Assembly (NCBI RefSeq): GCF_036563305.1
Contig: NZ_DATCMQ010000006.1
Coordinates: forward strand, 268,233-332,232
DNA from: Noviherbaspirillum sp.
GTDB taxonomy: Bacteria > Pseudomonadota > Gammaproteobacteria > Burkholderiales > Burkholderiaceae_D
DNA length: 64,000 nt
Reading direction: 5' to 3'
Positions within the stretch are counted from its first letter, which is position 1. Each line of letters starts with the position of its first letter. This document shows, in pieces, positions 1 to 64,000 of the stretch. The position numbers were made by a program, and so were the translations under genes. The notes under the pieces are model-generated. The model saw only the letters and a program-made list of their open reading frames with translations, made no database searches and was not told the DNA's origin.

Positions 1-1
1 G

Positions 2-1228
<1,227 letters not shown>

Positions 1229-1236
1229 GCGTACCG

Positions 1237-1806
1237 ATGATGGATGCGAACATGACAGACAAGGTGAACGAGATGTCGACCGAAAAGGACTTGTGGGTCT
1301 CCTGGGACGATTACATCCGCGCGATCGTCGGCCTCGCCCGCATGGTTCACGAGTCCGGCTGGCAGTTTGATCAGGTGTTGTGCCTGGCTCGGGGCGGCCT
1401 GCGGCCGGGCGACATCTTCTCCCGGATCTTCGATGTGCCGCTGGCAATTCTCTCGACCAGCTCCTACCGCGAGGATGCCGGCACGACGCGCGGCTCACTG
1501 GATATTGCCAAGCACATCACGATGACCAAGGGGGCATTGTCCGGCAAGATCCTGCTGCTGGACGACCTCGTGGATTCCGGGGTGACGCTGGAGAAGGTGC
1601 AGGGCCATCTGAAGGAGCATTTCCCTGCGGTGACCGAGGTCCGATCCGCGGTCATCTGGTGCAAGGCCTGTTCCTCGGTGCGGCCCGACTACTACCTACA
1701 GTATCTGCCGACGAATCCCTGGATCCACCAGCCATTCGAGGAGTACGACAGCCTCCGTCCGCACCAGCTCGCCGCCTGGTTGAAGAAGGGCGAAAGCAGC
1801 ATGTAG
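1237..1806 (+). CDS. Phosphoribosyltransferase (xanthine/hypoxanthine-guanine PRT-like)
   Basis: ATG at 1237 lies just after the purA stop. A PRPP-binding motif ILLLDDLVDSGVTL is present. The longer ORF from 967 overlaps purA and is unlikely to be real. Confidence 0.8.
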   Translation: MMDANMTDKVNEMSTEKDLWVSWDDYIRAIVGLARMVHESGWQFDQVLCLARGGLRPGDIFSRIFDVPLAILSTSSYREDAGTTRGSLDIAKHITMTKGALSGKILLLDDLVDSGVTLEKVQGHLKEHFPAVTEVRSAVIWCKACSSVRPDYYLQYLPTNPWIHQPFEEYDSLRPHQLAAWLKKGESSM

Positions 1807-1880
1807 AACTTGCTCTGCATTCCGGACTCAAACCGACCGTTCGGCGTCGGTTGTGCTGAGACTGCGGTAGTGGCACGATC

Positions 1881-1911
1881 AAAAAACCCGTTGCTCGACA
1901 ACGGGTTTTTC
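1881..1911 (+). terminator. Rho-independent terminator after the PRT gene
   Basis: Hairpin aaaaaacccgttg-ctcga-caacgggttttt followed by a T run. Confidence 0.6.
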
Positions 1912-2013
1912 ATTGCACGTGCGTTGGCCGATCGGTGCTGGTGGTCATGACGAGGGAGCGATCAGGGCGCAACGCGCGGTAGCGATCGGCAGGCTGAAAA
2001 GCCGGCGGGGAAA

Positions 2014-2044
2014 AGAAAAAAGGCTCGCAGCTGCGAGCCTTTTT
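2014..2044 (-). terminator. Rho-independent (bidirectional-looking) terminator downstream of tRNA-Leu
   Basis: Perfect hairpin ggctcgcagctgcgagcc flanked by an A run and a T run. Confidence 0.55.
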
Positions 2045-2049
2045 AAACT

Positions 2050-2136
2050 TGGTGCCCAGAAGAGGACTCGAACCTCCACAGTGTTGCCACCGCTAGGACC
2101 TGAACCTAGTGCGTCTACCAATTCCGCCATCTGGGC
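2050..2136 (-). tRNA. tRNA-Leu (anticodon CAG)
   Basis: The reverse complement reads GCCCAGATGGCGGAATTGGTAGACGCACTAGGTTCAGGTCCTAGCGGTGGCAACACTGTGGAGGTTCGAGTCCTCTTCTGGGCACCA. Acceptor stem is GCCCAGA/TCTGGGC, the anticodon loop is TTCAGGT, there is a long variable arm, the T-loop is GGTTCGAGTCC, and CCA is encoded. Confidence 0.95.
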
Positions 2137-2279
2137 TGCGAAAGACAGACATTATATCGGAAAATTTGAGGATGTCAATTCGCAGGTGCAATCATCTGAT
2201 GAAGAGCGCGGTTAGGTAAATGTAACTGTAGTCCGTTACACTAGCTTCCGTATTAATAACAATTTCATTAAAACAGCTT

Positions 2280-4700
2280 TTGAGCCAATTCCAATACAAC
2301 ATTCCCAGCCGTGAGGAAATCCTCGGCATCTTGCGAACTGCGGCCGGCGCGCATGACTTGCAGTCACTGGCAGCCGCTCTCGGCGTCAAGCCGGAGGAGA
2401 TCGATGGCCTCACGCGTCGACTGAACGCGATGGAGCGCGATGGCCAGATCAAGCCCAACCGTAACGGCGAGTATCAGCTCGCGCACCAGACCAGCTTCAT
2501 CGAAGGCCGCGTCAGCGGCCATCGGGAAGGATACGGTTTCCTGATCCCCGACGATGGCGGCGACGACATCTTCCTTCCCGAGAAGGAGATGCAGAAGGTG
2601 CTGCATGGCGACCGCGTGCAGATCCGCATCGTCGGCCTCGACCGCCGCGGCCGGCCCGAGGGCAGCATCGTGGAAGTGCTGGAGCGGGCCAATACTCACG
2701 TCATCGGACGGCTGCTCAATGAAAACGGTGTCTGGGTCGTCGCCCCGGAGGACAAGCGCATCGGCCGTGACATCCTGCTTTCGGGGTCGCCCGGCAAGGC
2801 GAAGCCGGGGCAGGTCGTCACCGTCGAACTGGTCGAGCAGCCCTCGCGCTACACCCAGCCAATCGGCAAGATCGTCGAGGTGCTCGGCGACATCGACGAT
2901 CCGGGCATGGAGATCGAGATCGCGGTGCGCAAGTATGGCGTGCCGCATGAATTCTCCGATGCCGCGGCGAAGCTTGCCGCCAGACTGCCGGGGGAGGTGA
3001 GGGATGCGGACCTGCAGGACCGGGTGGATCTGCGCGATATCCCGCTGGTCACCATCGACGGCGAGGATGCGCGCGATTTCGACGATGCGGTGTACTGCGA
3101 GCCGGTGAAGATCGGGCGTACCAAGGCTTACCGCCTGATTGTGGCGATCGCGGACGTGAGCCACTACGTGAAACCGAATGATGCGCTGGACCAGGACGCC
3201 CTCGAGCGCAGCACCTCGGTCTATTTTCCGCGTCGGGTCATCCCCATGCTGCCGGAAAAGCTGTCCAACGGACTGTGCTCGCTGAATCCCGCGGTGGACC
3301 GGCTCACCCTCGTGTGCGATGCGGTAATCACGAGCAAGGGCGCCATCAAGGCGTACCAGTTCTATCCTGCAGTCATCCATTCGGCGGCGAGGCTGACCTA
3401 TACCGAGGTCGCTGCGATACTGGCCAACACCAAGGGGCCGGAAGCGGCGAAGCGCCACCAGCTGGTGCCGCACCTGCTGCATCTGTACGAAGCCTTCCAG
3501 GCATTGCTGCATGCGCGCCAGGAACGCGGTGCGATCGATTTCGAGACCACCGAGACCTACATTGTCTGCAATGCAGCAGGCAAGATCGAGCAGATCCTGC
3601 CGCGCAGCCGCAACGACGCGCACCGACTGATCGAGGAGTGCATGCTGGCGGCGAACGTGTGCGCGGCAGACCTGCTCGCCCGTCACAAGCATCCCGGTGT
3701 GTACCGCGTGCACGCGGCGCCATCGAAGGAAAAGCTCAACCAGGTTCGGACCTTCCTCAAGCAGATGGGCCTGCACCTCGGCGGCGGGGACACGCCGGTC
3801 GCTTCGGACTACGCGGAACTGATCCCGAAGATCAAGATGCGCCCGGATGCGGTGCTGCTGCAGACCATGCTCCTGCGCTCGATGCAGCAGGCGGTATACA
3901 GCCCCGACAATATCGGCCATTTCGGATTGGCCTACGAAGCATATGCGCATTTCACCAGCCCGATCCGACGCTATCCCGACCTGCTGACGCATCGCGCGAT
4001 CAAGGCGATCCTGCAAGGCAAGCGGTATGAGCCCAAAGGCATCGACATGGGCGCGCTGAACACCATGCTGTCGCCGGCGGCGCGCCGCATGGCCGCAGAG
4101 GACAAGGCGAACGGCAAGAAAAAGAAGGAAGGCGAGCTGGCGGTGTGGGAGGCGCTCGGCATCCATTGTTCCGCCAACGAACGCCGCGCCGATGAGGCGT
4201 CCCGCGACGTCGAGGCCTGGCTGAAATGCTACTTCGTCCGCGACAAGCTGGGCGAGGAGTTTACCGGCACGATTTCCGGCGTCGCGCCGTTCGGCATCTT
4301 CGTGCAGCTCGACACGCTGTTCATCGAAGGGCTGGTGCATGTGACCGAGCTCGGATCGGACTACTTCCAGTACGACGAGGTGCGTCACGAGTTGCGCGGC
4401 GAACGCACCGGCATCCGCTACCAGCTCACCGATCGGGTGACGGTGCAGGTGAGCCGGGTCGATCTCGACGCGCGCAAGATCGACCTGCGCCTGGTGAACG
4501 AGCCTGACATCCGGACCGCCATCAAGAACGAGGCGCGCCGGGCGGAAGCCGGCCAGGCCCGTGAGAAGAAATCGAAGGCGAACGCGCCCGCGCCGACGGT
4601 CAAGTCAACGGCGCGCAAGGCCAAGACGGCGCGCAGCAAGACCGGTTCGGCCTCCAGGAAGGGCGAAGCCTCCGGCAAGGCTGGCAAGAAGAAAAGATAA
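2280..4700 (+). CDS. rnr: Ribonuclease R (3'-5' exoribonuclease)
   Basis: 806 aa with a TTG start. RNB-domain motifs [12 protein letters not shown] and [22 protein letters not shown] are present, followed by a C-terminal S1 domain and a lysine-rich tail. Confidence 0.95.
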
Positions 4701-4702
4701 CG

Positions 4703-5440
4703 ATGAAAAGCAAACTGATTTTCGGCTTCCATGCCGTGACGGCGCGGCTGCGCCATGAGGCCTCGTCCGTGGAAGAGATCTACGTGGATGCCGGCCGGCA
4801 CGACCGGCGCATGCAGGACCTGATACGAGCGGCAGAAGATGCCAAGGTAAGGATCATCCATGCGGAGGGCGGTCGCCTGGACGGCATGGCCGGCACGCGC
4901 CGGCACCAGGGGGTCGTGGCGAAAGCCGGAGAACTCTCCCTGGCGCGCAACCTCGACGAACTGCTCGACGCCATCGTCGGGCCGCCGCTGCTGCTGGTGC
5001 TCGACGGCGTGACGGATCCGCACAACCTTGGCGCCTGCCTCCGGGTGGCGGACGGCGCTGGCGCACACGCCGTCATCGCGCCGAAGGACCGGGCCGTCGG
5101 ACTCAACGCGACCGCGGCCAAGGTCGCGAGCGGCGCAGCCGACACCGTGCCGTACATTACCGTGACAAATCTTGCGCGCACCATGCGCGAGCTGAAGGAA
5201 CGGGACATCTGGCTGATCGGTACCGATGACGAGGCGGAGAAGGGTTTGTACGACGCCGATTTCTCCGTCGGCTGCGCGCTGGTCATGGGTTCCGAAGGCG
5301 AAGGGATGCGCCGGCTTACCCGGGAGACGTGCGATCTGCTGGTCAACATACCGATGCTTGGCGCAGTGGAAAGCCTGAACGTGTCGGTCGCTTCCGGCGT
5401 CTGCCTGTACGAGGCCCGTCGTCAACGGATTCCCCGCTGA
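4703..5440 (+). CDS. rlmB: 23S rRNA (guanosine-2'-O)-methyltransferase, SpoU/TrmH family
   Basis: 245 aa, immediately after rnr (the conserved rnr-rlmB pairing). Motifs: [39 protein letters not shown]. Confidence 0.9.
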
Positions 5441-5523
5441 CGGCGGTATCGCCCGCGCGGTGCGGCCGTCGCTCGCCACACGCCTGACCGTTCATGCCCT
5501 GATGTCCTGATTCCGTCCCTGCC

Positions 5524-6276
5524 ATGTTCAATCGTCTCCGCGAAGATATCGCCAGCATCATCGAACGCGACCCGGCGGCGCGCAATGCCTGGGAGGTGCT
5601 CACCTGCTATCCCGGCTTGCATGCGATCGTCATGCATCGCTGGGCGCACTGGTGCTGGATGCGGGGGCTGAAGTGGGCCGGGCGGTTCATTTCGCATCTC
5701 GCCCGCGGTGCGACCGGGATCGAGATCCACCCGGGCGCGACCGTTGGCCGCCGCGTCTTCATCGACCACGGGTTCGGCGTCGTGATCGGCGAAACCGCCG
5801 AGGTGGGCGACGACTGTACCATCTACCAGGGTGTGACCCTCGGCGGAACCTCATTGAGCAAGGGCGCGAAGCGCCATCCGACCCTGGGCCGTGGCGCAAT
5901 CATTGGCGCGGGCGCGAAGGTACTTGGCGGGTTCACCGTCGGTGAGGGCGCCAAGGTGGGTTCCAACGCCGTCGTCGTCAGGGAAGTGCCGGCGGGAGCG
6001 ACCGCGGTCGGCAATCCGGCCCATATCGTCCAGAAGGACGCCGGGCGGCAGCGCGAGGAGGCGACGGCGCGCGTTTTCTCCGCATATGGAATCACGCCGG
6101 GTAGCGGAGAGGATCCCCTGGCGACCGCGCTGCATCGGCTGATCGATCATGCGGCGCTGCAGGAGCGTCAGATACTGGGGCTGATGGCGGCGCTCCAGAA
6201 CGCAGGGGTTCGTTGCGACACGGTGCCGAAGACGGACGGGATCGATCCCGAACAATTGAACAAACTGGTTGAATGA
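5524..6276 (+). CDS. cysE: Serine O-acetyltransferase
   Basis: N-terminal SATase helix region ([14 protein letters not shown]) followed by hexapeptide repeats ([44 protein letters not shown]). Confidence 0.93.
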
Positions 6277-7009
6277 GGCGAATGTGACGGACGCAGCGAT
6301 GCAAGGCGAAGCAGCAGACGGACTGGAACTGCTTGACGACTTCGAGGTTCGGGTACTGGGGGTGCTGGCCGAGAAGGAAGGCATCACGCCCGACAGCTAT
6401 CCACTGTCGCTCAATGCGCTCACGGCCGGCTGCAATCAGCTTTCCAGCCGCGATCCCGTGATGTCGATGAGCGAGCAGACTATTACCGCGGTCCTGCAGC
6501 GCCTTGTTCAGCGCAGACTCGTTTCGGAAGTGCGCCAGGCCGGGGCGCGCGTGGCCAAGTATGAACACCGGATGCGGATGAAGTGGTCGCTGGAGCAGGA
6601 CAAGCTTGCGGCGCTCACAGTGTTGATGCTGCGGGGAATACAGACAGCGGGCGAAATCCGAGCACGCTGCGGCCGCCTCCACGACTTCGCCACGGTGGCG
6701 GACGTGGAAACGGCACTGCAATTTTTGATCGACAAGTTTCCTCCGCTGGTCGCTCGCCTGCCGCGGGCGCCCGGCACCAAGGAAGCGCGTTACGCGCATC
6801 TCCTGTCGGGATCGGAGAGGGTGGAGCAGCAGGAGGTGGCCGGCAGCTTTGCTTCGAACCTGGAGCCGGCCGCAGGCGTCTCGCCACCGGCCCGGCCACT
6901 GTCTTCATCCGACCGCGTCGCTGCGCTGGAGACGGAGGTGGCGGCGCTGCGGGCTGAGCTTGAACGCCTCAACGCGCAGTTTGCCGAATTCCGGCGTCAG
7001 TTCGAGTAG
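6269..7009 (+). CDS. YceH-like protein (UPF0502/DUF480)
   Basis: [41 protein letters not shown] matches the YceH N-terminal pattern. The start is uncertain: TTG at 6269 overlaps the cysE stop, and ATG at 6299 is plausible. Confidence 0.8.
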
Positions 7010-7015
7010 TCCTGC

Positions 7016-7819
7016 CTAGGACGCCGCGGTCTCGACCGGGACGTGACGGAACGTCCCGTCGTACTGCAGTGCGAGCCATCCTCCCCGCGCCGGCGTGGCG
7101 TCGCAGTCCCAGTCCGGCAGCACATGGCGTTCACGTTCGCCTTGCGGAGCGGGGTGGCGATGGACCGCCGGCCGATGGGTATGGCCGTGGATCATCGCTT
7201 CCGCGCCGCTCGCCGCGAACAGGTCCTCGATGGCTTCCTGGTTGACGTCCATGATGGCGTAGGATTTCTCGCGCTGCGCCTCGCGGCTGCCGCTGCGCAT
7301 GCCGGCGATGATGGCCTTGCGTTCCGCAAGCGATTTTGCCAGGAATGCGGCCTGCCATCCCGGCTGCCTGACCTGTGCGCGAAACGCCATGTAGCCTGTA
7401 TCGTCCGTGCACTGGGCGTCGCCGTGCACGAGGACCAGCTTGCGCCCGGCCAGCTGCAGGACATGGGGTTCGGACAGCAGTTGCAGGCCGGCGGCTCCGG
7501 CAAAGGCCTCTCCTACAAGGAAGTCGCGGTTACCCGGTATCCAGTACAACTGGACGCCGGCGTCGCTGACCTCACGCAGTGCAGCGACGACCGCAAGGTT
7601 GTACGGATCCTCGATGTCGTCGTCGCCGGCCCAGTATTCAAACAGGTCGCCGAGCAGGTAGAGCCGTTGTGCGCGGCAGGCATGCTTCCGCAGGAAATCG
7701 AGGAAGGCCTGCGTGGTGCGCGGCAGCGCGGGCTGCAGATGGACGTCCGAAACAAAAAGCGCAACCGGGTCGGGTTGCGCATCGCCGCCCGCGGCGGCGG
7801 GCATCTCGTTTGCCGGCAT
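7016..7819 (-). CDS. lpxH: UDP-2,3-diacylglucosamine hydrolase
   Basis: Calcineurin-like metallophosphoesterase motifs: FVSDVHL, LYLLGDLFEYW, IPGNRDFL, VHGD, HGHTHRP. Confidence 0.9.
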   Translation of the reverse strand: MPANEMPAAAGGDAQPDPVALFVSDVHLQPALPRTTQAFLDFLRKHACRAQRLYLLGDLFEYWAGDDDIEDPYNLAVVAALREVSDAGVQLYWIPGNRDFLVGEAFAGAAGLQLLSEPHVLQLAGRKLVLVHGDAQCTDDTGYMAFRAQVRQPGWQAAFLAKSLAERKAIIAGMRSGSREAQREKSYAIMDVNQEAIEDLFAASGAEAMIHGHTHRPAVHRHPAPQGERERHVLPDWDCDATPARGGWLALQYDGTFRHVPVETAAS

Positions 7820-7830
7820 GATTCCCCGTG

Positions 7831-8319
7831 TCAGACGATTTCAGCCTTCTCGATGATGACGTTCTCCTCGGGCACGTCGGCAAACATCCCGGCGCGCGTG
7901 GTCTTCACCGACTTGATCTTGTCCACGACGTCCGTGCCCTCGGTCACCTTGCCGAACACGCAGTAGCCCCAGCCGTCCTGGCCCGGGTAATCGAGGAAGC
8001 TGTTGTTCTTGACGTTGATGAAGAACTGGGCGGTTGCCGAATGCGGCGACGACGTGCGGGCCATTGCCACCGAGTAGGGCTCGTTCTTCAGGCCGTTCTT
8101 CGCTTCATTCTCGACCGGCTCATTGGTCGGCTTCTGCTTCATGCCCGGTTCGAAGCCGCCGCCCTGGATCATGAAGCCGTCGATCACCCGGTGGAAGATC
8201 GTGCCGTCATAGTGCCCTGCGCGAACATAGGCGAGGAAATTTTCCACGGACTTCGGCGCCTTTTCCGCGTCGAGTTCGATCTTGATCTTGCCATGGTTGG
8301 TGGTGAGGATGACTGCCAT
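7831..8319 (-). CDS. ppiB: Peptidyl-prolyl cis-trans isomerase B (cytoplasmic cyclophilin)
   Basis: 162 aa cyclophilin with no signal peptide. Motifs: [33 protein letters not shown]. Confidence 0.9.
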
Positions 8320-8340
8320 GTTGGTTCCTTTTGAGTTGGG

Positions 8341-8940
8341 TTACTTGACGACCGTCGCCGACTGAATGACCACAGGTTGCAGCGGAACGTTCTGGTGCAT
8401 GCCCTTGTTGCCGGTTTTCACGGCCTTGATCTTCTCGACCGTGTCGGCGCCCTTGATCACCTTGCCGAAGACCGCGTAGCCCCAGCCGTCCTGGCCCGGG
8501 TAGTTGAGGAAGCTGTTGTTGCTGACATTGATGAAGAATTGCGCCGTAGCGGAATGCGGATTGCCGGTCCGGGCCATCGCGACGGTGAGGGCGTCGTTCT
8601 TGAGGCCGTTTTTCGCTTCATTTTCGATCGGCGCCTGCGTCGGCTTCTGCGCCATGTCCTGGTCGAAGCCGCCACCCTGGATCATGAAATTGTCCATGAC
8701 GCGATGGAAGATGGTGCCGTTGTAGTGTCCGCTCTTGACGTACTGCAGGAAGTTGGCGACCGACTTCGGCGCCTTCTCCGGGTACAGCTCCAGGACGATC
8801 TCGCCCATGTTCGTCTTCAGCGCCACCTGCGGGTTTTCCGCGGCATGCGCGGCATGGAGGCTGCCGGCGAGCGAGACCGCGGCGAACATTTGCAGGAAAA
8901 GCCTGCGGGTGCAGGAACGGGAGGTGCGGATTGCGGGCAT
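8341..8940 (-). CDS. ppiA: Peptidyl-prolyl cis-trans isomerase A (periplasmic cyclophilin)
   Basis: Cyclophilin core paralogous to ppiB, with an N-terminal signal peptide (MPAIRTS...[11 protein letters not shown]). I prefer ATG at 8940 over the longer ORF start at 9006. Confidence 0.88.
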
Positions 8941-9199
8941 GCTGCTTCCTTTGCTCTTTACAGGCGGATAGTGTTTGTGTATCTTCCGTGTCCCTTTTCG
9001 CGGCATCCGGCAGGGCCGACGGGCCGGCGGCGAGGGGAAGTAACGGTGCTATACTGCCGCGAAACTGTGCATTTTATCAAAAGACGCATCGCAAAAGGGT
9101 TTCGGCGAACCGGTATTGTCGTGTCGCCCGCCGCTGTCCGACGGCGGGGGAGCATCGGCACATCGCGTCGCTCGTCTTCAGCCGGAACGACAACTGCTC

Positions 9200-10594
9200 A
9201 TGACCGCCATCAAGATCTACAACACGCTCGCTCGTGACAAGCAGGCTTTTGTGCCCATCCAGCCCGGCAAGGTTCGCATGTACGTGTGCGGGATGACCGT
9301 CTACGATTACTGCCACCTCGGCCATGCACGGGTGATGGTGGTGTTCGACATGGTCCAGCGCTGGCTGCGTGCATCCGGTCTCGACGTCACCTACGTGCGC
9401 AACATCACGGACATCGACGACAAGATCATCCGGCGCGCGGTGGAGAACAACGAGCCGATCGGCAAGCTGACGCAGCGCTTCATCGATGCGATGGACGAGG
9501 ATGCCGCCGCACTCGGCGTGCAAAAGCCCGACCATGAGCCGCGCGCCACCCAGTACGTGCCGCAGATGCTGGGCATTATCGACAAGCTCGAACGCAATGG
9601 GCTCGCCTACAAGGCCGCCGACGGCGACGTCAATTATTCGGTGCGCGATTTTCCCACCTATGGCCGGCTCTCCGGCAAATCGCTGGACGACCTGCGCGCC
9701 GGCGAACGCGTCGAGCGCAACAGCGACAAGCGTGACCCGCTGGACTTCGTGCTCTGGAAGGCCGCGAAGGAATCCGAACCCGACGAAGTCAAATGGGACT
9801 CGCAATGGGGCAAGGGGCGGCCAGGGTGGCATATCGAATGCTCGGCGATGAGCTCGGAACTGCTGGGCGAGCAGTTCGACATCCATGGCGGCGGCGAAGA
9901 CCTGCAATTCCCCCATCACGAGAACGAGATCGCACAGTCGGAAGGCGCGCACGGTCACACCTTCGTGAACTACTGGATGCATAACGGGTTCATCCGCGTG
10001 GACAACGAGAAGATGTCGAAGTCGCTTGGCAACTTCTTCACGATCCGCGATGTGCTGAAGAAGTACGACGCCGAAGTGGTGCGCTTCTTCATCCTCCGCG
10101 CCCACTACCGCAGCCCGCTGAACTATTCGGACGCCCACCTCGACGATGCCAAGCAGTCCCTGGCCAGGCTGTACACGGCGCTCAAGGAAGTCGTGCCCGA
10201 TGACGGCCCGCTGCAGCACGACGAAGAACACGCGCGCCGCTTTGCCGACGCGATGAACGACGATTTCAACACGCCCGTCGCGGTTGCCGTGCTGTTTGAC
10301 CTCGCCAACGAAGTCAATCGCGGCAGGTCGCCGGCGCTGGCGCGCCAGCTCAAGGCGCTCGGCGGCGTCATCGGCCTGCTGCAGCGCGGCCCGCAGGAAT
10401 TCCTGCAGGGCGGCCCCGGTTCTGCCGGCGGCGGCCTCGACGAGAGTGCAATCGCCGCGAAGATCGACGCCCGCGCCGCGGCCAAGAAGGCAAGGAACTT
10501 TGCCGAAGCGGACCGGATCCGGGCGGAGTTGCTTGATGCCGGCGTGGTGCTGGAAGACAAGCCGGGCGGCGTCACCGAGTGGCGCAGGACCTGA
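9200..10594 (+). CDS. cysS: Cysteine--tRNA ligase
   Basis: Starts [10 protein letters not shown]. Class I aaRS HIGH-type motif CHLGHAR and KMSKS motif ([10 protein letters not shown]) are present. The ORF upstream of the ATG at 9200 is not PurA/CysS-like. Confidence 0.95.
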
Positions 10595-10598
10595 AGCC

Positions 10599-11249
10599 AT
10601 GACCGCGAGTCCCATGACGAACGGCGGCCCCGGCGTGCCTGCTTACTGGCAGGATGCGAAGGATGAACTGATGCGGCGCGACCGCATCATGCGCAAGCTG
10701 ATACCGCAGTTCGGCGACCTGCACCTGAAAGGACGGGGCGAGGCATTCGTTACGCTGGCGCGCTCCATCGTCGGCCAGCAGATCTCCGTCAAGGCCGCCG
10801 ACGCGGTATGGCAGCGCTTTCTCGCGGTTTGTCCGAAGTGCACGCCGGCGCAGGTCCTGAAGGCCGGGCCGGTGTCGCTCGCCGAATGCGGCTTGTCGAA
10901 AAGAAAAGCCGAATATGTCATCGATCTTGCCGAGCATTTCAAGGCCAAGCGGGTCCAGGCGGAGAAATGGGCGGAGATGGCCGACGAAGAAGTCATCTCG
11001 GAACTGATCCAGATACGGGGAATCGGACGCTGGACAGCAGAGATGTTTTTGATATTTAATCTGCTCCGTCCGAATGTGTTGCCTTTGGATGACCTCGGGT
11101 TATTGAAAGGCATCAGCGTCAATTATTTTTCCGGTGAACCAGTATCGCGCAGCGATGCGCGCGAGGTTGCGGCCAATTGGGAGCCGTGGCGCACGGTCGC
11201 GACCTGGTACCTCTGGCGCAGCCTCGATGCCGCGCCGGTCGTGTACTAA
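10599..11249 (+). CDS. DNA-3-methyladenine glycosylase II-like (HhH-GPD family)
   Basis: ATG at 10599 follows the cysS stop. HhH-GPD signature [30 protein letters not shown] is present. Confidence 0.8.
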
Positions 11250-11287
11250 GTGCCCCCGGAACCGCGCGTGTTGAACAAGGAGGCACG

Positions 11288-12262
11288 ATGAGCAAGACAA
11301 CTTTCCTCGGTTTCGAACAACCTATCGCCGAACTCGAGGGAAAAATAGAAGAACTGCGCTTTGTACAGGACGACTCCGCCGTCGACATCTCCGAGGAGAT
11401 CGAACGCCTGTCCAAGAAAAGCCAGCAACTTACCAAGGATATCTACGCCAAGCTGACGCCGTGGCAGGTGTCGCAGATCGCGCGCCACCCGCAGCGTCCC
11501 TACACCATGGACTACGTGAACGAGATCTTCACGGACTTCCATGAGCTGCACGGCGACCGCAGCTATGCCGACGATCTCTCCATCGTCGGCGGACTGGCCC
11601 GTTTCAACGGCCAGGCCTGCATGGTGATCGGACATCAGAAGGGCCGCGACACCAAGGAACGCGCGCTGCGCAATTTCGGCATGCCGAAACCGGAGGGCTA
11701 CCGCAAGGCGATGCGCCTCATGAAGCTGGCCGAAAAATTCGGGCTCCCGATCTTCACCTTCGTCGACACACCCGGCGCCTTCCCGGGCATCGACGCCGAA
11801 GAGCGCGGCCAGTCGGAAGCGATCGGCCACAACCTGTACGTGATGGCTGAGCTGAAGGTGCCGCTGATCGCCACCATCATCGGCGAGGGCGGTTCCGGCG
11901 GCGCGCTGGCCATCGCCGTCGGTGACGTCGTGCTGATGCTGCAGTACGCCACCTATTCGGTCATCTCGCCCGAAGGCTGCGCCTCCATTCTCTGGAAGAC
12001 TTCCGAACGTGCGTCGGACGCCGCGGATGCACTTGGCCTTACCGCACACAGGCTGAAGGCGATCAACCTGATCGACAAGATCGTCAACGAGCCTCTCGGT
12101 GGCGCTCACCGCGATCCGAAGCAAATGGCCGTGATGCTCAAGCGCGCACTGGCCGACTCGCTGCGCCAGGTGCAGGGAATGAAGCCGCGCGAACTGATCG
12201 CCGCGCGCCATGAAAAGCTCATGAGCTACGGCAAGTTCAAGGAAATCAATCCGTCGGAATAA
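11288..12262 (+). CDS. accA: Acetyl-CoA carboxylase carboxyltransferase subunit alpha
   Basis: [24 protein letters not shown] start. Motifs [21 protein letters not shown]-like and [11 protein letters not shown] are present. Confidence 0.95.
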
Positions 12263-12264
12263 TC

Positions 12265-13692
12265 GTGCCGGACAAGCAGTCCGCCTCCGTGCAGGAGGCA
12301 TTCGAACGCGCGCTGGGAGCAATCCTCGCGCGCGTTTCCGTTTCCGGTTCTGCTGACGCTTCAGACCGCGCCGCCGCCGACCGGCAGTCCGGCGGCCTGC
12401 CCGCCGTAGGCCTCGCCTACAGCGGCGGACTCGATTCCACCGTGCTGCTGCATCTCGCGTGTGCCTGGGCAGCCGGCACTGGCAGGCGCCTGCATGCCTT
12501 CCATGTACACCACGGTCTCAGCCCGCACGCCAATGCCTGGTTGCGGCACGCCGAACAGGAGTGCGCCCGCCTCGGGGTCCCGCTCCATGCGGCGCATGTC
12601 AACGTGGACAGCAATGGCGACGGCATCGAGCAGGGCGCGCGGAAGAGACGCTACGCGGCACTGGGCAGGCTGTGCCGGGAGCACGGGGTGCGCCTGCTGC
12701 TGACCGGGCACCATCTCGACGACCAGGCGGAGACCGTGCTGCTGCAGATGCTGCGCGGCGCCGGTGTGGCAGGTATCGCAGGCATGCAGGAATCGGTGGA
12801 GGCGCAGGGCCTGCTCGGGGTCGCCGGACTGCTGCTCGGTCGGCCGCTGCTCGGCGTGGCGCGCGAGGCATTGGAATCCTTTGCCCGCGAGATGCGGGTG
12901 GCCTGGGTCGACGACGAATCGAACGACGACCTGCGTTTTTCGCGCAATGCGCTGCGGCATGCGGTGATGCCTGCGCTGGCGGGGCATTTTCCAGGATTCC
13001 AGGAGCGCCTGGCGCGGGGCGCCGCACACGCCGGCTCGGCCCGGCGGCTGCTCAATGAAATCGCCGCGGAAGACCTCGCAAGCTGCGGCCGGGAGGATGG
13101 CAGCATTGACCTGGCCCGACTGCGCGGCAGTCCGGACCGTATCGCCAACCTGATGCGGCACTGGTTCACGGTGCACCAGGTGCGCATGCCAAGCACGGCC
13201 TGGCTGGACCAGATGCTGCGGCAGGCGCTGGGCGCACGGGAGGACGCGCAGGTGCGGGTCGTCCATCCCGATTGCGAAGTGCACCGTCACCGGAACCGCC
13301 TGTTCCTGATTCCGCGCATCGACGACGCCGCCCTGCGTGTCGCGCCGGCGACCTTTCGCTGGCAGCGGGAGGCGGCGCTGCCGTTCCCCGCATTTGGCGG
13401 CATCCTTCAGGTGCGGACTGCGGGGGAGGAGGATCGCAATTGGCTGGCGGCGCGGTCGCTGGAGCTGCGCTACCGCAGCGGCGGGGAAGTCCTGAAACCG
13501 GGGCCGAACAGGCCGAGCCGCAGTCTCAAGCACCACTACCAGGCCCTCGGCATCCCGGCATGGGAACGCCGCCGGCTCCCGCTCGTCCTCGCAGACGGCC
13601 GGCTACTGTATGCCGCAGGCATCGGGATGAATCACGCGGTCCTGCCGCCGGGCGCCGGCATCTCCTTCGAATGGGAGCGGGCGACGACCTGA
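12265..13692 (+). CDS. tilS: tRNA(Ile)-lysidine synthase
   Basis: PP-loop motif AYSGGLDSTVLL. Sits downstream of accA, the conserved accA-tilS order. GTG start. Confidence 0.9.
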   Translation: MPDKQSASVQEAFERALGAILARVSVSGSADASDRAAADRQSGGLPAVGLAYSGGLDSTVLLHLACAWAAGTGRRLHAFHVHHGLSPHANAWLRHAEQECARLGVPLHAAHVNVDSNGDGIEQGARKRRYAALGRLCREHGVRLLLTGHHLDDQAETVLLQMLRGAGVAGIAGMQESVEAQGLLGVAGLLLGRPLLGVAREALESFAREMRVAWVDDESNDDLRFSRNALRHAVMPALAGHFPGFQERLARGAAHAGSARRLLNEIAAEDLASCGREDGSIDLARLRGSPDRIANLMRHWFTVHQVRMPSTAWLDQMLRQALGAREDAQVRVVHPDCEVHRHRNRLFLIPRIDDAALRVAPATFRWQREAALPFPAFGGILQVRTAGEEDRNWLAARSLELRYRSGGEVLKPGPNRPSRSLKHHYQALGIPAWERRRLPLVLADGRLLYAAGIGMNHAVLPPGAGISFEWERATT

Positions 13693-13856
13693 GCCGTCCC
13701 GCGCGCAGCGCACGAACCCGGCCGTATTTTCTTCGTTTTTCCCGGCTTTTAACGGAATTTCTATGCCATTCGGCTTGCTTTCCTGTCTTGTGGCAGGTAA
13801 AGTAAAGGGTTGATTTTTATCATATTTCTCTTCCCTCCAACGCTTCATCCATCCCT

Positions 13857-15107
13857 ATGGCTTTAATCGTTCACAAGTACGGCGGCACATCGATGGGCTC
13901 GACCGAGCGTATCAAGAATGTCGCCAGGCGCGTCGCCAAATGGCACGATGCCGGACACCAGATCGTCGTCGTGCCGTCGGCCATGTCCGGCGAAACCAAT
14001 CGCCTGATCGCGCTGGCCAAGGAAGTCATGCCGCAGCCCGATCCGCGCGAACTCGACATGCTGGCGTCCACCGGCGAGCAGGTGTCGGTGGCGCTGCTGT
14101 CGATGGCGCTGCAGTCCATCGGCAAGCAGGCGGTCTCGTATGCCGGCTGGCAGGTGGCGATCAAGACTGATTCCGCCTTCACGAAGGCGCGCATCCAGTC
14201 GATCGACGACGAGCGCGTGCGCAAGGACCTGGCGGCCGGCCGGATCGTCATCATCACCGGTTTCCAGGGCGTGGACGATGCAGGCAACATCACGACGCTG
14301 GGTCGCGGCGGATCCGATACCTCGGCCGTCGCCGTGGCTGCCGCGCTGAAGGCGCAGGAGTGCCTGATCTATACCGACGTGGACGGCGTCTACACGACCG
14401 ATCCGCGCGTGGTCTCCGAGGCCCGCCGCCTGCGTACGGTGACCTTCGAGGAAATGCTCGAACTGGCGTCGCTCGGTTCGAAGGTCCTGCAGATCCGCTC
14501 GGTGGAATTCGCCGGCAACTACAAGGTGCCGACGCGGGTGCTGTCGTCGCTCACCGACCCGCTGATACCGCTGGAAGAGGAAGCGACTTCCGGCACCCTG
14601 ATTTCGTTTGAGGAAGACACACACATGGAACAAGCTGTCATTTCGGGTATCGCATTCAACCGCGACGAAGCCAAGATCACCGTCCTGGGCGTGCCCGACA
14701 AACCCGGCATCGCGTACCAGATCCTCGGCCCGGTCGCCGATGCCAATGTCGAGGTCGACATGATCATCCAGAACCAGTCGGTGGAAGGCAAGACCGACTT
14801 CACCTTCACCGTCGCGCGCGGCGAGTATGCGAAGGCGATGGATGTGCTCAACAAGAGCGTCAAGGAACACATCGGTGCAGCCAGCATCGTCGGCGACACC
14901 AAGGTCTCGAAGGTGTCGGTGGTCGGCGTCGGCATGCGCAGCCACGTCGGTATCGCATCGCAGATGTTCCGCACCTTGTCGGAAGAGGGCATCAACATCC
15001 AGATGATCTCGACTTCGGAAATCAAGATCTCGGTGCTGATCGACGAGAAGTACATGGAGCTGGCGGTGCGCGCGCTGCACAAGGCATTCGACCTCGAGAA
15101 GGCTTGA
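13857..15107 (+). CDS. lysC: Aspartate kinase
   Basis: Starts MALIVHKYGGTSMGS. Amino-acid kinase domain (LGRGGSDTSA) plus two C-terminal ACT domains. Confidence 0.95.
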   Translation: MALIVHKYGGTSMGSTERIKNVARRVAKWHDAGHQIVVVPSAMSGETNRLIALAKEVMPQPDPRELDMLASTGEQVSVALLSMALQSIGKQAVSYAGWQVAIKTDSAFTKARIQSIDDERVRKDLAAGRIVIITGFQGVDDAGNITTLGRGGSDTSAVAVAAALKAQECLIYTDVDGVYTTDPRVVSEARRLRTVTFEEMLELASLGSKVLQIRSVEFAGNYKVPTRVLSSLTDPLIPLEEEATSGTLISFEEDTHMEQAVISGIAFNRDEAKITVLGVPDKPGIAYQILGPVADANVEVDMIIQNQSVEGKTDFTFTVARGEYAKAMDVLNKSVKEHIGAASIVGDTKVSKVSVVGVGMRSHVGIASQMFRTLSEEGINIQMISTSEIKISVLIDEKYMELAVRALHKAFDLEKA

Positions 15108-15207
15108 GCGAACGCATCTCCCTGCATTGTTTCATTGACCAAGTGCGCATGAGCAGCTATCATGCGGGACTTCACTGAGGCGACGTACTGCGTCATTTCA
15201 GTGGTGT

Positions 15208-15301
15208 GGAGACGTGGCCGAGAGGTCGAAGGCACTTCCCTGCTAAGGAAGCATATGGGCTTAAACCTGTATCGAGGGTTCGAATCCCTCCGTCTCCGCC
15301 A
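15208..15301 (+). tRNA. tRNA-Ser (anticodon GCU)
   Basis: Sequence GGAGACGTGGCCGAGAGGTCGAAGGCACTTCCCTGCTAAGGAAGC...GAGGGTTCGAATCCCTCCGTCTCCGCCA. Acceptor stem is GGAGACG/CGTCTCC, anticodon loop is CTGCTAA, there is a long variable arm, and CCA is encoded. Confidence 0.95.
15285..15301 (+). repeat. attL core (3' end of tRNA-Ser)
   Basis: tccctccgtctccgcca is identical to 55668-55684. Confidence 0.85.
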
Positions 15302-15333
15302 GTAATTCTGTAATTGGCGATAAGTCATTGAGT

Positions 15334-15364
15334 AAAAGGCCCTTTTCGGGGCCTTTTTCTTTTT
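15334..15364 (+). terminator. Rho-independent terminator just downstream of tRNA-Ser, supplied by the island
   Basis: aaaaggccc-ttttc-ggggcc hairpin followed by tttttcttttt. Confidence 0.6.
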
Positions 15365-15429
15365 CCGTGCTACCCCAAGCCCCTCGACGGTGCTACCCGG
15401 AGTCAGACCGGTAGTAGTGCGTTCGAAGA

Positions 15430-15451
15430 ATCTTCGAAAAATCTTCGAAAA
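15430..15451 (+). repeat. Tandem 11-bp repeat (atcttcgaaaa x2) upstream of the first integrase
   Basis: Two exact adjacent copies, preceded by a related ttcgaagaa. Each copy contains a palindromic ttcgaa. Confidence 0.6.
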
Positions 15452-15503
15452 AGGCTAAACCGTCTCGCTGTACTCCGTTCATTCACTGTTCAGGAGTACT
15501 GGT

Positions 15504-17240
15504 ATGACCAAGCACGCATCAATCCGAACCCGTCGGTCCTCAGACCGTTCGTCCGCACCACCGCAAGCCCCTTTGAGTGCTCCCGGTGCAGCATTTCCCA
15601 AGTACCTGACGCAGCGGTCGAACGGCGTCTACTACTTCAAGCGGAAGGTACCCGCGGACCTTGTTCCAGGGGTTGGTAATCAAGCACAAATATGGAAGTC
15701 CCTAGAAACGACGGATTTCAACCAGGCTTGTCGCCGCTTGGCGAGAGAAATTGCCGCGTTCGAGCTACGTATAGCTACCGTCCGTATGCGGATGGTGAAC
15801 GATGGCATTCCGGTCGCTGTGGCATCGACACTTCCGGAGCTGAGGGAGGACCAAATTCCGGGCTTGGTGCAGCGCTATTACGTGCATATGCTGACCCGTG
15901 ATGACGAGGAGTTAAGTGCCATGCGACCAATTGTCATGGCCGACATCAATCAGCGCAAAGCGGACCTCGACGAGGCCCTCGACTACTACAAACTAGCATT
16001 CACTTTCGGCGACAATCTTGTGGTGGAAGAGACTGTAGAGCAGCTCCTGGCGGGTGAGGGGGTGTCTGCGCCAAAAGGCTCGCCAATATACAAGTTGCTT
16101 TGCCAAAAACTGTTAGCGACCGAAGTCGATATCCTGAATGAGCAGCGCGCCCGCCTAGACGGCAAGAAGCAGCTGACCCCAGAGGCGTCAATCCCGGTCC
16201 GTCTGCAGCCCACGTTGACGGATTACCTGGCTGTCTGGAAAAGCGCTAGGGCCAGACCACGGAAAACACTCGATACCGCGCTCTTCATGGTTCGGCGTTG
16301 GAACGAGGTTATGGGTGAGAGGCCTGCCACAGACATCACCCGCACCGATGTGAAGCTGTTTCGGGACAAGCTCCTGGCCACTGGTCGGTCGACAACAACC
16401 ATAAAAAACCGCCTTGGTCTGCTGCATGCGGTCGTCAGCGCGTATCACGAAGAACACGACATGGAAGGCGCAAGCAACCCATTTCACAAGATTCCCGTCC
16501 AGGACAACGGGCAACGCCTTCGACGCGCTAAGAAGCGCCGTGCTTTCGAAATGTCGGAGCTGAATCGGATTTACAAAAGTCCTGTTTTTACAGATAAAAA
16601 GTTGCCGAAGGGGCAGTGTGTTGAAGCAGCGTACTGGGTACCCCTGATGGGTCCTTTCGTCGGTGCTCGTATTGAAGAGCTTGCACAGATGCGCTTGGCG
16701 GACATTGAAATCATCAACGGGGTTTGGGTTCTTCGCATCTGCAATCTCGATGTCGAGACCCAAGCGTTAAAAAACGATAACAGTTTTCGCCGTGTACCGA
16801 TTCACACAGAACTTATTAAGCTCGGTTTCTTGCGCTACGTATGTGCACTGAAACGTTCTGGTGCCGAACGGCTATTTCCATCTTTGCGCAGCGACAACAA
16901 GTATGGCATCTGGTCGAACGCTCTGGGGAAATGGTGGGGCATGTTCTTGGGCCGAGAGGGCTTGACGTCTCCCCAAGTCGATTACCACTCGTTCCGATAT
17001 AACTTCCGCCAACGCCTTGGCCAGTGTGGAGCAATGCCAGAAGTGCGGGACGCGCTTACTGGTCATTGGCTCGGCAAAGACAGTTCTGGAGGCGTGTATT
17101 TGAAAGACGCGAACCTTCAGTACGACTTTGCCGCCCTGTGTGACGCTATCAAGCACCTGCGGTATGACGAGCTCAATCTTTCGCACCTGTACGTTGATGA
17201 CCCATGGGACCAAGTGGATGCGGCGTTGTTCGTTGGCTAA
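15504..17240 (+). CDS. Tyrosine-type site-specific recombinase/integrase (DUF6538-type N-terminus)
   Basis: 578 aa. The N-terminal NGVYYFKRKVPADL pattern is typical of this integrase class. The C-terminal catalytic region contains HSFRYNFRQRL and GHW motifs. It lies adjacent to attL at the tRNA. Confidence 0.85.
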   Translation: MTKHASIRTRRSSDRSSAPPQAPLSAPGAAFPKYLTQRSNGVYYFKRKVPADLVPGVGNQAQIWKSLETTDFNQACRRLAREIAAFELRIATVRMRMVNDGIPVAVASTLPELREDQIPGLVQRYYVHMLTRDDEELSAMRPIVMADINQRKADLDEALDYYKLAFTFGDNLVVEETVEQLLAGEGVSAPKGSPIYKLLCQKLLATEVDILNEQRARLDGKKQLTPEASIPVRLQPTLTDYLAVWKSARARPRKTLDTALFMVRRWNEVMGERPATDITRTDVKLFRDKLLATGRSTTTIKNRLGLLHAVVSAYHEEHDMEGASNPFHKIPVQDNGQRLRRAKKRRAFEMSELNRIYKSPVFTDKKLPKGQCVEAAYWVPLMGPFVGARIEELAQMRLADIEIINGVWVLRICNLDVETQALKNDNSFRRVPIHTELIKLGFLRYVCALKRSGAERLFPSLRSDNKYGIWSNALGKWWGMFLGREGLTSPQVDYHSFRYNFRQRLGQCGAMPEVRDALTGHWLGKDSSGGVYLKDANLQYDFAALCDAIKHLRYDELNLSHLYVDDPWDQVDAALFVG

Positions 17241-17673
17241 TGACACCGAATATTATCATGTTAGCAATATTAGTTGTTTAGGCCGTTCTATCAGAAGGCT
17301 GCTGGCGCAATCGCCCGCAGCTTTTTGCATCTCAGCCTCCAGTCATCGATGCAATTTTCCTCAGGTTTCGTGCGTCACTGGACTTTGGTCTGTCTCTAAG
17401 TTTCACCCCGCACTCTCCTTGGCGGACGATGCGCGTGTTCTGGGCCCATCGGTTCTGCAAGGTACGTCCTGCCATTTCGCTCCTGAAAACCTCGGGGCAG
17501 TTTTCGGCGCAAATAAAGTACCTCGCTATACGGCTTCGCGAGTCTACTCAGTACCTCGCGGAAAGCGGAAAAATCAGCGAAATGCAATCTAATGAAAACG
17601 ACAGCATTGTTCTTACCAAGCAAGTGTCGTGTATAGTTATAACAAATCCCAAACAAATCAATGAGTTAGGGAA

Positions 17674-19620
17674 ATGTTTCATTCGTTGACGCCGGTCTCG
17701 ATTAATGACTCGTCTCGAGCCTCTCCGCCGCCGCGTGGTCGGAAAAAACGAATGAACAATTACCCTCTGACCTACGGCCGGCTAGGCGAAGCAATGGCCG
17801 CAAAACTACAAACCGAAAAGCGTTCCAACCACAGCTTGGATAACCTCAACGCCGCGTTACGCAGCTTCTGCAAAGAAATTGGCCTATGCGAAAGCGATGT
17901 TATCGGCTCCGAACTACGACAGTCGTATTACCAGGCGCTGGCTTCCCATATAGATGGGCTCACCTCGCTCGGGCGAAGCAAGGCCTATATTGCGAACCGG
18001 AAATCGTACTTGGCGAACTGGCACAGTCTGGTACTCGAGTTGGACAAACAGGCCGCGGCTGCGCTCGGGACCAAGACGCCATTCCAATCAGCACTTGGGG
18101 AGCTAGTCGAGACCGCCGGCTCACAACGCGCACTTGGGCGCGAAGCTGGAGTCTCTGTCGCTTCAATCAAACGCTGGCTCGGCGGTGCACGTCCGGGGGC
18201 GCGGACGGTATCCAGTATTCGCCGGATTGAGCGATTGTTTGGACTGGCTGATGGTACGCTAGTTGAACTAGCATTTTCCGGCAAGCCACGTTACACGACC
18301 CTGCGAGCGCCGCACGCGCCTATCGCGTATCGGGAAAGACTCAAAAACCAAACGAAGAAGACATACCTTATTGCAGACGTGACGCCGCGCTTGCGCGCGC
18401 AGTGGGAAGAGTTCTGCCTTTACAAGACGTCGATTCGGTCCACAATGAAAGCGCGTAATCGCGCAGGTAAGTGGCGCATCACGGAGTCACAATGCCGTCC
18501 TGACCCCGAGAAAGCTTGGTACGCCTTCGTCAATGGGCGATATGTGCCTACTGCGGGTATCACTTGGGGCAAAGTAGCTGCTTATCTGGGCTGGCTGCAA
18601 TTGTCGCGCAGTGACGGTGGCATGCAGATACCACCTGAACAGGCGCAAAGCCTCGGCTGGCTAGTGCGCGACGACTTGATTGAACAGTACCTAACTTGGA
18701 AGATTCGCCGGGCGGGAGGCATTGTTCATTCCGGCATCGCGGAATTTCCACGGCTTGTGCGAGGCTTGGTGCATCCTACGACGGGCTACTTGAAATTGAC
18801 TCCTTCAATAGGAGCGGAGCCGTCGGGTCACGGGAGCCAGACCTGGACCGAACAATGCGAGCGCTGCTTCAATGGTATGCGCGAGCTCCAGCAGCACTAT
18901 GATGAGCAGGCGCAAGCATCACGTGATTCGTTCGAACCTATCCAGGCGGTCCTGTCGTTGGCAAACCCACTCGAGGCGGTCGCCGATATGACCTTCCGGA
19001 TGCAAGCTGACCGTCCATTGACGAACGGGACCCAAGAAGCCATTTGGGCGCGTGACTTGGCCTTGATTAAGCTGCTGATGTCAAATCCGCTGCGCATTAA
19101 GAACTTGCAGGAGCTGACTTGGAGACCCGATAACACGGGTCAGCTGCATCAGCGTGTGGACGGCAGCTGGCATATCAGGATTGAACGCAAGTTCTTTAAA
19201 AACCATCGTGGAGCTGCGCGTGACCGCGATTACGATAATCCGGTAGACCCAGCAGTGTGGCCAACGTTGCAGCAGTATTTGTCGATTCACCGTCCACGGC
19301 TCCTAGGCGGTCGGCATACGGATTTTGCGTTCGTTTCACAGGAGACCGAGTCCGACCGCGGCCCGTGGCTTAGCATGAGCCGGCGAGTGTTTATTCTCAC
19401 CGCGAGGTACCTGTGGGGCTGCCCTGGTGTTGGTTCTCACGCATTCCGTCATATCGTGGCCACTGCAATCCTGAAGGCTAGTCCGAACGACTGGCAAACG
19501 GCCGCGCTGGTACTCCATGACCGGATAGAAACCGTCCAAAAGCACTATGCGCACCTGCGAACTGCAGACGGTACACGCCGATTACATAGTCTTTTCGAAC
19601 AGACGTTTGCGCGTGCATAG
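17674..19620 (+). CDS. Second tyrosine-type recombinase (phage integrase family)
   Basis: 648 aa. C-terminal catalytic motifs HAFRHIVATAILK and LVLHDRIETVQKHYAHL are present. The start may be the ATG at 17752 (MNNYPL). Confidence 0.8.
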   Translation: MFHSLTPVSINDSSRASPPPRGRKKRMNNYPLTYGRLGEAMAAKLQTEKRSNHSLDNLNAALRSFCKEIGLCESDVIGSELRQSYYQALASHIDGLTSLGRSKAYIANRKSYLANWHSLVLELDKQAAAALGTKTPFQSALGELVETAGSQRALGREAGVSVASIKRWLGGARPGARTVSSIRRIERLFGLADGTLVELAFSGKPRYTTLRAPHAPIAYRERLKNQTKKTYLIADVTPRLRAQWEEFCLYKTSIRSTMKARNRAGKWRITESQCRPDPEKAWYAFVNGRYVPTAGITWGKVAAYLGWLQLSRSDGGMQIPPEQAQSLGWLVRDDLIEQYLTWKIRRAGGIVHSGIAEFPRLVRGLVHPTTGYLKLTPSIGAEPSGHGSQTWTEQCERCFNGMRELQQHYDEQAQASRDSFEPIQAVLSLANPLEAVADMTFRMQADRPLTNGTQEAIWARDLALIKLLMSNPLRIKNLQELTWRPDNTGQLHQRVDGSWHIRIERKFFKNHRGAARDRDYDNPVDPAVWPTLQQYLSIHRPRLLGGRHTDFAFVSQETESDRGPWLSMSRRVFILTARYLWGCPGVGSHAFRHIVATAILKASPNDWQTAALVLHDRIETVQKHYAHLRTADGTRRLHSLFEQTFARA

Positions 19621-19823
19621 TGGGTGGGCAGTTGAAGACATATCGGGCCGTATAGGCCCGATATCGGTCACGAGCGTCGTCTATGCGGGACGATTGGGTA
19701 GGGCTCGCTGCGCTGGTTCGAGGGTCATCCATTTGAGCCCACGCGTCTCCAGCACGTAGACGTAATCCTATCGCAGGGTTAGACTTGGTAAATATTTACA
19801 AATAACAATAAATCGGAGTGACC

Positions 19824-20738
19824 ATGCATAAAGACCTGCCGCCGTACTTCCATATCACGACCAAAGCGCGCCTGGAGAAGTCGATTAACTCTCTACTCGG
19901 AATTGTCGAAGGCATCTGCGCAGATGCAAAAATCAATCCGACAGAGATTGGCTTCCTTCGTAGCTGGGTCGGCGAGCATCTGGCAGTAGCGGGTAAGCAT
20001 CCTTTCAATGAACTGGTCCCAGTTGTCATGCGAGCCCTTGAGGACGGTGTCCTTTCTGCGGAGGAGCAACAGGACATTGTCTGGCTCTGCGAACGCCTGC
20101 GTAGCAATTCCTACTTCGACCTCATCACGGCGGACATGCAGCGTCTGCACGCACTCGTCGGCGCCATTGCCGCGGATGGTGAGGTCACCGAGGAAGAGCT
20201 CCGCGGCCTATCTTCCTGGTTGGCGGAACACGACCACCTGAAGACTTGCTGGCCGTATGACGAAATTGACAGTCTCGTAACCAAGGTTCTTTCGGACGGT
20301 CGTATTGACGACGAGGAGCACCGTCTTATCCAGGGATTCTTCGCGGAGTTTGTCGCACTTTACGACGACCGGACAATCGCCTCTCCTCTCGTGGCGGAGA
20401 ACGCGCTTCTGACTGGCCTTTGTGCAGTGTGCCCTGAAATCTCGTTTTCTGACTCGACTTTCTGCTTCAGCGGTGAGTCGTCGAAGCACAGCCGTAGTGA
20501 GCTTTCCGGCCTCGTGCAAGGACTTGGTGGCAAGGTTGTGAGTGGCGTAAGCGGCAAGCTCAACTATCTGGTTATCGGCGCCGATGGCAATCCCTGCTGG
20601 GCGTACGCGTGCTACGGACGCAAAGTCGAAAAGGCGGTGGAGCTTCGGAAGCAGGGTAAGCGCATCGTACTCGTTCATGAGCACGATTTTCACGACGCTG
20701 TAGCAGACGCAAGAACTGGCCTCGACGGGACCTACTAG
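19824..20738 (+). CDS. TerB-like repeats fused to a C-terminal BRCT domain
   Basis: Two internally similar segments (GVLSAEEQQDIVWL / GEVTEEELRGLSSWL / GRIDDEEHRLIQGFF) look like TerB-type helical modules. The C-terminal FCFSGESSKHSRSELSGLVQGLGGKVVSGVSGKLNYLVIG resembles a ligase-type BRCT. ATG at 19824 has a GGAG upstream. Confidence 0.6.
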   Translation: MHKDLPPYFHITTKARLEKSINSLLGIVEGICADAKINPTEIGFLRSWVGEHLAVAGKHPFNELVPVVMRALEDGVLSAEEQQDIVWLCERLRSNSYFDLITADMQRLHALVGAIAADGEVTEEELRGLSSWLAEHDHLKTCWPYDEIDSLVTKVLSDGRIDDEEHRLIQGFFAEFVALYDDRTIASPLVAENALLTGLCAVCPEISFSDSTFCFSGESSKHSRSELSGLVQGLGGKVVSGVSGKLNYLVIGADGNPCWAYACYGRKVEKAVELRKQGKRIVLVHEHDFHDAVADARTGLDGTY

Positions 20739-20764
20739 GCAACAGCAGAACAGATTGAACGGTT

Positions 20765-21082
20765 ATGACTCACTACACTGACGCCGATGCATTTCTCGAC
20801 ACCCTCGCAGCGGCCATCGAATCCGGAGACTATCGGAAGTCCACCTTCCACAGGGCCTTGAACTCCACCGAATGGGCACGTTTAGTGGCAGAACTTGCGG
20901 ACAGAAGCACACCTGTGAAACAGAGCCAGCTTCGCGCGTTTCAATTCATCGGAATCCTTGCCAATGGCGAGAGCAAGGAACCGTACACCTACGCCAATCT
21001 TTCTTGGGGCATCAAGGCGAGGCTTGAACTAGTCGCGTTCGCCCGTGAGCATGTGCATGGCTTCCTCGCGCCAAAGCACTGA
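20765..21082 (+). CDS. Hypothetical protein (105 aa)
   Basis: ORF co-directional with the TerB-BRCT gene and 27 nt downstream of it. I recognise no motif. Confidence 0.5.
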   Translation: MTHYTDADAFLDTLAAAIESGDYRKSTFHRALNSTEWARLVAELADRSTPVKQSQLRAFQFIGILANGESKEPYTYANLSWGIKARLELVAFAREHVHGFLAPKH

Positions 21083-21188
21083 CCGGTACCTCGATTGCCC
21101 ATTCTTCGAAGATGTCCCCCGCAAACCGCTAGTCGACGAAGGTAATTGCAGCTCAATTGAGGCAGATGCCTAACGGAAATCGAGTAAT

Positions 21189-22067
21189 GTGATGAAAGCA
21201 GAAAAGAACATTGTCCAAGTGAAGTCTGAAGCTGCAGGTGAACTGGTCATCGAGACTCCGGGAGGAAAAGAAGAAACCTACTACCTAAACCCGGTGCGGA
21301 CCATGCGTTTAGATGTCGAGCAGCTTCAGGTGTACCGTGGCGGTGACCGAATGCATTTACTCAACCAGGACCTCCCGACTCCACCGGAGCTGTCGCTCTA
21401 TGTGCTCGGTACAGCGTCGCTCGAAGGTAGGTCGATTTCCGTAATTGGCGAGCCAGATAACAAAGCTCGCAGGCTTAAAATTGCCTTTCGAGCGCTGGAC
21501 GAAGAGGGGCGCAAACGACGCGAAGAGTGGTCAAGGAAGCATGACAAGCCGGTCCGCTTCACTGGCGCTACCGTAGGATTCCTACGCAGTGATTGGGAGA
21601 TTGGTAATGATGACGAATGGTTTGTGGAGTGTGAGGTTTCGTCCGAAATGCTCGATGAAATTGTCTCCGCCGTCTCTTCCAAATCCTTACGTGGGATGTC
21701 GATAGGTCTCACATTAAAGGGCATTTACGCCGACGAAAACTGGGCGCCGCCGTCCGCAAGAACAAATTGGTATCTTAGGCCAAATCGAGAAGACAACGCC
21801 GTCGACAGTCCCGAGATGGCCCACGGGAAGGTCACTTCCATTAATTTGTCGTTAGCCGACGCTAACCTGCGTCCGCAACAAGAAAACGACGACGGCGCAG
21901 AGCTTCCAGCGGAAGACAAGCCTGAGCTTCTGACATCTGCGGTAGAGCCAAGTGTTAACGTCTCAAACATTAATGCGCTCGCGGCGAATATCGAGAAGCT
22001 TCGAGTGACGTTGAAATGGGTTGGCGGCTTTATTGCATTTTTCCTGATGATTCTTGCGTTCAAGTAG
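21189..22067 (+). CDS. Hypothetical protein with a C-terminal transmembrane anchor (292 aa)
   Basis: ORF with a hydrophobic tail (WVGGFIAFFLMILAF). I recognise no catalytic motif. Confidence 0.55.
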   Translation: MMKAEKNIVQVKSEAAGELVIETPGGKEETYYLNPVRTMRLDVEQLQVYRGGDRMHLLNQDLPTPPELSLYVLGTASLEGRSISVIGEPDNKARRLKIAFRALDEEGRKRREEWSRKHDKPVRFTGATVGFLRSDWEIGNDDEWFVECEVSSEMLDEIVSAVSSKSLRGMSIGLTLKGIYADENWAPPSARTNWYLRPNREDNAVDSPEMAHGKVTSINLSLADANLRPQQENDDGAELPAEDKPELLTSAVEPSVNVSNINALAANIEKLRVTLKWVGGFIAFFLMILAFK

Positions 22068-22717
22068 AAAGCCACGGTCATCTGGCACCTTCTACTTTCT
22101 GCCTGTACAAGTCAGGCTGGGGAAGTAGCAAGAGGACCAATTGAAAGGCCTGCTGTCTGACAGAAAAGACCGGAGGCTTTTTATGCGGGCGCCAAACAGT
22201 CAGTGACAATACGTGTCAAGGACACAGCCGTTGCTGCTCATTGTCGTTGGAACGGCAATTGTCGTTTTTACGACAACGAACGCCAACGAGTATCGCGTTG
22301 AATGACCTTGTGCCCTAATTTCACTCAGGAGGGAAATTCTTATAAGAATTATGTACTTGGCGTTTTATCTCACGGTTATTCACAGTCATGTACATAAAAT
22401 CTGTGAATATCTTGCACCAGAAGCAAGGAGTGGTGGGGCGAACTTAGGATGTCAATGCTCGTCTAGCGTGCAAGCAGAGGGAGTGGATGCAGCTCGAGAG
22501 TGCTGACAATGATGCTTGCCGCCCTTGGTATCTTTGGTAACGGTTCTGGATGGCCAGACATCGTCTGGCGTCAATAATTATAGGAATTCTTGGCCTTGCC
22601 GCCGCCAAGAGCGTTATTACCCAAGCTTGGACTGAAATGGTTTCCAAGCCAGCCATCCAAGTCGTCACTCTTTCAAGGTAAAAAAATGGACTGGTTGCTT
22701 CTTGCCCTGCTATTCCT

Positions 22718-22763
22718 GACGATTGAAGTATTCTTCAACATGTTGAAGAATACTTCAATCGTC
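22718..22763. repeat. 46-bp perfect palindrome
   Basis: gacgattgaagtattcttcaaca|tgttgaagaatacttcaatcgtc. I checked base by base that the 23-nt arms are exact reverse complements with no spacer. It lies in an AT-rich stretch with no convincing gene. Confidence 0.9.
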
Positions 22764-22933
22764 GCGATACAAGGAGCGGTCAACATTCGGTGACAGGATT
22801 CGCCTCGTGAAAGGACTTTCACTTACTTTTTGCCAAAACTGCCGCAGGGAAGGACTTTGACTGTCATGCAGGTGTCTGCAGGCTCGCAGTCCTTCAATAC
22901 GGTGAAGCAGCTACATGTGTCCTTAGCCGGTGG

Positions 22934-23206
22934 ATGCGGATGGTGACAGAACAGTCTTTGGTGGCGAAGGCGTATCAGGAGTTCGACGATAACGGCCGCA
23001 TGAAGCCGTCCTCGTACTACGTGCACTGGGTCGACGTAATGGAAGAACTCTACAAGTTCACCCTGCTTGTGCGAGACCGCTCGGATTACCTTACGAGCAG
23101 GTACAGTGAGCGCAAAGAAGCATTTCCGGAGCTGGTTACCAGTTTGGCGGCAGCTGCAATGAGCCACGAAACTGGTCTGGACGAGACCAAAGATGAGCTG
23201 GAGTAA
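22934..23206 (+). CDS. Hypothetical protein (90 aa); weak call
   Basis: Supported only by the ORF. It overlaps an antisense ORF of similar length (22823-23167), and only one of the two can be real. Confidence 0.3.
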
Positions 23207-23378
23207 GGCGTGCTTCCGACTGCAACTAGAGCTGATAACAACGCTTCATCGAAGCCAAACTGAACAGGATTCATGAATATGTCGCATTGGAAGCAATCAA
23301 TGGTTCCGCGTTCGAGCTTCGCTAACCACCGGCCGGCCACGGGCAATTGAGGCGATTACCTCCGCCGGTCCTACCTGC

Positions 23379-24095
23379 TTACCCCTGTTTTTCCGGTACG
23401 TGCATCCGACGGGCCGTCGACAATAGAAGCAGGTCGTAAGCTATCTTCAGTCCTCCGGCTACAACTAGTGGCCATCCGAAGCTGGAAACGCTCAACAGAT
23501 AGCCTGCAATCGTCGGGCTGACTGCCGAGGCAAGGCTCCGTGGGACAGCCGTCACGCTTGCAGCGGCTGCCCGTTCTTCTGGTGGGACGACGGCCATTAC
23601 AAAGGAACTCCTGGTCGGCACGTCCATCTGCGACAGCGCACTGCGCAAAAGCAGCAGCGTGATTGCCCACGCCAGTGACGGCATGAATGGCACCAGGACC
23701 AGGAAGATGTTCGCGGGGAGATGCGTGAAGACCATGGTATTGACCAGGCCGAAGCGGTTGGCGATGCGGACCGCGACCAGGTAGGAAAAAGCGGACAGTA
23801 CACCTGTCCAGAAGAAGATAGCACCAGCGACCACCGTGGATAGTTCAAATTTTTGAAATAGCCAGAGCGCGACCAGGGATTGGACGACAAATCCTCCTCC
23901 GAATGAGTCAAGGCTGAACAAGGCCGCAAGTGTGAAAACAGTTTTCTTCGACCGTCGCAGCGGCGCCGCTTCTGCATGCTTGGCAGACGATACTCGCCCA
24001 GGCACCGCGCGGTACAGGAGGCCGCAAAGCAGCCCGATAAAGCCGTACAGGAGAAACATGGCTTGCATGACGGCCTTTGAGTCTACCTTCAGCAA
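23379..24095 (-). pseudogene. MFS transporter fragment (C-terminal half only)
   Basis: 238 aa with about six hydrophobic helices and an MFS-like loop. It lacks the N-terminal six-helix half and abuts the ATPase fragment. Confidence 0.6.
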
Positions 24096-24129
24096 GCCGA
24101 CAAGGTATTCGGGAGCCGCGGCGAAGAGT

Positions 24130-24606
24130 TAACCGCAGCCCGACGAGCTGCCCGTCGGCGGCTAGATACATGACGCTTGCACCGTCGTTTCGAAGCTCTT
24201 CAGCCTGTTCGACAAGGGTTTTCCAGTCGACCTTCTCCTGGTCCATCAGGGCAGTGTTGCCGAGTGCGATACGCCGTCCCTTGACTGCACCGCGCACGCC
24301 TATACCGTTTGAGGACTCAAACGTTTCCGGCTTGTCGAGCGCAATACCACCCTTCCGCACTTCGTCGACAACCGTATGTGCCAACGGATGTTCACGGCCC
24401 TGGTCGATACTTGCAGCAATCTGAAGTACGTCTAAATCAGAGAAACTCGGGGCGGCGACTACGCGGTCGAAAGCTGTCTTTCCCTCGGTCAGAGTACCGG
24501 TCTTATCGACGATGAGGGTGTCAATCTCGCGCATCGCCTCGATAGCCGCCTGTAGCGGGAACCATAACCAGAGATTTTGGGAAGCATTCATTGAGACATT
24601 TATCAA
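24130..24606 (-). pseudogene. P-type (heavy-metal-type) ATPase internal fragment
   Basis: Contains the phosphorylation motif DKTGTLTEGK and an N-domain segment (GREHPLAHTVV, GIGVRGAVKGRRIALGN). Both the membrane N-terminus and the C-terminal hinge/TM regions are missing, and the ORF runs out of frame into the MFS fragment. Confidence 0.7.
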
Positions 24607-24926
24607 TTAATGCATCCTAATAGGTAGGGTCGCTGGTGCTTCGTTTCGGGAAAAGCCTAGCCTCCAAATGGGGCTAGGCTTTTTTAGCGCTTATTTTTGT
24701 TTCCAGGCCCGGAGGCGGCTTGGGGAGCAGTGCCGGAGGGTATTTCCAGTGCGGGTGCATATAGTCCCTCTACTGTGCTTTTTGATAAAATCTTAAAATC
24801 GAGCAAGTATCATGCGGGCTGCAACCGTGACGCCGTTATGGTATGCGCAACTTAATCAATCCACGACTCGCCCGATGGAGCAGCGTCGGCATGCCGACAA
24901 TCTCTGCTGCTGACAAAGTTAATCCA

Positions 24927-25262
24927 ATGCCTATACAACTGGCGTTTCAAGACGAAAATCTTCGAAAAGTTTGCGAGAGCACTGTTTCGGCGAAGCGCAA
25001 GTACGGCAGACTCGCCGGACCGTCGCTTCACGCGCGTCTGGCGGACTTGAAAGCGGCAGACTCGCCTGCGGACCTTGTCGAGTGGGGGTTCGCAGAATTT
25101 GACCAGGCATCTAAAGACAGGATTGTCATTTTTGTTGACGATTGCTACCGTATTCTTATAGCTGCTAATCATAAGCCGCCGCCTGGCACACCAGGACAGC
25201 TGGACTGGAAGCAGGTAACGCGAGTAAAAATCTTATCCATAGAGCGTGGCAATGAGAACTGA
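24927..25262 (+). CDS. HigB-like (RelE/ParE-superfamily, 'killer protein'-type) toxin candidate
   Basis: About 111 aa starting MPIQLAFQDENLRK. The gene order (toxin first, overlapping the HTH gene by 17 nt) and the pattern L..L.aA.sp.DL....f are HigB-like. The assignment is by resemblance only. Confidence 0.5.
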   Translation: MPIQLAFQDENLRKVCESTVSAKRKYGRLAGPSLHARLADLKAADSPADLVEWGFAEFDQASKDRIVIFVDDCYRILIAANHKPPPGTPGQLDWKQVTRVKILSIERGNEN

Positions 25263-26364
25263 AGTTGATTTCGCTCCCATGTGGGCGGTTCCACCGGGCC
25301 GAACCATCTCCGATTTGATGAAGTCGAGAGGGATTGCTTCGACTCGCGTGGCTCGTCTGCTAGACATGACCGAGAATGACTTCAATAGCCTTTTGGCGGG
25401 AAAGCGCGCCTTGACGGTAGGTGTTGCCGCTCGTCTGGAGGTCGCACTTGGAGCATCGGTCAGCTTTTGGCTGCACCGCGAGGAACAGTACCGAAAGCAG
25501 CTGGCGCAGTTGACTGACGGGGTCGACCCGGACAACGAAGACTACAAGTCCTGGCTCAACGCCCTTCCTGTCAAGGAAATGCAAGGTCTTGGATGGGTCA
25601 AATCGACTAAAGACAAAACTGAAAAGCTTCGCAGGTGCCTTGAGTTTTTTGACGTTCCAAATCTTGATGCGTGGTACCGGACTTACGTCGACTTGAAAGC
25701 TGCGACTGCCTTTCGAACAACGGATGCATACCTTGAGAATGCACCTGCGACCGCAGCTTGGCTCAGGCAAGGCGAACTGCAGGCGGAGCGTGTTGAATGC
25801 GGTAACTGGAGCCCTAAGCAATTCGAGGCGCAGTTGACCAAGATTCGTAGCTTGACCCGGATAGCTGCCCCATCCGATTTCCTGCCAAAACTCCAAAAAC
25901 TGTGCGCAGAAGCAGGCGTCGCCGTTGTCATCCTAAAAGCACCGAAAGGATGCAGAGCAAGCGGCGCAACTTTCTTCGCTAGCCCCAACAAGGCCGTGCT
26001 GCTCTTGTCTTTCCGCTACTTAAGCGATGACCAGTTCTGGTTCTCTTTTTTTCACGAAGCAGCGCATTTAATTTTGCACTGGGATGCTGAATTGCTGATT
26101 CTCGAGACCTCAGACGGCCCCAAGTCTCCTAGAGAGGGAGAGGCCAATCTTTTCGCAGCAGAGCAACTCCTACCACGCGAATTCCAACAGCGTTTGCCTG
26201 AGGCCGCTAAGAGCTTGAGAGGTATCGTGAAGCTCGCCCGAGACGCGGGTGTATCCTACGGGATTGTGGTCGGACAAATGCAGTATCGTGGGCTAGTCAG
26301 GCCCGACCGCTACAACCGTCTGAAAACCCGCTACAAGTGGGAGCAATTAACCTCGGAAAGCTAA
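25246..26364 (+). CDS. XRE/HigA-type HTH fused to an ImmA/IrrE-family zinc metallopeptidase domain
   Basis: N-terminal HTH (ISDLMKSRGIASTRVARLLDMTENDFNSLLAGKRALTVGVAARLEVAL). The C-terminal domain carries a HEXXH motif (FFHEAAHLILH). Confidence 0.75.
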   Translation: MAMRTEVDFAPMWAVPPGRTISDLMKSRGIASTRVARLLDMTENDFNSLLAGKRALTVGVAARLEVALGASVSFWLHREEQYRKQLAQLTDGVDPDNEDYKSWLNALPVKEMQGLGWVKSTKDKTEKLRRCLEFFDVPNLDAWYRTYVDLKAATAFRTTDAYLENAPATAAWLRQGELQAERVECGNWSPKQFEAQLTKIRSLTRIAAPSDFLPKLQKLCAEAGVAVVILKAPKGCRASGATFFASPNKAVLLLSFRYLSDDQFWFSFFHEAAHLILHWDAELLILETSDGPKSPREGEANLFAAEQLLPREFQQRLPEAAKSLRGIVKLARDAGVSYGIVVGQMQYRGLVRPDRYNRLKTRYKWEQLTSES

Positions 26365-27273
26365 ATATGCCGAGGGGCTTTTCTGCCAATTGCAAAGCGA
26401 GTCTTCAATCACCTGCATTCCGACGCCCAAAGCTTTGTCGAGCTCTATTGAGAGCTCGTCGAGCTTTTTCTTGGATAGAAACTCATCGTCCACTGCGCCA
26501 CGGAATAGCAGGCGTGCGCCGCGCACAGGCCCTGTCCCGTGCACCATGTAAGCCGAGGGCGGAACCAAATCTGCCAGGCCGATTTTCCCGACCATCGTGA
26601 GAAAGTCAAACTTTGCAGTTCTTCCAAATCGGTGCACGGCATTCATGCTCTGGTATAGGTAGTCAAACAACTTCTTTGGGTCCGTTCCAACCTTTGCTTT
26701 CGCCGAATCCATGAGGGCTTTGTGTGACCTACTCGGCCCTACCCAGTCAGCGTAGCTCTTAAGAATTACGTCGAGCTGGTCCAGGCTTTCATATTTGCGA
26801 TGGTTGCCAAATGGAAAGTCCGCACGTTGTTTCTTGATGTTGTCAAGATGTTGATGTAACCAAATCGAGAACTTGTCTGGACTCTCCGAAAATTTCTCCC
26901 ACGTCCAAACGAACTGGTCATTGAAAGCCCCATACACCATACGTACCAGACCATAACCCTTCGTGAGATGCTTCCCACAATGCACGAATAGGAAGACTAG
27001 CCAAAACGCCTCGTCCTCATTGCCCATACGCAAATAATGGATGGCCGCTCGAAGCGGGTCGAACATGGCTGCGTCTTTGGGGTCGAGCCGTCTTGGTGAG
27101 ATGTCTCGCTTTGCAATCGCTTTAACGTAGTTAATGCGAGCGACACTATCTACCATTTGTGCGACGAGCGCAGTGAGTTCTGCCTGAGATGGGATACCTG
27201 GCAACGGCTTTCCATCGACGCGATAGTTTCTAAGTTGCTGCTCAAGTTGTGCCGCGAGTTTTGGATTCTTCAT
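26347..27273 (-). CDS. HhH DNA-glycosylase-fold protein, possibly alpha-glutamyl/putrescinyl-thymine pyrophosphorylase (aGPT-Pplase clade 3)-like
   Basis: 308 aa, the last gene of a three-gene minus-strand operon. The HhH-like segment HRFGRTAKFDFLTMVGKIGLADL resembles the GxG..TA..fL hairpin of HhH glycosylases. The family name is a recollection-based hypothesis and has not been verified. Confidence 0.4.
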   Translation of the reverse strand: MKNPKLAAQLEQQLRNYRVDGKPLPGIPSQAELTALVAQMVDSVARINYVKAIAKRDISPRRLDPKDAAMFDPLRAAIHYLRMGNEDEAFWLVFLFVHCGKHLTKGYGLVRMVYGAFNDQFVWTWEKFSESPDKFSIWLHQHLDNIKKQRADFPFGNHRKYESLDQLDVILKSYADWVGPSRSHKALMDSAKAKVGTDPKKLFDYLYQSMNAVHRFGRTAKFDFLTMVGKIGLADLVPPSAYMVHGTGPVRGARLLFRGAVDDEFLSKKKLDELSIELDKALGVGMQVIEDSLCNWQKSPSAYLAFRG

Positions 27274-27298
27274 GTCGATTAATATGGTCCTGAAGTGT

Positions 27299-28366
27299 TT
27301 ACCGCTCGTGTTCGTTGTTGTCGCTCATCGGCTGCTGGCCGTCGAGCTCTTCAGCGTCAAACAGCATCGGTTCTGCAGGCTGTGCCGGCTCTGGATTGCG
27401 GCGCTGACGCTTCAAGATGTGTGCATCGTAGACAGGCGAGTCCATTAGCTTCTTAATGTCGTGAATCTTCTTCCGCTGCGCGCGACTGGCCGAATCTCGT
27501 GAATGCCGAAAAACCTCGAGTAGTCGTACTAGGTCGCACCAATAGGGGTCGAGGTTTGCGAAAGAAGGCCGCCTTCCACGCCTGATGTTTCGCTCCGCGT
27601 TCAAGAGCTTTTCGACTGATGGCCATGGGTCGCCAAGTGGCATAGGCGGCATTGGAATGCGTTCCTGAACACCTTCCTCAAGATAATCATGAATCGCTTT
27701 CGTATTCTTGGTGTACAGGTGAAGGCTCCCGACCGCATGTTTGTAAGGTCCAACCTCGACGCCAAGTGAGCGTGCGATTAGCTCCTGAAGCATGGTGAAC
27801 GCGAAGACATCGTGTGGAAGTCCCATAAATGCATCGTTCGAACGCATCATCACCATCGCATGAAGCTGATGGTTGCGAACAGTGAATTGCAATGTGCAGG
27901 TACAGGGGAGGTCTTCGCGCCGACTCTTGAGATTCTCAGATAGGTCTTCTCCGCGAAAAAGTTGAATGACGGCTCGCCGGGATGACTGGCTCGCCCTCAG
28001 GGTTTCGATTACGTTCTGGACCTGGTTGATGCTTCCATTTAAGGCGAACAGACGAGGACCGTAAGCTCCATAAATCGTCTCACCGTCATCGGAATATTCG
28101 CCATATTTCGAAATGTAGTATTGGATAAAATCCAGTTTGTCTGTGCCCGCGAGGTACCAAAGTAACTCACCCAAGCAGCTGAATAAGGTACTTTTCCGTT
28201 CGGTTCGGCTTAACCGGGCACGTGGATTTTTAATCTGCAGCAGGGCGCCGTTAATCTCCGTCGCGGCACCTTTGGTAGGCGTAATGTCGGACGACCCGCG
28301 CTTACGCAGCAAGCGACGATAAAGCTTAAAGAGAAGGTCGTCGAGTGTTTCTGCGCTCAAATACAT
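27299..28366 (-). CDS. Divergent thymidylate synthase (ThyA)/pyrimidine C5-hydroxymethylase-family enzyme with a C-terminal extension
   Basis: ThyA-family landmarks: ELLWYLAG; the catalytic-Cys region DLPCTCTLQF (compare PCH..FQF); RSNDAFMGLPHDVFAFTMLQ (compare RS.D.flG.PFN); GSLHLY (compare GD.HlY). An extra charged tail of about 100 aa follows. Confidence 0.8.
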   Translation of the reverse strand: MYLSAETLDDLLFKLYRRLLRKRGSSDITPTKGAATEINGALLQIKNPRARLSRTERKSTLFSCLGELLWYLAGTDKLDFIQYYISKYGEYSDDGETIYGAYGPRLFALNGSINQVQNVIETLRASQSSRRAVIQLFRGEDLSENLKSRREDLPCTCTLQFTVRNHQLHAMVMMRSNDAFMGLPHDVFAFTMLQELIARSLGVEVGPYKHAVGSLHLYTKNTKAIHDYLEEGVQERIPMPPMPLGDPWPSVEKLLNAERNIRRGRRPSFANLDPYWCDLVRLLEVFRHSRDSASRAQRKKIHDIKKLMDSPVYDAHILKRQRRNPEPAQPAEPMLFDAEELDGQQPMSDNNEHER

Positions 28367-28434
28367 AGTGACGGTTCAAACAGCATCTGAAGCCAACAAA
28401 ATCCTAGAAGTCAATGAGACATCATGATGTAAGT

Positions 28435-28752
28435 TCACTCAAACAACCGGAGCTGCGAGTCTGCTTGGGCTACCGATGCATGAAGTTCGAGTTTTAGTTG
28501 ACGTCCACGCGAAACAAGCGTGCGGCGGTCGGCCGCCACAGCTCCCCGGCTAAGTGCCATGGCCCTAATTTCGACAGTGACATCGTAGTGGGGCAGCGAT
28601 GCATTGGCATGAAACCAGGTGCGCTTCAATCCCAGGGACTTCGCGAACCGATGTAGTTCATCAAGCGAATCGGCAACCAAATGGCACCATTGGCGTCTGC
28701 GCCAAGCTATTCGAACATTATCAACGTAGACCGCCACGGACCCCTCTCTCAC
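28435..28752 (-). CDS. DUF4031-like small protein
   Basis: The pattern VYVD...W.HL.AD..EELH.FA..LGL.R.WF......PHYDV matches my recollection of DUF4031. The GTG at 28737 may be the true start. Confidence 0.55.
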   Translation of the reverse strand: MREGSVAVYVDNVRIAWRRRQWCHLVADSLDELHRFAKSLGLKRTWFHANASLPHYDVTVEIRAMALSRGAVAADRRTLVSRGRQLKLELHASVAQADSQLRLFE

Positions 28753-29061
28753 CGAATGATTCTATTTTAGTACCAGTGCCCTAATGATACTCTGCAATGC
28801 TTTCTGTCGAGAATTATGACAATTCTAACTTGTGCAGCTTGAAAATCCCGCCGTTATTGCCTATTTTGTAAATTTACTTTAGTGCAACGCCGGCACCTAG
28901 TAATACAGTGATGAGTCAGTATTAGCCTTGCTGACCGCCTGTTAGGTCGTGCCCCCTATTTGTGAGAGGGTACGAATTGGGAGCTGGCGATGAAAGAGGT
29001 CTGGCTGTGGGCGAATCCGACGGAATGGGCCGCATCCCGTGCACCGTGCGCCGCTCTGCCC

Positions 29062-29232
29062 CTATTTAAGTCCGATAGTTTCCACTCCCATGGCCCGCAG
29101 GCAGGCGACCAGGAATGCCGCGCTGAACCGTCTGCGAGTGACCTTGCGGTTTATCTGCTCGGGCGACTCGTTGATTCCCAGTTCCTCGAGCATTCGCGAA
29201 AGCTGTTTGTAACGGATGCCACGCCGAATCAT
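29062..29232 (-). pseudogene. DUF6471-like small HTH gene, probably 5'-disrupted
   Basis: I hand-translated the minus strand to ...WEHFAKELIEAEMIRRGIRYKQLSRMLEELGINESPEQINRKVTRRRFSAAFLVACLRAMGVETIGLK*. The conserved N-terminal part has no in-frame start. An ATG (about 29314) sits in another frame upstream of a G5 run, which suggests a frameshift. Confidence 0.4.
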
Positions 29233-29564
29233 CTCGGCTTCTATCAGCTCCTTCGCGAAGTGCTCCCAAGCCCCATAAGGCTGAGCCCCCGCTCCTTCGT
29301 GCGCGCCGGTTCGTTCATCACTACCCCTCGGCCTTAAAGAGGCCTTTGTCCATATCGTTCCGCCATTCTCCCATAGCTCTTTTCGGTCGTATGCGACCGA
29401 TTGCTGCCGCTGCTCTCGACACGTCTTCAGTAGGTTATTTTTTTGAAGGCAAATTGGTGAGAAGTACTTTTGGTAGTGCGCTGTCGACCCAACAGGCGCC
29501 GGTTGCGGTTTCGGGCCAATGTGTTTGGTTGGTTCTATAGAGGGCTCAAATCTCGTGATGGCGC

Positions 29565-30401
29565 TCAGCCACCGCCGAACCCGTACTCTCCGACAAAGTC
29601 CCTGGCGTTTGAAAGCGCTAATTGGTACTCAGGCGGTGTCTGTCTGGCCGGCTCGGTGGCAATACGTAGGTCTTGGACCGTGTACCCAACCATGCATCGG
29701 CGTACTCGCAATGTTCTGCTTTCCTCGCCGCCCAGGTACTCGTCCCGAAGAAGCCGAGCCTGCCCGTCCGCTAGACCTGGGTGAGCTTGCACGACCAGAT
29801 TGACGAACTCGGACCAGTCCTTGTCCGTCTGCGCGGCGGCCGGCGCTGGTTCAGCATTGAGAGCAGCTTTCGCGATGCGTCCTAGCGCGAAGTCTCGAAA
29901 GGCTTGCCGGTGTACACACCATGCACGAACGTGCCATCGGCGAGCAGCTCGAACGAGCGCATGCGGGTAGACAAGGCGGTCCAGTCCTTCTGGGGCTGCC
30001 AGCGACCGATAGCAGATGCGTAGCCCTACGCGTCTACGGCAGGCCTGGGTGATGAGGGCAAAGAGCGCAGGGCGGACCGGTGCCAAATCAAGTCGTAGGT
30101 CTTCGACCGTGAACTCGATATGTGAGAAGCCAAGCTTTTGAACCAGCTGCAGATACTCGTCAGGGCTGTTGCCGGCCAGCCTTGGTTGGAACGACTTTGT
30201 GGGGGTGATGGGCGCATACGGGGTGGCTCGCGTGACCATGTCGGTGAACTCCGCCAAGAAGGCTGCCAGCAGGCGGCTGGCCTGTACGGACTGGATGCCG
30301 AATACCTTACGCAGGCGACTGTTATCAATTTCGCCTTCCCAACGAAGCAGCACTTCCATGTCTCGCAGGCGCAGCTGTGCCGGGGTGAGTGGCGTGTCCA
30401 T
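29565..30401 (-). CDS. WYL-domain transcriptional regulator (BrxR/CapW-like), divergent from jetA
   Basis: 278 aa. It has an N-terminal wHTH-like region and a WYL core (RWHVRAWCVHRQAFRDFALGRI). It lies 69 bp head-to-head with the Wadjet operon. Confidence 0.75.
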   Translation of the reverse strand: MDTPLTPAQLRLRDMEVLLRWEGEIDNSRLRKVFGIQSVQASRLLAAFLAEFTDMVTRATPYAPITPTKSFQPRLAGNSPDEYLQLVQKLGFSHIEFTVEDLRLDLAPVRPALFALITQACRRRVGLRICYRSLAAPEGLDRLVYPHALVRAARRWHVRAWCVHRQAFRDFALGRIAKAALNAEPAPAAAQTDKDWSEFVNLVVQAHPGLADGQARLLRDEYLGGEESRTLRVRRCMVGYTVQDLRIATEPARQTPPEYQLALSNARDFVGEYGFGGG

Positions 30402-30404
30402 ATT

Positions 30405-30426
30405 TTATCTTGTAAGATAAGTTATC
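30405..30426. promoter_or_regulatory. Candidate operator in the WYL/jetA divergent promoter region
   Basis: ttatctt-gt-aagataa is an inverted repeat, and a third ttatc half-site follows directly (gttatcc). The surrounding spacer is AT-rich. Confidence 0.45.
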
Positions 30427-30470
30427 CTTGAAAATAATACTTCAAAAGTGCATGGACCAGGCAAGGTCCA

Positions 30471-31955
30471 ATGGGAGCAGCCTTGACACCGTCCGACCTG
30501 TTGCCGGAACCCATGACCCCACCAGGGGGTCATCCCCTGTTCTTTGAGGCGGAGCGTCAGCGGTTCTTCCGCCCCCTGAATAGCTCCCGCCGGGAGCTTG
30601 TGGCTGCTTGCCTGCGGGCACTCTATGACCGACTGCACGGCCCCATGGCCGACTATGCCCACAACCTCACACGGGACGCGCTGCGCGAGCTCCTGCTGCC
30701 GGTCGTTCGGCAGTACCAAAGCGTCAAGGCGCAAGAGGGTGGCGACGATGAGCTGAGCGGTGCGGAAGCCGATGACCCGCAGGCGCTCGTCGGCATGGTC
30801 ATCCGGGCACTGCTGACCGACGCTTGGCTGGAGCAGTTCGCCGACCGCACCGGCCTCGTCACGGCCTTCCGATTTTCTCGGCCAGGGAAGCTGTTCGCGG
30901 AGGCCCTCTGGTCGTTGGACCGCCCGAGCCGTAGCCGGCAACGCAACATGCGTGGCTGTCGCAACGCCCTGGAAGCGGCGCTGTCCGACCGTGGTGATGC
31001 GCACGATTTAGTCGACGCTTACGAGTATGCCGAAAAGGTCATTGAGGACTTGACTGATGGCATCGACTATTTCCAGGAGCTGGTCCGGCACTTGATGCAA
31101 ACGGCCTCGGTGCAAACGCAATGGAGCGAATTTGTCGAGTTCCTGGACCGCTTCCAGCGCGACTATTCCAAGCAGCTGACCGCCGACAACGCAATGCTCA
31201 ACCGGCAGGCTATCGTGCAGAAGCTGGAGCGGCTTCGCCTCGTCCCCGAGACCAAGTCCAAACGGATGGACGAACAGCTGCGAGACGTCGCCCACTGGGC
31301 CGTGAAGGAACACGTAGGCTCATCCGTCTATGACTGGCTCCTGACCCGCATCGAAGACATCGTTGATGCCGCTTGTCAGTCGAAGCAGCCTGGCTTCCTG
31401 AAGGCCATGGAGACTTACCTAAAGCGGGTCAATGGCCTGGCGCTGCAGTCGATGATGCTGCGCGTAGGCCAGACCCGGCATGCCTACCTTGCCACGATTC
31501 AGCGGGTTGCTGAGGCCCCAAAGGAACAACAGGACCTGCTGCTCGCGCACGTGGGGCAGTTCCTGGCACCCGCGGAGGTGCGGTTGCTGGACCCTGTAAG
31601 CTTCAAGCTCCGAACGGCCGCCCAGCGCCGCAAGGCGGTAACGATTTCCGTTCGGCCGCGCCCCTCTCGAGAAGAGCGTCTAGCTGCGGCTATGGGCCGT
31701 GCCGAGGCGGAGGCCTTCTCCATCCCCAACGAAGAGGTTGCCCAACTGCTTCGACGTGACCTGCGCATCTTTCAACATCCCATTCGTGTCTCAGCGCTCC
31801 CGACGGCCACCGCCCGCGATACCCTCCGTGCCATGCAGGCTGTGGAGGCGGTTCGAAGCGAGGTAGGCGCAGACCTGTCCGTCAAAAAACTGCCCACCCG
31901 CTTGGAGAACGAGCTCTACAGCGGCAACGACTACGAGATTGACCTCAAAAAATGA
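30471..31955 (+). CDS. jetA: Wadjet JetA (MksF/kleisin-like, DUF3375-type)
   Basis: 494 aa and first of four translationally coupled genes (ATGA overlaps). Size and position match the JetABCD pattern. No catalytic motif is expected. Confidence 0.8.
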   Translation: MGAALTPSDLLPEPMTPPGGHPLFFEAERQRFFRPLNSSRRELVAACLRALYDRLHGPMADYAHNLTRDALRELLLPVVRQYQSVKAQEGGDDELSGAEADDPQALVGMVIRALLTDAWLEQFADRTGLVTAFRFSRPGKLFAEALWSLDRPSRSRQRNMRGCRNALEAALSDRGDAHDLVDAYEYAEKVIEDLTDGIDYFQELVRHLMQTASVQTQWSEFVEFLDRFQRDYSKQLTADNAMLNRQAIVQKLERLRLVPETKSKRMDEQLRDVAHWAVKEHVGSSVYDWLLTRIEDIVDAACQSKQPGFLKAMETYLKRVNGLALQSMMLRVGQTRHAYLATIQRVAEAPKEQQDLLLAHVGQFLAPAEVRLLDPVSFKLRTAAQRRKAVTISVRPRPSREERLAAAMGRAEAEAFSIPNEEVAQLLRRDLRIFQHPIRVSALPTATARDTLRAMQAVEAVRSEVGADLSVKKLPTRLENELYSGNDYEIDLKK

Positions 31956-32623
31956 GCCTCCTGTCGCACATCAACGAACAACTCGCGCTTGTCAACATAA
32001 AGCCAGACCGGTTCCGGGAGATTATCAACCGCCTGATGGCGTACGGCGTCATCGTGCGGGATGAAGACCGGGTTGAGCAGCTGCTGTATGACGACGCAAG
32101 GCGCGTCGAGGGCCTGCTGGAGGATTACTTCGACATTGCTGGCTTTCGTTTGTACCACGACAGCAATAACCAGTTCTATCGCCTCTATGTGGCGGGTGCC
32201 GTAGTCGATGGACTGCCTGAGGACATCCTGGAGCCGACCCCATCGCTGCGAGCTCGGGTGTCGCCCGACTTCGTTGCAATCGCACTTGCTCTGCGCTTTC
32301 TGTACCAAAACAAGCTCAATACGGGCGACATCCAGCCGCAGGGCGAAGCGCTGGTGAGCTTCGAGGAAATCGCGGCTACCATGCAGACGCAATTGAAGCG
32401 TCCTCTGCCGAGCAGCATGGGTGACAAGATGGCCCTGTTGGCCGAGTTGAAGCGACATCGCCTGCTCAGCTACACGGCCGAGTTCTCGATTTCGGACGAA
32501 GACGCGCTTCTGGCTATCCGACCAACCATCTTGGGCATCGTGTCCAACGACGCACTAAGTGCTGCCCTCGAGGCAGAAGGCGTGGTTGACCAAGAAACGT
32601 CCGTCGAGGAGAACGGCCAATGA
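31952..32623 (+). CDS. jetB: Wadjet JetB (MksE-like, DUF4194-type)
   Basis: 223 aa acidic protein lying between jetA and the SMC-like ATPase, with 4-nt overlaps on both sides. Confidence 0.8.
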   Translation: MSLLSHINEQLALVNIKPDRFREIINRLMAYGVIVRDEDRVEQLLYDDARRVEGLLEDYFDIAGFRLYHDSNNQFYRLYVAGAVVDGLPEDILEPTPSLRARVSPDFVAIALALRFLYQNKLNTGDIQPQGEALVSFEEIAATMQTQLKRPLPSSMGDKMALLAELKRHRLLSYTAEFSISDEDALLAIRPTILGIVSNDALSAALEAEGVVDQETSVEENGQ

Positions 32624-35600
32624 AGCTCGACCGCTTGGTGCTCGTGAACTGGGGGCAGTTGCAACCGGGTAACTACGAGCTGGGTAACATGACTCTGCTC
32701 ACTGGTCCAACGGGTGCAGGGAAGTCGACGATGCTCGATGGACTCCAAACCATCATGACGGCGGCCTACCAAGGTATTGTGGCTTACAACCCTGGCCAAG
32801 AGGAAGTGCAGCAAAATCAGCGCCGTGGCAAGTCCAGGCGCACCCTTGAGTCCTTCGTGGTCGGCGCCGAGTACAGCCGCTTCTCTCGGCCGGCAGGTGC
32901 TCAGGGCTACCTAGCGGCGGTCTTTCGTCCAGGGCCCGAGGACGGCTCGGCAAAGATGTTCACTGCGCTCGTAGCAGCCTCGGCACGCGTCGACGGCTCA
33001 GGGGAAAGAAGGGACACGAAGCTGGAGCGCCTTGTCCTAGTCATCGTCGAAGACGCAGCCTTGTCGGTCGAGCAGTTTTTCGAGGACGTCGACGAAGGAA
33101 TCTGCGTCCCGGTCGAAGGCATTGTCAAACGGTTGAAGGCCAAGTACCCGAAGGTCATCACCTACGACGACCACAAGCGCGACTACCTGTGCGGGCTTTA
33201 CGGCAGGTTCCGCGGGCGTGTGTCCATTCCTTGGGACGAGGCTCAAAACGCGGCTCGGGCATGGTCGCAGTCGATTGCCTACAAGCCTATCGGCTCGGTT
33301 CATGACTTGGTTCGGGACGACATCCTCGAGTTCGATGGAAAGCTGCTGCAGGAGAGCATCACACGCATCAGCGACCTGATGCGCCAGGTGACGAGCTTGA
33401 AGGTTGAAGGCAAACGCATCGAAGCGACTGTCACTCGACTTCGCGAGCTGAAGGAGGTCATCAGCAAGACCACCGCCACCTTCGAAGAGCAGGTCCAATA
33501 TGACTTGCTCCTGGCTAAGATGCAGCTGGCCGCCGACGAAGAGCGCATCGCCTCAGAGCGGAAGAAAATTAAGGACGATACGGCGCTAGCCGGCCAGAAC
33601 AAGCTCAAGGCCAAGTCCGAAGCGCAGTTGAAGCGCAACGTTGATAGCAGTCGCATTGAAATCGCAGCGAAGTTGAGTGGCATCCCAGCCCACGCTGAGA
33701 AGACTACACTTGACGAACGCCTTGAACGGGCGACGTCGGCCGCGCGCGGCAAGCTCGCTGAGCTTCATGCCGGTCTCCACGCCGCGGCACACATCAAAAA
33801 CATAGGGGACACCATCGTCAAGCGGCCGGTGCCGGAACAGTTCCCGAAGCTGCGCGCGTCGGTAGACGTGGTGGCTAAGGCACTCGCATCCACCAATTTG
33901 GACCGGCTAGCCGGGCTGCTCGATTCCGTGGTGGACGCGAACCGGGATGATGTACTATCGGTGGAGAAGTTGCTTCAGCTCGCCCCTGCATTTGACGGCA
34001 TCGACGCCGGCCTGAGCCCGGTGCATAACTCCTTGGTCGGCACGGAGGGCAGCGTACTCATGGCAGTCGCGGCCGAATTGGCATCGCTCACTCAGAGCAT
34101 CGAGACCGCGAAGAAGGAACGCGGAGAGCTGGCTGAGCGCAAGAAACGCTTGGCTGCGGGTGCCGGCAACTACAACCGGGACACAATCCTTGCGCTTGAC
34201 CGCATTCGGGAGAAACTGCCAGACGCTGGCGTGCAGGTCTTATGCGACCTGGTCGAGCCGGCGTCTGAAGAGTGGCAAGCCGCCATCGAGGGCTACATGG
34301 ACGGCGCGCGTTTCAACCTCATCGTCAAACCGGATTGGGAGGCTCGCACGATTGACTTTCTGCAGTCATGGGGTTCGCGCTCGAAGGTTGTTCAGGGAAA
34401 GCGATGCTTGGACCGCGCTGACCCGTCTCGTGTGCCGGGCACTTCCATCATCCACGAGCTACGCACCGGCCACCCCATCGCGCGAGCCTACCTCATTGAG
34501 CAGTTCGGCTCTGTTGTGAAGGTGGCGGACTCTGAAGAGTTGCGACGGACCCCGCGGGGCCTCACCAAGGACGGCAAGGGCAGTGGCGCGATGACGATGT
34601 TCATCTGCGAACGCAGGGACTTCGTGCTTGGCCGCAACGCTCGTGAGCGGGCGTTGCAGCGAACCACGGAACAGTTGGAAACCGCCGACAAGGACATCAG
34701 TGAGCTGGAGAGCTCCCAGGGAACGTTAGAGGGCTTCCGGAAGTTGCTTACGTCGCTGAAGGAGCCAACGTTCGACGCCCAGCCTCTTGCCCAGCACGCC
34801 GGCGACCTGGATGCTACGCGGCGGTCGCTGTCGCAGCTCGACTTGCGCGAGGTCGAACAGCTACGGGCAGAGCTGATTCGCCTGGAAGAGGTTATCCGTG
34901 TGCACGACGGGGAAATCGAGGCAGCCAACAAGGAGGTCACGCTTGCTGAGCAGCGCATCAAGACCGCGCAAGAAACCATCGAACGCATCAACGCCGCCCG
35001 CGATGCTCGATTTCAGGAGCGCGAGAACCAGACTCGTCGGCTGAAGCATCTTTGCGAAGCGAACTCCGAGAAGACGTACACCGTGATGGCCCAAGAGGTC
35101 GAGGACCTCATCACCTCGCATACGTACGAAGTTCCCGCCGTTCAAGCCCGGCTGAACCACTTACGCACTCAACCCGAAAAGCTTCTGGGAGACGTGCGCG
35201 AAATGCTGGCCGAATACAACACCGCCGTCCGGACTGACGAACGTTTTCAATCTGCGCTGCCGCATCTGACGGACGCCCCGTCCTTCGACCCTTACTACGG
35301 TCCCCTGGTCCTCCTTGGGCGTTCGGTCAGCGCGCTTCATAACGAGCTGGAGAGCATCGGCCTGTACAACAACCGCGCCAAGGTCGAGGAAGCGGAGCGC
35401 TCCTTCCACGACGTGTTCACCAAGCAGTTCTGCGTCGAAATCAAGAGCAAGGTCGACGAAGGCGTGCGGATGCTGCGCCAGTTGAACATCGAGCTCGAGA
35501 AGCTGAAGTTCGGCACCGACCGCTTCAACATCGACTGGTCGAAGTGGGAGCCCGAGTTCCAGGAGTATTACGGCTTCTTCTCCGCCGTCGCGGAACTGGC

Positions 35601-36252
35601 CGATTCGCCGGAAGGGGTGGACCTGTTCGGTGAGACGGAGCTCTCGCCTAAGCACATCGAGGTCCGTGACCGCTTGGTCAAGCTACTCCTGGACCAAGAC
35701 CAGGACAGGGCGGGGCGCGAGCTGCTGCGGATTGCTGACTACCGCAACTACCGACGCTACGAAATCTGGAATGATTCGGACAGCGGCGGCCGCATCGCCC
35801 TGTCGACGTGGGGAACGGGCTCGGGTGGTCAGTTGGAGACGCCTGCGTATATCGTCCGCGCCGCCGTTGTGACCAACCGCCTGCGCCTCTTCGAGAAGGG
35901 CGCCAGCTTGAAGTTGCTTGTCAGCGACGAATCCTTCTCTCGCATGGACGAGCCGCGCGCACGTGCCGTCCTGCGGTATCTGCGAGATAGCATGGGCCTG
36001 CAGCTGGTCAGCGCCATGCCGACCAAGCACGCCGGCGCGCTGCGCCCTGAGTTCGACCGCGAGTTCAGCTTCAGCCGCATGAACGTGCCAGACAACGGTG
36101 AAATTGACTTCGTCTCCGAGTGCGACGAGCGCATCTTCAAGAAGGACCGCATGCGTGAGGTCTGGGAAGCGCAGCGTCAAGAGGTTCGCGAACAAGCCAA
36201 GCTGCTCTTTGATGCCGCACAGCCCAAAGAGGTCACGGGAGCTGCGAAGTGA
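32620..36252 (+). CDS. jetC: Wadjet JetC (MksB/SMC-like ATPase)
   Basis: 1210 aa. N-terminal Walker A (LTGPTGAGKSTMLDGLQ), long coiled-coil-type middle region, and C-terminal Walker B (KLLVSDESFSRMDE). Confidence 0.9.
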   Translation: MKLDRLVLVNWGQLQPGNYELGNMTLLTGPTGAGKSTMLDGLQTIMTAAYQGIVAYNPGQEEVQQNQRRGKSRRTLESFVVGAEYSRFSRPAGAQGYLAAVFRPGPEDGSAKMFTALVAASARVDGSGERRDTKLERLVLVIVEDAALSVEQFFEDVDEGICVPVEGIVKRLKAKYPKVITYDDHKRDYLCGLYGRFRGRVSIPWDEAQNAARAWSQSIAYKPIGSVHDLVRDDILEFDGKLLQESITRISDLMRQVTSLKVEGKRIEATVTRLRELKEVISKTTATFEEQVQYDLLLAKMQLAADEERIASERKKIKDDTALAGQNKLKAKSEAQLKRNVDSSRIEIAAKLSGIPAHAEKTTLDERLERATSAARGKLAELHAGLHAAAHIKNIGDTIVKRPVPEQFPKLRASVDVVAKALASTNLDRLAGLLDSVVDANRDDVLSVEKLLQLAPAFDGIDAGLSPVHNSLVGTEGSVLMAVAAELASLTQSIETAKKERGELAERKKRLAAGAGNYNRDTILALDRIREKLPDAGVQVLCDLVEPASEEWQAAIEGYMDGARFNLIVKPDWEARTIDFLQSWGSRSKVVQGKRCLDRADPSRVPGTSIIHELRTGHPIARAYLIEQFGSVVKVADSEELRRTPRGLTKDGKGSGAMTMFICERRDFVLGRNARERALQRTTEQLETADKDISELESSQGTLEGFRKLLTSLKEPTFDAQPLAQHAGDLDATRRSLSQLDLREVEQLRAELIRLEEVIRVHDGEIEAANKEVTLAEQRIKTAQETIERINAARDARFQERENQTRRLKHLCEANSEKTYTVMAQEVEDLITSHTYEVPAVQARLNHLRTQPEKLLGDVREMLAEYNTAVRTDERFQSALPHLTDAPSFDPYYGPLVLLGRSVSALHNELESIGLYNNRAKVEEAERSFHDVFTKQFCVEIKSKVDEGVRMLRQLNIELEKLKFGTDRFNIDWSKWEPEFQEYYGFFSAVAELADSPEGVDLFGETELSPKHIEVRDRLVKLLLDQDQDRAGRELLRIADYRNYRRYEIWNDSDSGGRIALSTWGTGSGGQLETPAYIVRAAVVTNRLRLFEKGASLKLLVSDESFSRMDEPRARAVLRYLRDSMGLQLVSAMPTKHAGALRPEFDREFSFSRMNVPDNGEIDFVSECDERIFKKDRMREVWEAQRQEVREQAKLLFDAAQPKEVTGAAK

Positions 36253-37394
36253 CGGACCAACCACTTTGGCTTCAGTCTTCCCCTGTTCAGCAGCTACTGA
36301 ACCTGCTCGTGGACCGAATGGATTCTGCCGAGCAAAGGGGAAGCGCTCGTACACAGTCGGTCGCTCTCTCGGAGCGAACTTGGCCGGCTCTCTACAAAGC
36401 TCAGCGGGAGTCGGAAAAGGAAGAGCTTTGGGGGCATGCCGTCGAGTTGGTGCGTTGGGGTTGGCTCACGGTCAAGCCAGCTGGCGCTATCCGCTCCCGC
36501 TCTGGCTATGCCGACTCCCCGCGCGTCACGGTTGCCAACGAGGTCGAGGTGAGAAAGACGGTCGGTCGCGCACACCGCGTCAAGTCCGCAGCTGAGCGTT
36601 GGCGCGAAGCTGTCCGCGACGGGCTTGAGGGGTCCGCCGAGGTCAAGGCCGCTGTCTCCGAGTTCTGTATCGACATGCCGGACCGCACCATGGCCGAGGT
36701 TGTCGAACGGCTGAACGAGCTCCCCGCGCTTGCTGGCAAGCCCATGCTGCTCCGCGAAGTCTCCTCTCAGCTGTTCTGGGGCATGTCGAAGGTCCTGGAC
36801 AAGCGGCAAGGACTCGTCGCCGCGGTCTTGGGTGTCGATGAATGCCCGTTTCCGGAATCTCCGCTTCAGCTGCAGGTGTTCCTGCCGCCGGCGGGCTGCC
36901 AGGGCGTGCTGTTCATCGAGAACCTCATGAGCTTCGAGCGCGCCATTCGCTCGACCAGCGCGGCGTTCGACGGGCTAGCATTGGTCTACGCTTCAGGTTT
37001 CAAGGGAAGTGCTCAACGGCTGCGTACACCAGATGGTTGCTCTCTCTTCTACGCGGCCCGTGGCAACATCAGTCAAAACCTTCGAAGCGGCTTCGAGGCC
37101 TGGCTCTTTGGCAAGGACGCCACTCCGGCCTTCTTCTGGGGTGACCTGGATTGGTCCGGCATGCGCATTCTGTCTGCTATGCGCACACGTTTCTTCGGCC
37201 TCACGGCCTGGGAACCGGGCTACTCCCAGATGCTGGCCGTTCTCATGGAAGGCAAGGGGCACACACCGGAGGCCGCCGACAAGCAAGGACAGAAGGCGCT
37301 AGGCACCTCCGGTTGTGCCTACGCGGACGCCCACTTGATACCTGCGCTGCAGACCTACGGAAGGTTTGTTGACCAGGAGCAAATCAACCTGTAG
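36249..37394 (+). CDS. jetD: Wadjet JetD (Toprim/TopoVI-A-like nuclease subunit, DUF3322+DUF2220-type)
   Basis: 381 aa. Toprim-type acidic motifs FIENLMSFE and FFWGDLDWSGMRIL are present. It is the fourth gene of the coupled operon. Confidence 0.85.
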   Translation: MTDQPLWLQSSPVQQLLNLLVDRMDSAEQRGSARTQSVALSERTWPALYKAQRESEKEELWGHAVELVRWGWLTVKPAGAIRSRSGYADSPRVTVANEVEVRKTVGRAHRVKSAAERWREAVRDGLEGSAEVKAAVSEFCIDMPDRTMAEVVERLNELPALAGKPMLLREVSSQLFWGMSKVLDKRQGLVAAVLGVDECPFPESPLQLQVFLPPAGCQGVLFIENLMSFERAIRSTSAAFDGLALVYASGFKGSAQRLRTPDGCSLFYAARGNISQNLRSGFEAWLFGKDATPAFFWGDLDWSGMRILSAMRTRFFGLTAWEPGYSQMLAVLMEGKGHTPEAADKQGQKALGTSGCAYADAHLIPALQTYGRFVDQEQINL

Positions 37395-37876
37395 TGCTCC
37401 TTTATACTGCGTTTGCAGTCGTGGGCCGCGCGGCGGTTCTCTCCTTGGGCTGGCAGGTGGCGCACCACTTTTTCGCTGCATAAGTTGACAGGTACAGACC
37501 AACCAGAGGGACCAGGGGAATAACCACCAAACGCAACACCGTGCGTGGCCCACCACTTCAACCCCTATAGTTACTTCTAAGAAGAAGTGGTGCACGCGTG
37601 GGTGAGGCAGGCACCTGAAACCGTCGTTGGCCATGCCCCCACAGTCGCGTCAACTTACCGGGTCTGGAACATCCACTCCGAGATGCAAGCGCAACGGAAT
37701 TGGATTGCCTCTCTCCCATATCTATGGGGGACGATTCATGCAACAGTCACCCATTCCGCTAATTGCGCCGCCTTATTTCCACTTTGCTATTAGTGACCAG
37801 TGGACATCCAGCTTTAGCGTCGATACAGTTGTCAGTCTTTCCCCCATGTAAGGCGGCAGTACGCGCCACCTAATGT

Positions 37877-40800
37877 ATGACGACAGAAATGGGCGCAACA
37901 TCGCCGCTGACAGTAGACATAGTCGCTGTCGAAGAATCATTGGCTGCACTGGAAGTCACCCGGCCTACGCTAGAGCTCGCGATTCAAGCAGACCAGACAA
38001 CCGGGTACGTCGCAATCCAAAACAACATACCGGTTGTCCGCAGCCTAACTGTCACGAACACTGGCGACGCTCCATTGAAGAATGTGGAAGTTCTCGTTGC
38101 GTGTTCACCCGCATTTGCTTCAAGCGTCAAACTGCGTTTCGAGCACTTGGCTCCAGGAGAAAGCCGTAGGATTGTGCCTGTTGACCTTCAGGCGGACCAT
38201 AGCTACCTGACGCAACTGGATGAGCTAGAGCGTGGAACCATCTCCGCCAAAGCTTCCTCGGCGGACGTGGAGCTCGCTGAGACGTCGAAAAGCATCGACA
38301 TCTTGGCCTATGAACAGTGGGCAGCTACACGGTCTCTCCCCGAACTGCTTGCCGCGTTTTGCATGCCCAACTCCCGGGTGGTAGACCAGCTCATTAGCAA
38401 AGCCTCAACACTTCTTCGGCAGACGAATACCGAACTCTCAATGAGCGGCTACCAGGCGAAGAATAGGGAGAAGGTCTGGAAGCAAATATCCGCCCTGTAT
38501 AGCGCAATCGTTGCCGAAAGCTTGCATTACTCGAACCCGCCTGCTTCATTCGGTACGGACGGTCAGAAAATCCGGACGCCCGAGCGGATGCTGGATGGTA
38601 GGCTGGGTACCTGCCTCGACCTCACGATGCTTTTCGCATCGTGCCTCGAGCAAGCGGGCATCAATCCGGTCGTCCTCATCAAAGAAGGCCACTCGTGGGT
38701 TGGGGCTTGGTTGGTCGACACCTGCTTCCCGACTGCGCTGGTCGACGACGTTCAGGCGGTCCGCAAGCGCGTTAAGTCCGGAGAGTTTGTTGTATTCGAG
38801 ACAACCGGTGTTGCAGGTGGTCAGAAACCTTCCCTGCGCTGGGCTTGCTCTCAAGGTGAAGAGTATTTGCAAGAGGAGGGGAGGTTCCAATACGCCGTCG
38901 ATATCCGGCGTGCCAGAGAAGTCCAGATACGTCCCTTGCCCTCGCGCTCGAAAGCTGAGCCACACGCTCAAATTGCCGATTCAGCGCCTCCGGCAATCGA
39001 GGACATGCCATCCCTGCCTCCGCTGGACCCGCTCGCGGTTCCAGCCATCGAAGTCAATGTGCCGGACACTCCCGAGGGACGCCTGGCAAAGTGGAAGAGC
39101 AAGCTGTTGGACCTGACACTCCGGAACAAGCTACTCAACTTCAAGCCGACGAAGACGTCGTTAGGGGTTATCTGTCCGGACCCGAACGCTCTTGAAGACA
39201 GCCTTTCGGAGGGCAAGGAATTCAAGATTCGTCCGCTGCCGCAGCTGATGAGCGGTTCCGACACGCGTGAAGCAGCTGTTTTCACGGCCCGCAACGGCGC
39301 TACTCCGCTTGACGCCCTGGCACTTGACGCCCTCGGCCGCCGCGAAATTATCGTCAATGTACCTGAGGAGTCGCTTGAAGGACGTCTCGTGGAGATTTTC
39401 CGGGCTGCGGGAACCGGGTTAGAGGAAGGCGGCGCAAATACGCTTTTCCTGGCATTTGGTCTCCTGCAGTGGCAAGAAGATAAGGACGCCGAAGCACAGC
39501 ATTTGGCGCCCATTCTCCTCGTGCCGGTGACATTATCCCGGCAGTCCGTTCGAAGCGGCTTCCGCCTCGTGCGACATGACGACGACGCCCTGGTCAATCC
39601 GACGCTCGTCCAAAAGCTGTGGCAGGACTTCAGTCTCAAGTTGCCAGCATTTGACGTACTACCCTCTGACGAAAAGGGAATTGACGTCGGCAAGGTACTT
39701 CAGACGTTCCGGCTGCATGTAGCCGAGCTGAAAGGGTGGGAAGTCAAGGACGAGGTCCACCTGGGTATTTTCTCGTTCACCAAGTACCTGATGTGGAAGG
39801 ACCTCCAGGACCGACATCAGCAGCTCCAGGCGAACACCGTTGTTTCTCACCTCATCAACAATCCGGACGAAGCGTTTGCCTCGGCCGATATTGGATTCGA
39901 ACCGAGCACACTCGACCAAGCCTATCGCCCCCAAGACCTATTTGCACCGCTGCTGTCCGATTCCTCACAGCTTAGGGCGATTTGTGCTGCCAGCGACGGC
40001 AAAAATCTGGTGGTAGAAGGCCCGCCGGGAACCGGCAAGAGCCAGACAATTACTAACCTCATCTCGCACCTGCTAGCGACCGGGAAAACCGTCCTGTTCG
40101 TCTCGGAGAAGATGGCGGCACTGGAGGTCGTGCATCGACGGCTGAATTCCTTGGGGCTGGGCGCATTTTGCCTGGAGCTGCATTCATCAAAGGCGAAGAA
40201 GGCCGAGGTTCTCAAGCAGCTGGGAACGGCACTTGAGGCAGCGACGTCCAGGACTGTCAAAGAATGGGACATGGAGGCCGAACGCTTGGGAGCGCTCCGC
40301 CAGGAACTAAACGGCGTAGCAACCGCACTGCATCGAATCTATCCGAACGACCTGACTGTCTTCGAGGCCATTGGCACGTGCATTAAGTATGGCAGCAAGC
40401 GTCCGGCGTCAATGGGCTGGGCGGACGCAAACGCTCATACCCGCCCCGCGCTCGAAGGATTGCGCGAGACCGCGCGCCAAATGGCTGCACTTGCAAGCCA
40501 GCTTTCTGACCTTCGGACCCACCCGTTGTCGGCTGTTCGACGGGGCGATTGGAGTCCTAGCTGGCAGCAGGAACTGCTGGATGCGGCTGCCGCCTTGGAG
40601 AAAGCTGTATCAGAACTTCAGTCCGGTGCTGGTGACATGTTGAGGCTCTTCGGACTCGATGCGTCACTGTTTTCGCTACGCGACCTCGAATCGTTCGACC
40701 GGCTTGCCGATACCCTTATCCGTGCTCCGCGGGTTCCTACTGGGGTAGCGAAAGCCGCCCACGACGAAGCCGCGCGAGCCCGGCTCGGAAGCCTCCGTCA

Positions 40801-43800
40801 ACATGGTCTTGCCCGTAAAGCTGCTTGGGATACCCTAGGTGGGGCGTACCGTGAGGACGCCGCCACGCTAAATGCATCAGAGCTGAAGCTTCAATGGGCC
40901 GAAGCGCAATCAACCTGGTGGCCGAAGAGTTGGTTCGCGAAGCGTTCTCTGACGAGCCGTCTGCGTCTATTCCGAAACGACCAGGCGCGGCCAAACGAGG
41001 GCGACGTCCTTCCGACACTTGAGGCACTCGCCAAGGTAAACGCGGAAGACAAGGCACTGGAGTCGATGGCAGCCGAAGCATCTTTGCTGTTACAGGAACA
41101 GTACGCGTCGTCCAAGACCGACTGGGACGTAGTGTCGGAAGGGGCAAAGTGGGCGGAGGAGTTTGCCGAGGCGGTCGTCCGGATGGCTGGAAGTGACCCC
41201 GAGGCAGCGCGAAGCCTTCGAGAGAGACTTCAGCCCTTCGTAACAGAGAACCGTTCGATGCTCAAAGGCGATGGTTCCGTGGGCGCGAACCTCATCCGGT
41301 ATCGGGATGGCTATCGCGATTTGTTGGCAAAATTGCACTCCGTCGCCGAGCTCGGAAACTGCGAGCAAAACCTTGCCCTTGACGTGGCGGCACCTGGTGT
41401 CATCACCCGACTGCTAGGTGTGCTCCAGGGTTGGAGCCGGGCGCAGCGTCAGTTACAGCCCTGGTGCCTGTGGCAGCGTTCGCGCAGCAAAGCCACTGTA
41501 CAGGGCTTGCAGGGGGTGGTTACAGCTCTTGAGGTGGGTGACGTCAATCTTGCTGATGTCGCGGAATACTTCGAGTACAGCTACCGCAGCTGGTGGTTGA
41601 AGAAGGCCATCGACAAAGAACCGGCTCTTTGTAGCTTCTCCAGCGCTGACCACGAGCGAAAAATCGCCGAGTTCCAGACTGCTGACGCGCGATTCCAGAA
41701 GCTAACCCAACAGTACGTTGCCGCCCGCCTTGCCGGTCAAATCCCGTCTATGGGATTGCTTGTGCCCGGCGTGGAGTCGGAGATGGGCAAGCTGCGCCGC
41801 GAACTCCAAAAGCAGCGCAAACATATGCCTATCCGCCAGCTCGTGCAGAACCTGCCGACGCTGCTGCCGAAACTGAAGCCATGCCTCCTGATGTCGCCAC
41901 TCTCTGTGGCCCAATATCTGGACGCAGCTCATGCACAATTCGACGTTGTGGTCTTCGATGAAGCGTCTCAGATACCGGTTTGGGACGCCGTAGGTGCCAT
42001 TGCTCGGGGCAAGCAGCTCATCTGCGTTGGCGACCCGAAACAGCTCCCTCCGACCAACTTCTTCAACCGCGTAGACGATACAGGCGACGGTGGTGACGAC
42101 TCAGACGTGCAGGACTTAGAGAGCATTCTGGACGAGTGCCTGAGCATCGGTATGCCGAAACTTGGCTTGAACTGGCACTACCGAAGCAAGCATGAGAGCC
42201 TCATCACCTTCAGCAACGTCACCTACTATGAGAATAGGCTAGTCACGTTCCCGTCCCCGGTTACGGAGGACCGCGGCGTTCATTTCGAGCATGTGAAGGG
42301 CGTGTACGACCGCGGCGGTTCGAGGACGAATCGCGCGGAAGCAGATGCCATCGTCAAGGCAATCGAGAAGCACTTCCTTGACCCGGCAAAGCGCAGCCAG
42401 ACATTGGGCGTGGTGACGTTCAATCAGGCCCAGCAGAGCCTTATCGAAAAACTGCTTGATGAGCGCCGGCGTGCTTCAGCCGCCCTCGACCAGGCGATTG
42501 CACAAGCTATGAACGAGCCGTTGTTCATCAAGAACCTGGAGAATGTCCAGGGCGATGAACGCGATGTTATCTATTTTTCAATCACCTACGGCCCTGACTC
42601 TGCGGGCAAGGTCAGCCTGAACTTCGGCCCGTTGAATCTGGAAGGGGGACATCGACGTCTGAACGTTGCCGTCTCGAGGGCACGACAAGGCGTCGTTATC
42701 TTCAGTACCTTGCTCCCAGAGCACATCGACCTATCCAAGGTTCGCGCCGCAGGGGTACGGGACCTGAAGAACTACCTGGAATTTGCCATTCGCGGACCGA
42801 GGGCACTGGTAGAACAGAGCTTCCCGACCGGTATGGAACCAGATAGCCCTTTCGAGCGTGAAGTCATCTCTGCACTACGAGAGAAGGGTTGGGAGGTACA
42901 TCCGCAGGTCGGAGCCTCTGGTTATCGCATCGATATCGGCGTCGTAGACCCGCGGGCGCCAGGCCGTTACCTATTGGGCGTCGAGTGCGACGGACGGACG
43001 TACCACTCGGGGGCGACCGCCAGGGACCGGGACAGATTGCGTCAGCATGTGCTTGAAGGCCTGGGTTGGCAGTTGCATCGGATTTGGTCCACAGATTGGT
43101 GGTTGAACCCGGAAGAGCCGATGTGCAAGCTGTTGGTACGACTGGAGCAACTCGTCGCCGAGGAGCCGGTGATACCTGAGCCGAACATGGAAGGCGGCCA
43201 GGCAGGCGACGTTACGACGGCCGCTGAGCCATCCGAGTTTGACGAGACTGAACGGCAGGATGCGTCGGACAAGGGAGAACAACCCCAGCCGAATTCATTC
43301 CCTCGCTACTCTCCGGCTGTTCTTGAGAAGAGCAAACCTGAGTTGTTCTATGAGGAGCGCTCTGATGCCAAGCTTCGAAACCAGCTCCTGTATGTCATCA
43401 ACCAGGAAGGACCAGTCGCCGAGTCCGTGCTCTTCCGGCGCGTCGCCCGTGCCTGGGACTTGTCTCGCACTGGGCGACGCATCGAAGAACGTTTGAGGCT
43501 TCTTGCGCCGACCAGGCTGGGTCGCAGTTCTGACGGACTTACTGTGTACTGGCCAGAGAATGCAACTCCGGAGGCGTGGAATGGATTCCGGCTATCAGGT
43601 GCGGACGCTGAGTCGAAGCGTGGGTTGGATGAGATTCCTGCAGAAGAGTTGGGCAATATTGCACTGTTCATCCTGACCCAGCAGGGCAGGATGCGGATAG
43701 GCGACTTGCAGCGTTCTGTTTGCAAACTGCTCGGCGTCTCCCGCTTGTCCAGCGATGCTGAAGCCAGGCTGAATAGGGCCTTTGGCTACGGCAGAGCGAG

Positions 43801-43849
43801 CCAGTTGTTGGTTGTTGACGAGGAGGTAGCATCTGCACGGCGAGGCTAG
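37877..43849 (+). CDS. Giant multidomain protein: transglutaminase-like core + DUF4011 + Upf1-like SF1 helicase + DUF559/Vsr-like endonuclease + DUF3320
   Basis: 1990 aa. Transglutaminase-like Cys/His elements (GTCLDLTMLF, EGHSWVGAWL). DUF4011-type motif (LLDLTLRNKLLNFKP). Helicase motifs: VEGPPGTGKSQT, VVFDEASQI, VGDPKQLPP, WHYRSKHESLI, TFNQAQ, VQGDERDVI, RRLNVAVSRAR. PD-(D/E)xK-like module (GYRIDIGV...LGVECDG..YH). DUF3320-type tail. Confidence 0.85.
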   Translation: MTTEMGATSPLTVDIVAVEESLAALEVTRPTLELAIQADQTTGYVAIQNNIPVVRSLTVTNTGDAPLKNVEVLVACSPAFASSVKLRFEHLAPGESRRIVPVDLQADHSYLTQLDELERGTISAKASSADVELAETSKSIDILAYEQWAATRSLPELLAAFCMPNSRVVDQLISKASTLLRQTNTELSMSGYQAKNREKVWKQISALYSAIVAESLHYSNPPASFGTDGQKIRTPERMLDGRLGTCLDLTMLFASCLEQAGINPVVLIKEGHSWVGAWLVDTCFPTALVDDVQAVRKRVKSGEFVVFETTGVAGGQKPSLRWACSQGEEYLQEEGRFQYAVDIRRAREVQIRPLPSRSKAEPHAQIADSAPPAIEDMPSLPPLDPLAVPAIEVNVPDTPEGRLAKWKSKLLDLTLRNKLLNFKPTKTSLGVICPDPNALEDSLSEGKEFKIRPLPQLMSGSDTREAAVFTARNGATPLDALALDALGRREIIVNVPEESLEGRLVEIFRAAGTGLEEGGANTLFLAFGLLQWQEDKDAEAQHLAPILLVPVTLSRQSVRSGFRLVRHDDDALVNPTLVQKLWQDFSLKLPAFDVLPSDEKGIDVGKVLQTFRLHVAELKGWEVKDEVHLGIFSFTKYLMWKDLQDRHQQLQANTVVSHLINNPDEAFASADIGFEPSTLDQAYRPQDLFAPLLSDSSQLRAICAASDGKNLVVEGPPGTGKSQTITNLISHLLATGKTVLFVSEKMAALEVVHRRLNSLGLGAFCLELHSSKAKKAEVLKQLGTALEAATSRTVKEWDMEAERLGALRQELNGVATALHRIYPNDLTVFEAIGTCIKYGSKRPASMGWADANAHTRPALEGLRETARQMAALASQLSDLRTHPLSAVRRGDWSPSWQQELLDAAAALEKAVSELQSGAGDMLRLFGLDASLFSLRDLESFDRLADTLIRAPRVPTGVAKAAHDEAARARLGSLRQHGLARKAAWDTLGGAYREDAATLNASELKLQWAEAQSTWWPKSWFAKRSLTSRLRLFRNDQARPNEGDVLPTLEALAKVNAEDKALESMAAEASLLLQEQYASSKTDWDVVSEGAKWAEEFAEAVVRMAGSDPEAARSLRERLQPFVTENRSMLKGDGSVGANLIRYRDGYRDLLAKLHSVAELGNCEQNLALDVAAPGVITRLLGVLQGWSRAQRQLQPWCLWQRSRSKATVQGLQGVVTALEVGDVNLADVAEYFEYSYRSWWLKKAIDKEPALCSFSSADHERKIAEFQTADARFQKLTQQYVAARLAGQIPSMGLLVPGVESEMGKLRRELQKQRKHMPIRQLVQNLPTLLPKLKPCLLMSPLSVAQYLDAAHAQFDVVVFDEASQIPVWDAVGAIARGKQLICVGDPKQLPPTNFFNRVDDTGDGGDDSDVQDLESILDECLSIGMPKLGLNWHYRSKHESLITFSNVTYYENRLVTFPSPVTEDRGVHFEHVKGVYDRGGSRTNRAEADAIVKAIEKHFLDPAKRSQTLGVVTFNQAQQSLIEKLLDERRRASAALDQAIAQAMNEPLFIKNLENVQGDERDVIYFSITYGPDSAGKVSLNFGPLNLEGGHRRLNVAVSRARQGVVIFSTLLPEHIDLSKVRAAGVRDLKNYLEFAIRGPRALVEQSFPTGMEPDSPFEREVISALREKGWEVHPQVGASGYRIDIGVVDPRAPGRYLLGVECDGRTYHSGATARDRDRLRQHVLEGLGWQLHRIWSTDWWLNPEEPMCKLLVRLEQLVAEEPVIPEPNMEGGQAGDVTTAAEPSEFDETERQDASDKGEQPQPNSFPRYSPAVLEKSKPELFYEERSDAKLRNQLLYVINQEGPVAESVLFRRVARAWDLSRTGRRIEERLRLLAPTRLGRSSDGLTVYWPENATPEAWNGFRLSGADAESKRGLDEIPAEELGNIALFILTQQGRMRIGDLQRSVCKLLGVSRLSSDAEARLNRAFGYGRASQLLVVDEEVASARRG

Positions 43850-43960
43850 GCCGCGACGACGAAATGGAAGCCAAACGAAAACTGTGCTTGGGAAGAGAAG
43901 TTTTCTGAGTGCAGAGAACCCGACGACACGGGTTCTTTCTGAACAATTGATACTCTGTTT

Positions 43961-44482
43961 ATGCCGACTAAACCATTAGACCGACTGATGTTTATCCAAG
44001 GTGGCCTGTGTTTCTTTTGCAGGCAACCGCTCCCAAGGGATGAAGCGAGCATTGAACACTTACACGGGGTTGCGAACGGCGGTGGAAACAACGAGGACAA
44101 CTGCGTCGCCTGTTGCAAGTCGGTCAACTCTCTCCTCGGAAGCATGTCCGTCAAAGAGAAGTTCCAGGTTGTACTCAACCAGAAGGGGCAGTTTCGGTGC
44201 CCAAATGGCACTGTGAACATCAAGGGAACCACGCCGCCGCAACCGAGCGGAAGCGTTCGAGCTCCGGCCAACGCGCTCAGCGACGATACGGTTAGGCTTG
44301 TCGTCGCAAACTTGAAACGCCGGGGTAATGCTAGGCCAAGCTCGGTGAAGACTCTCACAAACTCGCTTGCGACTCTCTTGCCCAAGGGGACGCCAAAGGT
44401 AGACCTGGAAAGACTGATTAGCCGGCTGAAATCTGAAGGCGTTATGGCTGTTGACGGCGACAGGGTCGAATATCGGCTCTGA
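43961..44482 (+). CDS. HNH endonuclease-domain protein with a C-terminal winged-helix-like extension
   Basis: 173 aa. Motifs: CFFCRQPL...IEHLHGVANGGGNNEDNCVACCKSVN (Cys pairs plus the His/Asn pattern of the HNH beta-beta-alpha-metal fold). It lies 111 nt downstream of the giant helicase on the same strand. Confidence 0.75.
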   Translation: MPTKPLDRLMFIQGGLCFFCRQPLPRDEASIEHLHGVANGGGNNEDNCVACCKSVNSLLGSMSVKEKFQVVLNQKGQFRCPNGTVNIKGTTPPQPSGSVRAPANALSDDTVRLVVANLKRRGNARPSSVKTLTNSLATLLPKGTPKVDLERLISRLKSEGVMAVDGDRVEYRL

Positions 44483-44680
44483 CCACAGCATGGACACCGT
44501 TGTTGCTTCTACGGCAATAGCCAGAAGGCAGTCCGCCCCAGCACGGGTCACCCGTGGCGCTTGGCCTTCGTCAAAAAAAACATTCTAGGATTCCCGGGTA
44601 GTTCCGGCAAAGGTGAATGGTTAGTCTCCTATTCGCGTCCCCGACGCGACGTTTGTATGACCTTGAACTAGGAGAAAACC

Positions 44681-44938
44681 ATGTCAAAACCCACTTCCAA
44701 ACCTTCCGCTTCCAAAACCAACACGAAAATTTCGAAGCCGTCGCCTCTCCCACCTCTTGTCAAGCCAAGGCCCGCTCCAAGACGTAGACCTACAGTGAAA
44801 ACGCCGTGGACTATAGAGGCCGCGAGCCGGGTATACTCCGCGACTGCTAAAAAGCATGGTCAGATTGAAAAGGATACGTTCGCGGCCGACACAATGTCGA
44901 AGGCTATGCGAAACCAGGCGAAACTAATCAAGAACTGA
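44681..44938 (+). CDS. Small basic, Pro/Lys-rich hypothetical protein (85 aa)
   Basis: ORF with a GGAG-type RBS (ctaggagaaaaccATG). The N-terminus is low-complexity and the C-terminal 40 aa look helical. Confidence 0.5.
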   Translation: MSKPTSKPSASKTNTKISKPSPLPPLVKPRPAPRRRPTVKTPWTIEAASRVYSATAKKHGQIEKDTFAADTMSKAMRNQAKLIKN

Positions 44939-44943
44939 GAGCA

Positions 44944-45243
44944 ATGTCGACACCAAGAATGTTCGGTTTCCCGGATGTCCGAATGCTGCTGGATGAATTT
45001 GTAAGGGCGAGCCATCTCGTCCCTTACGACAGCGTGCTCTATGCCGATGTTCGGCAGTTCGCAACGGGGAAGCGAAGGCTTTACGCAAGCCTTGAAACAT
45101 CGACTAGGTTGGGCGAGAGAGTCGTAGTCGATTTCCCGAAACTCTGGACCCGTCTTAAAGATGAGCTAGGAGCGACATGGTTGACCCCGGAGATGAGCAA
45201 GGCGGTATTTGCAAGGCTGGAGGGGTCCTTGACGTCTATTTGA
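44944..45243 (+). CDS. Hypothetical protein (99 aa)
   Basis: ORF 5 nt downstream of the previous gene. I recognise no motif. Confidence 0.5.
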   Translation: MSTPRMFGFPDVRMLLDEFVRASHLVPYDSVLYADVRQFATGKRRLYASLETSTRLGERVVVDFPKLWTRLKDELGATWLTPEMSKAVFARLEGSLTSI

Positions 45244-45302
45244 CGGAATTTGTGCACAAGATATCCGGGGCAGCTCTTCCCACGGTACGGATTGCAGAGA
45301 TT

Positions 45303-46241
45303 ATGCGAGCTACCTTTTTTGCTCAACGGCTTGCCGTGGACTTCAGTTGGTTGGAGCAAAGATGGGGCATCGGCGCCCTGAGGAAAATTCTCCCCAAAGG
45401 AACTGTCGAGCCAAATCCGGTAGGTCAAGTCTTACGGTGGATTCGCAAGCTTGAGGGGTGGTCACAGAGAGAGGCCGCGCTACAAGCCAGGGAGGAACCC
45501 ATTGATGTGCTTGGCCAAATGAGCATTTGGGAGACCGGGAAGAACGCCCCGCGAAAGGACTCGTTCCCGTTACTTCGTAAGTTGTACGGCCTAGAGACGA
45601 ACGAGCGGTATCGACTATGGTTCTGGGTTGCCCTTTGCGTATCGTCCATAGAAAACGGCTTTCGTAGGGAGATTTCGGCGTGCATAGGTAGAGCATTCGA
45701 TTTGAGCGCGGCTCGGGCCCCCATCGTGGAAGCGACCAATTCAGCAATACTCGAGGCGCCTCCTCCTGCGTGCTTTCAATTACTTGCGGAACTACTCTGC
45801 AGTCAGGGCGTTATTCGTCAAAAGGGCGACCGTGAACGAGCCCTCATGGCACTAGACCTGTTCCGCGAACACGTAGCAAAGAATGGCGGTCTAGGTGAGT
45901 ATCATCTACCTGCCATGGCCGGTCGAATCGCGATGTTGGACCGGGACCCCGTTTCTGCACGCGACTACTTCAAACAAGCGGTTGAGCTGGCACAGTATCA
46001 GGAGCCGCATTCAGTAGAAAGAATACTTCGAGAAGCGGCAGCAATCTTCCAGCGACACTGCTATGCGGTTCCATTGAAGGATGTCACCGACCTGCAGTGG
46101 CTTATGGGAGTCCATCCTATCCAGCTGCGGAAAGCGGCCTGGGATGACGATGATACTTGGGAATCTGTGACTGAACAAAAGCGGGTTTTCGACTATATCC
46201 GCTATTTCCCCCCTCAGGCATTTTTTGACCGAGCGGAGTAG
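45303..46241 (+). CDS. XRE-like HTH protein with a C-terminal helical-repeat (TPR-like) region
   Basis: HTH segment VGQVLRWIRKLEGWSQREAALQA. The start is uncertain: a TTG at 45240 would overlap the preceding stop (TTGA), and ATG at 45303 is the conservative choice. Confidence 0.6.
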   Translation: MRATFFAQRLAVDFSWLEQRWGIGALRKILPKGTVEPNPVGQVLRWIRKLEGWSQREAALQAREEPIDVLGQMSIWETGKNAPRKDSFPLLRKLYGLETNERYRLWFWVALCVSSIENGFRREISACIGRAFDLSAARAPIVEATNSAILEAPPPACFQLLAELLCSQGVIRQKGDRERALMALDLFREHVAKNGGLGEYHLPAMAGRIAMLDRDPVSARDYFKQAVELAQYQEPHSVERILREAAAIFQRHCYAVPLKDVTDLQWLMGVHPIQLRKAAWDDDDTWESVTEQKRVFDYIRYFPPQAFFDRAE

Positions 46242-46265
46242 GAGCTACGGGTTGTGACCCGGAGA

Positions 46266-46295
46266 GGGGGGGGGGCCTGAGGCCACCCCGTTTTT
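46266..46295 (+). terminator. Terminator-like hairpin that begins with a G10 homopolymer
   Basis: Ten consecutive G (46266-46275) run into GGGGGCC-tga-GGCC(a)CCCC followed by gtttttc. Confidence 0.5.
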
Positions 46296-46447
46296 CTTTC
46301 TGCTGTCCCAACCTTGCAACACAAGACATCCGCAGTCTCGGCCGTGCCAACACCTGAAAAGATATTTTCAGTTCGTGGGGCGCCTCTCACTAATCCGAGC
46401 AGTCCATTCTAAGATTGATAAGAGGAAGATGGTAGCCGGCTGCATTT

Positions 46448-46822
46448 TCAGTTGCAGACATCGGGAACTGGCCAACCAAGTAGTTTAGCCACCCGTCTGA
46501 ACGACCATTTGAGCTGGGCTTCTGTCCCGTATCGTCCACCAGCGGCGACAGCCCGCTCGTAATACTGCGCGATGATGTCTTCTTCTGACATATGCGCGCG
46601 CTTCCCGCGCTTCGTTTCCGGACACTGCTTAACAAAGTGCTGCACGAGCGATTCGCTGTAAGACCAATCATGCCAGCGTTCCGGGGGAGTATTCCCAGGG
46701 ATGTAAAACTTCCCTTCATACTCAACTACGGAGAATTTTGGCTGTGCTCCGGAAAGGGAGCTTGCGATTTCGACGCGTGGATAGTCGTCCGGGACGTCTT
46801 CGTAATTTGCTGTTAACGGCAT
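46448..46822 (-). CDS. Mini-protein with a HipA glycine-rich-loop-like segment (paralog 1, 124 aa)
   Basis: SSLSGAQPKFSVVEYEGKFYIPGNTPP aligns with matching spacing to E. coli HipA ISVAGAQEKTALLRIGNDWCIPKGITP. The protein is clearly paralogous to the 158-aa ORF at 47730-48206. It is the last gene of the kptA operon. Confidence 0.6.
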   Translation of the reverse strand: MPLTANYEDVPDDYPRVEIASSLSGAQPKFSVVEYEGKFYIPGNTPPERWHDWSYSESLVQHFVKQCPETKRGKRAHMSEEDIIAQYYERAVAAGGRYGTEAQLKWSFRRVAKLLGWPVPDVCN

Positions 46823-46846
46823 CTTTTCCTTGAAGGGCTGTGATGC

Positions 46847-47386
46847 TTACAAGTCCGGAAACCGAAGATAATTTGACGGCACGTTCGCAGTAAGCCAAAC
46901 GCCATTGTCCGAGCATCTGAAGCTAAAGCCGTCCCTTACCATAGCCTGCGTTTCAACGACCAGCACTACCGGTGTGCCGCGCCGTGCTGCAACCGCTACC
47001 GCCGTGGTCCATGTCGCAGACAGGTGCACGTCATGCCGACGCCCGGGGAGAAGGCCATATTTCCGAATCTGAGGAAGAAAACCGCTGACGGTGCCGTGAT
47101 ACAAAACCGGCGGTGGGATTCTGATTGGCAGTTTCAGGTCAACTGCAACTGAGTGCCCTTGGGCGGCGCGAATACGGAGCCCGTCGTCGCTAACTGAAAA
47201 TCGCTGCTTATCGTTGTCGGCGACGATGCTCAACAGCTCCTCCTTGGTCATCGGGCTGCCAGCGGCTGTTGCTTTTGCCAAGAGTTCGTCGATGTCGGCC
47301 CACCCTTGTTTGTCGAGGGTAAGTCCAATGGCATCCGGGCGATGACGAAGCCAGCGACTCAGTAGCTTGCTTTTTAGTTCACTCAT
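46847..47386 (-). CDS. kptA: RNA 2'-phosphotransferase (Tpt1/KptA family, NAD+-dependent)
   Basis: LSRWLRHRPD, LDKQGWADIDELL, KQRF, IRAAQGHSV, LYHGT, GLLPGRRHDVHLS and GVWLT follow the Tpt1/KptA motif order. I prefer ATG at 47386 (MSELKSK); the ORF extends to 47428. Confidence 0.9.
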   Translation of the reverse strand: MSELKSKLLSRWLRHRPDAIGLTLDKQGWADIDELLAKATAAGSPMTKEELLSIVADNDKQRFSVSDDGLRIRAAQGHSVAVDLKLPIRIPPPVLYHGTVSGFLPQIRKYGLLPGRRHDVHLSATWTTAVAVAARRGTPVVLVVETQAMVRDGFSFRCSDNGVWLTANVPSNYLRFPDL

Positions 47387-47437
47387 CTGTTTATCCAGGA
47401 GCGGCTGCGGGCCGCACGAAGTAGACATATCTGCGAG

Positions 47438-47746
47438 TTATCCTTTTTTTGACAAACCGGGCGCAACGATTAGTTGGTTCGTCACGGCCTGGACGCGTCG
47501 GTCGGTCACCGGCTCAAATTGCTCGCTTGAGGACCCACAGTAAAAGCAGCACCTATAGCGGGCAATGGAGATTAAGCCGCTTCCATACCATTGCTCGCGT
47601 TCTTGTTGAGGTAGGTCGGCCAGATGGCGGTTCAACATCTCAACCTGCGCTAGCGCGTCCGGTTCCGAGATGCCGTTTTGGACGCTACCGCACTGCAGGC
47701 ACCTGAATCGTCCTAGTATTTTCATGAGGTCACTCGTGACGGCCAC
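47438..47746 (-). CDS. Small zinc-ribbon-like protein (102 aa)
   Basis: Two CxxC pairs (CLQCG ... CFYCG). It is tightly packed between paralog 2 and kptA. An alternative start exists at 47725. Confidence 0.55.
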   Translation of the reverse strand: MAVTSDLMKILGRFRCLQCGSVQNGISEPDALAQVEMLNRHLADLPQQEREQWYGSGLISIARYRCCFYCGSSSEQFEPVTDRRVQAVTNQLIVAPGLSKKG

Positions 47747-48206
47747 CTACTTCGCGTTTGCTTGGTGCCGATTTCAATGTCCAAGCGTCGAAAGGGGAGG
47801 GTAACGCCGCGGGCGCCCGCGGAAGAGCCGATTCCGGAGCTGTGAATCCAGCTAAGCTGGCAGCTCTCCGGGCAACCCAACGCATTTCCTCGACTGAACC
47901 GCAATCCGCTTCGAGGAGCCGCCGGACCAAGTCGGCGAGAAGCTGCCCCTTCCGTGCCAATGAACCCTTTGCGTGTTTGTCCGTTGCGATTCGCATAGCC
48001 ACGTTCGCAGCAACTTCTTCGAAGACTACCCACCGTCCATGAACCTCCGGGGGCGTGCAGCCGGGCGGACAGTACCCTCGGTTATAGGCGACAGATGAAA
48101 ACAAGGGCTGTAGTCCTATCACCTCGGCCCTTAGTCTCGGGAAGTCGTCAGGCACTTCTGAGATGCGCCACTCGGAATCGTCCCACGATATATGCGAACC
48201 AGACAT
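47730..48206 (-). CDS. Mini-protein paralogous to 46448-46822 (paralog 2, 158 aa), with a degenerate HipA-loop-like segment
   Basis: VPDDFPRLRAEVIGLQPLFSSVAYNRGYCPPGCTPPE aligns with VPDDYPRVEIASSLSGAQPKFSVVEYEGKFYIPGNTPPE. The C-terminal halves also align (EEMRWVARRAASLAGF versus AQLKWSFRRVAKLLGW). Confidence 0.6.
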   Translation of the reverse strand: MSGSHISWDDSEWRISEVPDDFPRLRAEVIGLQPLFSSVAYNRGYCPPGCTPPEVHGRWVVFEEVAANVAMRIATDKHAKGSLARKGQLLADLVRRLLEADCGSVEEMRWVARRAASLAGFTAPESALPRAPAALPSPFDAWTLKSAPSKREVGGRHE

Positions 48207-48208
48207 CT

Positions 48209-48586
48209 CTACTTGGCTCCTTTGGCTGCGAACTGGGTGGCAAAGAGCCCTGTAATAGCAATCGTGTAGATGGGATAGCCGATTTGGCGAGATACGAGCT
48301 CCATGCGTATCCAGAGGTCGAGCTCGTCCGCCAGGGTTGGAAGTAGCTCGTCCGTCTTCTTTTGGAAACGCTGCAGCCGACTCGGGTCCTGCGCGTCGAG
48401 AAGCTTCTCAATCCAGTACTTCAACAGGTCCCACACGCCTTCCATCTCGAAGCGGTCGAGCGCGCCGTCTTTGTACATTGCCATCGAGCGGGCAAGCCGG
48501 ATGAGCACCTCGACAGGAAGTTGTTTCGGCATCAGCTCGTCGCCCTCCCGATGGAGGAACTCAGCTTTCCAACGTGTTGCGTCCAT
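48209..48586 (-). CDS. Hypothetical protein (125 aa), first gene of the kptA operon
   Basis: ORF ending 2 nt before the next gene. It looks predicted-helical and I recognise no motif. Confidence 0.5.
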   Translation of the reverse strand: MDATRWKAEFLHREGDELMPKQLPVEVLIRLARSMAMYKDGALDRFEMEGVWDLLKYWIEKLLDAQDPSRLQRFQKKTDELLPTLADELDLWIRMELVSRQIGYPIYTIAITGLFATQFAAKGAK

Positions 48587-48728
48587 GTCATTTCCAGTAG
48601 TTCAAGAATCGGTGGCATGATGAGTACGGTTGCGATACAGGCCTACACACTTAAAAGAATGAGCTTCTGCCAGAAACCAAGGAGATACGTCGTCATGTCA
48701 CCGCTGAATAGCGAGAGGTCAAGTGTAA

Positions 48729-48768
48729 CGATATATGTTGCCAACGTAAACCTTGCCAACATATATCG
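48729..48768. promoter_or_regulatory. Candidate operator between the kptA operon and the divergent XRE gene
   Basis: cgatatatgttgccaac-gtaaacc-ttgccaacatatatcg: an outer inverted repeat (gatatatg/catatatc) encloses a direct repeat of ttgccaac. It lies about 27 nt upstream of the XRE start. Confidence 0.45.
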
Positions 48769-48794
48769 AGTAGATTTTGTGCGTACGGTGAGCC

Positions 48795-58193: not shown

Positions 58194-58388
58194 CAGCAGG
58201 GCCGCGCGCTCAAGTTTTGGCTGCTGCCGACGTAACCGGCATTACCCTTTTCGAGAAGTGAGGGCGATTCGGCGACAACCGGTCAGATACTGGTTGTGAT
58301 CCTGCCGTTGAATTGGCAAAATGGTTGAACGTGGGAAATATTCCCAGGCAGTCATACAGACCCTTAACCACGCCCGGAGCACCGCGTC

Positions 58389-59249
58389 TTGCTAGTCATT
58401 GTCGGATATATCATTGTTTGCGCTTCCGTCTTCGGCGGATTTGCAATGGCGGGCGGTCACCTCGCAGCCTTGTTCCAGCCGCTCGAGCTGCTGATGATCG
58501 GCGGCGGCGCGGCGGGCGCTTTCTTCGTCGGCAACAACGGCAAGGCAATCAAGGCGACGCTCAAGGCGCTGCCCACCGTCTTCAAGGGTTCAAGGTACAC
58601 CAAGGCGCTGTACATGGAGCTGATGACCCTGCTGTTCGAGATTCTCAGCAAGGTACGCAAGGAAGGCCTGATGTCGATCGAAGGCGACATCGAGAAGCCC
58701 GAGGAAAGCCCGATCTTCAGCAAGTACCCGGGCATCATGGCCGACCACCATATTACCGAGTTCATGACCGACTACCTGCGCCTGATGGTGGCGGGGAACA
58801 TGGACGCGTTCCAGATCGAGAACCTGATGGACAACGAGATCGAGACCCACCACGCGGAGGGCGAGATCCCGGTGCACTGCATCGCCAAGCTCGGCGACGG
58901 CATGCCGGCCTTCGGCATCGTCGCCGCCGTGATGGGCGTGGTGCACACGATGGAATCGGTCGGCCTGCCGCCCGCCGAGCTCGGCATCCTGATCGCCCAT
59001 GCGCTGGTCGGCACCTTCCTCGGCATCCTGCTGGCGTACGGTTTCGTCGGGCCGCTCGCCAGCGTGCTCGAGCAGAAGCTGCACGAGTCGTCCAAGATGT
59101 TCCAGTGCGTGAAGGTGACCCTGCTCGCCAGCCTGAACGGCTATGCGCCGGCGCTGGCGGTCGAGTTCGGGCGCAAGGTGCTGTTCTCGACCGAGCGTCC
59201 TTCGTTCGGCGAGCTCGAGGACCACATCAAGCAGTCGAAGTCGAAGTAA
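58389..59249 (+). CDS. motA: Flagellar motor stator protein MotA
   Basis: TTG start giving (M)LVIVGYIIVCASVFGG, as in E. coli MotA MLILLGYLVV. 286 aa with four TM segments. Confidence 0.92.
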   Translation: MLVIVGYIIVCASVFGGFAMAGGHLAALFQPLELLMIGGGAAGAFFVGNNGKAIKATLKALPTVFKGSRYTKALYMELMTLLFEILSKVRKEGLMSIEGDIEKPEESPIFSKYPGIMADHHITEFMTDYLRLMVAGNMDAFQIENLMDNEIETHHAEGEIPVHCIAKLGDGMPAFGIVAAVMGVVHTMESVGLPPAELGILIAHALVGTFLGILLAYGFVGPLASVLEQKLHESSKMFQCVKVTLLASLNGYAPALAVEFGRKVLFSTERPSFGELEDHIKQSKSK

Positions 59250-59288
59250 GCGGCCATCACAACGGATATCGTTTAGGGACAGGAGCAC

Positions 59289-60236
59289 ATGGCTGACGAA
59301 GGGCTGCGGCCTATCATCGTAAAGCGCATCAAGAAGGGCGGCGGCGGACACCACGGCGGCGCCTGGAAGATCGCTTATGCGGACTTCGTCACGGCGATGA
59401 TGGCGTTCTTCCTGCTGATGTGGCTGCTGGGCTCGACCGCGAAAGGCGACCTGCAGGGCATCGCCGAATACTTCAAGACGCCGCTCAAGGTGGCGATGTC
59501 GGGCGGCTCGGGCTCCGGCGACAGTTCCAGCGTCATCCAGGGCGGCGGCAAGGACCTGACCCGCAAGGACGGCCAGGTCAAGAAGGGCGACGACCCGGCG
59601 ATGAAGAAGACCTACAACCTGCAGGCGGCCCACCTGCGGGAGCTCGAGCAGGAGCTCGAGCGCAATGAACTGGCCCGCCTGCGCACGCTGAAATCGAAGA
59701 TCGAGGAAGCGATCGAGGCGCGCCCGGTGCTGAAGCAGTTCAAGAATCAACTGCTGCTGGACATCACCACCGAGGGCCTGCGGATCCAGATCGTCGACGA
59801 GCAGAATCGCCCGATGTTCGCGCTTTCGAAGGCCGACCTGCAGCCCTATACCCGGGAGATCCTGCTCGAAATCGGCAAGGCGCTGAACGACGTGCCGAAT
59901 CGCATCAGCCTGTCCGGACACACGGACGCCACGCCGTACGCCAGCGGCGAGAAGGGCTACAGCAACTGGGAGTTGTCGGCAGATCGCGCCAACGCCTCGC
60001 GCCGCGCACTGATCGCCGGCGGCATGGACGAGACCAAGGTGCTGCGGGTGGTCGGCCTGTCGTCCGCCGTCCTGTTCGACAAGGACAACGCGTTCAATCC
60101 GGTCAACCGGCGCATCAGCATCATCGTGATGAACAAGAAGGCGGAGGAGTCCGCCTCGAAGGACGGCGGCACCGTCGAAGTGCAGACGCAGGGGCAGCTT
60201 GTTCAGCCCGAGGCGCAGAAGGCGGCCGCGCCATGA
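59289..60236 (+). CDS. motB: Flagellar motor stator protein MotB
   Basis: GGAWKIAYADFVTAMMAFFLLMWL plug/TM region, plus a C-terminal OmpA-like domain (LSGHTDATPY, NWELSADRANASRR, NRRISIIV). Confidence 0.92.
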   Translation: MADEGLRPIIVKRIKKGGGGHHGGAWKIAYADFVTAMMAFFLLMWLLGSTAKGDLQGIAEYFKTPLKVAMSGGSGSGDSSSVIQGGGKDLTRKDGQVKKGDDPAMKKTYNLQAAHLRELEQELERNELARLRTLKSKIEEAIEARPVLKQFKNQLLLDITTEGLRIQIVDEQNRPMFALSKADLQPYTREILLEIGKALNDVPNRISLSGHTDATPYASGEKGYSNWELSADRANASRRALIAGGMDETKVLRVVGLSSAVLFDKDNAFNPVNRRISIIVMNKKAEESASKDGGTVEVQTQGQLVQPEAQKAAAP

Positions 60237-60285
60237 GACGGATATTCGCGGGCAGTACAGGCGAGATGGGGGACGAGGCACAGCC

Positions 60286-60831
60286 ATGACGAGAGAAAAG
60301 ATGCTTGGGACGCAGGTCAAGCAGCTGCTGTCCAACTTGTCCGACCACGGGACGCAGCACCTCGCCGAGATCGAAACCGACCTTGCGCAAACCAGCATCC
60401 TGCTGGTCGAGGCGATCCAGAAGCTCGGCACCAGCTTCATGGCCATTCACGAAGCGGTGAATTCGCAGCAGCAGGAGATCGATACGCTGCTCGCCAGCGC
60501 CGCGGTGCCCGATGCCGTCGCCGGACAGTTGCGGGCGCGGCAGCAGGAGATCGGCATGCATGTGAACGCGGCCGTCACCGGCCTGCAGTTCCAGGACATG
60601 ACCAGCCAGCTGATCGGGCGGGTGGTGCAGCGGGTGACCGGGCTGCGCGAGGTGCTGGACGGCGTCAGCACCGGCAGCACCGGCATTTCCGACGGCAGCG
60701 CGGAAGAGATCCTGAGCGCGCTCACCAGCATCGACAGCGTGCTCGAAGCGCAGAGCGCGAGGCTGGAAAAGGCGTTGTGGAAGGCAGTGTGCCAGACCCA
60801 CATGGAAAGCGGCGACGTCGAGCTGTTCTAG
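60286..60831 (+). CDS. CheZ-like protein (putative CheY-P phosphatase)
   Basis: 181 aa helical protein between motB and cheY. LQFQDMTSQLIGRV resembles the CheZ active-site motif FQDLTGQVI. Confidence 0.45.
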   Translation: MTREKMLGTQVKQLLSNLSDHGTQHLAEIETDLAQTSILLVEAIQKLGTSFMAIHEAVNSQQQEIDTLLASAAVPDAVAGQLRARQQEIGMHVNAAVTGLQFQDMTSQLIGRVVQRVTGLREVLDGVSTGSTGISDGSAEEILSALTSIDSVLEAQSARLEKALWKAVCQTHMESGDVELF

Positions 60832-60903
60832 CCGACGACTCCGGAATGGCGGACAACAGGAATAGCGGGAATTTCCCGGCAACGAGTATCAGGAGCAACG
60901 AAG

Positions 60904-61269
60904 ATGGCAAAGACGATTTTGGCAGTGGATGACTCGGGTTCGCTCCGGCAGATGGTGGTGTTCAGCCTGCGCGCGGCCGGTTACCAGGTGACCGAGGCGA
61001 TCGATGGCCAGGACGGCCTGGACAAGGCGAGGACGCAGGTGTTCGACCTGGTGCTCACCGACCAGAACATGCCGCGCATGGACGGCCTGACGCTGATCCG
61101 CTCCCTGCGCGGACTGCCGACGTACCAGAAGGTGCCGATTCTGATGCTGACGACCGAATCGAGCGACGAGATGAAGTCGAAGGGACGCGCGGCAGGGGCA
61201 AACGGCTGGCTGGTGAAGCCCTTCGACCCGCAGCGCCTGACCGAAGTGGTGAAAAAAGTCATTGGCTGA
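60904..61269 (+). CDS. cheY: Chemotaxis response regulator CheY
   Basis: 121 aa single receiver domain. Motifs: VDDSGSLR, LVLTDQNMPRMDG, KPF. Confidence 0.9.
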   Translation: MAKTILAVDDSGSLRQMVVFSLRAAGYQVTEAIDGQDGLDKARTQVFDLVLTDQNMPRMDGLTLIRSLRGLPTYQKVPILMLTTESSDEMKSKGRAAGANGWLVKPFDPQRLTEVVKKVIG

Positions 61270-61314
61270 GCCTCAGCCGCCGGTGGAGCACATGCATGAT
61301 GACGGAGCCCGAAC

Positions 61315-63501
61315 ATGACCATTGACATGAGCCAGTTCTTCCAGGTGTTCTTTGACGAGACTGAAGAGCTTCTCGCCGAGATGGAAAAGCTGCTCCTTGC
61401 GATCGACGTCGCCTCGCCCGACGAGGAGGAGTTGAACGCCATTTTTCGCGCGGCCCATTCGATCAAGGGCGGCGCCGGCACGTTTGGGCTGACCGACCTG
61501 ACCGATGTCACGCATGTGCTCGAGTCCCTGCTGGACAAGATCCGCAAGGGCGAGATGGCGCTCTCGGCCGAACATGTCGACGCCTTTCTGGTGGCGAAGG
61601 ACGTGCTCAAGATGCAGCTTGACGGTCATCGCCTGCACACGCCGGTGGACCAGGACGCGGTCGGCAACGCCCGCATGCTGCTGCAGTCGCTGTCGCAGGG
61701 CGAGGTGGCGCCGGCGGCGTCCGTGACTGCCCTCGCCTCGGCTGCCGACGGGACAGAACGCGCGGCCATGCCGGGCGACCGCCGTTTCCGGATCGAGTTG
61801 CCGCAGGTTGCCGAGCGCGACGCCGACGCGCTGATGGCGGAGCTCGGGTTGCTGGGCGCGATCAGCAGGACGACGCTGCCGAACCAGCACACCTGCTTCA
61901 TCCTGTCGGGCGCCTGCTCGCAGGACGAGATCGTCGCCATCTGCTCGTTCATCGTCGACGCCGCCGAACTGCGTATCACGGAGGAGGACGCGCGGCCCCC
62001 GGCCAGCACGGCCCAGGCGGAGCAGGAAGCAGCCCAGGGCTACGGTTTCTTCGAGCCGCTCGAGAACTTTGCGCCGGCCGCGGGCAAGGCCGCGCAGGAA
62101 GCGAAGCAGGGGTATGGATTCTTCGACGACTTCGAGACGCCGGTGATGAAGGAAGCGCGCGAAGCCGCCGCCCGCGGCGAAACCGAACCGGCGCCCGCGG
62201 CAGCGGCAGCGGCGACGGTGACCGCATCGGCGCCCGCGGCGGAGTCCGTGGCGCAAGACAAGAAGGCTGCCGCCAAGCGCGAGGCGGACAAGGCGGCGCA
62301 TGCGCACAATGCCGAGACCACGTCGATCCGCGTTGGCATCGAGAAGGTCGACCAGCTGATCAATCTGGTCGGCGAACTGGTGATCACGCAGGCCATGATT
62401 GAGCAGCGCACCGGCAACCTCGATCCGATCCTGCATGAGCGCCTGCTCAGCAGCGTCAGCCAGCTGACCCGCAACACCCGGGACCTGCAGGAAGCCGTGA
62501 TGTCGATCCGCATGATGCCGATGGACTATGTGTTCTCGCGTTTCCCGCGCATGGTGCGCGACCTCGCGACCAAGCTCGGCAAGCGCATCGAATTCGTCAC
62601 CCACGGCGCCGCGACCGAGCTCGACAAGGGCCTGATCGAGCGTATCGTGGATCCGCTCACCCACCTGGTGCGCAACAGCATCGACCACGGCATCGAGATG
62701 CCGGAGGTGCGCAAGGCCGCGGGCAAGAGCGAGACCGGCCGCCTGTCGCTGTCGGCGGGCCACCAGGGCGGCAATATCGTGATCGAAGTGACCGACGACG
62801 GCGGCGGACTGAACCGCGAGAAGATCCTGGCCAAGGCCACCGCGCAGGGCCTGGCGGTGAGCGAGGGGATGCCCGACAGCGACGTCTGGCAGCTGATCTT
62901 CGCGCCCGGTTTCTCCACTGCCGAGACCGTCACCGACGTGTCCGGCCGCGGCGTGGGCATGGACGTGGTCAAGCGCAACATCACCGCCATGGGCGGCGTG
63001 GTCGAGATCCGTTCGGCCCGCGGCTTCGGCACCACCATCTCGATCTCCCTGCCGCTGACGCTGGCGATCCTGGACGGCATGTCGATCAAGGTCGGCGAGG
63101 AAATCTACATCCTGCCGCTCGGCTATGTGGTCGAGTCGCTCCAGCCGGACCCCGCCGACGTCAAGGAAATCAGCGGGCAGGGACGGGTAGTCAAGGTGCG
63201 TGGCGATTACCTGCCGCTGATCCCGCTCTACCAGATGTTCGGCATCGAGCCGACGTTCACCGATCCTTCGCAGGGCATCGTCGTGATCCTCGAATCGGAA
63301 GGCAGGAAGGCTGCGCTGTTCGTCGACGACCTGGTCGGGCAGCAGCAGGTCGTGGTCAAGAACCTCGAATCGAACTATCGCAAGGTCGCAGGCATTTCCG
63401 GCGCCACCATCCTCGGCGATGGCGGCGTTTCCCTCATCATCGACGTGGCAGCGCTCCTGCGCTCGTCCCGTCAGCTCGCCGATGAATCCATTTTCTCCTG
63501 A
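61315..63501 (+). CDS. cheA: Chemotaxis histidine kinase CheA
   Basis: Hpt domain ([15 protein letters not shown]); a linker with a duplicated QGYGFF motif; dimerisation and HATPase domains ([25 protein letters not shown]); C-terminal CheW-like domain. Confidence 0.95.
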
Positions 63502-63518
63502 TAACAAGGACAATCGCC

Positions 63519-64000
63519 ATGACACAGACAGCACAAGCCGCCCACCTCCCCGGAGACAAGGCCGACCGCGATATCGCGGGCCAGGAATACCTCGCCTTCA
63601 CATTGGGCAAGGAAGAGTACGGCATCGACATCCTCAAGGTGCAGGAGATCCGCGGCTACGAGACCGTGACCCGCATCGCCAACGCGCCCGACTTCATCAA
63701 GGGCGTGGTGAACCTGCGCGGCATCATCGTGCCGATCGTCGACATGCGGATCAAGTTCAAGCTTGGCGAGCCGACCTATGACCAGTTCACCGTGGTCATC
63801 ATCCTCAACATCGGCGGTCGCGTGGTCGGCATGGTGGTGGACAGTGTTTCGGACGTGATCACGCTCTCGCCGGAGCAGATCAAGCCGGCCCCCGAAATGG
63901 GGACGGCGCTGAATACCGACTATCTGATCGGCCTCGGCACGATCGAGCAGCGCATGCTGATCCTGGTCGACATCGACCGCCTGATGTCGAGCACCGAGAT
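63519..64000 (+). CDS. cheW: Chemotaxis coupling protein CheW, 3'-truncated by the window edge
   Basis: Hand translation gives [77 protein letters not shown]. The frame is open to the end of the window. Confidence 0.9.

Follow-up and report, generated by a model that had tools for sequence, protein, structure and literature searches.

In the 64,000-nucleotide stretch analysed here (the window), we find a self-contained mobile cassette made of two convergent transcription units that overlap at their 3' ends, and it is probably a cytosine-directed immune module. Unit 1 (24927-26364, plus strand) comprises the genes for a small HigB-like protein and for a HigA-HTH::M78 metallopeptidase. Unit 2 (28752-26347, minus strand) encodes an accessory DUF4031 protein, a MilA-like enzyme with the thymidylate synthase (TS) fold, and an aGPT-Pplase clade 3 protein (Pplase3). 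The conserved core is four genes, the TS-like gene followed by Pplase3, convergent with the HigB-like gene followed by the HTH-M78 peptidase gene. Sequence signatures and analogy with characterised systems point to modification of deoxycytidine nucleotides or DNA, induced against phages, as the most likely function. The reading as a whole, namely a PD-lambda-2-like switch combined with a dCMP hydroxymethylase and Pplase3 into an anti-phage cytosine-modifying cassette, is the one that we favour, and we regard it as about evenly poised between right and wrong.

The preliminary description had covered unit 2, and what it saw there is confirmed: three co-directional minus-strand ORFs at 26347-27273 (308 aa), 27299-28366 (355 aa) and 28435-28752 (105 aa), with intergenic gaps of 25 and 68 nt, whose translations contain LPCTCTLQF, RSNDAFMGLP, HLY and FGRTAKFDFLTMVGKIGL. 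The view that these three genes form the unit is not supported, since DUF4031 is present in only 21/80 related loci and the conserved partners are the HigB-like and HTH-M78 genes at 24927-26364, which had been omitted. Linkage was counted across many phyla, in 80 loci taken at species level. The HTH-M78 gene is convergent with and adjoins Pplase3 in 79 of them, the TS-like gene is found in 73 (the 7 misses are contig-end truncations), and the small core gene lies beside the cassette in 75 by phmmer and in 62 by blastp clustering. Pairwise distances among the four core proteins are correlated (r 0.70-0.84), and beyond the cassette genes every family is confined to at most 6 of the 80 loci.

The TS-like protein (27299-28366, minus strand) matches the Pfam family Thymidylat_synt with an E-value of 4.9e-29, and its homologues are labelled 'thymidylate synthase' in NCBI and JGI records. 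Both facts would suit an ordinary thymidylate synthase gene beside unrelated hypothetical genes, as public annotation has it. That explanation, to which we give almost no weight, is effectively refuted by the active-site substitutions N177D and L143D (E. coli numbering), by scores of 24-90 bits against NCBIfam TS equivalog models with cutoffs of 108-576, and by the near-invariant linkage of four genes across phyla. The best PDB match is the CMP 5-hydroxymethylase MilA of the mildiomycin pathway (5b6d/5jnh; E 3.4e-50), the best TS reaching only 1.4e-19, so that the earlier assignment to a hydroxymethylase type rather than ThyA is upheld. Identity to MilA is 41.8%, and the similarity includes the MilA C-terminal extension, matched by residues ~236-291. 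What had been reported as an extra, charged C-terminal stretch of some 100 aa is in part this extension; the charged and variable part is the last 64 residues only (292-355), and homologues vary in length from 299 to 400 aa.

Asp186, which occupies the position of E. coli N177, is found together with Arg130, Ser176, Cys155 and Asp178 in 68/68 cassette TS homologues, and an acidic residue is present at the L143-equivalent position in 62/68. Cys155, Glu67, His216, Tyr218, Asp186 and an acidic residue where E. coli has L143 are common to the cassette enzyme, MilA and T4 gp42. A code for base and sugar specificity has been published for MilA, T4 CH and TS (PMC5175136), and for TS homologues generally (PMC13326640). 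The residue roles used here are nucleophile for Cys155, cytosine for Asp186, admission of water for Asp152 and deoxyribose for Arg130/Ser176, with Asp178 as a further position of the set. Where MilA itself has Lys133/Ala176, the cassette enzyme agrees with T4 CH and TS in carrying the deoxyribose signature, Arg130/Ser176; combining A176S and K133R in MilA shifts its substrate to dCMP (PMC5175136). Given the invariant Asp at the N177 position and the Arg/Ser signature, the substrate is predicted to be dCMP and not dUMP. The enzyme would thus be a hydroxymethylase converting dCMP to 5-hydroxymethyl-dCMP and not a thymidylate synthase, and the target would be cytosine, not thymine.

The 308-aa protein (26347-27273, minus strand) gives a full-length match to PF18746 aGPT-Pplase3 (E 1.1e-90, 304 bits, residues 32-308), and also matches PF18724 ADDT (E 5.8e-67), the same Pfam family as phage M6 gp51. 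Its AF2 model (pLDDT 92.6) has phage amino-acid:DNA-transferase (AADT) proteins as its top matches among viral structures, with prob 1.0 and TM ~0.5, and membership of the aGPT-Pplase family, as first proposed, is well founded. The HhH-glycosylase fold proposed at the same time is only weakly borne out: there is a helix-hairpin-helix element at residues ~199-231 and the best PDB match is Pa-AGOG, but the E-value of 0.23 is not significant and the TM is 0.34-0.40. Cys294 is the sole conserved cysteine, kept in 82/82 homologues, of which at least 97% also keep Glu290 and Asp291; Cys294 and Glu290, in the motif EDSLCNWQK, are the predicted catalytic residues. They align with C247/E243 of M6 gp51, at positions consistent in the shared Pfam model, and the motif Q..E..LC.W occurs in both proteins. 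An hhalign comparison pairs QVIEDSLCNWQ with QEVETVLCKWK of gp51, over 17 columns and with a probability of only 3%. Mutants of gp51 in a Cys and in a Glu residue are reported to be inactive (Lee et al. 2021, PMC8989533).

That work describes thymidine hypermodification in phages M6, ViI, PaMx11 and PhiW-14 as the combined action of a dUMP hydroxymethylase, a 5-hmdU DNA kinase (5-HMUDK) and an aGPT-Pplase2/amino-acid:DNA transferase. The cassette resembles this pathway in that a hydroxymethylase of TS fold is paired with a member of the ADDT family, and it had been interpreted as a thymidine-hypermodification module of phage type carried on an island. On that interpretation the TS paralogue would make 5hm-dUMP and the Pplase would decorate 5-hmU in DNA, as in M6, ViI and PhiW-14. 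The family of the 308-aa protein agrees with this; phage AADTs are reported to act on 5-hmdU-derived DNA (PMC8989533), and DS-4 is a case of bacterial defence built on a uracil-type TS and a 5-hmdU-kinase set (PMC13092281). Nevertheless we consider thymidine as the target very improbable. The base-specifying residue is Asp in all 68 cassette homologues, while the uracil-type M6 gp58 and DS-4 TS have Asn, and the closest characterised relative, MilA, is a cytosine enzyme. As previously noted, there is no 5-HMUDK in the window, and none is linked in the 80 related loci; the cassette also lacks the PLP, radical-SAM and other tailoring genes of the phage pathway. For clade 3, which is a distinct Pfam clade, 50,697 phage genomes gave no match and PHROG only a marginal one. 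The clade 3 cassette is a cellular/MGE module, coupled, unlike the phage pathway, to the HigB-like/HTH-M78 pair.

Kinship with MilA, which belongs to a nucleoside-antibiotic pathway, also favours a small-molecule route like that of MilA/MilB or BcmA/BcmB, in which a 5-hydroxymethyl-cytosine nucleotide is made and its base is then released or transferred by Pplase3, acting as an enzyme of glycosylase fold. This would yield a free pyrimidine antimetabolite or a signalling molecule, or simply drain the dCMP pool. The lack of a kinase fits chemistry at the nucleotide level, and coherent PDB fold matches of Pplase3 are limited to HhH base-excision glycosylases. However, the best of these matches is not significant, as noted above, and what Pplase3 has retained is the Cys/Glu pair known from C5-methylene transferases, not glycosylase catalytic residues. 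MilA and BcmA carry the Lys/Ala of ribonucleotide enzymes, whereas all cassette enzymes have the deoxy Arg/Ser. The cassette has no N-glycosidase of MilB type as a partner and does not lie in an antibiotic cluster, and in the 80 loci no genes for biosynthetic tailoring, for export or for resistance are linked. A route of this kind seems to us distinctly unlikely.

The favoured reading draws its toxin–antitoxin-like switch from unit 1. The small core gene (24927..25262, plus strand) encodes 111 aa from an ATG at 24927, the maximal ORF starting at 24843, and its 3' end overlaps the start of the HTH-M78 gene by 17 nt. The N-terminal motifs of the family alignment are ELAF..LR..CE and RLADLRAA.S..DL. 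PF05015 HigB-like_toxin is the sole recurring Pfam family (3/35 members, best E 0.0018), and a profile match to the GraT 'killer protein' 6f8s_B (E 0.66) is not significant; the protein appears marginally, at a sub-threshold level, to be a distant HigB/RelE relative. The HTH-M78 gene (25246..26364, plus strand) encodes a 372-aa fusion of a HigA-type HTH and an ImmA/IrrE (M78) zinc peptidase: residues 15-81 match NCBIfam antidote_HigA (E 1.2e-8), Pfam Peptidase_M78 is matched with E 1.3e-11, and the HExxH motif is HEAAH at residues 270-274. Its 3' end overlaps that of the convergent Pplase3 gene by 18 nt. Among PADLOC models it matches PD-Lambda-2_B (E 5.9e-28), as well as capP and RmrA.

PD-lambda-2 is a validated three-gene abortive-infection system in which B is toxic alone and is neutralised by A, a third component being needed for defence (Vassallo et al. 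2022, PMC9519451). By sequence and arrangement the cassette pair resembles its A/B pair, with a small HigB-like gene (the counterpart of A) upstream of and overlapping a HigA-HTH::peptidase gene (the counterpart of B). The small protein matches no PADLOC model and so is not PD-Lambda-2_A; PADLOC likewise finds no PD-lambda-2C-like component at the locus and no match for the three enzyme-operon proteins. The third partner is here a convergent operon of nucleotide/DNA-modifying enzymes and not a P4-antitoxin-like protein.

The pair might instead serve only for regulation or addiction, with the enzymes putting a hypermodified cytosine, constitutively or conditionally, into the DNA of the host or the element itself as an epigenetic or anti-restriction mark, comparable to the Dpd 7-deazaguanine islands. 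AADT-family enzymes are reported to modify DNA (PMC8989533), Pplase3 is basic (median pI 9.3), R-M genes often adjoin the cassette, and its carrier plasmids, phage-plasmid and predicted prophages would gain from anti-restriction. Against this, there is no dNMP kinase for making 5hm-dCTP, and the products of TS homologues reached E. coli DNA when the cognate kinase was co-expressed (PMC13326640); nor do the 80 loci have a conserved partner nuclease to read the mark. In addition, tight linkage to a PD-lambda-2-like pair, one component of which is toxic in the validated relative, suggests a dangerous rather than a housekeeping activity. We hold self-modification to be unlikely, while allowing it some weight.

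DUF4031 (28435..28752, minus strand), the lead gene of the enzyme operon, is accessory to the cassette and outside its conserved core. It matches PF13223 (E 1.1e-26), with W22-C-H-L-V-A-D28, E32, H34 and P54-H-Y-D57 invariant, and its start is most likely the GTG at 28737 (100 aa, 'MAVYVDN...'), as in most homologues. Its AF2 model (pLDDT 92.5) has no fold match in the PDB, with TM at most 0.31. A paralogue clade heads DUF4031 -> MazG/MazG_C operons in Burkholderia and Cupriavidus, which likewise have a nucleotide-metabolising effector with M78 and HTH genes close by, and which occupy a hot spot of the same type, on the downstream side of a type I R-M hsdR. There, however, a MazG pyrophosphohydrolase fused to MazG_C, a predicted kinase, replaces TS and Pplase3 as effector, and HTH and M78 are separate genes. 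Upstream of the operon, the non-coding region at 28753..29061 is its presumed promoter/operator (minus strand). It had been called AT-rich; GC is indeed lower at 28700-28999, but only modestly (0.435-0.455, against ~0.51-0.53 within genes), and a simple promoter scan found no minus-strand consensus sigma-70 site.

The cassette lies on a 40-kb island bounded by tRNA-Ser att repeats, which also carries Wadjet, Hhe/PDC-S37 and DRT1, in agreement with the integrative island beside defence systems originally suggested. Other copies adjoin type I or other restriction genes; against the favoured reading, several have no obvious defence island (for example Undibacterium L001). Plasmids of Enterobacterales, Actinomycetota and Leptospira carry the same architecture, as do 24 IMG/VR contigs. 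Overall, the enzyme families and the island of the preliminary description are supported, and its thymidine target, three-gene unit and phage-type cassette are not.

Gene identities, residue conservation, the four-gene core, mobility and the defence-island location are direct observations. The chemistry that we propose follows from residue signatures and homology. Using Cys155 and methylene-tetrahydrofolate, the TS-fold enzyme would convert dCMP to 5-hydroxymethyl-dCMP, with Asp186 selecting cytosine, Arg130/Ser176 selecting deoxyribose and Asp152 admitting water, so that the product is hydroxymethyl rather than methyl. By homology to the phage transferases, Cys294 of Pplase3, helped by Glu290, would attack C6 of the 5-(hydroxy)methyl-cytosine moiety, generating an exocyclic C5 methylene to be captured by a nucleophile, and the product would be a further-substituted cytosine, either at the nucleotide level or within DNA. 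Judging by PD-lambda-2 and by the genomic surroundings, the HigB-like/HTH-peptidase pair may hold the system in a silent or harmless state that infection or DNA stress would end; the deoxycytidine pool or replicating DNA would then be poisoned or marked, with an anti-phage outcome. In the 80 loci the cassette includes neither a kinase for dNMPs or DNA nor a polymerase, which counts against this reading as regards entry of 5hm-dCMP into DNA and activation of the hydroxymethyl group as a leaving group; characterised AADTs are reported to require 5-phosphorylated hmU in DNA (PMC8989533).

Bacterial parallels come from DefensePredictor (Science 2026, PMC13092281). Its 'aGPT-Pplase' systems (Fig. 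6F, S12A, S12C) share that family with the cassette, and S12A may or may not share the exact architecture; they are predicted there to be defensive, sometimes in defence islands, and are unvalidated. DS-4, validated in E. coli, combines a TS homologue with an adenylate/dNMP kinase, a 5-hmdU-DNA-kinase-like protein, a TIR protein and Nmad2, and the gene products listed for it include no aGPT-Pplase. Its TS is of the uracil type and 29% identical to the cassette enzyme. DS-4 provides a precedent for phage-type pyrimidine-hypermodification enzymes, a TS homologue included, working in bacterial anti-phage defence.

The enzyme operon consists of three minus-strand genes, which encode a 308-aa protein (Pplase3, 26347-27273), a 355-aa thymidylate synthase (TS)-like protein (27299-28366) and a DUF4031 protein (28435-28752, a 105-aa ORF). 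The Pfam matches are aGPT-Pplase3 over the full length of Pplase3 (E 1.1e-90), together with ADDT (E 5.8e-67); Thymidylat_synt for the TS-like protein, over residues 55-233 only (E 4.9e-29); and DUF4031 for the third protein (E 1.1e-26). The three ORFs, the gaps of 25 and 68 nt between them and the motifs quoted in the preliminary description are all present in the window. The same description placed an AT-rich region upstream, and the GC content there is indeed lower, but only mildly so (about 0.44-0.46 over 28700-28999). In the region preceding DUF4031, a simple promoter scan returned no minus-strand site; its total number of hits was no greater than expected from shuffled sequence.

It had been proposed that these three genes form the unit. 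The conserved unit is instead a four-gene core made up of the TS-like and Pplase3 genes and a plus-strand pair convergent with them, encoding a small protein (24927-25262) and an HTH–M78 peptidase (25246-26364). The genes of this pair overlap by 17 nt, and the 3' ends of the HTH–M78 and Pplase3 genes overlap by 18 nt. With each species represented by a single genome, a scan identified 417 genomes that encode a relative, and 80 loci were kept. Neighbours of Pplase3 were counted within 6 kb using phmmer, and within 8 kb using unbiased blastp clustering. The TS-like gene was found in 73 of the 80 loci by phmmer (all seven misses being contig-end truncations) and in 72 by clustering; HTH–M78, convergent and directly downstream, in 79 by either count; and the small protein, upstream of HTH–M78, in 75 and 62 respectively. 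DUF4031 is accessory (21 by phmmer, 16 by clustering). Over 63 loci, the four core proteins have correlated pairwise distances (r 0.70-0.84). The identities assigned to the genes can be regarded as very likely.

Clustering also found a protein of about 266 aa, gene X, whose gene separates those for TS and Pplase3 at 43 of the 80 loci but is missing from the window (for example L004:7237-8037, L018:7751-8551 and L090:6193-6996, cassette loci from other genomes and plasmids, plus 40 others). It has the invariant motifs GLNPSN.EF, Y(F)..NPY..WF, CHLDL.PYAT and GFNHNIQSS.G, and profile searches of Pfam and PDB returned nothing. Assignment to the UDG glycosylase superfamily was rejected as evidence and survives as a mere lead: a single Leptospira copy matched TIGR04274 (E 8e-4, far under the cutoff), and none of 26 aligned members did. 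No further family recurs near Pplase3 in more than 6 of the 80 loci.

The cassette is present in at least 417 species-representative genomes from many phyla, as well as on plasmids and in a few prophages, and the window copy has hundreds of counterparts. The same architecture is found on a Pantoea plasmid that is a phage-plasmid, where it adjoins a restriction endonuclease; on a Rathayibacter plasmid, where it adjoins a Dcm-type methyltransferase and an HNH endonuclease; and on a Leptospira plasmid. Searches of viral sequences do not support a phage origin: tblastn returned nothing at E 1e-3 from 50,697 phage records, there is only a marginal PHROG match (E 0.002), and of 2.9 million IMG/VR contigs just 24 have the cassette, as a whole cassette every time. 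One viral contig (IMGVR_UViG_3300025711_000239, 118,644 bp) has identical copies of the cassette towards its two ends (L099 and L100), probably through a terminal repeat or because the assembly wrapped around a circular element.

Pplase3 had been suggested to resemble aGPT-Pplase proteins. A profile search bears this out, with a score well over threshold across the full domain: 304.3 bits against a cutoff of 25 for PF18746 (clade 3), residues 32-308 aligning to positions 2-279 of 279. It also scores 226.2 bits against PF18724 (ADDT, cutoff 26.2), more than the 159.6 bits of M6 gp51, a glycine:DNA transferase verified by experiment. These profile matches place Pplase3 firmly within the aGPT-Pplase/ADDT family. 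The confident AlphaFold model is all-alpha (pLDDT 92.6), and predicted structures of phage 'amino acid:DNA transferases' match it with probability 1.0 and TM 0.49-0.53. Solved HhH glycosylases match it weakly (Pa-AGOG, E 0.23, TM 0.34/0.40; CacOgg, E 3.6), and a sequence search for solved structures found none even at E 10.

Clade 3 has only one conserved cysteine, C294, present in all 82 homologs, with E290 present in at least 97%; both lie in the invariant motif E290-D-S-L-C294-N-W-Q-K. In hhalign, this motif is the one part of the protein that aligns with gp51, pairing with QEVETVLCKWK (C294/E290 with C247/E243), a match that is not significant on its own (probability 3%). Counted from where the Pfam ADDT match ends, the two cysteines do stand at the same position. 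The clade-2 enzymes M6 gp51 and ViI gp247 depend on a conserved Cys and a Glu close to it; the role proposed for the Cys is attack on C6, leading to an exocyclic C5 methylene (PMC8989533). The Pplase3 alignment has the same combination of a conserved Cys and a proximal Glu, the correspondence to gp51 having been made independently of the mutated residue numbers in that paper. We give even odds to Pplase3 using Cys294 to act on an hmC moiety.

The closest solved structure to the TS-like protein is the CMP 5-hydroxymethylase MilA (E 3.4e-50 over residues 33-291, 41.8% identity), whereas the best match to a true TS has E 1.4e-19. The protein had been described as carrying an extra charged tail of about 100 aa. 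Because the MilA match reaches residue 291, about half of this is a MilA-type C-terminal extension, and the charged tail is confined to the last 64 residues. The TS-like homologs vary in length.

Positions are given below in the numbering of the E. coli TS reference sequence, which serves for numbering only. The residue code was taken from the MilA paper (PMC5175136) and a 2026 study of TS homologs (PMC13326640), and was read over 68 full-length cassette homologs. The catalytic nucleophile C146 is Cys155 in the window protein and is present in 68/68, while the catalytic Glu of the hydroxymethylase type is present in 67/68 (E67). N177, where Asp selects cytosine, is Asp186 and is Asp in all 68 homologs. 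L143, where an acidic residue admits water to give a hydroxymethyl product, is Asp152, and is D or E in 62/68. D169, where Asn would mark a 5-hydroxy-dCMP synthase, is Asp178 and is again invariant (68/68). The protein thus carries the residues of the dCMP/CMP C5-hydroxymethylases of the T4 gp42 and MilA type: the Cys, the Glu, N177D, acidic L143 and Asp169. The sugar is indicated by R126 and S167, where Arg and Ser denote deoxyribose; these are Arg130 and Ser176 in the window protein, present in 68/68 each, which predicts dCMP. The ribose signature is Lys plus Ala (Lys133 and Ala176 in MilA), and the A176S/K133R mutant of MilA switches to dCMP (PMC5175136). Given these codes, and the Asn found at the Asp186 position in the uracil-type TS homologs of phage M6 (gp58) and of the validated E. 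coli system DS-4, the predicted reaction is dCMP + CH2-THF -> 5-hydroxymethyl-dCMP. We have good confidence in dCMP as the substrate, and somewhat less, though still fair, confidence in hydroxymethyl as the product.

We infer that the TS-like protein is a dCMP hydroxymethylase, and neither ThyA nor a dUMP enzyme. An ordinary ThyA would use Asn177 for uracil recognition and a bulky hydrophobic L143 for water exclusion (PMC13326640), and in the TS-like protein these are replaced by Asp186 and Asp152. In addition, it falls under all eight NCBIfam TS equivalog cutoffs, the best score being 90.1 bits against 327 for NF002497, and the chance that it is an ordinary ThyA is close to negligible. Thymidine-type modification, as put forward in the preliminary description, is also very improbable. 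The Asn of dUMP-type enzymes, found in M6 gp58, is absent, and its replacement Asp186 is of the cytosine type in the window protein and throughout the homologs. The preliminary description had seen no 5-hmdU DNA kinase, and rightly so: no linked kinase (P-loop or HMUDK_hel) was found in the window cassette or in the 80 loci, M6 gp55, an HMUDK_hel protein, serving as the comparison.

It is worth adding that the TS-like proteins on three plasmids (L088, L089 and L090), and further protein matches, are publicly named 'thymidylate synthase', and the three plasmid records also carry the GO term for dTMP biosynthesis. This annotation is contradicted by the active-site residues. Among the annotations examined, misannotation as 'thymidylate synthase / dTMP biosynthesis' is systematic, and can mislead metabolic reconstructions.

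The HTH–M78 protein matches the PADLOC profile PD-Lambda-2_B (E 5.9e-28, residues 47-347 on profile positions 89-375 of 402), and also capP and RmrA. Its N-terminus matches a HigA antitoxin model (E 1.2e-8), and its M78 domain has an HEAAH motif. It shares with component B of PD-λ-2 the combination of a HigA-type HTH and a C-terminal peptidase. A direct search with the small protein gave no matches in PADLOC or Pfam. By alignment it appears HigB-like, but the matches lie below threshold: three of 35 members hit PF05015, with E 0.0018 at best, and the GraT match has E 0.66. It fits component A by position and by its 17-nt overlap, the sequence match being sub-threshold. PD-λ-2 is a validated abortive-infection system in which A is HigB-like, B joins a HigA-HTH to a peptidase and is toxic by itself, A relieves this toxicity, and defence requires a third component (PMC9519451). 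This is component C, related to P4 antitoxins, and no PADLOC PD-Lambda-2_C match was found among the neighbouring genes scanned; in its place, the conserved third partner of the cassette is the TS/Pplase3 operon. On the basis of the PD-Lambda-2_B and HigA matches, the make-up of PD-λ-2 and the sub-threshold HigB-like appearance of the small protein, we read 24927-26364 as a PD-λ-2-type A/B pair, for which the convergent enzyme operon would be the 'third component'.

The DUF4031 protein scores 93.3 bits against PF13223 (cutoff 25.6), with residues 8-85 on profile positions 1-75 of 76. Its invariant residues (W22-C-H-L-V-A-D28, E32, H34 and P54-H-Y-D57) suggest a functional site. A confident AF2 model gave no meaningful fold match in the PDB (TM at most 0.31, ribosomal S16 noise), a PDB sequence search found nothing, and the only PHROG match is to a family without assigned function. 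Most homologs begin 'MAVYVDN', which in the window corresponds to the GTG at 28737. The annotated copy P0165 is 81 aa long and starts at a TTG; this start is probably wrong, because it removes the invariant residues D11, W17, W22, C23 and H24.

Paralogs of DUF4031 lead DUF4031 → MazG/MazG_C operons, with M78 and HTH genes nearby, located downstream of type I R-M hsdR; the TS/Pplase3 cassette of Paraburkholderia xenovorans LB400 occupies a similar hot spot. DUF4031 thus seems to head more than one kind of nucleotide-enzyme cassette. In the second cassette type, found at three loci (L085:6001-8286, L086 and L087), DUF4031 is followed by MazG/MazG_C (454 aa) and a 209-aa unknown protein. A divergent HTH gene flanks it, as do genes for a Peptidase_C1-like protein, a Peptidase_M78 and an HTH protein that are convergent with it; in the two Burkholderia loci, L085 and L086, type I R-M hsdMSR precedes this cassette. 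It is similar to the MazG/MazG-C system that the DefensePredictor paper gives as an unvalidated prediction (PMC13092281).

A tRNA-Ser(GCU) gene (15208-15301) is located at a drop in GC content, and its 3' end (GAATCCCTCCGTCTCCGCCA, 15282-15301) recurs as a 20-nt direct repeat, with a 95% copy 40,383 bp downstream at 55665-55684. These repeats are likely to be the attL/attR of a 40.4-kb integrative island, which has a GC content of about 0.48-0.62, against 0.62-0.68 in the flanks. Just inside are two integrase-like genes (15504-17240 and 17674-19620), one with DUF6538 and Int_N and the other with a weak Phage_integrase match and a YdaS-like HTH, followed by a 306-aa BRCT-domain protein (19818-20738) that matches the PADLOC candidate-defence profile PDC-S48 (E 1.9e-9). 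Just upstream of the cassette, overlapping minus-strand ORFs (23379-24606), judged by eye to be fragments of a P-type ATPase ('DKTGTLTEG' motif) and a membrane transporter, are probably decayed gene remnants. On its other side is a minus-strand, 56-aa DUF6471 HTH-like ORF (29062-29232; Pfam E 4e-27). The match needs at least 12 residues ahead of the sole ATG, a stretch that lacks a canonical start codon, and the ORF is possibly a pseudogene or uses a non-standard start. It was rejected as a dedicated cassette regulator, not being conserved beside the cassette.

Beyond this come a WYL-domain regulator and, divergent from it, a complete type I Wadjet operon (together 29565-37394; JetA 30471-31955, JetB, by position only, 31952-32623, JetC 32620-36252 and JetD 36249-37394), a 1990-aa Hhe/PDC-S37 helicase-nuclease with DUF4011, AAA_11/12, MTES_1575 REase and DUF3320 domains (37877-43849), and a 1324-aa DRT1 reverse transcriptase-nitrilase (51317-55291). 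Two unannotated ORFs between the last two (45177-46241 and 49939-50859) have no Pfam or PADLOC match. With Wadjet JetABCD, Hhe/PDC-S37, DRT1 and the cassette among its contents, the island is, by gene content, a defence island. The location of the operon on an integrative island beside defence systems, as described earlier, thus holds.

The best overall model is one of switch-governed dCMP hydroxymethylation followed by transfer by Pplase3, acting against phage, and we would give it about an even chance; an anti-phage role as such is slightly favoured. Two other uses of the enzymes were weighed, namely marking of self DNA, which is unlikely, and a small-molecule or base-release route, which is a little less likely still. 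The main gap in the switch-governed anti-phage model is the missing kinase. Characterised AADTs need phosphorylated 5-hmU in DNA (PMC8989533), and the products of TS homologs entered E. coli DNA by way of a co-expressed cognate dNMP kinase (PMC13326640). Because the cassette has no kinase, three options arise: host or phage kinases might be co-opted, the chemistry might stay at the nucleotide level, or the Cys enzyme might directly substitute the unactivated hydroxyl.

The boldest proposal, which we consider possible rather than probable, is tentative: bacteria would have taken over the C5-methylene-transfer chemistry of phages (a TS-fold hydroxymethylase and an AADT-like Cys enzyme), shifted it from thymine to cytosine without the activating DNA kinase, and used it as an inducible immune effector. 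Once released by the PD-λ-2-type HigB/HTH-peptidase switch, the two enzymes would make a 5-substituted deoxycytidine not described before, either within the nucleotide pool or directly in replicating DNA, so that phage replication is blocked or phage DNA is marked for destruction.

Some of this is already known. The Pplase3 family is catalogued in Pfam, and the aGPT-Pplase clades were reportedly defined by Iyer et al. in 2013. The DefensePredictor paper (2026) has an aGPT-Pplase system among its unvalidated predictions, and its validated DS-4 is a different, uracil-type TS system (PMC13092281). A literature check, to which Iyer et al. 2013 was external, found no experimental work on clade 3 or on the bacterial cassette. 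The predicted cytosine specificity, the four-gene core, the link to PD-λ-2, the accessory status of DUF4031 and the absence from phages appear to be new.

Pyrimidine hypermodification has so far been studied almost wholly as phage counter-defence. Here, enzyme families of hypermodification are fixed in cellular mobile elements and tied to a toxin–antitoxin-type switch known from a validated Abi system. If the functions are as we infer, the cassette would represent a cytosine-directed, kinase-independent branch of amino-acid:DNA-transferase chemistry, possibly with a new modified base or nucleotide, and would give a first mechanistic handle on the target of the PD-λ-2-type HigB/HTH-peptidase switch, as well as enzymes for DNA-labelling biotechnology. 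The proposal as a whole, if true, would imply a new class of immunity that acts by base hypermodification, and probably a new natural modification of DNA or nucleotides.
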